A DNA stretch of 34,298 nt from Candidatus Jordarchaeum madagascarense. GTDB taxonomy: Archaea > Asgardarchaeota > Jordiarchaeia > Jordiarchaeales > Jordiarchaeaceae. The notes beneath the pieces were generated by a model. That model saw nothing but the letters and a program-made list of their open reading frames with translations, was not told the origin of the DNA and did no database searches. Within the stretch, counting starts at the first letter, position 1, and the number at the start of each line of letters is the position of its first letter. Both the position numbers and the translations under genes were made by a program. This document shows, one piece after another, positions 1 to 34,298 of the stretch. Where the stretch lies: positions 1-34,298 of the forward strand of contig DXJA01000471.1 of assembly GCA_019056875.1 (NCBI GenBank), given 5' to 3'.

Positions 1-31
1 ATTAGAATTCATTCTTTTCAGGATTTGAATA

Positions 32-994
32 TCAAGTTTTTTTGTAAATAAGGTGATTTTGTCGAGTAATCTTTTTCTCTTTTTCCAGTTTTATCAAATG
101 ACTTTCCAGTATTTGGACTCCGGGGAAATATTGCTGATTAGGGCTTGGAAATAGTTTTTCAACCATTTCTCTGAATTGCTTTGGACCGTTTTCCACTTCT
201 TTTAGGATGTATTTTTCTCTTTCTAGGATTTTTCCTCTAATTCTTTTTATTGCTTTTTTCTTGTCGGTGATTATGTCTCCGTGTGAGGGGTATATTTTTT
301 CTATTTCGAATTTTTCAATTTTCTCTAGGCTGGAGAGGTATCCTAAGGCTCCTCCCGAACTGGGAGAATACCAGGCAACTATTTCGCCAATCATGTCTCC
401 TGAGTAGCATATTTTTTCTTCTCTATCGACGAGAGAGATGTGCCCCGGTGAGTGTCCGGGAGTGTGTATAACCTCAAACAGGTAGTCTCCTAGCTGGAGT
501 TTGTCTCCTTCTTTTATGGTTTTATCTGGATCGGCCTTCGCCATAGGGCATCGGGATACTGTTTCGAAGAGAGTTAAAAGATTAAGTCCGGAGTCTTTAA
601 AGCCCAGTTCTGGAAAATATTCGTTGCCCATAAGAACATCAAAAGAATCAGTTAGCAGTTCGGGGTTGCGCGCTGAGGGAGCGTCTATTTCGGATATGAT
701 TACTGTGGGTTGACTTATTTTTAGAAAGGTGGTGATGCCGCCCATATGGTCAGGATGCGCGTGGGACAAAACTACTGTGTGTACCTTTTCTGGCGGGAGT
801 CCCTGCGATCTCATTTTGCTGACCAAACTCTTGGAAAACTCTTCACCTCCGCAACCCGCCTCGATCATAATTAATCCATCATTGTCCCGGATAATAAGAA
901 CGTTAGATGAAGCAGGCCAAAGAGGCTTATCACCCTTTACCATCACCAAGTTTTTCATAGAATTCTGACACCACCAACATCCGACAAAAATCAT
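32..994 (-). CDS. MBL-fold metallo-hydrolase
   Basis: The translation contains the metallo-beta-lactamase ligand signature LSHAHPDHMGG (HxHxDH), followed by HTPGHSPGH and PSHGD. The longest ORF starts at 994, but the in-frame ATG at 958 (MKNLVMVKGD...) is an equally plausible start. Confidence 0.85.
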   Translation of the reverse strand: MIFVGCWWCQNSMKNLVMVKGDKPLWPASSNVLIIRDNDGLIMIEAGCGGEEFSKSLVSKMRSQGLPPEKVHTVVLSHAHPDHMGGITTFLKISQPTVIISEIDAPSARNPELLTDSFDVLMGNEYFPELGFKDSGLNLLTLFETVSRCPMAKADPDKTIKEGDKLQLGDYLFEVIHTPGHSPGHISLVDREEKICYSGDMIGEIVAWYSPSSGGALGYLSSLEKIEKFEIEKIYPSHGDIITDKKKAIKRIRGKILEREKYILKEVENGPKQFREMVEKLFPSPNQQYFPGVQILESHLIKLEKEKKITRQNHLIYKKT

Positions 995-1208
995 TGAACA
1001 ATAAATTTATTTCGTTTTTAAAAAGTTTCTTTCAAGTTTTGAAACCGCCAAAAAACTTCACTAAAAAAATAGTTACAGAAGGGGAGTATCGGAAATACGC
1101 TCCATACTTGAGATAGAGGCCTAGTAGTCCTAGGACAGGTTGGGTGTTTAAAACATACTTGTTATAAAAATATGATTATTCTATTCAATGTTTGGTATCT
1201 ATTTGCAG

Positions 1209-1922
1209 CTAGCTGAGTTTCTTCACGGCCCCCTTGAGCGCTTCTGAATCAATAAGGCTGAGGGGGTTTAGGTGATAGTCCTTCTTTACCAAAGAGAGAA
1301 TTATTTGAGCGTCCTCAGCTTCCCGGCAACCCACAAGATCAAAAAGAATAACGGGATCGGTAATACCGCTGTTCAAAAGCTCCCAGTAAAATTCAGCCTG
1401 CAACGCTAAAAGCCGGAGTTTACCACTCAGAACAGTGTCCACAGATCCATTGTAACGATAAGCCTCCGATATAAGGTTCCCCATCAACCAGCACCTCATC
1501 CTCACCACATCCACGTTAAGCCACTCTCGATTATTCAAATCATAAACAGCAACATTATGCTTATTTAGAACTTGTTCATCGGGCAGAGATACGCAGGAAG
1601 CTACCCACCCCTTATCAAGAGTATCTATAAGTTTCATAAGAAAATCTGATGAAATACCCGGGGCCAAGTACAATATCCTCTCAGACCTACTGTTTTTTTC
1701 TCCCTCAAATAGTGTTTGGAGTTCTTCTATTGAGCTCTCCGGTTCTTCTGAAATCTCTACACCGTGTTCCCATAACTGTCGGTGGGGAGCAAAAAGAGTC
1801 ACCTCTCTTAGAACCTTATGGTGTATAAAGCCCAATAAGAGCACCGGCCGCCTCAGAGTAAAAACCAGTTGACCTAATACTGCCAGATTTTTATCACTGA
1901 AATAGTTAGAAAGCTCTTTCAA
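1209..1922 (-). CDS. hypothetical protein, third gene of the MglA/MglB-like operon
   Basis: 237-aa ORF. Its TTG start lies 4 nt after the GTPase stop, with an AGGTGA SD-like element overlapping that stop. There is no internal ATG until about residue 95. I recognise no motif in it. Confidence 0.6.
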   Translation of the reverse strand: MKELSNYFSDKNLAVLGQLVFTLRRPVLLLGFIHHKVLREVTLFAPHRQLWEHGVEISEEPESSIEELQTLFEGEKNSRSERILYLAPGISSDFLMKLIDTLDKGWVASCVSLPDEQVLNKHNVAVYDLNNREWLNVDVVRMRCWLMGNLISEAYRYNGSVDTVLSGKLRLLALQAEFYWELLNSGITDPVILFDLVGCREAEDAQIILSLVKKDYHLNPLSLIDSEALKGAVKKLS

Positions 1923-1926
1923 ATAA

Positions 1927-2505
1927 TCACCTGTTTCTCTTCTCGATTGCTAAACGTATCATGTATCGAAACACTTCGTATACTCCTCTGCAGTTTATTG
2001 CTGATGCGGGATAGACGGGTATGTCCTTTGGTAGCCTTAATTCCTTCTTGAGGTTCTCGGTTTGTATCGCTTGTGGTAAGTCTTGTTTATTCGCCTCAAC
2101 TATTATTGGAATTCTGTTTTCTGTAAAGGCTATCAGCTCCTCAAGGCTTCTCCTATTGTCCTCTAATCGGTGTTCCTGTGAATCAGCAACAAAAAGAATG
2201 CAATCTGCGTTTCTCGCTACTTGCTCCCTTGTTGCTAGGAATCTCTTTTGACCAGTTGTTGTGTGGATGTGGAAGACGAAAATGTACGGGGAAAACTCCA
2301 GTTGGAGCGCTAGATAGTCTTCCCATATTGTGCGTCCCTCGCTGGTTGAAACCTCATAAGGTTCACCAATCACATTATTGGGAAAGAGCTTCGCCAGAGC
2401 TCTGATGTTCGTTGTTTTTCCCGAAGATGCAGGTCCCCAAAACACTATCTTCGTTTGCAGCAGATTTTGGTTTACCATATTCTGCTTAACTTTCTCCGCT
2501 TCCAA
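1927..2505 (-). CDS. mglA: MglA-family small Ras-like GTPase
   Basis: P-loop KIVFWGPASSGKTTN. Switch II is HIHTTTGQ, with Thr replacing the Ras Asp (the MglA-type TxxGQ). FVADSQ, NKQD and PASA motifs are present. The blocks resemble Myxococcus MglA one by one (KIVYYGPGLCGKTTN, TVPGQ, FVADSQ, NKRD). The start is either TTG at 2505 (TAAGGAG 12 nt upstream) or ATG at 2478. Confidence 0.9.
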   Translation of the reverse strand: MEAEKVKQNMVNQNLLQTKIVFWGPASSGKTTNIRALAKLFPNNVIGEPYEVSTSEGRTIWEDYLALQLEFSPYIFVFHIHTTTGQKRFLATREQVARNADCILFVADSQEHRLEDNRRSLEELIAFTENRIPIIVEANKQDLPQAIQTENLKKELRLPKDIPVYPASAINCRGVYEVFRYMIRLAIEKRNR

Positions 2506-2521
2506 TTTTGTCTAACGCTCC

Positions 2522-3097
2522 TTACTTTGTCTCTCTTATGATTGCGGCGTCAAGCCGGTGCAGAATGTTCTCGATTTGTTCCTCACTTATCTCAATTGTT
2601 TTTTTTACCGACTCGCTATTCTTAATATCCTCTTCGATACGCTTTACGTATTGTTTCATTTTCGCCCGGATAAAGCCGATATTCGCTTTTTCGTTGGCAA
2701 AAATTAGAAGCAATAGAGATTTTTGCTCATCAAGATCACTGATTTTGCAGACGTATAATTGTTTTGAACGGTACATGATCATCGCGTTTTGGAACTCGTC
2801 TGCACCCAGATGGTTTTCTCCCTGTTTCGCTATGCCCGCTAACGCTGCACCTAGAGCCCCCGCATTCCAAGCATTCTTTACGCGGAAACTTCTCGATTTT
2901 GCTAGAGCTTTACCGTCACTGTCCACTAAGAGCAGCCCTTCTATGTCGCCTCTTCCAAGCATTCTCTTGTATGATTCTAATAGACTGTCAAGAGTGTCTG
3001 AAATCCTATTGGTGAGATAAAAGTGTCTTACGGTAGTAGTATCATTGTCCGGCTCGTTTTGCAAAACTTCTCCATTTGAGTGTAACTCCGAATTCAT
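2522..3097 (-). CDS. mglB: Roadblock/LC7 (MglB-like) domain protein
   Basis: It lies immediately upstream of the MglA-like gene. The Roadblock-type pattern is LLESYKRMLGRGDIEGLLLVDSDGKALAKS ... GALGAALAGIAKQ ... MIMYRSKQLYVCKI ... LLLLIFANEKANIGFIRAKM. I prefer the ATG at 3097 (GGAG 9 nt upstream) to the TTG at 3106. Confidence 0.8.
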   Translation of the reverse strand: MNSELHSNGEVLQNEPDNDTTTVRHFYLTNRISDTLDSLLESYKRMLGRGDIEGLLLVDSDGKALAKSRSFRVKNAWNAGALGAALAGIAKQGENHLGADEFQNAMIMYRSKQLYVCKISDLDEQKSLLLLIFANEKANIGFIRAKMKQYVKRIEEDIKNSESVKKTIEISEEQIENILHRLDAAIIRETK

Positions 3098-3303
3098 TTC
3101 TTTCAACTCCTATTTACTTTCTTCAGTTATTCTTATACAATATTATTTAAACACGTGAATAGGATAATTCCCAATTCCAAAGGGGGAACTAAGTTAACCC
3201 CGTTCTTCCCTTCAACTCTCATACTTGAGATAGCCACTTAAACACCACCCGTCTCATTGACCAATAATTTGCAAGAATCATCACGTATCCATTCACCCTC
3301 ATC

Positions 3304-4272
3304 TCATAGAGTTGTTTGTACCAACTGTGAATCTTTATAAGCCCTTACCAGTCTTCTTATTCCCCTATCTATTCTTTCGGGCTTCATTCTGAAATCTTCT
3401 AATAATTTTCTTAGAGAACCAGTATTAGGAGCATTGAATAATGCCTGGGGATCAACAACATCGGGATTGAGAAAAATCTCTCGAACACCATCAAATTCAG
3501 ACGGATTCAATCCCAACTCAGAAAGTACGCCCACAATGTTACCCTGTTTTTTAACCAGCTTTAAAGCCTTTTTTGCACCTACTCCCTTCACTCCAGAGTT
3601 AAAATCAGTTCCCACAAGAACCGCCAAATCCACAAGTTGCTCATAAGTAATCCCATTCAGTTTCAGAACATCCTCTAAGTTGGTACACTGAATATTGTCC
3701 TCGTTAAACTTCAGACTCCTTAGGATAGATTTGGCCCCAAAAAGCAGAGCATCATAATCCTGAGTGAGAACATGGTCAGCCTTGTTTATCCGAGTCATAT
3801 AAGCTGCCTGTGCCTCAGCTTCTCCAGGCGATTTTATCCAAGGTATCCCCATATATGTTAAAAGCCTCTGGGCTTCGTTTATGATGGTGTCGTAGAGTAT
3901 TTCATGGGATAAGGATATTGTTCTCGCAATATGGTAGTCCTTATTCTCTCTCGCTTTTCGGAGATGATCATATTCCTTCACTAAAGATTCGACCAGATGC
4001 TCCCTTCTCTTCTTGAGTCTGGGATGCGACCCGTCAAACACGTATATTGGCTTGATGCCGCGTTCCAAAAAGTTAATGGTCCTGTAGAGTACGCCATAGA
4101 TGTGGGAGACCACCCTTCCTTCATGGTTGATGAGGGGGAGACTCTGTCTTTTAATCTTTGATAAAAACTGTAACAGCATATTTGAAGCGTCCACTGCAAT
4201 CTTGGTGTTTTCTAACTCTTTTAGGGGAATGGTTTGGAAATTAACAATAGACCCTAACTTTACACCCATCAC
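3304..4272 (-). CDS. fen1: flap endonuclease 1 (FEN1/XPG family)
   Basis: Archaeal FEN1 blocks are present: MGVKLGSIV, KIAVDASNMLLQFLS, SHIYGVLYRTINFLERGIKPIYVFDG, SPGEAEAQAAYM, QDYDALLFGA and VGTDFN. Confidence 0.92.
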   Translation of the reverse strand: MMGVKLGSIVNFQTIPLKELENTKIAVDASNMLLQFLSKIKRQSLPLINHEGRVVSHIYGVLYRTINFLERGIKPIYVFDGSHPRLKKRREHLVESLVKEYDHLRKARENKDYHIARTISLSHEILYDTIINEAQRLLTYMGIPWIKSPGEAEAQAAYMTRINKADHVLTQDYDALLFGAKSILRSLKFNEDNIQCTNLEDVLKLNGITYEQLVDLAVLVGTDFNSGVKGVGAKKALKLVKKQGNIVGVLSELGLNPSEFDGVREIFLNPDVVDPQALFNAPNTGSLRKLLEDFRMKPERIDRGIRRLVRAYKDSQLVQTTL

Positions 4273-4342
4273 ACAACCTCCGAAAGAAATTTCAGGGAAG
4301 CGAATTCTTTAGCTAAAGTCCTGTTTTTAGCAGTATAGGTTT

Positions 4343-5689
4343 TCAACTAGGAACTTCCTCCTCACGGGGTAGCTGGTCCTGATCTTTTTTCATCGAGCAG
4401 TTAATAGGTAGAAGTTCGGATAATTCTGATGAATTGTACTTTTCCGAGTATTTTCTTCTCCTTATCAACTCGTATAAGCATTCACGGCTTTTCTCGGTGT
4501 TCACCTGTTTTATTATCTTCGTTACGTTTTTTCCTGTTCCAATGATGAAAATTGAAGCATCCCAAAGTCCGCTTGTCTGAGCGTCTATCATTCTCTGGCA
4601 CTTTAGTCTCGACTCTGTTAAGGACCTCTCTATTCCCGGTTGCAGAATTGGACTTCCCTCCCGGGTTAAGGATAACATGGTTATCAGTGCAGCTGGATCG
4701 TTTTTCTTGAATTTATTGGATGCTAAGCTCTCGATTTTATGCTTAAGCTCTTTTTCAGCTTTTTTAAATTCGTTTTCAACTTTCAGAATTGGCTGTAATA
4801 GTAGCACGTACCCTACACTCGTTTCTCCATTATCTTCACCATTCCGCACCCTTTCTGATACCAATTTTGCCTCTGAGTTAAGACCCAATTCATTAATATC
4901 AAGACTGTCCGGATAATTTTTATCTAGTTTCTGTATATTGTTGCCATCCGGTGCCAACAGTGGAGAATAGATGCAGCGCTCAATCTCCAGCTCATCGCTT
5001 ATCAATCGCGTATCATAACCGTCTTGCTCAAGAATTTCTCTGAGAGTGCTCATCTTCTCTTTCGTTTGCCTAACAGCCTCGCCGAAATCTCTGGAAACCT
5101 CCCAAACCGAAACCAATGTACAAAGATCATTACCCTGTCTATAAGCTTCAAAGCTTAGATTAACCCGCGCTTTCCAAGCAGATAACAACAAGGAAGCCCC
5201 AGTTCCATCACCCCTAACCTCGGCAAATTGCAAAACCTGAAAACCTCTCAAGCCAGACCTGAAGACTATGCAATCATCCAGAATTGTGTCCGGCACTACA
5301 GAATCGGGGAATTCAAACCAGAGCTTCGAAATCAAAGGCATAGTTCCGTGTCCTCTTCTTACTAAAATAAAAACTGTGACCACAGAAGCTTCAATGATTA
5401 TGCTGAACACCGGGTGAATCCCATAATACGATCCCATTCCTATTAAGGCGTAGCCTATATTGCAGATTCCTAAACCCACTACCACTTGACTTGATCTACT
5501 GAATCGTCGGTTAAAGATAAACCTGGCCAAAGGATAAAGCACCAGATATACCGCTAAAATGTAGAGAAGACCGATGGGGTTACCGTTGAAACAAGCGTTC
5601 ACTCCGCTCTGTATTAGTCTGAATGCGAAGGAAATTCCTAAGGCTACCGCGAATATTATAGCTCCATAGTATGCAAGTTTAAGTATCAT
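4343..5689 (-). CDS. polytopic membrane protein with a large cytoplasmic domain (unknown function)
   Basis: The N-terminal ~115 aa form about four hydrophobic helices, followed by ~330 aa of soluble sequence. The ATG at 5689 has GGAGG 9 nt upstream and overlaps the stop of the RadB-like gene (5679-5681). The longest ORF starts at TTG 5698. Confidence 0.6.
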   Translation of the reverse strand: MILKLAYYGAIIFAVALGISFAFRLIQSGVNACFNGNPIGLLYILAVYLVLYPLARFIFNRRFSRSSQVVVGLGICNIGYALIGMGSYYGIHPVFSIIIEASVVTVFILVRRGHGTMPLISKLWFEFPDSVVPDTILDDCIVFRSGLRGFQVLQFAEVRGDGTGASLLLSAWKARVNLSFEAYRQGNDLCTLVSVWEVSRDFGEAVRQTKEKMSTLREILEQDGYDTRLISDELEIERCIYSPLLAPDGNNIQKLDKNYPDSLDINELGLNSEAKLVSERVRNGEDNGETSVGYVLLLQPILKVENEFKKAEKELKHKIESLASNKFKKNDPAALITMLSLTREGSPILQPGIERSLTESRLKCQRMIDAQTSGLWDASIFIIGTGKNVTKIIKQVNTEKSRECLYELIRRRKYSEKYNSSELSELLPINCSMKKDQDQLPREEEVPS

Positions 5690-6443
5690 TTTCTTCAACC
5701 TCCAAATTTGTTTTCAGAATTTCAGAATCAACATAACTTATTCCCCCATTTGTGATCTGGTAGAAAATTCTGCCCTTCATATCCTGATAATGGCCTATAA
5801 TTTCAGCTTTCCCGACCGATTTTAAATGGGTAGTTGAAAGACGCAGAGTTACATGGGAGAATTTGTTTAACCCCCATCCGGTTGAGGGAATGATTTGGTT
5901 TTGGTCCTCGTCATCTACCTTGGAAACTGCCTGGTTCAGGATAAGTACTGCTATGTCTCTCCTTCTCCGGCATAATCCCAGTATTTCAGGCAGTTGCTTC
6001 TCCACGACGTCTCGGTATCGGGAAAATTGAGTTTCGAGTGAAAGATCCTTCCGGTATTGGGAAGCAATCGTGTCCACAACTATGAGTCTAGTTCTGTTGG
6101 AGACATAAGCATCCAAAACGCTGATTATCTCTGTTTGCTCATCCAAACTCCGGGGAACAATCAGGGTTAATCTCTCAACCGAATTATCGTCTGGGAAAAT
6201 TTGAGAGAACCGTTTAAAAGAGAACCTGTTGTCGCAGTCGATGTAGAGAGTTTGAAAGCCTTCCTTTGATAGATGGCCCGCTGCCTGCATAGCAAGCGTG
6301 GTCTTACCCGTAGCCGCCTCTCCATACACATGGCTTATTATTCCTGCGGGTATGCCCCCACCAATTAAATCGTCTATTGGACTGTGTGTTCTAATCATCA
6401 TCAGTCCATTACTTCTAAAGGTAAGTGAACTCAACACCACCAC
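5679..6443 (-). CDS. radB: RadB-like RecA-superfamily ATPase
   Basis: PIDDLIGGGIPAGIISHVYGEAATGKTTLAMQAA (Walker A), LYIDCDNRFSF and RLIVVDTIAS (Walker B) match the short archaeal RadB/KaiC-like architecture, which lacks an HhH domain. Alternative start at ATG 6401. Confidence 0.7.
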   Translation of the reverse strand: MVVLSSLTFRSNGLMMIRTHSPIDDLIGGGIPAGIISHVYGEAATGKTTLAMQAAGHLSKEGFQTLYIDCDNRFSFKRFSQIFPDDNSVERLTLIVPRSLDEQTEIISVLDAYVSNRTRLIVVDTIASQYRKDLSLETQFSRYRDVVEKQLPEILGLCRRRRDIAVLILNQAVSKVDDEDQNQIIPSTGWGLNKFSHVTLRLSTTHLKSVGKAEIIGHYQDMKGRIFYQITNGGISYVDSEILKTNLEVEENDT

Positions 6444-6822
6444 GCCTCCTAACTAGCATTCCCTCCCGCTCCATGTAATCCAGCCTCTTAAGCACCCAAT
6501 CTTGGCCTAACCCCACTTTTTCCGCCTTTTTCAAAATATCTGAAACCGAAACTCCTTTACTTTCACGAAAGCTCTGGATAACGCTTTCGAATTTTTCGGT
6601 TTTAGTATACATGCCCATAGGGTTATAATTCTCTCCAGTCTTCTCAGCCTGCTTCCTCTGAACAATTTTAGCTGCCGTTTTCCAAGAACCGACAATATTC
6701 TTTGGTAAGCCATTTGAATTCAACTTCTCGCCACACCTAGGGCAGGACGGCTCCTTGCTTAGGGCAGCCGCAAAGTATTGCCCACATGATGGGCATTCCG
6801 CAACTATGAATTTTCTTCCCAT
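6415..6822 (-). CDS. zinc-ribbon plus winged-helix protein
   Basis: The N-terminus has two CxxC pairs (CPSCGQYF...CPRCGEKL). The C-terminus, VSVSDILKKAEKVGLGQDWVLKRLDYMEREGMLVRRRGG, looks like a wHTH. The ORF sits between the helicase and the RadB-like gene, with short gaps or overlaps. Confidence 0.6.
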   Translation of the reverse strand: MGRKFIVAECPSCGQYFAAALSKEPSCPRCGEKLNSNGLPKNIVGSWKTAAKIVQRKQAEKTGENYNPMGMYTKTEKFESVIQSFRESKGVSVSDILKKAEKVGLGQDWVLKRLDYMEREGMLVRRRGGVEFTYL

Positions 6823-6851
6823 TTTTCATCAACCCATTTTTTTAAATTTCC

Positions 6852-9050
6852 TCAACTCCAGAGTTCGAGACCCTTTTCCGCTTTACGGTTCATGAGGCGT
6901 TCCTCCAAACTTTTTCCTATACGCTTCGTGGATTCCGCTCCTTCCATGTCCGCTATTTCCGTTACGCAGTGAATCATCCAGTTTAAGGTACTGATAACAG
7001 ATTCTAGATCTCCCTGAGAAACGGCGTGAAGAGAGCTAATCTCAGTGATGCTTTTACCTCTTATGTAATCCAGAACCGCCACCGACATTACTTGCGGCTG
7101 AGGCCTACCGTACTCCAACTCCACGGCACTCAAAACCAGATCCATAAACCGAAACTCATCATCTATATCGCCGTGAACCATGCTTCGAATGGCAATCCCA
7201 GTTGTGGGTTTTAGATAGAGCCTCGTAATCAGTTTTCCGAATATTGTGGGAGTTAAAGTGTTCCTCGTAGTTTCAGTAACTAATCCCTCGCTAACCAGCT
7301 TTTTCAGCACATTCTGAGCATTTAGGCAACATAAAACTAGGCCATTGTAAGAAGTATAATTCTGATCTACAACCTTAGCGAGTTTAATTAGATGCCTACA
7401 TAATCCGCCCCTCTCGCTTTTATGATAAGAACAGGTGCATTGGAACCCTCGCTCCTCTTGGAAGCTGCAGATATTTACCACAGGCTCCATGAATGTAGCC
7501 TCAACCTTTTGGGGCAGTAATTGTACCCTTAAACTCTCTCCACTGATTTTCTCAGCGGCTTCCAGTTCACATATTCCGGCATGGTTAGTTATAGCATCGG
7601 ATATGTTTATCGTGCCTATCTGGACTAGGCCCCCTAGGCTGGTGTGGGGATTCTTAGATTTCTCCTTCTTCCACCAAAAAGTTTTTTCAAAAAAGTTCAA
7701 TATATCCTCAAATGTGGCCTCTCCGCTCTCAAATATTCTGAGAAGGGTTTGCTCCTCAAGGTTTGGTGAAAAACCGATTGAACTCCGCACAGTGTCATAT
7801 CGGGGAACCAGTTCTCCACCTTTAACCTCAAAATATCTCTTTCGAATCATAAAGCGATCAGAATCGGAATTGCATAGCACCACCGCATAGCCCACACTGT
7901 CAAACTCTGGTCTGCCCGCTCTCCCCAATATCTGATGGAACTGGTTGGCGTTCATCCCATCAATATCGAACTCATCACTAGCCATCTCTATACGGTTGAA
8001 AACATAAAAATCCCGTAGAATAACTAGTCTGGCGGGTGTATCAATACCGGCCGAGAGGGTGGTGGTGCAACACACAACCTTTAGAAAACCTCTTCGGAAG
8101 GCGTCCTCCACAAGCTCTCTAGAATCATGATTTAAACCCGCGTGGTGAAAACCTACACCCTGCCTTATCAATTCGATCAAACGCTTGGGATATTTTCTAC
8201 TCTCAACAAATCTGTCTGAGAGCGTCTCCCTCTCCTCATAGGTAAGGTGGGGCGCAACCGACTTGACCAATTTATTTGCCAGACTCTCGGTGTCCCTCCT
8301 GCGTGAAACAAAAATTAGGGCTTGACCATTATTTTGAACAGTTTCCGAAACCAGTTTCCTTATGGCTCCAAGTTTATCTGACTCTACCAGAACGAAGTTT
8401 TTTAAAGGCACCGGTCTGGTGTCAGACTCTATTAGCCTACAATTCAACCAATCCGCGATCTCCTCAGCGTTAGCGATGGTTGCGCTTAATCCAACGAGTT
8501 GTACCCGTAGTCTTTCCCTTATTCTGATAAGAACACTCTCCAGTCTTCCTCCCCTCTCGCCATCACCCATAACGTGTATCTCATCCGCTACAATAACCCG
8601 AATATCATGTAGCCAGTCGGGGTTCAAACGAAGAATCGAGTCAAACCTCTCAATGGTGGTGACCAGTATATCCGCATCCTCCAAAATATTGGGCGTGTAG
8701 TGGAAATCTCCGGTGGATATCCGTATTCTCAGATTCAGGTCACGGTACTTTCTCACGAGCATACCAAACTTCTCCCGGGCGAGAGCCTTCAGGGGAACCA
8801 TATAAACCGCTTTCCCCCCTTCCAGAACGCATTTCAAAATGGCAAGCTCACCCACCAAGGTTTTACCACTAGCAGAGGGGGAACAAACCAGCTGGTTAAC
8901 TCCATCGAGTAATCCGCCCTGAATGGCGAGTATCTGAACCGCCCGCAGATAGTTTATTCCCTGTCGTTCAAGAATCTCTCTGATTCTCCGGGGAACGTTC
9001 TCCTCCAGATTCAGGAAGGCTTCCAGACCCTTTTGACCGTCCACCGTCAT
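6852..9050 (-). CDS. Ski2/Hel308-family superfamily-2 helicase with an inserted SWIM-like zinc finger
   Basis: Helicase motifs are present: SPSASGKT (I), DEIH (II), SAT (III), GVGFHHAGL, TTTLSAGIDTPA and QILGRAGRP (VI). There is an extra CTCSYHKSERGGLCRH (CxC-x10-CxH) segment at residues 538-553. Confidence 0.88.
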   Translation of the reverse strand: MTVDGQKGLEAFLNLEENVPRRIREILERQGINYLRAVQILAIQGGLLDGVNQLVCSPSASGKTLVGELAILKCVLEGGKAVYMVPLKALAREKFGMLVRKYRDLNLRIRISTGDFHYTPNILEDADILVTTIERFDSILRLNPDWLHDIRVIVADEIHVMGDGERGGRLESVLIRIRERLRVQLVGLSATIANAEEIADWLNCRLIESDTRPVPLKNFVLVESDKLGAIRKLVSETVQNNGQALIFVSRRRDTESLANKLVKSVAPHLTYEERETLSDRFVESRKYPKRLIELIRQGVGFHHAGLNHDSRELVEDAFRRGFLKVVCCTTTLSAGIDTPARLVILRDFYVFNRIEMASDEFDIDGMNANQFHQILGRAGRPEFDSVGYAVVLCNSDSDRFMIRKRYFEVKGGELVPRYDTVRSSIGFSPNLEEQTLLRIFESGEATFEDILNFFEKTFWWKKEKSKNPHTSLGGLVQIGTINISDAITNHAGICELEAAEKISGESLRVQLLPQKVEATFMEPVVNICSFQEERGFQCTCSYHKSERGGLCRHLIKLAKVVDQNYTSYNGLVLCCLNAQNVLKKLVSEGLVTETTRNTLTPTIFGKLITRLYLKPTTGIAIRSMVHGDIDDEFRFMDLVLSAVELEYGRPQPQVMSVAVLDYIRGKSITEISSLHAVSQGDLESVISTLNWMIHCVTEIADMEGAESTKRIGKSLEERLMNRKAEKGLELWS

Positions 9051-9059
9051 TATACACTC

Positions 9060-10916
9060 CTATTCATTTAATAAACCGAAATAATCTTCAATTGAGCCCG
9101 TTGGTTTTAGCTGGTTCAGCGGCTTCTCACCAGTCTGGTCTATAATGAGTTTCTCTAGCTGCTTCGGAGACTCATAGTCAATTTTGCTGCTTATCCCTCC
9201 GTCGCGTGAAACAATGATCTGAGCCTTACCATTAACAGCACGTTCATAAGTTCCAATGGGCACACCGGGATATTTCTGAACCAGTTCTTCAACAACGCTC
9301 ATCACTTCCGTGCTCTGAGTAATTATCAGAAAAGCAGGATAATCCACTAATCCCTTCCTAGAATCAATAAGATTTTTCAATAGGCCCTTTATATTCTCCT
9401 CAACACACATTACCTCCACAACAGAGTCACAACTTATTATATCGGACTCAGTTGAAACTGTGCTAATAGATTCCTTTAACCCAGTTTTAGAAGCAACTTT
9501 CTCTCTACTCTTTTTGGCGGCTTTGCTCTTTGAGGGCTTCTTTACATTTGAAGTCTTCACCGTTCGCTCAAGGGGTATGATCTTCGGATCTTTCCCGTTC
9601 AATGTAGGTAACTCCCTTTGGATTTCCGGAGCACTTTTCTTAGTAGATTTGTCCTCAAATGTGGCAGTTGCTATCACTGAAGACCGTAGGGTGGCGAGCA
9701 GCTCTTGAGCATACTCGTTTAATCCTGCCAGCTCTGCCTCAGTAATTTTCTTAGAATTTATTGTTCGGTCATAGAATTGCTTAAACCGGTTGTAATCCAC
9801 TCCGGTCTTTTCAAAAACAAGCTCCCCAACTTTGAGAATATCACCAAACACTTGGTTTCCTGTCAATTTCACGTAGGCGTCCTTTAAGGCGCAAATCACC
9901 GCGTTATTCAAGTGAATGGCGGATTCTTCCCAATCTCCTTCTGCATATGTTTTTTGGGCTATATTCAATAGATCATCTACTTGCTGGGTATGGGATACGG
10001 TATTTTTTTTACTAGTAGTAATTAGCGGTTCAACGGGTTTTTTAATCCGAGTTTCTGTTGAGGGTTCTTCGCGGATAAAGGGTTGAGACGTGGATATTGA
10101 GTCTATTTGCTCGACGCCAAACTTTTTTGATATTCCTTCTGGTAGTTTTTGAAATGCGGCTAGCTCCTCCCTCAACAGTTTCTTGAATCTGGCAACTCCT
10201 GACTCGTGTATAATTATTGATCCGATAAGGGTTACTACTAAAAGAATGGAATCTACAACCATCAATGATTGGAAGAAGGATCCTGTGAGATTGAAAAATA
10301 GGAATGGAACGAGTGTAGCAATAAGTAAAATGGTGATGATTAACCCGCTTCTTGCACGAGAGTAGGCTTTGTTTAAGACTTCCCCCTTATTAGGTTTAAA
10401 AATTCTTTTAGCCTTTTTCAACACCACTTTCTTTCTGCTTTCCAGCACAGAGGATAAATTGGATATGGGAACAATCTCAACCGAATCACGCTTGTCATCA
10501 CCCTCACCGCGAGATCCACTTACCAAGAATTTATCGGCTACTATCATGGCTTGTTTGCCCATATAGTAGGGTGTTTTCACACCGAAGAGGTTTCTAAGCT
10601 CTAAGCCCCTGATGAGAGAATTCGGAATGTTAACCAACCGATATAGCAAAACATGTGATAATTTGGATACCGTTCCTCTGTCCTCTCTTATTTTTTCCAC
10701 GGCGGTAGTCTTGTATATAATGAGGTCAAGAGCATTGTACCTCTTTCCTATATGGATTTTACAAGCCACACTCACCTGGCCCTTCTCATAAGACATGATG
10801 CGATAGCCGTTATCCGAAAAAATACTCGAAGCTTTCTCGCCACGGGATGCTTCCCTTTCTATCTGCCTTGTCGTTTCATGTTCCCTCCTTAATTTACATC
10901 CTTTTAGTGGTTTCAC
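9060..10916 (-). CDS. hypothetical membrane protein (two central TM helices)
   Basis: 618-aa ORF. Its GTG start overlaps the stop of the upstream HTH gene (GTGA). The hydrophobic pair is GLIITILLIATLVPFLFFNL / LMVVDSILLVVTLIGSIIIH. I recognise no catalytic motif. Confidence 0.55.
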   Translation of the reverse strand: MKPLKGCKLRREHETTRQIEREASRGEKASSIFSDNGYRIMSYEKGQVSVACKIHIGKRYNALDLIIYKTTAVEKIREDRGTVSKLSHVLLYRLVNIPNSLIRGLELRNLFGVKTPYYMGKQAMIVADKFLVSGSRGEGDDKRDSVEIVPISNLSSVLESRKKVVLKKAKRIFKPNKGEVLNKAYSRARSGLIITILLIATLVPFLFFNLTGSFFQSLMVVDSILLVVTLIGSIIIHESGVARFKKLLREELAAFQKLPEGISKKFGVEQIDSISTSQPFIREEPSTETRIKKPVEPLITTSKKNTVSHTQQVDDLLNIAQKTYAEGDWEESAIHLNNAVICALKDAYVKLTGNQVFGDILKVGELVFEKTGVDYNRFKQFYDRTINSKKITEAELAGLNEYAQELLATLRSSVIATATFEDKSTKKSAPEIQRELPTLNGKDPKIIPLERTVKTSNVKKPSKSKAAKKSREKVASKTGLKESISTVSTESDIISCDSVVEVMCVEENIKGLLKNLIDSRKGLVDYPAFLIITQSTEVMSVVEELVQKYPGVPIGTYERAVNGKAQIIVSRDGGISSKIDYESPKQLEKLIIDQTGEKPLNQLKPTGSIEDYFGLLNE

Positions 10917-11227
10917 ATAGGTGGTCCACCTGATGACGGGGGTAGAAAGGAATACTTCTCACCTCGACTCCTGTTTTCCGAATTATCCTTCGACCCTTCT
11001 CGTGATGACTGTTCGCGAGAACAATCTCTATTTAGAGTCAGTCCCAGTCTCCTAGCATGTCTCAGTACTGTTACTTCAGACACCTTGAGCCGCTCGGCGA
11101 TTTCGCTCAGAGTTAATCCTTGGCTGTGCAGCTGTATTAGCTCATCATCAGTAAACTTCCTACTCGAGGTCACAGGACGCACCTGAGAGGTTTTAAGGTC
11201 AGTAAACCCTTTATAAATGCTAACCAT
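10913..11227 (-). CDS. small helix-turn-helix DNA-binding protein
   Basis: LTLSEIAERLKVSEVTVLRHARRLGL is a classic HTH (sigma-70 region 4 / resolvase-like pattern). The C-terminal tail is basic and disordered. It is translationally coupled to the 618-aa ORF. Confidence 0.6.
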   Translation of the reverse strand: MVSIYKGFTDLKTSQVRPVTSSRKFTDDELIQLHSQGLTLSEIAERLKVSEVTVLRHARRLGLTLNRDCSREQSSREGSKDNSENRSRGEKYSFLPPSSGGPPM

Positions 11228-12115
11228 GGCTTTCGAGGACGATTTTTTATGTCGTTTGGGGCTTTTATTTAGCTCCGAATAATTTTTAAATAGTATTTTA
11301 AACTTATTTACAAATTTTCTTTCATAATTTCTCTTTATTTTGATATCTGAGTGTTATTACAATCTATTTTTATACAGAAAAAGTCTGCTAATGGATTTGA
11401 AAAAACGCCATGTGCAAAAAATATTCAAAAAATGCCCCAAAAATGACATAAAACTGTACATTGCAAAAACAGGGCCAAGAAGAGAGTATTATAAATATGA
11501 GCCTTTTTCCCAACACAGTATAAAAATGCACGCCAGCCGTCTCAACCCTGTTCCCCAGATCGAGGGCATATGTTGTACGAATAGAGGGTTGCTCCAAACC
11601 GGATTAATAGAAGGATTTCCAAGAATTCGATACAATGGAGCCTATTCTAAAACATTTATTGTAGTTTTGTTTCTCGCTGTGGCTTTTGCTGTCTTTTTTC
11701 TTTGGATGACAGAAATATATCATTTTTAGGGTTGTTTTTGAATATTTTTTGCATTTGTTGGCTCCACCGGTTTAACCACCACTTCTATTCATATAGGAAA
11801 TAGAGCCTAATAACTAGCAAAAATGAAAACAAGAGTTAAAAATTTGATTAAAATTGAAAAAGAATGTTAAAATTAATTTGAATAAAAAAATAAGCTTAAG
11901 TAATCCTCAAATCGATGAAAAAAAAGGTCGTGAAAAAAGGGTAACAGCCTTTATAAAGGAAAAATTGAACCTAACAAACTCGGGTGCGGCTCAAATATAC
12001 AAGTTTACATTACCACCCCCTACTAGCCACCCTAAAGCATTGTTATTCGAATTCAAGAACCGCACCCTAACAAACAATCACTAAACCCTTAAAAAAAATT
12101 GATTTGGTGAAAAAA

Positions 12116-12400
12116 ATGCCCGAAGTCTATTGCAAGGTTTTAAAAAGAAAGGTCGATGGAGGATACTGCGCCTTCATATGCGAGCTTCCAGAAACCGAAA
12201 AAAGTATCATTTACAACCCCTTCAGGGGTATCTACGCGGATTGCAGCTTCAATAAGGAACTCTCAGAATCAGATTCGGTGAGCAAAAAAATTACAACCGT
12301 TGTAAAAAAATCTGAGCCGGAAAACGACGAGGAACTTAGCCTGAAAATTCCCCAATCAGTAATCCTCAAATTAATAAAAGTATTGGAGGGGGACCAATAA
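12116..12400 (+). CDS. small Cys-containing protein coupled to radA
   Basis: 94 aa counting from ATG 12116 (MPEVYCKVLKRKVDGGYCAFICELPE...DCSF). Its stop overlaps the radA start (TAATG at 12398-12402). The radA SD (GGAGGGGG, 12385-12392) lies inside its 3' end. Confidence 0.5.
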   Translation: MPEVYCKVLKRKVDGGYCAFICELPETEKSIIYNPFRGIYADCSFNKELSESDSVSKKITTVVKKSEPENDEELSLKIPQSVILKLIKVLEGDQ

Positions 12401-13467
12401 TGGACTTGACTAACGTTAAGGGTGTGGGACCGGAAAAATCGCGGAAACTCATGAGCGCCGGCTACGGTACTGTGGAGAGCATCGCCTTCTCCTCACCCCG
12501 GGACATCTCCATGGATACCGGCATACCAGAGGATACAGTCAGAGCAATCATAACAGCAGCCAAAATGATTGTTCGCTCCAAGGAAAGTACGAAGGGAGGA
12601 AAACTAGTAGAAATTCTCTCAGGTAAAGACGCCAAGAAAATCCTAGGAAGCATGGATCACATAACTACTGGTCTTAAAGGACTCGACCAAATACTGGGTG
12701 GAGGCATAGAAACCTGTGCGGTTTCCGAGTTTTATGGACCCGCCAAGGCCGGCAAGACCCAGATATGCCACCAGCTCTGCGTCACTGTCCAGCTTCCCAA
12801 GGAGGCAGGAGGCCTCGAAGCCCCCGCCCTATACATCGATACCGAGAGGACTATGAAATACGAACATATCAAAAGCGTAGCGGAGAGATTTGGTTTGGAT
12901 CCAGACATGGCAAGTGACAACGTTTTTTACGCCTACGCCATGAACAGTGAGGCCCTTTACGAAACAGTGCACAAGAGTCTGGATGAGGTGGTTCAAAACC
13001 GGGGAATCAAACTCGTGGTGGTGGACTGCCTAACCGGACACTTCAGAGCGGAATATTGTGGTAGAGAGAGTTTGCCCACAAGACAGCAAAAACTAAACCG
13101 AATAATCCATGATCTTCTGAGAATCGCGGTCTCTCAGGATCTTGCGGTTGTGGTGACCAACCAAGTTCACTCTCAGCCCGACCTGTATGGCAAGAGTGAG
13201 AATCCCATTGGGGGACACACTGTGGCTCATGGGGTCACCTTCAGGCTAGGATTGAGCACAAGAAAACACAATATGAGGATTGTAACCGTGGTGGATGCTC
13301 CAGCATTACCCCCAGACGAGGCTTACTTTGCGATAACCACACGAGGCCTAATCGATATAACTGCCAAGGATCTGAGTTCCAAGGCTCCCATAGGATTCTC
13401 CGAAGCCGAAGAAGAGGAGGAGAAAGAAGTCAAGAAAATGGAGGAAGCGGAAACAATCATAGAATAG
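12400..13467 (+). CDS. radA: DNA repair and recombination protein RadA
   Basis: N-terminal HhH domain (VKGVGPEKSRKLMSAGYGTVESIA), Walker A GPAKAGKTQ, ALYIDTE, Walker B KLVVVDCL, and NQVHSQPD...NPIGGHTVAH. Confidence 0.93.
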   Translation: MDLTNVKGVGPEKSRKLMSAGYGTVESIAFSSPRDISMDTGIPEDTVRAIITAAKMIVRSKESTKGGKLVEILSGKDAKKILGSMDHITTGLKGLDQILGGGIETCAVSEFYGPAKAGKTQICHQLCVTVQLPKEAGGLEAPALYIDTERTMKYEHIKSVAERFGLDPDMASDNVFYAYAMNSEALYETVHKSLDEVVQNRGIKLVVVDCLTGHFRAEYCGRESLPTRQQKLNRIIHDLLRIAVSQDLAVVVTNQVHSQPDLYGKSENPIGGHTVAHGVTFRLGLSTRKHNMRIVTVVDAPALPPDEAYFAITTRGLIDITAKDLSSKAPIGFSEAEEEEEKEVKKMEEAETIIE

Positions 13468-13488
13468 ATTAGCGTAGAGGAATGTGGT

Positions 13489-16092
13489 GTGTGGAAACGG
13501 GGATTAAGTCTGGCGCTGGTTTCTTTCATATTGGTCTTGATGATTTCCGGTCTTTTTACAAGCGTTAGTCTATCCCCCGTTTTTACAGTTCAATCCAGTA
13601 ACACGGTTCAATCCGGCTATATTCCAAAATCGGTGGTGAATGTTGCTTACCTCACCAATCAATCTAGTGTTCAAAAATGGGAGAAATACTTCACAAGCAA
13701 TTCTAGTCAAGCCAATCTGCAAAGTGTAATTGGTTTTCTCGCGGGTCTCGGCACTCGGCACACATCTAGACCAGAATGTAACACCTCAGCAGATTACATC
13801 TTCACCACTCTTCAATCCTATGGTTATTCCCCCTCAAGAGACTATTTCTCGGTTATTTGGCAGGGAGTTCCATACACTACCCAGAACATATACTGTGTCA
13901 AGCCTTCCGCTTCACCGGATGTAATTCTTTTTGCCTGTCACTACGATTCGATAAGAGTTACAAGAATAGGAGAAACAATCATCGGAATACAGAACACTAA
14001 CTGTCCCGGCGCGGTGGACGATGCGGCTGGCGTGGCGGCGCTTTTAGAGGTCGCTAGGCTGCTGGCAGACGTGAGTCTTGACAAGACCTTGGTTTTCGCC
14101 TTTTTGAGCGGAGAGGAGGGAAACAGCACATCGGAACACTGGTTCGGCTCAGAGCAACTGATCAATCAGGGGTACAGCCTGTTCACCTCCCAATTCTCAA
14201 ACATAAAAAGAGTAATATACTTAGACACTCTTGGAGAGCCTCCATACGGGGAGCCACACGGGAACATAACGATTTACTCAAACATCCTAGTGTTTCCGAA
14301 TACAGTTCCTCTTATCGGTGCCGCATCTGACCTAGGTATCAATGTTGTGTCAGAAATTAATCCTAGAGTGTCCTCAAGTTTAGAGGCTCAAAAACAGTTC
14401 TGTTCTGAGTGGAGACTACAATTAGCTATACCCACGGTGACCATCTCTCAAGAGAACTGGGCTTTAGCTACGAGCGACAGACTCACATCAGTTGACACCG
14501 CTTCCATAGTTGATTACACATTCGTTGAAAACGTCACCAAAATCGTCACAGCCTCAATAATAAGAGAGTTCTACAATATCCCACCAAGCTCCACCAGCTA
14601 CAAGACTGAGTGGAGTGAAATCACAAATCAATACTCAAATAAAATAAATCTCTTTGAGCGAGATTATTCCGAATACCTAGCCAGCCCGAATTCCGACGTG
14701 ATAATAATCGGACCCGAGCTGAACTTTTCAAACCCAGAACTCCAGCAACTGGTTGCAATAAATAAGCCCATAATCTGCACCGGGGAGAACGGGGCGGAAT
14801 TACTCAATAGTTTAGGAGCCGGAGTAACCAGCGTATCTACCGACACTGATTACGTTTCATTAACAAGAGCGGATTTATTCTTTCATCCGGTATGGGAAAA
14901 CGTGGAGCAAAACATCACCGTTGCAATCAATCAGGGTGACTCAACCCTGCTCATCGGCGGTAGCAACCTTTTCTCGTTCTTAGAATATGAAGGAGACTGC
15001 TGGCTGGGATTTTATTACGGTCACCCATCACTCAGGTATGTGTTTTATTTTGGGAGAGATGATCCGGCTAATCTCAGCGGTCAAGCAAAACACATTCTAA
15101 GCAACCTGATTTCTTGGGGTTCCAAGCAGGAGGAACACGTATTGCAGCTCCAACCCCAAAATATTGTGGCTGGTGAAAGGGTCAACCTCATCATGGCCAT
15201 AAGGAGTGCTCTAAGCTGGGAGGTTGTTGAGGCTGACACCGTGAACCTAACAGTAACACAAAACGGTGAGCAAGTATATCACGGTTCTCTTTCCACGTCG
15301 AGTGGCTACTTTAGCGTCGATCTCATACTAAACTTGGGTGATTGCATCTTTACGGCTTCCACTGGCTCTATTTCCACAACAAGAAAACTAGTTGTAGTGG
15401 CACCGTTTAGGGTTCAAATCTATTCTCCCTTTACCTCGGTTCAGAATCAATACTTTCCGTTGGCTCTAAGAATAGATAGCCTCTCATCCTCGGAGCAAAA
15501 GCTCAATATCTTTATCCCCGAACTTCAGGTCTTTACCCCGGTTAATCTTCCACCAAATGAGTCTGTGATGCTCTACATTCCCGCAGTTTATAACCCCGCA
15601 TCTCCCTATGAACAGGGTGCACACCTATTCACGGTTTTGGTTCAAGGCCTTTATCCCTTCGTTTCAGCTCTCCCAGTGCTGATTTCTCTCTCAGCTAGAA
15701 ACCTGATTCTGGGGTACCTTTTGCCCCTTATCGCTCTACTGGCTGTTGGTATACTTGTCTACAGGAGGATATACTTGGTTAAACCTCCAAGGTCTATTCA
15801 GTTTCGGGAAGCCAAGAGGGTAGAGAGGAGAAAGTATTTTGATTTGTTTGTTTTGGAAGACACTCAAGAAATTGAAGCGTTTAAAGATGAACTTAAAGAA
15901 ATGGGATTCGAAGAAAAGGTGGAAAACCGCTTCTATAATCCCGAGGCAATAGTTGAGATTCAAATCAAAGACAAAGAAACACACGTTAGAATTTTTTCGT
16001 CCCAAAGTGAGTTTTATAGAATGATAAATGGACTGAAACTATCCCAAGTGGAATTTGAGTTTGAAGGAGGTCTTGAGAATAATGTGGGGTGA
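13489..16092 (+). CDS. membrane-anchored surface protein with an M28-family peptidase domain
   Basis: N-terminal signal/anchor (LALVSFILVLMISGLF). M28 zinc-ligand blocks ACHYDS, GAVDDAAGVAALLEVARLL and FAFLSGEEGN. Many NxS/T sequons. C-terminal TM helix (LILGYLLPLIALLAVGILVY) followed by a cytoplasmic tail of about 110 aa. Confidence 0.8.
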   Translation: MWKRGLSLALVSFILVLMISGLFTSVSLSPVFTVQSSNTVQSGYIPKSVVNVAYLTNQSSVQKWEKYFTSNSSQANLQSVIGFLAGLGTRHTSRPECNTSADYIFTTLQSYGYSPSRDYFSVIWQGVPYTTQNIYCVKPSASPDVILFACHYDSIRVTRIGETIIGIQNTNCPGAVDDAAGVAALLEVARLLADVSLDKTLVFAFLSGEEGNSTSEHWFGSEQLINQGYSLFTSQFSNIKRVIYLDTLGEPPYGEPHGNITIYSNILVFPNTVPLIGAASDLGINVVSEINPRVSSSLEAQKQFCSEWRLQLAIPTVTISQENWALATSDRLTSVDTASIVDYTFVENVTKIVTASIIREFYNIPPSSTSYKTEWSEITNQYSNKINLFERDYSEYLASPNSDVIIIGPELNFSNPELQQLVAINKPIICTGENGAELLNSLGAGVTSVSTDTDYVSLTRADLFFHPVWENVEQNITVAINQGDSTLLIGGSNLFSFLEYEGDCWLGFYYGHPSLRYVFYFGRDDPANLSGQAKHILSNLISWGSKQEEHVLQLQPQNIVAGERVNLIMAIRSALSWEVVEADTVNLTVTQNGEQVYHGSLSTSSGYFSVDLILNLGDCIFTASTGSISTTRKLVVVAPFRVQIYSPFTSVQNQYFPLALRIDSLSSSEQKLNIFIPELQVFTPVNLPPNESVMLYIPAVYNPASPYEQGAHLFTVLVQGLYPFVSALPVLISLSARNLILGYLLPLIALLAVGILVYRRIYLVKPPRSIQFREAKRVERRKYFDLFVLEDTQEIEAFKDELKEMGFEEKVENRFYNPEAIVEIQIKDKETHVRIFSSQSEFYRMINGLKLSQVEFEFEGGLENNVG

Positions 16093-16531
16093 AGAACTGT
16101 TAAATTGGATAATGGGCTTTCTACTATTCGACGGCATCATAATTGTTATCACTTTCCTTCTCGTGTTTTTGGGCCTAAAAGTTGCCATGGTGCTTCTGGG
16201 AGCTGAGGAAACCAAAACGGTACCCTTGGTTCCATCCAAGACTCAATGGTCAAAAAGAGCTAATCCCTACGTTCAGATAGCAGAAGCACTGGAAGAGGGG
16301 GATCAAGCCGCGTTATTATGGCTGATGAATCAAAACACCCTGAGAAACAAGATTTCCAGAACTCTGAACGCTGTTGCAGTGGACGCGTTTTTGGGCATCG
16401 CTGCCCTGTTATCCGTTATAAGTGTGTATATCAAGATTAGGGCTCTGCCGGTTCAGGACTGGATTGTGATTCTCATGGCTATAGCGGCTATAATTCTTGT
16501 GGTTATTTCATATTGGAGGGTGAAAGATTGA
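16082..16531 (+). CDS. small polytopic membrane protein
   Basis: The ATG at 16082 has AAGGAGG (16064-16070) 11 nt upstream and overlaps the M28 gene stop (ATGtggggTGA). There are three to four hydrophobic helices. The longest ORF begins at TTG 16055. Confidence 0.55.
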   Translation: MWGEELLNWIMGFLLFDGIIIVITFLLVFLGLKVAMVLLGAEETKTVPLVPSKTQWSKRANPYVQIAEALEEGDQAALLWLMNQNTLRNKISRTLNAVAVDAFLGIAALLSVISVYIKIRALPVQDWIVILMAIAAIILVVISYWRVKD

Positions 16532-16655
16532 CAATAACCAGAATCCGAATACTTAACAGATCTAAAAATCATCAAATTGGAAACATCCCAATTGGAAGGG
16601 AGTCCACAATGATTCCCAGATTGAATGTTCAAGAATTGAGGAGGTTTAGATAGAA

Positions 16656-17579
16656 GTGCCGACTGAAAAATTAAAAGCCAAAGATGTGGAGATGGAAGCG
16701 GCCAGAGAAAAGTTCAAAGCCAAAAGAGTAGAGGTTGAAACAAAAATTGGGGAAGATGAGGAAAGAAAGGAACTCATTGAATCTTACGTTGAGTGGGGTG
16801 ATCGAAACGCCAAACTCTTCAGCCTCTTGAACGTAGCCAAGTTCATGGTCGTAGCCACCGTCCTTTTGCTATCCTACATTGTATCATCAATATACTTTCC
16901 ATACCCCTACTGGGTAATTCTAACCATTGTATGCACCTACATCTCAATGTGCGCAGTTAACCCAAAGTTTGCATCCCCCATTCTCAAACTGCTAAGCCAT
17001 GGAAAGTGGCCCAACAAAGAAAAATTCTCCCTGGTAGATCCACTACAGGACGTAACCTTCTTCTTCATGGGCGGAGAGGATTCAGTTCTAATAATGCGTG
17101 ACAGCTACAAGCTAGCCGCCTACGCCATGATGAAGGTGGAAGAAATCCCCCTCAGCATAAGAGGCAGCTTCAACTACTTCTTCCGCACACTCTACCTTCA
17201 AAAAGTCCCAGTAATCTACTTCGTGGAAAGCAGCCCGGTTTCTGAGAGAACAGTAAGATTCCTTCCGAACCTAGAGGAAGGCAGTCGTCAATCCATTTCA
17301 AAGAGGGACAAATCGAGGAGAAAAACCTGGCTCTGGGGAGGAGGAGGCGTCTGGACAACCCGCATAGTTCTGGGAACCAAAAAAGAAATAATAGCCCCAG
17401 TACGTCTCGACCACTCAATTGGGAAACTTGTTGAAGAAGTGAAAATGAACGCGTTTTCACTAGCCACAGCATTTGAGAACTCTTATCCTCACTGCAAAAT
17501 CGAACCCTTGGTGGGTGAATCCCTGCTAGATGCTACTAAGGCCATGCTAACCGGTGGTGGAGTGTCCCATTTTTTCTAA
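16656..17579 (+). CDS. membrane protein (two TM helices plus a soluble domain), possible N-terminal half of a split VirB4/HerA-like protein
   Basis: GTG start with GGAGG (16640-16644) 11 nt upstream. Hydrophobic segment FMVVATVLLLSYIVSSIYFPYPYWVILTIVCTYISMCAV. It ends 5 nt before the NTPase ORF. Confidence 0.6.
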   Translation: MPTEKLKAKDVEMEAAREKFKAKRVEVETKIGEDEERKELIESYVEWGDRNAKLFSLLNVAKFMVVATVLLLSYIVSSIYFPYPYWVILTIVCTYISMCAVNPKFASPILKLLSHGKWPNKEKFSLVDPLQDVTFFFMGGEDSVLIMRDSYKLAAYAMMKVEEIPLSIRGSFNYFFRTLYLQKVPVIYFVESSPVSERTVRFLPNLEEGSRQSISKRDKSRRKTWLWGGGGVWTTRIVLGTKKEIIAPVRLDHSIGKLVEEVKMNAFSLATAFENSYPHCKIEPLVGESLLDATKAMLTGGGVSHFF

Positions 17580-17584
17580 CCGGG

Positions 17585-19153
17585 TTGGAGGCGACTCCAA
17601 CCTTCGTAGACCTCGCAACCTTCATGACCAAAGGCTTAACGGTGAAACCAGCCGCCGAGTTCGTCAGCCCCTCTGTGGAGTACGATTTCAAACTGGGTAA
17701 GGTGATCGAAACCGAGGTTTACAAGGAAGACGTGGACGTTGGATTAAAAATCGAACACCTACACCGCGGTATCATGGTGGCTGGGGGAAGCCAAGAGGAA
17801 CGCACCGCTACGAATCTAAGCATAATATTTGAGGCTTCCAGATTTGCGTGGAATTACTTGATAGTAGACACGGGGAAACGGTTCAGAAGAATGGTGAATA
17901 TGAATCCTGAGACAAGGGTGTATCCCAGCAAGAGTATTTGTATAAATCCGCTGGACCCCGAGGATTCGAGCGTTTCCGAATACATTTCCCTCCTACTCAG
18001 ACTATTCCAGGTCCTGTGGAATCTCACCGATAGGCAGAGCATAGATTTGGGTGAGGCTCTAAGGAGCATCTATGAGAACCAGGACAGAGGCAGTGCTCCC
18101 ACTCTGGAGGATTTGAGGAGCGCTTTGATTAATCAGAGTTCGTCAAAGCTGAGGACTGCTCAGGAGAGAAGTGGAATAGAGGGGGTGATACGTAGCTTGA
18201 ACGGTCTGGTGTTATCGGAAGAGTCCCCCACAATAAACGGGCGTTCCACAATGCCCTTCAGAGACCTCCTGACAAACCCCACTATTATAGAGATTTCCCG
18301 AAATGATCAAATGTTCTCAAGCTTCTTCAAAGGAATGATGATAGTGAAGGCCCTAGCAACTGACAAGGGTAGGTATTCAATTTTTCTGGATGATGCGGAG
18401 GATGTTTTCAAAAACATTAAATACGGTAGAAGAACGGAGCAAGTTTACTTCCAGGAATCCCTAACGCGATGGGTGGAAAATCTGAAAAATATGAAAGTGG
18501 GGTTACACATCTCAACCCCTCTACCCCGACTAATCTACAATCCCATCCAGCCAATGATAGAAACCCAAATAGTCCACAAACTCGTTTCAAAAGAAGACAT
18601 CAACATAGTAGGAGAACTCATGGGGCTAGAGGAAAACGCACCGGGAATACACTCACTCAAGAGAGAACGCCTCTACCAAGCCACCTACTTCAAGTACCTC
18701 AAAGAGGACGAAGCGCTATTCCACCGACCAGACCTACCGACAGGATTCCCAATAGCCTTGCATTATCCCACAGTTGTGTACTCAAACACGCCCTCGGACC
18801 AAGAGATAAGAACAAGACTGGAAGAACTTTACCCCCCTCAGAACGTAAATCTCGTAGAAAGTTTACCATCCACGATGCTTGAGAGAGATTTCAAAAACGA
18901 AACGGAGGGCGCCGTAAAAATACTGGAACTACTCCATGAATATCCTCAACTCTCCCTCACAAACATAGTACAAAGCCTAAAAATAGAAGTCGACCCGGAA
19001 AAAATAAGGTATCTCATAGAGAAGCTCAAAGACTTGGAATATTTGAAGGAAACTCTAGAAGTCTGGAAGTCAAAAACCAAACGAGTATACTCTCTAACAC
19101 TGAAAGGGGAACAGGCACTAAAAGAATACACCGAATCTACACAGTTATACTAA
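17585..19153 (+). CDS. HerA/VirB4/FtsK-like NTPase-fold protein with degenerate P-loop and C-terminal winged helix
   Basis: The layout HRGIMVAGGSQEERTATNLSIIFE...NYLIVDTGKRF matches the P-loop-helix-strand pattern of HerA/VirB4-type ATPases, but GSQEERT replaces GSGKS/T. A Walker-B-like YSIFLDDAED lies at 18374-18403. The C-terminus, LSLTNIVQSLKIEVDPEKIRYLIEKLKDLEYLK...YSLTLKG, looks like a wHTH. The start codon is uncertain (TTG 17585). Confidence 0.6.
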   Translation: MEATPTFVDLATFMTKGLTVKPAAEFVSPSVEYDFKLGKVIETEVYKEDVDVGLKIEHLHRGIMVAGGSQEERTATNLSIIFEASRFAWNYLIVDTGKRFRRMVNMNPETRVYPSKSICINPLDPEDSSVSEYISLLLRLFQVLWNLTDRQSIDLGEALRSIYENQDRGSAPTLEDLRSALINQSSSKLRTAQERSGIEGVIRSLNGLVLSEESPTINGRSTMPFRDLLTNPTIIEISRNDQMFSSFFKGMMIVKALATDKGRYSIFLDDAEDVFKNIKYGRRTEQVYFQESLTRWVENLKNMKVGLHISTPLPRLIYNPIQPMIETQIVHKLVSKEDINIVGELMGLEENAPGIHSLKRERLYQATYFKYLKEDEALFHRPDLPTGFPIALHYPTVVYSNTPSDQEIRTRLEELYPPQNVNLVESLPSTMLERDFKNETEGAVKILELLHEYPQLSLTNIVQSLKIEVDPEKIRYLIEKLKDLEYLKETLEVWKSKTKRVYSLTLKGEQALKEYTESTQLY

Positions 19154-19228
19154 CAAACTTCGTGCTCTTGATCCTCTCCTCACTTTTTAGGTTTAAAGGG
19201 TAACGTAGAATGGTAAAGGATGTTAGAA

Positions 19229-19342
19229 ATGGTTGAAAGATTATTCGCAAAAAGGGCATACAACCTCTACAAGAACACCTATGACCTAGAAGGCCGTCGA
19301 CATTCCAGACCTTTCAAAGGAGACACTATTCACACTTACTAG
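19229..19342 (+). CDS. possible small basic protein (37 aa)
   Basis: The ORF MVERLFAKRAYNLYKNTYDLEGRRHSRPFKGDTIHTY is below the 60-aa cutoff of the ORF track. AAGGA lies 8 nt upstream of the ATG, the same spacing seen at several confident genes here. There is no other support. Confidence 0.3.
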   Translation: MVERLFAKRAYNLYKNTYDLEGRRHSRPFKGDTIHTY

Positions 19343-19354
19343 GGTGATACTGAT

Positions 19355-20560
19355 ATGCCTGACTCCGTTGAGGGGTGGATTGCCAAGGGCGATTATGCCC
19401 TATACCGAAAACGAAGGTATGAGGAATCCTTAGAGTGCTACGATAAAGCCCTGAAGATAGAGCCGGAGTGCGTGGTGGCTTGGGTTAGTAAGGGTGTGGC
19501 ACTAAGCAGTTTAGAACGGCTTAAGGAGGCTGTACAGTGCTACGACAAAGCCCTGAAGATAGAGTCAGAGTATGTTGATGCTTGGCTCAACAAGTTCTTG
19601 GACTTACAAAAACTGGGCAGAACCAAGGAAGCGGTAAACTGCTTCGATGAAGCGATGCAGCTAATGAGAGAGGGAAGGGGACTCCGAATCAACAAACGCA
19701 TAACCCTAATCAAAAATGACTCCCCGGATTACCACCTGATCTCCCAATGGCTACTGGAATTAAGACCGGGCAACAAGAACACGGTGGGGGACAGGTGCCT
19801 AGATCTGCTCAAAAACGAAAAGTTCGAAGAAGCCTTGGAGTGCTATAACAAGCGGGTAGAGTTGGAACCGGAAAACGAGGAGCTTTGGAACAATCGGGGC
19901 GTGGCTCTGCACACTTTGAGAAAAACTGAGCAGGCTCTAGAATCCTACAATAGGGCGCTGTGCATCAAACCGGACTATGAGGAAGCCCTGTTCAATAAGG
20001 GCCTAGCCCTCCTTGAGGGACTGTGGCTTGAGGAAGCAATAGAATGTTTTAACAAGGTTTTGTATGACAACCCGGATGATGTGCAGGCTCTTTATCAGAA
20101 AGGCTTTGCTCTGTGCAATTTGTGTAGGAGGGAGGAAGCCCTGCAGTGCTACGATAAAGCGCTGCAGATAAAACCGAGTGATGGTTATGTTTGGGTTATG
20201 AGGGGGGTGGTTCTTTTAAATTTGGGGCGAGGCGAAGAAGCATTAGAGTGCTATGATTGGGTGTTGCAGACGAATCCAAAGAATGTGTACGCTTTGAACG
20301 GTAAGGGTGTGGCTCTTTACCTCTCAGGGCGGAGCGAGGAGGCTTTGGAGTTCTACGATAAAGCCCTGAAGATAGAGACAAATATGGCGGCGCTCTGGCT
20401 CAACAAAAGTATTGCTCTTCGAAGCTTGGGAAGAATGGAGGAGACTGAGAGGTGTGAAAGTGAGGCCCATAGGCGGGACCCTGACCATGATTTTTCACAG
20501 GAATATTTCCAAAAAGTCTACAACCTCGCCCGGAAAGAGAAAGGGGAGACGGTGAAATAA
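19355..20560 (+). CDS. tetratricopeptide (TPR) repeat protein
   Basis: It contains many 34-aa repeats of the type EEALECYDKALKIEPExxxAWxxKGxAL. A GGTGA SD lies 6 nt upstream of the ATG. Confidence 0.9.
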   Translation: MPDSVEGWIAKGDYALYRKRRYEESLECYDKALKIEPECVVAWVSKGVALSSLERLKEAVQCYDKALKIESEYVDAWLNKFLDLQKLGRTKEAVNCFDEAMQLMREGRGLRINKRITLIKNDSPDYHLISQWLLELRPGNKNTVGDRCLDLLKNEKFEEALECYNKRVELEPENEELWNNRGVALHTLRKTEQALESYNRALCIKPDYEEALFNKGLALLEGLWLEEAIECFNKVLYDNPDDVQALYQKGFALCNLCRREEALQCYDKALQIKPSDGYVWVMRGVVLLNLGRGEEALECYDWVLQTNPKNVYALNGKGVALYLSGRSEEALEFYDKALKIETNMAALWLNKSIALRSLGRMEETERCESEAHRRDPDHDFSQEYFQKVYNLARKEKGETVK

Positions 20561-20561
20561 G

Positions 20562-21035
20562 TTGGAAAACAGGGATAAAAAGACGCGGAAACTGATAGAA
20601 GAAGTGAAGAAGGATCTTGAGTCTAGCACCTGCTGCACCCTTGGAGAGAGGGAGGATTACGGGGAAGATTGGCTAAACGTATACCGGCTAGAGGAAAAAA
20701 AATTCTCCGAGCTTTATGTTCCCATAGAGATTTACTTCAACCTTCGGGAAAAGACCATCTCTCTTCGCTTCGAACTTTCCCTCGGCCTACTCGATTTAGG
20801 AAAAAACAATAATATTAAGAAGATAGCAAACTGGCTCCGAGAATACGCCGACTACATAGAAGCAAAGGAAAAGGAAATACTGGAACTAGGATACTACACG
20901 GAGCAAACGGTGATCGATGGCATACACCCCATCTACTTCTTCTACCGCAAAGATTTCCCTCTAGACCAAGTTGGGGAATTAGTCAAGGAAGCGAAAAACC
21001 TCATAGAGAATGTTTGGATCATCGGCGTATTATAG
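20562..21035 (+). CDS. standalone X-domain protein (copy A of the five-member paralog family)
   Basis: The TTG start is 1 nt after the TPR stop, with GGTGA at 20551-20555. It shares the blocks CTL, YVPIEIYF, ISLRFELSLGL, IANWLREYA, ILELGY, IDGIH and YFFYRKD with the four other copies. Confidence 0.75.
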   Translation: MENRDKKTRKLIEEVKKDLESSTCCTLGEREDYGEDWLNVYRLEEKKFSELYVPIEIYFNLREKTISLRFELSLGLLDLGKNNNIKKIANWLREYADYIEAKEKEILELGYYTEQTVIDGIHPIYFFYRKDFPLDQVGELVKEAKNLIENVWIIGVL

Positions 21036-21134
21036 ACATAAGAAGACTAAAAAATAAGGATGAGGAGGTTTTATAATGAGGGAATCCGTCTTTTCCGCAG
21101 AGACTGTGAAAATGGTGAAATCGGATAAGGATAC

Positions 21135-21296
21135 TTAAGGCTTGATAAAGGCACTATTATTATACAAGGTTACTGCTATATAGATGTTAACAATCATAGT
21201 TGCCACAACACCAATTAACACTACCAGCGTTTTACTCCTAGAACGAATCTTTCTCCTAATAAGGAAATCTGGCATTCTAACCTTTTTCTCATCCAT
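21135..21296 (-). CDS. possible small single-pass membrane protein (53 aa)
   Basis: Hand translation gives MDEKKVRMPDFLIRRKIRSRSKTLVVLIGVVATMIVNIYIAVTLYNNSAFIKP, a basic N-terminus followed by one hydrophobic helix. GAGGGG lies just upstream of the ATG. It is below the ORF-track size cutoff. Confidence 0.3.
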   Translation of the reverse strand: MDEKKVRMPDFLIRRKIRSRSKTLVVLIGVVATMIVNIYIAVTLYNNSAFIKP

Positions 21297-21359
21297 ATCC
21301 CCTCAATCATACATCCGGAATCTTCCACATCACCTAATTTACTTTTTGAAACAGTTGAT

Positions 21360-21685
21360 CTAAATCAGAATTTTGGAGCCTGATTTACGGTTTAAAGGGT
21401 AGTCACTTCTTATGGTGACTTTTTCAAAAATCCATTCAAGCCTCCCCTCTTCATCAAATTTTGCCATTTTTTCTTTTACTATGACTGAGGGGAATTTATT
21501 TTTTCTCCATTCAGAAACTGTTTGTTCCCAGTATTCTTTGCATTTTTTTATTTCTCTCGGACTAAAACCTTTTTTGCCAACCGGGACTTTGTATGCACAT
21601 TATTATGGCAATTAAGACATAGTACCGCAAGATTCTCTAGTCGATTGTCTGACCGATTTCCATTAATATGATGGATTGAAGAAAG
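21360..21685 (-). pseudogene. HNH endonuclease remnant (N-terminally truncated, frameshifted)
   Basis: Minus-strand translation of 21685-21548 gives LSSIHHINGNRSDNRLENLAVLCLNCHNNVHTKSRLAKK, the HNH core (HH..N....N..LC..CH). An in-frame TGA lies immediately upstream at 21686-21688 and there is no start codon. The frame stops at 21548-21550, but another frame, overlapping around the A6 run (plus-strand T run 21570-21575), stays open to 21360 and reads KKGFSPREIKKCKEYWEQTVSEWRKNKF... Confidence 0.6.
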
Positions 21686-21969
21686 TCAAAGAACTTCTCT
21701 CCTTTCCAGATCAATTTCCTGATGAAATATTTAGATATCTAGATATATCACGTGATAAATTTGCTAGTGAACTTAAGAAGCTGTGGGAAAGGAGTGTAAC
21801 AGAAGTCAAAAATATTGAAGGGATCCAAGGTGGCAACTTGAAGTCGCTTTATGAATATTTCGAGGATTTGATTGAATTGCATAAACAATTGACAACTCTT
21901 AGAAGCAATACAGTCTCACTAAAAGAAAAAATTCAGCAATATGCGAAGATCAAGGAGGCTTTTCCATGA
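21676..21969 (+). CDS. hypothetical small helical protein (first gene of the three-gene cassette)
   Basis: 97-aa ORF with only a TTG start available and no convincing SD. Its 3' end carries the AAGGAGG SD (21952-21958) of the next gene and overlaps it (ATGA at 21966-21969). Its 5' end abuts and overlaps the HNH remnant on the opposite strand. Confidence 0.45.
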   Translation: MKKVKELLSFPDQFPDEIFRYLDISRDKFASELKKLWERSVTEVKNIEGIQGGNLKSLYEYFEDLIELHKQLTTLRSNTVSLKEKIQQYAKIKEAFP

Positions 21970-23099
21970 CAATCGAATTGTTAGGGGCGGTTCAAGAGAA
22001 GACAAAAATGTCAGACGACTTAAAGTATCGATTTGAGTTACTATTAACAAGACTTGAGGAAAGCAGAAAAAAGGGAATGATTATCTCTCTTCCTGAATTC
22101 GAAGCATATGGTTGGAGAAATCTTGGAGAATTCTTAGATAGGTTGGACGATGCAGTAAATACACCACTTATTGAAGAAGCCAGAAGCATTTTGGACAAAA
22201 TCGGAGTATCTCCCCAGACCCTTGACAAATTGAAATCCGTACTTTCGGTGAGAAGGGAAGGGCTGATAACAATTCTGAAGGAAATGAGCAAAGAATTCAA
22301 GAAGATTCAGAACGAAAGACTTCAGAACAGAGCTAGGGAGAATATAACAAAATTCGTGGATGAAGGTAGATGGGATGAATTAGTTGTAAGGGCAAGCAAC
22401 TGGCAGAAACTAGAAGAAGACCTAGGCTCACTGCTGAAAGGGATAACAAAAAACACATACCTATATAATACTGTGTTTGAGAAGGCTCTAGAGGAAGGCC
22501 CTGGAACTGGCATAATTGATAAACTCAAAGAAGTTGAAGTAAAAGCCTCACGTGTTGGCAGCGAAGCTCTGAGAGCGCGTATAAAATTTGAAGTAGCTCA
22601 AAGTCAAGCCAATCCTTTAGGCAGCGTAGAAGATGATCTGAACCAAATCGCGAAGAAGAAAGAGGAACTAAGACAACTTATGGGTGAGGAAGTTAATATT
22701 AACAAACTCATAGAAAGGAATGAACCATTATCAAAGATGATTGATAAGCTAAATGAGGATTATACGCGGGTAAAAGGCCTTTTTGACACGCAGTATCGAA
22801 CAATTGAGAAACTCTTGCAAACACACAACAATCTTACTACTATTCTCAAAAAGATATCAAAGGCTATGCCTCTTGAAATAAGTCTTAAGCGATTAAAAGA
22901 GTTTGGCGATGAACTTGAAGGAGAGATTAAAAAACTAGAGAGCGAGCTTGAGAAAACGCTTACAGCAGATGCGAGGAGATTCATTGAGAACCTGCTTGAA
23001 GGAAAATTACCAGATGGTTGGGATGAAAAGAAGATAGTTAGTACTCTCAAGGAAATTCTCGATAAGAAAATTTCGTTTGAAGTTAAGTTGAGGATGTGA
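21966..23099 (+). CDS. K/E-rich coiled-coil protein
   Basis: 377-aa ORF with AAGGAGG 7 nt upstream of the ATG. Heptad-like, charge-rich sequence runs throughout. There is no Walker A or other catalytic motif. Confidence 0.7.
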   Translation: MTIELLGAVQEKTKMSDDLKYRFELLLTRLEESRKKGMIISLPEFEAYGWRNLGEFLDRLDDAVNTPLIEEARSILDKIGVSPQTLDKLKSVLSVRREGLITILKEMSKEFKKIQNERLQNRARENITKFVDEGRWDELVVRASNWQKLEEDLGSLLKGITKNTYLYNTVFEKALEEGPGTGIIDKLKEVEVKASRVGSEALRARIKFEVAQSQANPLGSVEDDLNQIAKKKEELRQLMGEEVNINKLIERNEPLSKMIDKLNEDYTRVKGLFDTQYRTIEKLLQTHNNLTTILKKISKAMPLEISLKRLKEFGDELEGEIKKLESELEKTLTADARRFIENLLEGKLPDGWDEKKIVSTLKEILDKKISFEVKLRM

Positions 23100-23101
23100 C
23101 T

Positions 23102-23530
23102 ATGAAAGAAAAGGACGAATTTAAGTTGAGCCGAATTCTCAGCCGAATGCAAGGAGAAAGCGAGGCAATTTTTCCGTGGGGAAAAGCCAATATGGAAGTA
23201 AAATATATCAATTATTCTGCTGGGGGAAAGGGATGCCCTGATTCTCTACTTGTTCTTAACATCAGGATGCCTGTATTAGATCAGCAAGTTTCAGTTCAAG
23301 TTCCTGTACTTGTCGAAGCCGAGAAAGCAGGAATGGATGCTGCAATGATGGATCTAAAGAACTTTTGCGAACGCTCCATGAAAGGAGCGTTGGAGGGTGG
23401 TGGTAGTTCTTTTATTGAGATTCCTATGCTTGTAGTTACAGAAAAACCTAAACGTGGTGAAAAAGAGGTGCGAAAAGAATTGAGCGTAGTCTTCAAAATT
23501 CGCGAGATAAAGGTCGAGAATGGAAAATAA
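23102..23530 (+). CDS. small protein with a PD-(D/E)xK-like (restriction-endonuclease-fold-like) motif pattern
   Basis: The ATG at 23102 has GAGGA (23090-23094) 7 nt upstream and lies 2 nt after the preceding stop. The order GESEA ... CPDSLLVLNI ... VPVLVEAEKAG resembles the E / PD / ExK order of PD-(D/E)xK nucleases, although EAEK is not a strict ExK. Confidence 0.55.
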   Translation: MKEKDEFKLSRILSRMQGESEAIFPWGKANMEVKYINYSAGGKGCPDSLLVLNIRMPVLDQQVSVQVPVLVEAEKAGMDAAMMDLKNFCERSMKGALEGGGSSFIEIPMLVVTEKPKRGEKEVRKELSVVFKIREIKVENGK

Positions 23531-23569
23531 AACTTGTTTTTAGGATGATTTCCATTTTCGTAACTCATC

Positions 23570-23611
23570 GCGGTTTGTAACGAACGGTACTAGAAAACCT
23601 ACCGAAACCGC
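23570..23611 (+). other. imperfect stem-loop downstream of the cassette
   Basis: gcggttt (23570-23576) pairs with aaaccgc (23605-23611). An inner stem pairs cggta (23585-23589) with taccg (23600-23604) around a 10-nt loop. A T5 run at 23537-23541 precedes it, just after the stop codon. Confidence 0.5.
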
Positions 23612-23703
23612 TACTGTTCAAACCTATAGTCGCTAGGAAGACAAAGATGTAAATGAAGGTGCAGATTTTAGTATCACTTGAGGGCTATGAACTATGTTAG
23701 GGT

Positions 23704-24105
23704 TCAATCCAAGCTTAAGAAGTTGTATAGATTTTCGTAAGATGATGGGGGCTTGAAGTTGCATATCTTTGCTTGGTTAAATACGAAGCTGAAGAAATCC
23801 TGTAGGATAGGATAGAGCAGGGCTTCCAGTTCCTCGTTGGTAGGTTCTTCACCTCCTTCTATGAGTTTTTCTCTAATGATTTCTTTCATATTTTCAACCG
23901 CATCTCTCGGGTGCGTCCATCCATGACGCGTACTAGTTTCGTTTAGGAAACCCAACCACATTAAATCGTCATATAATCCTCTTCCTAACTTGTAACACCT
24001 TCCGTATTTCTCGTCTAAAGCTTTTGTGATTCGTTCGGCTATTACTCCAATTTTCTGACGTATCGCCACAGTTGCTGCTCCTGACCACCTTGCCATTTTT
24101 ATCAC
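23704..24105 (-). CDS. hypothetical protein
   Basis: 133-aa ORF lying 71 nt downstream of the 794-aa HEAT-X gene on the same strand. I recognise no motif. Confidence 0.5.
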   Translation of the reverse strand: MIKMARWSGAATVAIRQKIGVIAERITKALDEKYGRCYKLGRGLYDDLMWLGFLNETSTRHGWTHPRDAVENMKEIIREKLIEGGEEPTNEELEALLYPILQDFFSFVFNQAKICNFKPPSSYENLYNFLSLD

Positions 24106-24176
24106 CTCTCAAGAATCACGCCAATGTTTTCTTTAATTGGATGAAGCTCCTCCAAAATGCAGATTGGTTTGGACAT

Positions 24177-26561
24177 CTAGTAGATTTCTTCTACAACTTT
24201 TTTCAGGTCTTTTATGAGTTTATCTATTTTTTTGGGAGGGTAATTTTTCTGGTAGTGGAAGTTGAGGTGGTGTATTCCGTCAATACTTTTGTCTTCAAGT
24301 TGGAGTCCCAGTTCGCGACGTGTTTTAGCGTCTTTTCTGATTTGGGCTGCATATTCCCTCAACCAGTTGGCTATTCCCTTCACGGTTTCGTCTCCATCCA
24401 CATCATGTAGGCCACACCACAGTTCGCAGCACAGGGAAATAACTTCTATCTCCAAGTCTAGTTCAATTTCGATTGGCAGGTAATATTCGGAGGTTCTTTT
24501 CTTCAAGGAGTAAATGTGTAGCCACTCGTCCAAGCACTCCTGCTCGTCGCCCAGTTCAAAATCTGTACTTGTTTCGAAGACCTTTTTCAGCGTTTCCGTC
24601 ATCTCTTTTTCCCTTAATTCTCTTAATGTATCCTCTGCGGATTCTATAACGTAATCGTTTCCACAGTTATCTATAACTTTGATGAGCGCTTCTTTTACCC
24701 CCTCTCCTCCTATTTCCCCAAGGGCATAAACCGCAGCTGACATGACATGCCTCCACTGGCACTCTTCCTCCTCGTCTTCATCACAAAACTCATCCTCTTC
24801 CTCATAATCCTGTTCCCCTTCTTCGTACCAATCGCCTTTTAGGATTTGTATGAGCGGTTTCAGAGCTCTCTCATCTTTCAAGTCTCCTAGGGCACTTGCT
24901 GCCTCTTCACGAACACAATTATATTTATCCTTTAGTGCCTTTATGAGTGGTTCAACCGCTCGTGCATCTTTTATCTTTCCAAGGGCGCCCACGGCCTTAC
25001 TTCGAACGTTTTTACTCTCATCCTTTAGTGCCTTTATGAGTGGTTCCACGGCTCCCGAATACTTCATTTTTCCTAGAGCGTGTGCTGCTCCTCCTCGAAT
25101 CCGTTCATCCTCATTTTTTAGTGCTTGCATAAGGGGTTCGATTGCTGGTTCCCCTATTCTTACCATGGCGTCTGCTGTGCCCCATAGAACGCCCAAACTT
25201 TCATCCTTTTTTAGAAATTCTATCAGTAGTGTTATCGCTGGCTCTCCAACTTCATCTGCTAGCCTGATCCATTTCTCCTTTCCAACAAGGTAATAGGTGT
25301 ATTCAATATTGTTTTTGGGTTTCCAGTCCATCTTGTCGAGTGCCTCTGCTGCTTCTTTTCGAACTTCCTTATGTTCGTCCTCTAAAACGTGGATGAGGGG
25401 TTCTACTGCTCTCCTGTCACCTATTTTTCCAAGAGTTTTTATGGCTCCTTCTCGCACGCATCTATTTTTGTCCTTTAGCGATTGTATGAGGGGTTCCACT
25501 GCGGGCTCTCCTACTTCCAGTAAATCGTCCCACTTTTGCAGTGCGATTAGGTGATAGGCTCGCTCGGTGCCGTCTTTGGGTTTCCAGCTCATTCTCTCAA
25601 GTGCCTTCGCCGCATTCTCTCTAATATCCTTGTTTTCATCTTTTAATAGGTGTATGAGGGGTTGTACCGCGGGTTCTCCGATTTCATTTAGCTTTTCCCA
25701 TTTTTGCTTTGCAATCAGGTAATACGCTTCTTCGGTTTTGTTTTTGGGTTTCCAGCCAATCTTCTCAAGTGACTCTGCCGCGTCGCGTTTAATCTGGCAA
25801 TCTTTATCCTGTAAATACTGAGTAAGTAGCTCCACTATCCCTTCAAAGCCTATTTTTACAAGAGTCTCTGCTGCAGACCTTCGAACAAGGCTACTCTCAT
25901 CCCTCAAAGCCTGTGTGAGTGGTTCCACCGCTCTCCCATCACCTAAGTATCCTAGTGACTCCGCTGCATCCCATCGAACATATCCATCTACATCTTTTAG
26001 GGCTTCTAAGAGTGGTTCCACCGCCTGTACATTTTTCAGCGTTCCCAGAGCACGGGCTGCTTGCGCCCGAACGTATCCACTCGTGTTTTTTAGTGCTTGT
26101 ATCAGGACATCCACAGCCCTTTCATCACCTATACGCCCCAAGCCGAATATGGCGACCTCTAACATCTCCTCATCTTTATCGTCTTTCTCTATGGTTTTGA
26201 TAAGTGGTTCCACTGCTCTTCTATCTTTTATGTCTCCTAGAGCTTGTGCTGCTTTAACCCGAACTTCGTGTTCCTCATCTTTCTCCAGAGTTTTGATGAG
26301 TGGCTCCACGGCTATTTCACTCTTTGCTTCTCCCAGAGCGAGTGCTGCCGCGGCTCTGACTCCCCCGTCTTCATCTTTTAGGATCTTTAGGAGTGCGTCC
26401 ACTGCGGGTTTACCTATCTCCCCTAGGGCAAACGCCGCATTGATTCGAAGTTCCTTATTGTTTTTCAGGATATCTGTAAGACCTTTAACATCTTTCTGAG
26501 CTTTCATTCTTTCCACATGACCCTGTGGTGAATCCCAATATAGTGAACCTATCTTCAACAC
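24177..26561 (-). CDS. HEAT-repeat (PBS-lyase type) protein with C-terminal X domain (copy B)
   Basis: About 16 repeats of the type AVEPLIxxLKDxxxxVRxxAAxALGxIGD. Three repeats are interleaved with W-K-P-K...Y(Y/H)L(I/V)...(K/Q)KW segments. An acidic Cys-containing linker follows. The last 141 aa (24177-24602) align with the other X copies. Confidence 0.9.
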   Translation of the reverse strand: MLKIGSLYWDSPQGHVERMKAQKDVKGLTDILKNNKELRINAAFALGEIGKPAVDALLKILKDEDGGVRAAAALALGEAKSEIAVEPLIKTLEKDEEHEVRVKAAQALGDIKDRRAVEPLIKTIEKDDKDEEMLEVAIFGLGRIGDERAVDVLIQALKNTSGYVRAQAARALGTLKNVQAVEPLLEALKDVDGYVRWDAAESLGYLGDGRAVEPLTQALRDESSLVRRSAAETLVKIGFEGIVELLTQYLQDKDCQIKRDAAESLEKIGWKPKNKTEEAYYLIAKQKWEKLNEIGEPAVQPLIHLLKDENKDIRENAAKALERMSWKPKDGTERAYHLIALQKWDDLLEVGEPAVEPLIQSLKDKNRCVREGAIKTLGKIGDRRAVEPLIHVLEDEHKEVRKEAAEALDKMDWKPKNNIEYTYYLVGKEKWIRLADEVGEPAITLLIEFLKKDESLGVLWGTADAMVRIGEPAIEPLMQALKNEDERIRGGAAHALGKMKYSGAVEPLIKALKDESKNVRSKAVGALGKIKDARAVEPLIKALKDKYNCVREEAASALGDLKDERALKPLIQILKGDWYEEGEQDYEEEDEFCDEDEEEECQWRHVMSAAVYALGEIGGEGVKEALIKVIDNCGNDYVIESAEDTLRELREKEMTETLKKVFETSTDFELGDEQECLDEWLHIYSLKKRTSEYYLPIEIELDLEIEVISLCCELWCGLHDVDGDETVKGIANWLREYAAQIRKDAKTRRELGLQLEDKSIDGIHHLNFHYQKNYPPKKIDKLIKDLKKVVEEIY
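24603..26504 (-). repeat. in-frame tandem HEAT-repeat coding array (about 93-nt period)
   Basis: Recurrent AVEPLI / VRxxAAxALG units are seen in the translation. The DNA shows recurring gagtggttccac-type strings. Confidence 0.8.
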
Positions 26562-26638
26562 CTCCTCACTCTACTGCTCGATAATTTTGTGTAAAGCAGT
26601 ATTATTATTTGAAACTGTTTTTCAAGTTTTAGTTTCTC

Positions 26639-27274
26639 TCAATACCAAATTGTGATGGGTGACCAGACTTCTTCCACGAGTTTCTTCGAGAATTTTAGGA
26701 AGTCTTCCAGTTCTTTGTAGGAGTAGCACTTCTCGTAGCGGAAGTAGATGTGGTGTATGCCGTCAACATTCGACTCCTCTAGGTCGAATCCTAGTTCCAG
26801 TATTTGCTGCTCGCTTGCCTCCATGTAGTCCGCATACTTCTCGAACCAGTCTGCTACTTTCTCGGGGGTCTCATCCTCACCCGCTTCATGCAAGCCTAAT
26901 GATAATTCAAAACGCAAACAGATAGCCTCACTCCGAGGGTGAAAGCAAACCTCGATGGGAACATAAAATCCTGAGAGTTTTTTACTCTCAAACCGATAAA
27001 CTTGCGACCGCCTGCTGCAGGTATCCTCTCTTTCCAGAGTGCAATCAGCATCAGCTTCAAGACCCTTTCTAACAGCATCTATTACTTTCCGAGTGTTCTC
27101 GTCCAGATTCTCTTCTGAATCTACTCCCTGTTCCTCGTCTTCTTCTTCCTCGTCCTCGTAGTCCTCGTCTTCCTCGTAATCTTCCTCTTCTTCGTATTCT
27201 TCTGCTTCCTCTTCCTCGTCTTCCTCTCGGTTTTCACCTGATTCTGAGTCTTTTTTTGTTTCTTTCTTTTTCAT
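26639..27274 (-). CDS. polyacidic-tail plus X-domain protein (copy C)
   Basis: N-terminal D/E/Y-rich run (EEDEEEEAEEYEEEEDYEEDEDYEDEEEEDEE). The last 153 aa (26639-27100) contain DCTL, YVPIEVCF, ICLRFELSLGL, VADWFEKYADYME, ILELGF, VDGIHHIYFRYEK and LVEEVW. I prefer ATG 27274; the longest ORF starts at GTG 27283. Confidence 0.8.
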   Translation of the reverse strand: MKKKETKKDSESGENREEDEEEEAEEYEEEEDYEEDEDYEDEEEEDEEQGVDSEENLDENTRKVIDAVRKGLEADADCTLEREDTCSRRSQVYRFESKKLSGFYVPIEVCFHPRSEAICLRFELSLGLHEAGEDETPEKVADWFEKYADYMEASEQQILELGFDLEESNVDGIHHIYFRYEKCYSYKELEDFLKFSKKLVEEVWSPITIWY

Positions 27275-27350
27275 TATAATCACTACCTTTTTGGATTGTG
27301 TGTATTCTCAAATTTTGAGACGCTGCCTAATTTTTTTCAGTTTTCAGCTT

Positions 27351-29024
27351 TTATTCCCAATCCCAATCGTATTCCTCGTCGTGTAAAAACTGGGGTGACT
27401 GATAGATTTCTTCGGTGATTTTTTTCAGATCCTTCACCAGCTTTTCCACCTGGTCGAAGGAGTATAGTCTATAGTAACGGTAGTAGATGTAGTCTATGTC
27501 CTTGATGACTGGGTCTTCGGATTCGAATCTCATTTCCCGAAGTAGCCTATCAGCCCCTTCTATCAGTTCCGCATGTTTCATTAGCCAGCCAGCTACTCCT
27601 TTCAGGCTTTTATTATTTTTTTCTGGTCCGAACAGCCCACAGAATAGTTGGCAGTGCAGGAAGATGTCCTCGTCTTCCGAGTTGAACTCCATCTTGATTG
27701 GCAGGTAGGATTTGGAGCTTTCCCTCTCCAAGCGGATGTGTAGATAACCTTCTTCATCGTCGTACAAATATCGTAGAGTGCAACCCGCATTAGTTTTCAG
27801 GCCTTTTTTCAAGGCTTGTAACACTTCCTCTGCTCTCTCGGATTGCAGGATATCTTTTGCAACCTCCTGAACGCCACAATACGGATCCTTTAGAGCCTCG
27901 ATTAGGGCTTTCTTTACTCTGTCGTCTTTCATTTCGCTAAGAGAAATTGCGGCTTCCTCCCGAACCTGGCCTTCCTTATCCTCTTTTAGAACACGTATCA
28001 GGGGCTCTATTACCCTTGCATCATTTATGCGACCTAGTGCGGATACTGCATTCTGCCGAACGAAGAGATCTTTATCTCTCAGTGCTTCAATAAGGGGTTC
28101 CACGACACTAACATCCTTTATTTTTCCTAGAGCCTCTACAGCATCCCTTTGAACCCACTCATTCTCATCCTTTAGAAGTTGTATTAGTGGTTCTACTGCC
28201 CGCTTATCCCCTATCTTTCCCAACGCTTCGGCTGCTTCCCTTCGCACATCATCTTTCGCATCATTTAGAATTTGTATTAGCGGCTCCACAGCCCTTGTAT
28301 CTCTTATAACCCCAAGGGCCCAAGAGGCCGCTTCTTTGAGTTTTGAGCTTTTTTCAGTTAGAGCTTGTATTAGTGGTTCTACTGCCTGCTTATCTCTTAT
28401 CTTTCCTAGAGCTATGGCAATTTCGCTTCGTGTAACCCAATCCCGCTGGTTCGTATCTTTCATAGTTTGTATTAGTGGTTCCGCCGCTCGTTTATCCCCT
28501 ATTTTTCCCAGTGCTTCTGCAGCATCTTTTCGAAGATAATTATCCTCTCTTAGAATCCGTATTAGTGGTTCCACCGCCCGCTCATCTCCTATCTCTCCCA
28601 GCACGTTTACCGCTGCTTCTCGAACGGAGTCTTCTTCATCATTTAGGGCTTGTATTAGTGGTTCCACGGCTCTCTCATCTTTCATCTTTTCGAGAGTCCA
28701 TATTGTCTGGCTTCGAATAAACTTGTCATCACTCTTCAGGGTTTGAATTAGGGGTTCTACTGCTCTCTTATCTCCTATTTCGCGTAGAGCCAGTATAACG
28801 AGATATTGAACATCCTTCGATTTTTCCTCTAGAGCTTTTGCTAGATGTTCTACTGCGGGTCTACCCATCTCTTCAAGAGCATGTAACGCCTTTAATCCCA
28901 CATCCGAGTTTTTCTCATGCCTTAAGACCTTTACCAGGCTTTCCGCATCTCTCTTTATTTCCATTCGGTAAACATCATCCAACGTGAAATTGAAATTCGA
29001 ATCCGGTGTTCCCATCTTTAGCAT
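27351..29024 (-). CDS. HEAT-repeat (PBS-lyase type) protein with C-terminal X domain (copy D)
   Basis: About 11 AVEPLIQxL...VRxxAAEALGKIGD repeats. The last 160 aa (27351-27833) carry GCTL, YLPIKMEF, IFLHCQLFCGL, VAGWLMKHAELIE, IKDIDYIYYRYYR and ITEEIY. GAGGAG abuts the first ATG (29024). The second ATG (29015) has 9-nt spacing. Confidence 0.9.
   Translation of the reverse strand: MLKMGTPDSNFNFTLDDVYRMEIKRDAESLVKVLRHEKNSDVGLKALHALEEMGRPAVEHLAKALEEKSKDVQYLVILALREIGDKRAVEPLIQTLKSDDKFIRSQTIWTLEKMKDERAVEPLIQALNDEEDSVREAAVNVLGEIGDERAVEPLIRILREDNYLRKDAAEALGKIGDKRAAEPLIQTMKDTNQRDWVTRSEIAIALGKIRDKQAVEPLIQALTEKSSKLKEAASWALGVIRDTRAVEPLIQILNDAKDDVRREAAEALGKIGDKRAVEPLIQLLKDENEWVQRDAVEALGKIKDVSVVEPLIEALRDKDLFVRQNAVSALGRINDARVIEPLIRVLKEDKEGQVREEAAISLSEMKDDRVKKALIEALKDPYCGVQEVAKDILQSERAEEVLQALKKGLKTNAGCTLRYLYDDEEGYLHIRLERESSKSYLPIKMEFNSEDEDIFLHCQLFCGLFGPEKNNKSLKGVAGWLMKHAELIEGADRLLREMRFESEDPVIKDIDYIYYRYYRLYSFDQVEKLVKDLKKITEEIYQSPQFLHDEEYDWDWE
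27840..28952 (-). repeat. in-frame tandem HEAT-repeat coding array with high nucleotide-level identity
   Basis: The 14-mer tgtattagtggttc occurs exactly at 28180, 28366, 28468 and 28651, with close variants at 28273 and 28558. The spacings are 93, 93, 102, 90 and 93 nt. Confidence 0.85.
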
Positions 29025-29136
29025 CTCCTCACAGGATTTGCCCGTAAGTTGTTGCGATTAATGGTGTGGTTTGTAACTTCTTTCTCACCCTGTTTTGGTT
29101 TTTTTCATTTTTGAACCAAATAATCATGTTGATTAC

Positions 29137-29640
29137 TCAGTCTATGTATGATAACTCCTCAATGTCTTTCGGGAGTTCCTCTGTTTGGTCGAAGGAGTAG
29201 TCTTTCCGATAGTAGAAATCCATATCGCGTATGCCATCAATTTTGGATCCGTCCTCTCGGAATCCTAGTTCCAGTACCTTCTGCTCCGTTTCCTCCATGT
29301 AGTTTGCGTGCGCTTTGAACCAGCGTGCTAGTTCCTTTGCGCTCTCTTCGTATGCTTCAGTGATGCCGAAGGAAAGTTGGTAACGTAGGGAGATGGTTCC
29401 TGTGGGGTTGAAAATAATTTTGACAGGGACCTCCCAATCGAACTTCTTTCCCATCATCATCACCTGATAGACCGGTAATGATTCATTGTCGGTATCAGCG
29501 TCTTCTTCCAGTGTGCATCCAATGTTTTCTTCCAGACTCTTTTTAACAGAGTCCACCACTTCCCAGACCTTTTTTCTTAATTTTGCCTCTTTTTCCTCTT
29601 TACCTAATTTCGTAGCTCTTTTCGACTTTTTCCCTTTCAA
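29137..29640 (-). CDS. standalone X-domain protein (copy E)
   Basis: K-rich N-terminus, then GCTLEED, VPVKIIF, ISLRYQLSFGI, LARWFKAHANYMEE, VLELGF, IDGIRDMDFYYRKDY. TTG start with GGAG 11 nt upstream. Confidence 0.8.
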   Translation of the reverse strand: MKGKKSKRATKLGKEEKEAKLRKKVWEVVDSVKKSLEENIGCTLEEDADTDNESLPVYQVMMMGKKFDWEVPVKIIFNPTGTISLRYQLSFGITEAYEESAKELARWFKAHANYMEETEQKVLELGFREDGSKIDGIRDMDFYYRKDYSFDQTEELPKDIEELSYID

Positions 29641-29692
29641 TTCTTTCGCTACTCCTTTTTTGATTAAATGTATTTTCTGTAAATTTGAGGCA

Positions 29693-30466
29693 TCATTTAG
29701 TTTCTTGTTTTCCGCTTTTATTCTCCTCGAAAGGTTTTTTTGTTTCTTGTTTATCTTTTTGTGGAATGAAATTTTCTTGGATTAGCCTCTTGGCTTCTTC
29801 GCTATATCTAGTTTTTATCTTAGTTTTTTGCTTGGTGTATTTAATCGTGTCTTTGAACGCTTCAAGCGATTCATGATTGTACTTGATGTGTTTTAGCCGT
29901 ACTTCTTCAAAATAAGAAGCTTCAACCTTTTCCTCAAAATTGATTATTTCTGATTCATAATCTGTGTGAACGTGGCGATAATGAGAAATCTTGGAATTTT
30001 CACAGGCTTCCTCCAGTGTCATTTTTCTCTTCATAGCCAATTGGAGAATTAGGCTGTCCATTGGTGGAGCCACATTCTCTTTGCAACGGGGGCAGTAAAA
30101 TGAGAGACGTTGCATCATTTCTTCGCGTTTCCTGTTTAGGTAGATTTCCCGCCTCTCAATCTCCTCTATTGAAAATTTTGGAAGCTTTTTGATTCTTTGA
30201 TAGTTCTTTGCAATATCCTCTGTAATGACTAATTTATTTACGGTCTCCGTATTATCGGCGTTTGGCGGGTCTTTTGATTTAACTAGGTTTAGTTTTACTG
30301 CTTCCAACAGTTGGTTTGGAGTCATCCTAAAATCGATGGGCGCAGTTGTAAAGCTTACCCACTGAGGATAATTTTTCCCATACTCCACAATCGTAGTCTT
30401 ATGTCTTTTTAGGTGGCTTGGAAGGTATTGGACTTGCTCCCCACAGATTCTACATTTATCACTCAT
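29693..30466 (-). CDS. zinc-finger protein (C2H2-like plus CxxC...HxxHxH), K/E-rich
   Basis: The N-terminal CRICGEQVQYLPSHLKRH has a Cx2C-x9-H-x3-H pattern. A second site is CPRCKENV ... HYRHVH. The ATG has GGAGTGA 6 nt upstream. Confidence 0.65.
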   Translation of the reverse strand: MSDKCRICGEQVQYLPSHLKRHKTTIVEYGKNYPQWVSFTTAPIDFRMTPNQLLEAVKLNLVKSKDPPNADNTETVNKLVITEDIAKNYQRIKKLPKFSIEEIERREIYLNRKREEMMQRLSFYCPRCKENVAPPMDSLILQLAMKRKMTLEEACENSKISHYRHVHTDYESEIINFEEKVEASYFEEVRLKHIKYNHESLEAFKDTIKYTKQKTKIKTRYSEEAKRLIQENFIPQKDKQETKKPFEENKSGKQETK

Positions 30467-30503
30467 TACTATTCACTCCGCTCTTTCTCAAAGGCAATTA
30501 TTT

Positions 30504-30818
30504 TCATCGTCTTTTGATACTTTGATTAGGGGTGGCCAATTCTTCGCCTCTTATTTTTTCCAAAGCCCAAACCACTCTTTCTTGAACGCTTGAATTTTTA
30601 TCTTTTAAAGCCTCATTCAGTGGTTCCACCGCTCTCAAATCCCCAAGTTCACCTAGAGCCCCAGCCGCGCCCCATCGCACATACTCGTTTTCATCCTTTA
30701 GTGCTTTAATGAGCCGTTCCATTATAACTGACCAGTCTTTATTATACTTTGTTAATAGTTCAATATTCCTATGTGCTTCTTTTACTTCGGCTTTCTTTGT
30801 GGAGAGTTCAATTCGCAT
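30504..30818 (-). CDS. mini HEAT-repeat protein (two repeats)
   Basis: [51 protein letters not shown] is the same repeat type as in the large HEAT proteins. The ATG at 30818 has GGAGG 7 nt upstream. The longest ORF starts at TTG 30824. Confidence 0.75.
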
Positions 30819-30848
30819 TCCCAAACCTCCTTAAATATTCTGGGAGCT

Positions 30849-31796
30849 TTATCCCTTCGTTTTTCTCTTGAGTCCCTTATTCCGCTGATTTTCGGAGAAG
30901 GGTTTTCTAAAATTTTTTTCAACTCTATTTTTCTCTGATTCCAGAAGTTGTCTCAGCTCACTATCCTCAACATTTTGGCTTCCGCTATTAACTTCAAATC
31001 CTGACTCGTCACCTAGATCATCGTCACTGGGTTGAGAAGTGTCTTCCCTCCTACTGCTTATTCCATAGGCTTTCTCTATCTTTTCCAATCCTCGATTTTC
31101 TCTTTGAAAAATCGCTGATCTGTAATTGTTAGCACGGGGGTTACTTGGATATTGAGGATTAGCACTGTGACTGTGACTGTTACCGTTGATGGTGCCTTGA
31201 GGGTTGAGGTATGCTTCGTTTGATTGGTGTCGTGTTTTCATAAGCCAATATAATTTATTGAGTAGTGCTATGCCGATTATTGAGGGGATCAAGACCAGAG
31301 CTACTATTTCGAAGGGGAACGGTTGCACATTCAGGTTGGGCACCAGATAAATGCTCTCCGCGTAAAGGTAGAATACAATAATTGCGGTGATGGAGACTGT
31401 GGATATTGGTGCCAGTCTTAGGCTCCACTTCATTTTTCTTTTGGCCAGTACAACTACGGTTGCCGTTATCATGGTTGAGGAGAATAGGCTGACCAAATGC
31501 TTTTGCACGGTGTGTACTTCCGTCCAGCCGGGAAGGGCACTGTAAAACACTAGGTATAGGCCAGAGAAGGATAATATTGTTAGTACAAATCGCCAGTGGT
31601 TTCTTAAAAAGTTGTAAGTGGATCTTAGTAACCAGTGCATAAATCGTACCTGGTCTCTCAGCATATAGTAGAGCAGAAAATCGTGCTTAAAGTAAAGGGC
31701 ACACATACAAAAAATGTAAACCAAGATAATTACTACAACTATGGCGAAAACGGTACCCAGTGTGGAAGTAATATTTGAAAAAAAGCTTTCAAACAT
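30849..31796 (-). CDS. polytopic membrane protein with disordered C-terminal tail
   Basis: About six hydrophobic helices are followed by a polar, charged tail. The ATG at 31796 has GGAGG (31805-31809) 8 nt upstream. The longest ORF starts at TTG 31811. Confidence 0.65.
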   Translation of the reverse strand: MFESFFSNITSTLGTVFAIVVVIILVYIFCMCALYFKHDFLLYYMLRDQVRFMHWLLRSTYNFLRNHWRFVLTILSFSGLYLVFYSALPGWTEVHTVQKHLVSLFSSTMITATVVVLAKRKMKWSLRLAPISTVSITAIIVFYLYAESIYLVPNLNVQPFPFEIVALVLIPSIIGIALLNKLYWLMKTRHQSNEAYLNPQGTINGNSHSHSANPQYPSNPRANNYRSAIFQRENRGLEKIEKAYGISSRREDTSQPSDDDLGDESGFEVNSGSQNVEDSELRQLLESEKNRVEKNFRKPFSENQRNKGLKRKTKG

Positions 31797-31927
31797 TCCA
31801 ACATCCTCCAAATTCTAATTCATTGAAGACCATATTTTTCCGGAAACATTCTACCAGAAATTCAATAAGTGAATAAAAAAGGGGATATTGTGCGGGAGAC
31901 CCCTTAGAAGATATCTGTTTGGTGCTA

Positions 31928-34252
31928 CTAACTTTCATCGTCTTCTGTTTCCTCCTCTTCCCCTTCTGCTGATTCACCGCGCTGCCAATCTTCAAGAAAC
32001 GCTCCTGTCCGCCCGTTTTTCTTGAGACGCGTAAATAGTACTATACTGCCCAGTAACCCAGAACCCATTACTATAAGAACAACCGGTGCAGAGTAGTCAG
32101 AGTTGGTAATATCACTCAAAGAGAGGCTTAGCAATGATTTAGGTGACGAGTCAAAGCCGCCTGCTGAAGATGCTACAATGATTGTACTACTTGTTGAAAT
32201 GACGGTGTATGACTGGTTGAAACATAGCAGTATTTTGTACTCTCCAAGATTTTGTGGTGTCCACTGGGTTTGGAAATACTCAAGGTTATTCACCGTGTAT
32301 TCCTCTAAGAACACGATATTATTGTCGAGATCCATTACCAGGAGTGTAACTGGTTCACCGAGTTTGGGGGTGAAACTTAGCGAACTAAAGTTTGCCGTAA
32401 TCTGGAGACTGTTCCCAAAAGCAATCACTCCATCTTTGGCACTGGTTTCGAGGCCCGGTCTCAAGCGGTACACTGAGAATTCTACACCTTTAGTTACCGA
32501 GTCCACGGTTAAGTTACCAGCATAAGTGCAGAATATGGTATAAATACCCTCAATGCTAGGAATCCAGTCTAGAGAAAACCGGCCATAACTATCTGTGAAT
32601 ATAACATAATTCACAACACGGCTAATAGGATCATAGATGGTAACGTTTATACTGGTACCACTCTCAACAGGCTGAGAATTCAGGGTTAGATACCCCTCAA
32701 CCCGCACGGTGTCGCCAATATAAGTTATTCCAGCATTTGTATCAATGAGGTTTAACGAAAGCTCTGATTTAATTTGAACAGTAACCTGGGTAGCAGTCCA
32801 ATTCTTCGGTAGACCATCGTAATTCCTAATCCATGCTACCACTTCGTAAACACCAGGCACCTCTGGAACCCATTGATAAGCAGCGTAACCCGAATCGTTG
32901 GTAGCCCTATAGCCTAGGAGTGTGTATAAATTAGGATTGTCAACGAAAGACGCGCCGGGATAAATTACCCGGTTCACAATACTCCAACGGACGACTACCC
33001 CCGAAGCCGGATTACCATCCACCTTTACGCAGGCATTCAAAAGAATCTCGCCCATACCCAAATATATAGTATCTGGGGTAGCGCTAAATTCAGTGATTTG
33101 GTAATCGGTGGGTTGCACGGTGAATACTTCAATAAAGAATAGTGAGCCATCCGTCACATTTATGGTGTAGCTGGGGCTAGGAACCGAGGGTATTTGAAAA
33201 GAGGTGTAAACTGGTCCACTATCGCTGGTAACTAGTTGATCTGTGTGCACCGTGTTCTGATTCTCATCGGTGATGTTTACGTCGAGTGTTATCCCCCCGT
33301 GGAGAGTTTGGTACAGGTTATCTACTGCAGTAATACTGACATTAACTACTTCCGAGGAATTGTATTCGTAAGAATCGGGCACTATTCGTACACTGTAAGG
33401 ATTCTTGTTATTTAGCCAGTATAGAGTGTTTATCAGGGTTTGCAGACAGCTTTCCCCGTAAGAGTCCTGACTTATGCTGGTTATATTGTTTAGAGCCCAG
33501 TGCACCAGATAGTGATTGTCTTGATAATTATTGTATATGCTCAGGAAGTAATTATCGCCTTTTGTGATGTCCTTTGCTAAGGGAATAAGGCTTGGGGAGT
33601 TGGTTAGGATTAGGCTGTCACCATATAAGGGCAACATTATGTATCTTTGGGTAACCTCGCCGTAAAGATAGTTGGTGTCATAAATTACCTGGGTGGGATA
33701 CTGGTATACTATGTGGTAGTGGATATCCCAGTTATTGTAGCTGGTTGAAAGGCTGAGCACATGCACCCCTGTTTCCTGAACTATCATAGGTGTTATTTGA
33801 GCCCCCAGATGATTAAGAAACTCGTAACCACCGCTGCCCACTGCTAATACGGGTTTACCGATTCCGGCAATAGTTTCGGCATCACTCTGAGTAAGGCTTT
33901 CACAGGAGGTGTCCAGAATAAGAACATCAAAAGCACTGGCTACGGAAGGGTTGCTGATAAGTGTGTCTAGAAGGACCTGTGTTACTGTAAAGCCCTCAGC
34001 TTGGAGCACATCGCGCCAATCAGTAAAATAGTTGTTGCTTGGATTGGTGATGATGAGAATGCTTGGCGGATCAGCTTTTGACTGTACAGCATTGTTGTTG
34101 TTAAATCCGGGAAGAGCGAAATTGAGAATGGTCGGATTTTGTGAGAAGGTTACGAATATTGAGGATCCGGTTAGAGCCACTAAGGTTAATAGCATCAGTG
34201 TTAGCAGAGTTTTTTGCTTCAGTTTTATTCCGCTCCTTTCTTTTGGATTCAA
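31928..34252 (-). CDS. large surface (glyco)protein with N-terminal signal/anchor and C-terminal TM anchor
   Basis: The N-terminus (KQKTLLTLMLLTLVALTGSSIFV) is signal-like. The long beta-rich ectodomain has many NxS/T sequons. A C-terminal TM helix (PVVLIVMGSGLLGSIVLF) is followed by an acidic tail (EGEEEETEDDES). The start codon is uncertain (TTG 34252 or ATG 34195). Confidence 0.75.
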   Translation of the reverse strand: MNPKERSGIKLKQKTLLTLMLLTLVALTGSSIFVTFSQNPTILNFALPGFNNNNAVQSKADPPSILIITNPSNNYFTDWRDVLQAEGFTVTQVLLDTLISNPSVASAFDVLILDTSCESLTQSDAETIAGIGKPVLAVGSGGYEFLNHLGAQITPMIVQETGVHVLSLSTSYNNWDIHYHIVYQYPTQVIYDTNYLYGEVTQRYIMLPLYGDSLILTNSPSLIPLAKDITKGDNYFLSIYNNYQDNHYLVHWALNNITSISQDSYGESCLQTLINTLYWLNNKNPYSVRIVPDSYEYNSSEVVNVSITAVDNLYQTLHGGITLDVNITDENQNTVHTDQLVTSDSGPVYTSFQIPSVPSPSYTINVTDGSLFFIEVFTVQPTDYQITEFSATPDTIYLGMGEILLNACVKVDGNPASGVVVRWSIVNRVIYPGASFVDNPNLYTLLGYRATNDSGYAAYQWVPEVPGVYEVVAWIRNYDGLPKNWTATQVTVQIKSELSLNLIDTNAGITYIGDTVRVEGYLTLNSQPVESGTSINVTIYDPISRVVNYVIFTDSYGRFSLDWIPSIEGIYTIFCTYAGNLTVDSVTKGVEFSVYRLRPGLETSAKDGVIAFGNSLQITANFSSLSFTPKLGEPVTLLVMDLDNNIVFLEEYTVNNLEYFQTQWTPQNLGEYKILLCFNQSYTVISTSSTIIVASSAGGFDSSPKSLLSLSLSDITNSDYSAPVVLIVMGSGLLGSIVLFTRLKKNGRTGAFLEDWQRGESAEGEEEETEDDES

Positions 34253-34298
34253 AAAACGAGGTTATTAGTATATAAAGGATTTCGCTCACCCTTTTTGA

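Follow-up and report, generated by a model that had tools for sequence, protein, structure and literature searches.

A membrane module of Asgard archaea centred on a HerA/VirB4/CedD-like ring protein

What is encoded by the run of membrane-protein genes and the NTPase-like gene that follow radA in Candidatus Jordarchaeum madagascarense, and is the NTPase-like gene intact? The window, which is the entire 34,298-nucleotide stretch of contig DXJA01000471.1 that was analysed, had been proposed from its letters alone to carry a membrane-protein trio plus a split HerA/VirB4-like NTPase. We find instead that positions 13489-19153 hold a module of four membrane-associated parts, A-B-C-D, that is conserved across Asgard archaea, and that its first part is contained in the M28 protein, as the transmembrane (TM) segment and tail found there. 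It is an undescribed membrane module of these archaea, centred on a HerA/VirB4/CedD-like ring protein; we found no prior description of it in the searchable literature.

The ORFs of 149, 307 and 522 aa named in the original prediction are all present, as are the 11-nt overlap between the end of the M28 ORF (TGA 16090-16092) and the ATG of gene B at 16082, and the gap of 5 nt between the stop of C and the TTG of D, which are out of frame (offset 929 = 3n+2). The radA gene lies 21 nt before gene A on the same strand and is probably co-transcribed with the module. The genes of the module are real: independent metagenomes supply 12 relatives each of C and D, at 73-88% identity, and the order of the genes is conserved.

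Table 1. Positions in the window of the module, its parts and the neighbouring recombination and repair genes
Feature	Position	Strand	Basis
radA (355 aa)	12400..13467	+	Pfam Rad51 E 6e-72 plus HHH_5
Component A, M28 gene	13489..16092	+	Pfam Peptidase_M28, TM scan
Component A core (M28 protein aa ~739-843)	15703..16017	+	phmmer/jackhmmer/hhalign to free-standing first genes
Component B (149 aa)	16082..16531	+	three-TM, small
Component C (307 aa, GTG start)	16656..17579	+	TM hairpin + alpha/beta N-domain
Component D (522 aa from TTG; 509 aa from ATG at 17624)	17585..19153	+	HerA/VirB4/CedD-like + wHTH
D degenerate Walker A site, G62-IMVAGGSQEER-T74	17768..17806	+	HMM alignment
D Walker B-like strand, Y264-SIFLDDAE-272	18374..18400	+	family alignment
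D C-terminal wHTH (aa ~431-520)	18875..19144	+	AF2 model, weak Pfam, family profiles
Hel308/Hjm-type Ski2-like helicase (732 aa)	6852..9050	-	Pfam DEAD, Helicase_C, Helicase_dom4_arc
FEN1	3304..4272	-	recurs near module in other lineages
451-aa polytopic membrane protein	4343..5698	-	recurs near module in other lineages
RadB/KaiC-like ATPase	5679..6443	-	recurs near module in other lineages

Component A crosses the membrane once and has a cytoplasmic domain of about 100 aa; in Jordarchaeia the protein has gained an extracellular region of about 730 aa that includes an M28 peptidase-like domain (Pfam Peptidase_M28, 62.5 bits against a cut-off of 21.3). The M28 protein opens with a signal/TM segment at its N-terminus, continues with the peptidase-like domain and a TM segment spanning about aa 734-765, and ends in a cytoplasmic tail; its orthologs at loci L001 and L004 are 61-62% identical. 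Its core, the TM segment with the ~100-aa cytoplasmic domain, is homologous to a free-standing first gene of 128-146 aa found in Baldr-, Loki- and Hel-type loci. Indeed, the 130-aa protein of Baldrarchaeota (L012) matches the M28 tails at E 3e-9, 4e-9 and 2e-7 (phmmer, in a set of 137 sequences), with 34% identity over 99 aa; the first-gene proteins of L006, L008, L009 and L013 are linked by jackhmmer, and hhalign gives E 5e-4 for the homology. The earlier proposal that the M28 gene is coupled to the module is supported, and the coupling is a functional one, the C-terminal TM segment and tail of the M28 protein being a module component. Component B has the layout TM, hydrophilic loop, TM, TM, with hydrophobic segments at about 5-44, 94-122 and 119-149 in the crude Kyte-Doolittle scan by which TM segments were predicted. 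It resembles the 113-171-aa second gene of other lineages in position and topology; no sequence homology to those second genes was detected, and a weak match to SLATT_2 falls under the cut-off.

Component C is D's own N-terminal membrane anchor, detached by gene fission. The original prediction had suggested that the 307- and 522-aa proteins are a single protein in two pieces (TM, N-domain, ATPase-like domain and wHTH), and fused C-D homologs of 750-980 aa, present in many other Asgard lineages, are colinear with 307 + 522 and align with them end to end (E 5e-26 for C and 5e-49 for D). In the BLASTP alignment of C with the fused homolog P0031, aa 131-307 of C match residues 101-277 (E 5e-26), and the match ends exactly at the C-terminus of C. 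C is made up of a TM hairpin at about aa 52-105 and a cytoplasmic alpha/beta N-domain at aa 131-307. The Kyte-Doolittle scan reports a strong hydrophobic segment at 52-83 followed by a weaker second one, at which the model of the fused homolog has a TM hairpin; over the N-domain of C, for which no relative was detectable by sequence, this model has a pLDDT of 88-95. The same scan found no TM segment in the 522 aa of D.

The fission has gone to fixation in Jordarchaeia, Baldrarchaeota and some Loki-type lineages, and in the alignment the breakpoint is identical in every unfused lineage, after GGG[VI]P/SxFF. The split is kept in 12 of 12 Jordarchaeia/Freyarchaeia relatives found for each protein, with the ...GGGVSHFF end of C common to all 12, and it recurs at the complete genome locus L001 (CP147778), on other contigs and at Baldr- and Loki-type loci, one of which shows an ATGA overlap of 4 nt. 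Two ORFs that are 5 nt apart in different frames, with fused homologs elsewhere, could be one gene broken by frameshift, sequencing error or decay in this assembly, as had been suspected, but the recurrence of the same boundary, the alignments of C and D (mean column identity 79-83%, without internal stops) and the lack of any indel at 17575-17590 in 4 independent assemblies from 3 studies make this exceedingly improbable.

D falls within the FtsK-HerA superfamily: in sequence it is closest to CedD and HerA, and in structure to the VirB4 C-terminal domain and HerA, in agreement with the HerA/VirB4/FtsK-like assignment of the original prediction. In a search of 1.84 billion proteins, a profile built solely from 13 Jordarchaeia D sequences retrieved 271 at E<=1e-3; these include proteins with the canonical GxxGxGK[ST]/EEAH motifs at E~1e-9, and the ten canonical-motif matches scanned with Pfam are DUF87/HerA_C proteins of HerA type. 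Similarly, a 51-row family profile, every row of which lacks a canonical P-loop, matches solved HerA structures (8xau, E 7e-11; 8j4u, E 9e-9) with Walker A in register. The AF2 model of P0031 (pLDDT 89.3, pTM 0.73) matches HerA 4d2i (E 1e-12) and full-length TrwK/VirB4 8rtd (E 2e-12, 689 aligned columns), and its TM-score to the VirB4 C-terminal domain 4ag6 is 0.71 (rmsd 4.4-4.6, about 400 columns). The top named family is NCBIfam CedD, matched by 15 of the 51 members (best E 3e-18), with residues 321-693 of the homolog P0030 spanning positions 195-525 of the 527 in the CedD profile; the matches inspected score 23-46 bits against a family cut-off of 600 bits. The Pfam HerA models were reached by neither the window D nor P0031, and Pfam FtsK_SpoIIIE has no match to the window D. 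Some sources label relatives of D 'predicted transcriptional regulator'.

The inactive-looking P-loop and the wHTH tail, both remarked on earlier, are features of D that bear up. The whole family has GG[ST]xx[EQ]R in place of Walker A: the site in D aligns to the GxxGxGK[ST] of active relatives with Glu-Arg in place of Gly-Lys, and G67, G68, S69, E72 and R73 do not vary across 13 sequences. In an HMM alignment of 162 family hits, the motif is degenerate in about 117 of the 143 with the region aligned, and canonical Walker A is confined to the more distant hits. The key residues of the Walker B-like strand are invariant in 13 relatives; its acidic pair is kept in Jordarchaeia, while the second acidic residue is variable elsewhere in the family. 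D also carries a C-terminal winged helix-turn-helix (wHTH) domain, the one region that the AF2 model of the window D folds with confidence (pLDDT 76-90; H-H-H-beta-beta). It has weak Pfam matches to HTH_34 and DUF4423_like, and family profiles match MarR and PadR structures there.

Around the module lies a conserved recombination/repair neighbourhood that comprises RadA, Hel308, a RadB-like ATPase, FEN1 and, at some loci, XPD. Neither this linkage nor the Asgard-wide distribution (the named family members found are all Asgard) nor the fourth component figured in the original prediction. The most consistently linked neighbour across lineages is Hel308: a Hel308-type helicase lies within 10 kb of the module in 9 of 11 loci, with orthologs near the module at L001, L004, L006, L008, L009, L010, L011 and L012, and the orthologs in the loci compared are 31-75% identical. 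The order in Jordarchaeia is radA-A-B-C-D with Hel308 upstream, radA also adjoining the module at L001 and L004. In Baldrarchaeota, a RadB-like gene, a TM protein gene, Hel308 and A-B-C-D are co-directional and tightly packed. At the Loki-type loci L008 and L009 a divergent Hel308 lies 0.8 kb upstream (about 8 kb at L006), and FEN1 is downstream at Loki-type loci. Two metagenomic contigs from uncultured archaea (L010, L011) have a fused C-D within one packed array of RadA, two small genes, an XPD-like gene, two small genes, the fused C-D, Hel308, a ~500-aa gene and a ~200-aa gene, which at L011 continues with a 307-aa gene, a RadB-like gene and FEN1. The region 3' of D varies even within Jordarchaeia, and the lack of conservation in this flank argues that the linkage to repair genes is specific. 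The linkage is absent at L014, which has a ~1260-aa variant, and NurA, Mre11 and Rad50 were not detected when the module and its larger neighbours were scanned with Pfam. The connection between the module and the repair genes is guilt by association.

The known system that the module most invites comparison with is Ced. CedD is a membrane-bound FtsK-HerA protein without which Sulfolobales cannot import DNA for recombinational repair (PMC11868833, PMC11823120), and is composed of a TM part, an N-domain and an ATPase-type C-domain (PMC11868833). C-D shares this layout and its membrane association with CedD and CedB and with TedD and TedB of Thermoproteales; CedD, as the best named-family match, covers the whole ATPase domain of the D family. 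Ced is tied to homologous recombination through imported DNA, and the module gene has RadA and Hel308 as neighbours. The TM part is missing from some CedD and CedB orthologs (PMC11823120), which parallels the C/D split. However, Walker A is destroyed in the D family, the N-domain is unmatched by the CedD model, and the wHTH has no CedD counterpart since it lies past the end of that model. No VirB6/CedA-like 6-7-TM channel or pilin was recognised in the module, and the CedA/VirB6-like channel, CedA1 pilin and Ups pili genes were not recognised near it. Moreover, the named module members are all Asgard, whereas Ced/Ted has been described in Crenarchaeota (PMC11868833, PMC11823120). The Ced/Ted kinship floated earlier does not amount to membership, which breaks down at the defining features of an active ATPase, a VirB6-like channel and a pilin.

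In rigid-body structural comparison, the ATPase-like domain of D is matched best by the C-terminal domain of VirB4 (4ag6). VirB3-VirB4 fusions exist, and the module recalls them in its order of a small TM hairpin, an N-domain and an ATPase domain. The differences are that there is no Pfam CagE_TrbE_VirB match, TIGR00929 VirB4_CagE is matched weakly by one of 51 members (E 0.004), and hhalign with R388 TrwK puts the Walker A/B regions in register at an E of only 0.04 and finds nothing in the N-domain. The module protein also has an inactive P-loop and a wHTH tail, VirB2, B6, B8, B9, B10 and B11 partners are absent, and the module, unlike type IV secretion systems, lies on the chromosome and is conserved vertically. 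Among PDB sequences the family profile finds its best matches in solved HerA structures, DUF87/HerA_C proteins are the nearest active relatives found for D, and a link to recombination genes is a further likeness. However, HerA acts in archaeal HerA-NurA end resection and in bacterial defence, while D lacks Walker A, is membrane-anchored via C and has a wHTH tail, and the N-terminal HAS barrel of HerA is not among its recognised parts.

We favour, tentatively and with a probability of about 0.4, the reading that the module serves recombination as a passive dock or conduit for DNA at the membrane. C, along with A and B, would anchor a ring of D at the membrane. D would be unable to hydrolyse ATP and so would not be a motor; it would instead be a passive DNA-binding ring, dock or gate that, via its pore and wHTH, holds or threads DNA at the membrane. 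The co-encoded helicases Hel308 (and XPD) would supply translocation or unwinding, and the DNA would be passed on to RadA for homologous recombination, in a role analogous to the coupling/gating part proposed for CedD in crenarchaeal DNA import. The DNA might either cross the membrane, in uptake or exchange, or merely be tethered there. Against this reading, the dead P-loop takes away the defining activity of the DNA pumps of this superfamily, and the failure to recognise a channel or pilin in the module, or a relative of the N-domain, counts the same way.

The loss of catalysis would suit a scaffold or sensor, and the MarR/PadR-like wHTH, together with the regulator label given to relatives, raises the possibility of a transcription factor, D, that C, A and B tether to the membrane. 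In such a signalling device, an extracellular or membrane signal, sensed in Jordarchaeia by the large M28 ectodomain of A, would change or release D, which would then regulate the neighbouring repair genes; D could leave the membrane in Jordarchaeia, Baldrarchaeota and some Loki-type lineages, where it is a separate soluble polypeptide. We consider this unlikely. D is covalently joined to the TM hairpin in most lineages, so that proteolysis would be needed to free it; the ectodomain is confined to Jordarchaeia, A being only ~130 aa elsewhere; and for a tether, a ring-ATPase fold of ~400 residues that is conserved across the phylum is large.

FtsK has an N-terminal TM domain, a motor and a C-terminal winged-helix gamma domain, and the modelled order of TM hairpin, linker domain, RecA-like ring domain and wHTH is similar to this layout. 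D and FtsK/SpoIIIE belong to one superfamily, and the linkage to the replication/recombination genes FEN1, Hel308 and RadA would also fit a chromosome anchor that tethers or positions chromosomal DNA, replication forks or intermediates of recombination at the membrane or at the site of division, with no transport across the membrane. We hold this to be somewhat less probable again. The profile similarity to FtsK structures is marginal (E 0.05-0.2), the Pfam match is missing, the N-domain is another one, and A and B are small membrane partners; FtsK function needs pumping, yet D is not expected to have motor activity; and the neighbourhood contains no division genes. This anchor also overlaps with the dock or conduit, the sole difference being whether DNA crosses the membrane.

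Anti-virus defence (SIR2-HerA, DUF4297-HerA or MADS-like) or a mobile or conjugative element such as an archaeal conjugative plasmid, the last also an idea of the original prediction, is highly improbable: the best matches do include HerA structures taken from defence complexes, with weak matches to PADLOC mad8 (E 2e-6) and, for B, to SLATT_2, but no effector domain (nuclease, SIR2 or similar) was detected in or adjacent to the module, no integrase turned up in the module or its larger neighbours when these were scanned with Pfam, base composition is unremarkable, defence HerA proteins are active while the ATPase here is not, and the same chromosomal neighbourhood of housekeeping recombination genes is shared by several Asgard classes.

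Given its position beside the recombination genes RadA and Hel308, the module may link membrane DNA handling to recombination.

The original prediction described three ORFs of 149, 307 and 522 amino acids, an overlap of the first with the upstream M28 gene, and a 5-nt gap between the last two, which lie in different frames; all of these elements were confirmed (see the table). We find that the module comprises four components: A (the transmembrane segment and tail of the M28-domain protein), B (149 aa), C (307 aa) and D (522 aa). Among RadA and the module proteins, Pfam recognised only Rad51/HHH_5 and Peptidase_M28. Based on a crude hydropathy scan, the M28 protein has a signal or transmembrane (TM) segment and a TM segment at ~734-765, the 149-aa protein has three hydrophobic stretches, the 307-aa protein has one strong and one weak stretch, and the 522-aa protein has no hydrophobic segment.

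Word-indexed searches returned 12 relatives each for the 522-aa and the 307-aa protein (73-88% identity), and the named close relatives of both are all Jordarchaeia/Freyarchaeia (Asgard). An exhaustive HMMER search of 1.84 billion representatives with a 13-sequence profile reached 271 proteins at E ≤1e-3; family members with a named source are all from Asgard archaea (Baldrarchaeota, Helarchaeota, Lokiarchaeota or Promethearchaeota), and the source annotations read 'hypothetical protein' or 'transcriptional regulator'. Synteny was likewise found elsewhere, since the C-D order recurs in the Jordarchaeia-type locus L001 and in other contigs.

D is a divergent member of the FtsK-HerA superfamily, nearest by sequence to CedD and HerA, and belongs to no curated family. 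The NTPase-like fold assigned in the original prediction was upheld by both profile and structure searches. A profile built solely from P-loop-degenerate family members matched HerA structures in the PDB (8xau, E 7e-11; 8j4u, 9e-9; 9c1m, 1e-8), and a Jordarchaeia-only profile reached canonical DUF87 proteins at ~1e-9. Several of the E-values given here derive from small custom databases. Queried against the PDB as single sequences, C, D and the 451-aa protein of the window gave no match. Because the AF2 model of the window 522-aa protein with 13 close relatives was poor (pLDDT 45, with only the winged helix usable), we modelled P0031, a fused 818-aa C-D homolog, from a 51-row alignment (pLDDT 89.3, pTM 0.73); this homolog is 27-29% identical to the window proteins. 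Foldseek with the P0031 model returned HerA 4d2i (E 1e-12), R388 TrwK/VirB4 (E 2e-12 over 689 aligned columns, the output giving no per-domain ranges), the VirB4 C-terminal domain 4ag6 (TM-score 0.71, rmsd ~4.5), TrwB (TM-score 0.59) and the DndH C-domain.

The P-loop of D had been described as inactive-looking, and its degeneration extends through most of the family. The Walker A motif GxxxxGK[ST] is absent in window D, which reads G67-GSQEER-T74. In an HMM alignment of all matches, the window P-loop G62-IMVAGGSQEER-T74 is in register with the G-x-[ST]-G-x-G-K-[ST] of more distant matches; ten of the matches with the canonical motif were scanned and are DUF87/HerA_C in Pfam. A degenerate motif of the GG[ST]xx[EQ]R type, in which Glu-Arg replaces the Gly-Lys of active relatives, occurs in ~117 of the 143 matches with this region aligned, and G67, G68, S69, E72 and R73 are invariant in Jordarchaeia. 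Walker B is IFLDDAE in Jordarchaeia, with D270 invariant; elsewhere in the family the position of the second acidic residue is taken by Q, F, I, S or G. We conclude that D is almost certainly not an ATPase; one speculation is that the conserved Glu-Arg could occupy the phosphate pocket.

The C-terminal winged helix-turn-helix (wHTH) proposed for D was also borne out. Residues ~431-520 of the window protein form an H-H-H-beta-beta topology in the AF2 model (pLDDT 76-90), and family profiles give E-values of 1e-4 to 1e-3 with structures of MarR and PadR proteins. The Pfam wHTH matches of window D are all below cut-off; the tail is thus MarR/PadR-like at the level of the fold, not of family membership.

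Among NCBI curated families, the best for D is CedD (window protein E 7.5e-7, 28 bits). The CedD model matches 15 of 51 family members (best E 3e-18), and in the member P0030 the match spans the whole ATPase domain (profile positions 195-525 of 527). The CedD equivalog scores only 23-46 bits in the relatives inspected, compared to a cut-off of 600 bits. Neither window D nor P0031 has any Pfam match to HerA, and the NCBIfam helicase_HerA model gives 15 bits in one family member against a cut-off of 970. NurA and Mre11-Rad50 were found neither in Pfam scans of the module and larger window neighbours nor in the Pfam listings of related loci, although several neighbours have no detectable family and a divergent partner of this kind could escape Pfam. 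Ced and Ted systems encode a VirB6/CedA-like polytopic channel (6-7 TM) and a VirB2/CedA1-like pilin with the ATPase (PMC9905601). In the module, B has ~3 TM segments and A has one, and neither a channel nor a pilin was recognised by Pfam or NCBIfam. The components of Ced and Ted have no recognisable sequence similarity even to each other (PMC9905601), and thus sequence cannot demonstrate the absence of a Ced/Ted-like channel or pilin. Membership of HerA, VirB4, Ced/Ted or FtsK fails on the defining features tested; D may work like a CedD/VirB4-type membrane DNA-handling ring.

The separation of C from D is a real, ancient gene fission. The suspicion of a frameshift or sequencing error at the junction was not borne out: positions 17575-17590 are free of indels in four independent assemblies, which come from three studies; the two genes recur in this form in the complete Ca. 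Freyarchaeum deiterrae genome (L001) and on other contigs; and all 12 relatives of the 307-aa protein end in ...GG[GA]V[SP]xFF. A frameshift artefact is thus rejected. The idea that the 307-aa and 522-aa ORFs amount to one split protein proved correct. The exhaustive search yielded many proteins of 750-980 aa, colinear with C and then D, in which the D-like region begins at about residue 280-320. On P0031 the two window proteins align consecutively, C residues 131-307 with 101-277 (E 5e-26, ending exactly at the last C residue) and D with 282-802 (E 5e-49). In an alignment of the two forms, GGG[VI]P/SxFF marks the end of every unfused protein, and the fused ones go on ...SFY[LFM][ST]G.E.... 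The genes are split in Baldrarchaeota too (277 + 533 aa), and contigs of Loki type have them as 281 + 515 aa or as 280 + 526 aa, in the latter case overlapping by 4 nt.

The start of D is ambiguous, the gene caller having chosen ATG 17624. Relatives keep the peptide encoded upstream of this ATG, EATPTFVDLATF, and its counterpart in the fused proteins is the linker; we therefore favour TTG 17585. Some lineages carry the C-like unit twice: L006, a Loki-type locus, encodes a free C-like protein of 253 aa next to a fused 818-aa protein, and ~1260-aa Lokiarchaeota variants have two C-like units (TM plus N-domain) before the D part, as read from the sequence of P0077, whose locus lacks the Hel308/RadA context. 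In the P0031 model, the C part forms a TM hairpin (helices 33-58 and 61-85) and residues 106-279 form a confident alpha/beta domain. The N-domain profile matched nothing among PDB sequences, in Pfam at E ≤1, or by hhalign to residues 1-400 of R388 TrwK.

In the Loki-type, Baldrarchaeota and Helarchaeota-type loci, C and D are preceded by two small genes: A, of 128-146 aa, with a single N-terminal TM segment and a ~100-aa domain, and B, of 113-171 aa, with the layout TM, loop, TM, TM. By phmmer in a set of 137 sequences, the Baldrarchaeota A protein matches the C-terminal TM segment and tail of the Jordarchaeia M28 proteins (E 3e-9, 4e-9 and 2e-7; identity 34% across 99 residues), and hhalign joins the M28-tail and Loki-type A families (E 5e-4). 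Component A has thus gained, in Jordarchaeia, an extracellular region of ~730 residues that includes an M28-like domain, and this accounts for the way the M28 and 149-aa genes overlap. The ectodomain (window 13489-15700) scores 62.5 bits with Pfam Peptidase_M28 (cut-off 21.3) over only positions 6-98 of 193, and H-x-D, DDxxG and GEE motifs are visible; from its sequence it may be either an active peptidase or a binding domain. The 149-aa protein has the position and topology of B. Homology of B across lineages was detected neither by hhalign between the Jordarchaeia and Loki-type families (probability <1%) nor by jackhmmer, and SLATT identity is not supported (NCBIfam SLATT_2, 21 bits against a cut-off of 40, E 2e-4). 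In a Helarchaeota contig, a series of A-like (146 aa), B-like (171 aa) and C-like (254 aa) genes leads into FEN1 on one strand, and a fused 753-aa C-D gene lies ~8 kb away on the opposite strand; this arrangement suggests two partly separate copies or sub-modules.

The gene set upstream of the module in the window recurs around it in other lineages. In Baldrarchaeota, RadB-like, TM protein, Hel308, A, B, C and D genes are co-directional with overlaps. Hel308 is divergent and 0.8 kb upstream in two of three Loki-type contigs (L008, L009) and ~8 kb upstream in L006, and FEN1 lies 7-10 kb downstream in the Loki-type contigs. Two uncultured-archaeon contigs (L010, L011) have a packed co-directional array of RadA, two small genes, an XPD-like gene, two small genes, fused C-D and Hel308, the last two overlapping by 4 nt; next come a gene for a ~500-aa protein whose TM region is central and a ~200-aa gene, and in L011 the array extends to genes for a 307-aa membrane protein, a RadB-like protein and FEN1. 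Overall, a Hel308-type helicase is encoded less than 10 kb from the module in 9 of 11 loci, with an unclassified DEAD helicase in a tenth (Helarchaeota); RadA is present in 5 of the 11 and FEN1 in 6. This is not just general synteny, because the downstream flank of D differs even between Jordarchaeia genomes. A search for RNA-seq runs containing the locus returned none.

Several other genes lie around the module. A protein of 485-618 aa with a central TM region (~190-250) adjoins Hel308 in three lineages and may be a membrane partner of the helicase; it has no known family, and between lineages BLAST finds no link and jackhmmer only the one joining L010 to L011. Next to a RadB/KaiC-like ATPase (207-254 aa) there is repeatedly a polytopic membrane protein (307-451 aa, N-terminal TM segments), which makes this the cluster's second pairing of a DNA-repair ATPase and a membrane protein; jackhmmer joins the 451-, 446- and 385-aa polytopic proteins. 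A conserved small protein of 71-148 aa without an assigned function also accompanies the cluster, and directly follows radA in L010 and L011. Large surface-type proteins (MG2, Big or prenyltransferase, alpha-2-macroglobulin-like) recur at the cluster edge in several lineages, and HEAT_2 proteins occur near the module in L001 as well as the window. The 401-aa TPR gene and its 157-aa neighbour, which has no family, are probably outside the module, because they are not conserved downstream of it in two Jordarchaeia-type loci (L001, L004).

Features of the module and its surroundings in the window and in related loci (L006, L008, Loki-type; L010, L011, uncultured archaea; L012, Baldrarchaeota; L013, Helarchaeota; L014, Lokiarchaeota variant)
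Feature	Location	Strand	Remark
FEN1	window 3304-4272	-	upstream of module
451-aa polytopic membrane protein	window 4343-5698	-	
RadB/KaiC-like ATPase	window 5679-6443	-	
135-aa small protein	window 6415-6822	-	between RadB-like gene and Hel308
Hel308/Hjm-type helicase	window 6852-9050	-	
618-aa protein, central TM region	window 9060-10916	-	adjoins Hel308
radA	window 12400-13467	+	Pfam Rad51/HHH_5
M28-domain membrane protein, 867 aa	window 13489-16092	+	Pfam Peptidase_M28
149-aa ORF (B)	window, ATG at 16082	+	ATG overlaps M28 stop 16090-16092
307-aa ORF (C)	window 16656-17579	+	Pfam: nothing
522-aa ORF (D)	window 17585-19153	+	5 nt after C, different frame; 509 aa from ATG 17624
Ambiguous start region of D	window 17585-17626	+	
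401-aa TPR protein, then 157-aa protein	window 19355-21035	+	1-nt gap
Three ORFs, 97, 377 and 144 aa	window 21676-23530	+	overlapping/abutting; Lys/Glu/Leu-rich, coiled-coil look; 377-aa ORF without Pfam match
Tandem HEAT/PBS-lyase-repeat proteins, 794 and 557 aa	window 24177-26561; 27351-29024	-; -	
Alpha-2-macroglobulin-like surface proteins	window 31928-34252; L010:16621-22337; L011:22210-; L012:553-4566	- (window)	
RadB/KaiC-like and polytopic pair	window 4343-6443; L008:1280-3449; L012:4574-6342; L011:16664-18317	- (window)	
Hel308-adjacent 485-618-aa protein	L010:14522-16033; L011:14543-16000		also in window
71-148-aa small protein	L010:6267-6668; L011:6113-6559; L008:1090-1305		also in window
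Free C-like protein and fused C-D	L006:9224-12457		
A-like, B-like and C-like genes	L013:19812-21570	-	
Fused C-D, 753 aa	L013:10001-12262	+	
P0077	L014:3531-7316		

On the most economical reading, D would serve at the membrane as a passive DNA-binding ring, dock or gate, and we infer the function of the module from association only. The anchor holding D there, beside A and B, would be C or, in the fused proteins, their N-terminal part. D has the ring-forming fold of DNA pumps without the nucleotide site, together with an added, putatively DNA-binding winged helix; its partners would be the helicases (Hel308, XPD) and recombinases (RadA, RadB-like) encoded alongside it. By analogy, the nearest functional precedent is CedD, a membrane-bound FtsK-HerA protein that is essential for DNA import in Sulfolobales and has been proposed to be a coupling or gate-keeping protein passing DNA to homologous recombination (PMC11868833, PMC11823120, PMC9905601).

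A membrane-tethered wHTH regulator is the first rival, consistent with the winged helix and with some source annotations. An FtsK-like chromosome tether would fit the superfamily fold of D, and D fails FtsK membership. A mobile or conjugative element is rejected, because base composition is unremarkable and Pfam scans of the module and larger neighbours contain nothing mobile; a defence island is rejected as well, because the same scans contain nothing defence-like and the only PADLOC match is weak and generic, to a HerA-like MADS component. An artefact, the weakest rival, is at odds with the same gene split in relatives.

A bolder extension of the passive-ring reading, which we regard as unlikely, is that the module belongs to a chromosomal Asgard apparatus for DNA uptake or cell-to-cell DNA exchange, a distant relative of crenarchaeal Ced, in which a nucleotide-free HerA/CedD-like ring bearing a winged-helix tail would gate DNA at the membrane, Hel308/XPD would be the motor and RadA/RadB/FEN1 would integrate the DNA.

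Literature searches brought up no account of the D family or of its Asgard gene cluster. The fold class itself is known, but the searchable literature does not mention the family, the loss of Walker A throughout it, its fusion to a wHTH, the A-B-C-D module or the setting of that module in an Asgard recombination cluster. Function aside, these results define a new protein family, now annotated as 'hypothetical' or 'transcriptional regulator', and offer annotators a clean series of gene fissions and fusions as well as a conserved cluster of recombination genes. If the proposed function holds, a phylum-wide Asgard complex would tie the envelope to eukaryote-like recombination machinery (RadA/Rad51, Hel308/HELQ, XPD, FEN1), and a pumping ATPase of the FtsK-HerA type would have been converted to a nucleotide-free DNA-binding scaffold. 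DNA exchange or import for recombination in Asgard archaea would then be a testable question that bears on the origin of sex and meiosis; if the DNA-exchange reading is true, the archaeal lineage ancestral to eukaryotes would have a dedicated machine for recombination by exchange.

Follow-up and report, generated by a model that had tools for sequence, protein, structure and literature searches.

A rare Asgard archaeal domain occurs five times in one gene island and is linked to HEAT solenoids and acidic tracts

What does a small domain do that is present five times in a single archaeal gene island, beside and fused to repeat proteins? The island lies in a 34,298-nucleotide stretch (the window) of contig DXJA01000471.1 from Candidatus Jordarchaeum madagascarense, where a domain of ~140 residues, here called X, occurs in exactly five copies (A to E) within 10 kb. 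The original prediction had located these copies and had named failure to align as the outcome that would count against it; the corresponding open reading frames and segments are all present, and they share 24 to 49% pairwise identity, with all 10 BLASTP comparisons significant (E values of 1e-6 to 1e-42 at a database size of 1e8 residues). Identity to copy A is 32 to 47% over alignments of ~140 columns, and the DNA of copies A and C is still 73% identical over 128 nt. An HMM made from 15 family members and run on all six frames of the window recovers the same five copies (E values of 1e-52 to 1e-69) and no sixth, the next-best match having an E value of 0.37.

Three copies are free-standing and two are fused to HEAT-repeat proteins. 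Copy A, of a type referred to below as A-type, is a 157-aa protein on the plus strand (20562 to 21035) and copy E a 167-aa protein on the minus strand (29137 to 29640), both defined by alignment and HMM; copy C (26639 to 27100, minus strand) belongs to a 214-aa protein (26639 to 27283) with a polyacidic N terminus. Copy B (24177 to 24602, minus strand; HMM match to aa 653 to 797 of the open frame) forms the last ~141 aa of a 794-aa HEAT-X fusion (24177 to 26561), and copy D (27351 to 27833, minus strand; HMM match) is part of a 557-aa HEAT-X fusion (27351 to 29024). Pfam agrees with the HEAT and TPR assignments predicted for the carriers. Both fusions (HEAT_2 E values of 1.6e-126, 413 bits, and 9.4e-115, 376 bits, respectively) and a small 106-aa, two-repeat protein (30504 to 30824, minus strand; 4.5e-14, 53 bits) score above the HEAT_2 gathering cut-off of 27.7 bits and are PBS-lyase-type HEAT repeat proteins, and a 401-aa protein (19355 to 20560, plus strand) that ends 1 nt before the start of copy A is a TPR protein (TPR_1 E value of 1.3e-59, 196 bits; TPR_2, 163 bits).

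Domain X has no match in the Pfam, NCBIfam, PHROGs, or PADLOC HMM libraries or among PDB sequences, consistent with its prediction as a real domain outside described families. Searching Pfam with 13 members at E values up to 10 returns no chaperone family, YbjN included, and HMMER, run exhaustively over 1.84 billion representative proteins, yields only ~9 true clusters, placing X among the rarest families that we have measured; repeating the search with a profile of 15 sequences adds nothing to the first. These profile searches, a check proposed at the outset, place X in no characterized family. All of the named matches belong to Lokiarchaeia or Jordarchaeaceae. Both are groups of Asgard archaea, which are the prokaryotes most closely related to eukaryotes, and so far the domain is known from only a few members. 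Arguments from conservation are thin because only ~15 sequences exist.

The copies do not form a plain five-copy array. On the minus strand the window contains two co-directional pairs in which a free X gene is directly upstream of a HEAT-X gene, E before D (112-nt gap) and C before B (77-nt gap), together with one extra free copy, A. The same order is found in all four loci with a C-terminal HEAT-X fusion: the two in the window, L002 (a Jordarchaeaceae genome), and L008 (a Lokiarchaeia-like metagenome contig); in L011 the beginning of a HEAT gene comes after a free X gene. The orthologues of copy C in L008 (P0011, 55 to 56% identity) and in L002 (P0007, 50 to 51% identity, and also with an acidic tail) are both directly upstream of the HEAT-X gene, and the copy B carrier has orthologues in L002 (1277 to 2200; 51% identity over aa 498 to 794) and L008 (2424 to 4313 plus 4303 to 4605). 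Free and fused copies form separate clades, reflecting an old split, and copy D falls in the fused clade, sharing a C.L.CGL motif with copy B. Comparing neighborhoods and architectures of homologues, as initially suggested, thus exposes a conserved free X/HEAT-X gene pair, which is new relative to the original prediction and which makes X more likely a small binding or dimerizing adaptor than an enzyme.

The coupling of X to HEAT repeats is genuine, with HEAT-X fusions recurring in Lokiarchaeia and Jordarchaeaceae and an independent fusion, P0013, having the reverse order (X-acidic-HEAT). The proposed coupling to TPR proteins holds only as an adjacency in the window and not as a conserved architecture. 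Copy A has orthologues (62 to 72% identity) in Lokiarchaeia contigs L001, L006, L011, L012, and L013, and in four related Lokiarchaeia contigs an 83-aa zinc-ribbon gene precedes this A-type copy in place of the TPR gene; having a TPR gene next to X is specific to this window. These A-type copies have no adjacent HEAT-X gene except in L011, and P0008 in L004 likewise has no HEAT neighbor; such solitary copies weigh against the pairing proposed below.

All of the X genes sit in an island of variable content flanked by conserved genes, which are a 522-aa gene on one side and the small HEAT gene and a 320-aa membrane protein gene (30849 to 31811, minus strand) on the other. The flanks are 64 to 89% identical between the window and its close relative L001, but the region between them is completely different. 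The membrane protein is in the same position in L001 (65% identity) and L008 (49%), and the small HEAT gene is a conserved neighbor of X genes (68% identity in L001; 55% in L008, where it is directly upstream of an X gene). In the window the membrane protein gene heads a co-directional cluster in the order membrane protein, small HEAT, zinc finger-like protein, E, D, C, and B, with gaps of 24 to 116 nt. The zinc finger-like gene (29693 to 30466, minus strand), located after the small HEAT gene and before copy E, codes for a 257-aa basic protein (pI 9.1) with CxxC...HxxxH motifs; it has no family match in Pfam, PADLOC, PHROGs, or NCBIfam and no homologue in the related loci. The island also contains a decayed HNH endonuclease remnant.

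Such an island could be a biological-conflict locus in which X provides tandem, variable, immunity- or antitoxin-like binders and the HEAT and TPR proteins are sensor scaffolds, a reading close to one put forward in the original prediction. The differing interior and the HNH remnant fit with this, conflict systems typically have tandem paralogues and repeat scaffolds, and PADLOC HEAT/TPR models match the carriers. However, those matches cover only generic HEAT/TPR repeat regions, no X copy is matched, and searches of Pfam, PADLOC, PHROGs, and NCBIfam reveal no toxin, nuclease, protease, NTPase, or other effector domain in any island gene; no toxin, NTPase, or defense gene is found beside X, and no viral or plasmid signature is seen. 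Moreover, X orthologues are 50 to 61% identical between Asgard classes and their gene order is kept, so the domain is conserved rather than hypervariable. We consider a conflict role improbable.

Acidic tracts recur beside X. The copy C protein has a 55-aa polyacidic N-terminal tail (27092 to 27256, minus strand), the copy B carrier has an acidic/aromatic loop, GDWYEEGEQDYEEEDEFCDEDEEEECQW (24744 to 24836, minus strand), within its last HEAT repeats, copy D ends in the tail DEEYDWDWE, and P0007, P0008, and P0013 have acidic tracts too; the L002 and L008 orthologues of the copy B carrier hold equivalent charged or acidic inserts. A simple electrostatic contact between tail and solenoid is unlikely because the HEAT parts of the carriers are themselves acidic (net charges of -12 and -28). 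Within X, the residues that never vary are chiefly hydrophobic or small ones (L, P, G, A, I, and Y); the DGIHH motif does vary, copies A, D, and E and P0013 having lost its His-His, and X accordingly carries no catalytic signature. The same loss, with the lack of conserved polar ligand-binding residues, speaks against X being an ACT- or VOC-like small-molecule-sensing domain that controls the HEAT scaffold. That idea draws on glyoxalase I and the ACT regulatory subunit of aspartate kinase, which rank by E value among the top Foldseek matches to the copy B model, but these matches have TM scores of 0.22 to 0.28 and rmsd values above 12 Å and are noise; we regard a sensing role as very improbable.

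AlphaFold2 models were obtained for X from copy B (pLDDT 87.1, pTM 0.80) and copy A (pLDDT 73). Three helices and an antiparallel sheet make up the predicted fold, with the elements running a1-b1-b2-b3-b4-a2-b5-b6-a3 in one model and the same without b5 in the other. TY-chaperones have an a-b-b-b-a-b-b-a fold, use helix a2 to dimerize, and bind partner proteins (PMC3575483; PMC9503650). In that topology the three helices pack against one face of a twisted antiparallel sheet. The predicted X models follow the TY-chaperone element order with one extra strand, four rather than three before a2, and the X domains are small and acidic (141 to 167 aa; pI 4.8 to 5.0), as is expected for that fold, whose members run to about 130 to 160 aa. 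Across the two models, PDB neighbors with TM scores above 0.4 are confined to 3cxj, YbjN (6vu7), and type III secretion (T3SS) chaperones, with scores of 0.42 to 0.53. For copy A the best match is 3cxj from Methanothermobacter (E value of 9.3e-3, probability 1.00, TM 0.49/0.53), followed by SigE, ExsC, CesT, SycH, and 2plg (TM 0.27 to 0.46); for copy B, YbjN 6vu7 is best by TM (0.44, probability 0.80) and 1s28 scores 0.42. The better model, copy B, scores below the poorer one against the chaperones.

The nearest known fold thus appears, remotely, to be the YbjN/T3SS chaperone (TY-chaperone) fold, and the small chaperone-like alpha/beta fold predicted earlier agrees with the structural neighbors. 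The match itself is weak and marginal. With Foldseek, run on the two models as initially proposed, no match in PDB or BFVD reaches an E value of 1e-3; nor does any link by sequence or profile to YbjN, CesT, or similar Pfam models emerge from Pfam at E values up to 10, PDB sequences, or hhalign. When hhalign aligns the X profile to E. coli YbjN, the probability is 0.1 (a weak test, with a single target sequence). The likeness is a lead, not membership.

These same results suit a different account, in which X is a new fold unrelated to TY-chaperones that caps HEAT solenoids at the C terminus or homo-oligomerizes them, with free copies competing with or regulating that oligomerization. The more confident model stays below a TM of 0.5, and X is always at a solenoid end (C-terminal in B, D, and L002; N-terminal in P0013). 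Against this, TY-chaperones are the only matches above a TM of 0.4 in two independent models, and the free copies form their own clade across Asgard classes with their own acidic tails, which suggests that free X is more than a regulatory remnant. We view the new-fold account as doubtful.

The class I T3SS chaperones (CesT, SigE, ExsC, SycH, and AvrPphF-ORF1), the only PDB class with TM scores above 0.4 to both models, are, like the predicted X domain, acidic alpha/beta proteins of ~15 kDa that combine three helices with an antiparallel sheet, and as dimers they bind their partner polypeptides (PMC3575483). X differs from them in its extra strand and lack of sequence or profile similarity, in being archaeal, where there is no injectisome, and in its fusion to HEAT solenoids and linkage with polyacidic tails. 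We know of no T3SS chaperone with either of the last two features. The YbjN family (PF10722; E. coli 6vu7, Synechococcus 2plg, and Deinococcus DR1245) and the archaeal orphan 3cxj are non-secretion members of the fold, proposed to be general protein stabilizers or partners; Pfam YbjN matches none of the 13 X sequences at an E value of 10. YbjN proteins are, to our knowledge, stand-alone. The predicted TY-Chap1 to -3 chaperone domains of ADP-ribose conflict systems, described by the Aravind laboratory, are highly divergent, recently recognized domains put in the fold by modeling, and some are duplicated or permuted (PMC9503650); compared by description only, they are in bacterial and phage ARG-centered operons, and X has no such neighbors.

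Our preferred reading, which we hold tentatively, is that X is a non-enzymatic, ~140-residue alpha/beta protein-binding or dimerization domain whose free and HEAT-fused copies heterodimerize into a solenoid-plus-acidic-tail complex. There are two old subtypes, one free-standing and often with a polyacidic/aromatic tail, and one fused C-terminally to a PBS-lyase-type HEAT solenoid, and the free form may pair with the X domain of the neighboring HEAT-X protein much as the chaperone subunits SycN and YscB (PDB 1XKP) do, which are paralogous, heterodimeric, and encoded side by side. Indirect support for this dimerization comes only from the conserved arrangement of free and fused genes. Such pairing would join a HEAT scaffold of variable length to an acidic tail, and the two-subunit complex could bind or escort a client, possibly a basic one. 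The window would then code for two pairs (E with D and C with B) and a third free copy, A, behind the TPR protein. Heterodimerization of this kind would be a new way to build modular solenoid-based binding complexes, using either a chaperone-like fold in an unusual role or an altogether new fold. Fusions in both orders, and a gene pair conserved in two Asgard classes, connect X with HEAT solenoids and with polyacidic tracts; we rate the significance as moderate rather than high, because nothing yet connects X with a eukaryotic signature system or a known pathway.

A bolder version, which we think unlikely, makes X an Asgard-invented fold family acting as a heterodimerization clasp between a subunit with a HEAT solenoid of variable length and a polyacidic/aromatic-tail subunit, the complexes being dedicated to escorting or adapting basic or unfolded clients, with the local expansion to five copies reflecting client diversification. 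If true, archaea would have an equivalent of the eukaryotic escort factors that combine a solenoid with an acidic loop. Eukaryotic escorts of basic clients with an acidic loop or tail include importin-beta (the HEAT-8 acidic loop), Syo1, Acl4, and ANP32; they join a HEAT or TPR alpha-solenoid to a long acidic stretch and have no X-like domain. The copy B carrier has its acidic loop inside a HEAT repeat. The likeness is a functional analogy only, with no homology claimed.

The window codes for five copies (A to E) of a domain of ∼140 residues, referred to here as X, three of which (A, C, and E) are free and two of which (B and D) are fused to HEAT solenoids. Copy A is a free-standing X encoded by a 157-aa open reading frame (ORF; 20562-21035, forward strand) that starts 1 nt after the gene for a 401-aa TPR protein (19355-20560, forward), and the other four are encoded on the reverse strand. 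Copies B and D form the last ∼140 to 160 residues of HEAT proteins of 794 aa (24177-26561) and 557 aa (27351-29024), respectively, both of the PBS-lyase type (Pfam HEAT_2, E 1.6e-126 and 9.4e-115), copy C ends a 214-aa protein (26639-27283) in which it is preceded by a polyacidic N terminus of 55 residues, and copy E is a 167-aa protein (29137-29640). All of the genes in the original prediction are present in the ORF list, and Pfam confirms the HEAT carriers of copies B and D. The five segments were predicted to be mutually homologous, with a lack of significant alignment set beforehand as grounds for refutation, and significant BLASTP matches are found for 10 of 10 pairs (E 1e-6 to 1e-42, with the database scaled to 1e8 residues); whole-length alignment gives 32 to 47% identity relative to copy A, and copies A and C share 73% nucleotide identity across 128 nt. 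An X family HMM searched against the six reading frames of the window matches the five copies (E 1e-52 to 1e-69), and the next-best match has an E value of only 0.37, so a sixth copy is absent from the window. X is almost certainly a real domain family.

X also fell outside known families in the original prediction, and by sequence this holds, as profile searches of Pfam and PDB sequences yield no credible match. Scans of the X copies against Pfam, NCBIfam, PHROGs, and PADLOC are likewise without a credible match, and 13 X members searched against Pfam at E values up to 10 have no family common to more than two of them. Matches to YEATS (E 0.065), phrog_14286 (E 0.007), RRM_5, and others each occur in one X member only and are attributed to chance, and profile searches of PDB sequences gave only short matches, all of them rejected, to SNF5, TM1526, and T4 endonuclease V at E values no better than 0.006. 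When 1.84 billion representative proteins were scanned exhaustively with HMMER, ten matches were obtained, of which P0015, a 4060-aa eukaryotic repeat protein matched in 15 stretches (E 1e-9), is discounted as an artefact of repeats or composition. No further members come from word-indexed searches against 5.8 billion clusters, first with 5 X queries and then with 15, and four pattern scans, two each over GTDB representative genomes and JGI metagenome contigs, give no confirmed relative. The named matches are all from Lokiarchaeia or Jordarchaeaceae, within the Asgard kingdom Promethearchaeati, and with so few matches, all named ones being Asgard, X is a real and extremely narrow family. It is a lineage-restricted domain and, judged by sequence, an undescribed family.

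Comparison of every window ORF with loci encoding X homologues ties X to HEAT solenoids through fusions in both orientations, and to a second, free X through conserved gene order. There are two pairs in the window, each on the same strand with the free X followed by the HEAT protein with a C-terminal X (HEAT-X): E precedes D with a gap of 112 nt, and C precedes B with one of 77 nt. In L002, a contig of the Jordarchaeaceae MAG GCA_038825615.1, an acidic-tailed X protein (P0007) is followed by a 307-aa HEAT-X protein with 51% identity to residues 498 to 794 of the copy B protein. In L008, a metagenome contig, X protein P0011 (55% identity to copy C) is followed by a 629-aa HEAT protein (42% identity to the copy B protein) and by a third ORF of 100 aa that corresponds to the C-terminal two-thirds of X (61% identity to copy B). 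The 629-aa ORF stops just inside X helix a1 and the 100-aa ORF resumes at strand b3 (L008:4200-4610), with ∼37 residues missing, which looks like either a disrupted fusion (a deletion or frameshift, making a pseudogene) or an assembly error. In contig L011, an X of the copy A type is followed by the beginning of a HEAT gene at the contig end. A second Jordarchaeaceae genome, GCA_038871495.1, codes for a reverse fusion (P0013) in which X is followed by an acidic linker and then HEAT, and also has a free X (P0008) on a separate contig. The HEAT part of the fusions varies widely in repeat number (307 to 794 aa), and the C-terminal module is retained. It is very likely that X is functionally coupled to HEAT.

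A neighbor-joining tree built with 15 X domains, together with their identity matrix, groups copy B with the fusion in L002 and the fragment in L008 at ∼60% identity, copy D being their sister, and the free group contains the A-type domains, copy C with P0011, P0007, and P0008. The fused domains share the motif C.L.CGL, and the free domains have LRFELSLGL. Because fused and free X fall into separate groups, their split is older than the separation between Lokiarchaeia and Jordarchaeia, since when the genes have remained adjacent. We know of no earlier description of this context of HEAT fusion, paired free partner, and restriction to Asgard archaea.

The coupling to repeat scaffolds was predicted to include TPR as well as HEAT proteins, and it stands for the HEAT fusions, which recur in relatives, but not for TPR, as a TPR gene directly before X is confined to the window. 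The A-type orthologues in five related loci (L001, L006, L011, L012, and L013) occupy the same site directly behind the 520-aa flank gene and are preceded by a zinc-ribbon gene, in place of which the window has the 401-aa TPR gene. The zinc-ribbon gene codes for a CPHCG protein of 83 aa, a possible usual partner of A-type X, and in the Lokiarchaeia contigs it always lies immediately upstream of the A-type X gene (L001:9733-9993, L011:360-611, L012:923-1174, and L013:203-454); tblastn finds no zinc-ribbon gene in the window. Since the TPR stop and the copy A start are in different frames, and the zinc ribbon is there in relatives, the TPR-X arrangement is not read as a split fusion gene. The free X of L004 (P0008) is without a HEAT neighbor.

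AlphaFold2 models were obtained for copy A (10-sequence alignment, pLDDT 72.6) and copy B (pLDDT 87.1, pTM 0.80), the latter with the element order a1-b1-b2-b3-b4-a2-b5-b6-a3. In Foldseek searches of the PDB, the copy A model best matches the Methanothermobacter orphan 3cxj (E 9e-3, prob 1.00, TM 0.49/0.53), followed by the type III secretion chaperones SigE, ExsC, CesT, SycH, SchA, and VecA, plus the YbjN-like 2plg. The copy B model has no PDB match at E 1e-3, and only E. coli YbjN 6vu7 (TM 0.44, prob 0.80) and the chaperone AvrPphF-ORF1 1s28 (TM 0.42) have TM values above 0.4; glyoxalase, ACT, and kinase matches are better ranked by E value but have TM values below 0.3 and are noise. The best Foldseek match in BFVD, Bacillus phage G gp314 (E 1.5e-3, TM 0.43), is uncharacterized and uninformative. 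A ligand-sensing role for X, whose sole basis is noise-level matches, is highly improbable.

The two models, which are independent, both point weakly toward the neighborhood of YbjN and the chaperones of type III secretion systems (T3SS), a dimeric a-b-b-b-a-b-b-a fold that holds partner proteins (PMC3575483, the DR1245 paper, which cites 3cxj a single time). The Aravind laboratory calls this the 'TY-chaperone' superfamily and used modelling to bring very divergent members into it (PMC9503650). A loose resemblance to chaperone-like alpha/beta folds had been suggested in the original prediction, and both models agree with it in being nearest by TM to TY-chaperones, but the scores are weak, X has one extra strand relative to the YbjN/T3SS chaperones, and the X profile does not match E. 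coli YbjN in hhalign. A TY-chaperone-like fold is the best structural lead, with membership not established and the chances roughly even, and in structural terms X would be no more than a divergent variant within a known fold class. The weak Foldseek scores are also consistent with X being a new fold that serves only as a cap or homo-oligomerizer, which we consider unlikely.

Conservation in X is mainly of hydrophobic or small residues (L27, P54, L68, L72, G75, A89, A96, I121, and Y128), and a DGIHH motif is lost in copies A, D, and E and in P0013, which argues for a non-catalytic-looking structural or binding domain rather than an enzyme. The pI values of the X domains are 4.8 to 5.0, and acidic/aromatic tracts recur beside the domains, including the N-terminal tail of copy C, the DEEYDWDWE tail of copy D, a 31-residue loop within the last HEAT repeats of the copy B protein (with counterparts in L002 and L008), and tails or linkers in P0007, P0008, and P0013. 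Because the closest fold class consists of obligate dimers, some of which pair two paralogous subunits with neighboring genes (SycN/YscB), we infer that free X may heterodimerize with fused X; the heterodimer would link the HEAT scaffold to the acidic tail and would form a binding complex of two subunits. Eukaryotic escort proteins that combine a solenoid with an acidic loop offer an analogy, from which a client rich in basic residues can plausibly be guessed. Taken as a whole, this model is tentative and falls somewhat short of probable, and no tie to a eukaryotic signature system or known pathway emerged in the analysis.

The window, which is an entire 34.3-kb contig, also codes for RadA, FEN1, a Hel308-like helicase, and a putative small-GTPase/roadblock pair, and is syntenic with L001, a contig of MAG GCA_041862095.1 (NCBI label Candidatus Lokiarchaeia), with RadA being 89% identical. 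On the left, genes for a 307-aa membrane protein (16656-17579, forward) and a 522-aa protein (17585-19153, forward) are conserved in L001 (84 to 87% identical), and on the right, the proteins shared with L001 at 65 to 68% identity are a small HEAT protein, a membrane protein of 320 aa, and a surface protein of 774 aa. Between these flanks, the window has the TPR gene, copy A, a three-gene operon, a 133-aa gene, and then the X cluster (HEAT-X B, acidic-X C, HEAT-X D, and X-E) and a zinc-finger-like protein, whereas L001 has an 83- to 89-aa zinc-ribbon gene, a single A-type X, and four unrelated genes; the X genes thus sit in a variable island. Copy A is parted from the B-E cluster by the three overlapping genes (97, 377, and 144 aa, with 4-nt overlaps; 21676-23530, forward) and the convergent 133-aa gene (23704-24105, reverse), none of which has a match in Pfam, PHROGs, NCBIfam, or PADLOC, or a homologue in related loci. 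The zinc-finger-like protein, a basic protein of 257 aa (29693-30466, reverse; pI 9.1) with two CxxC...HxxxH motifs, is encoded between the small HEAT gene and copy E and has no family match and no homologue in related loci. A decayed HNH endonuclease remnant (∼21360-21690, reverse), reading 'IHHINGNRSDNRLENLAVLCLNCHNNVHTKS', then a frameshift, then 'GFSPREIKKCKEYWEQTVSEW...', lies in an AT-rich 640-bp gap behind copy A, a hint that mobile elements were once active in the island; scans of the window for tRNAs, Rfam families, and att-like flanking repeats found none. The alternative offered in the original prediction, that the X copies are an immunity-type array, here in a conflict island, is consistent with the island being variable and containing the HNH remnant, but no toxin, NTPase, or defense model is matched and the X orthologues are conserved instead of hypervariable, making such an array improbable.

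Several other features of the window are of note. The 377-aa protein of the three-gene set is coiled-coil-rich by eye. In NCBIfam, the 522-aa flank protein weakly matches the DNA-translocating ATPase CedD (E 7.5e-7, 28 bits where the cut-off is 600), with a winged-helix hint at its C terminus and a P-loop region that is degenerate-looking by eye. The gene for the putative small Ras/Arf-like GTPase (192 aa) is adjacent to that of a 194-aa protein that is roadblock/LC7-like by eye (1927-3106, reverse), a pairing typical of Asgard genomes. Within the 794-aa HEAT protein, three insert units of ∼56 to 87 residues ('WKPKNKTEEAYYLIAKQKWEKLNEIGEPAV...'; 25260-25840, reverse) lie between canonical 31-residue (93-nt) HEAT units; at the DNA level they appear as repeats D8/D9, spaced 261 and 168 nt apart, and the unit is also present in the L008 orthologue.
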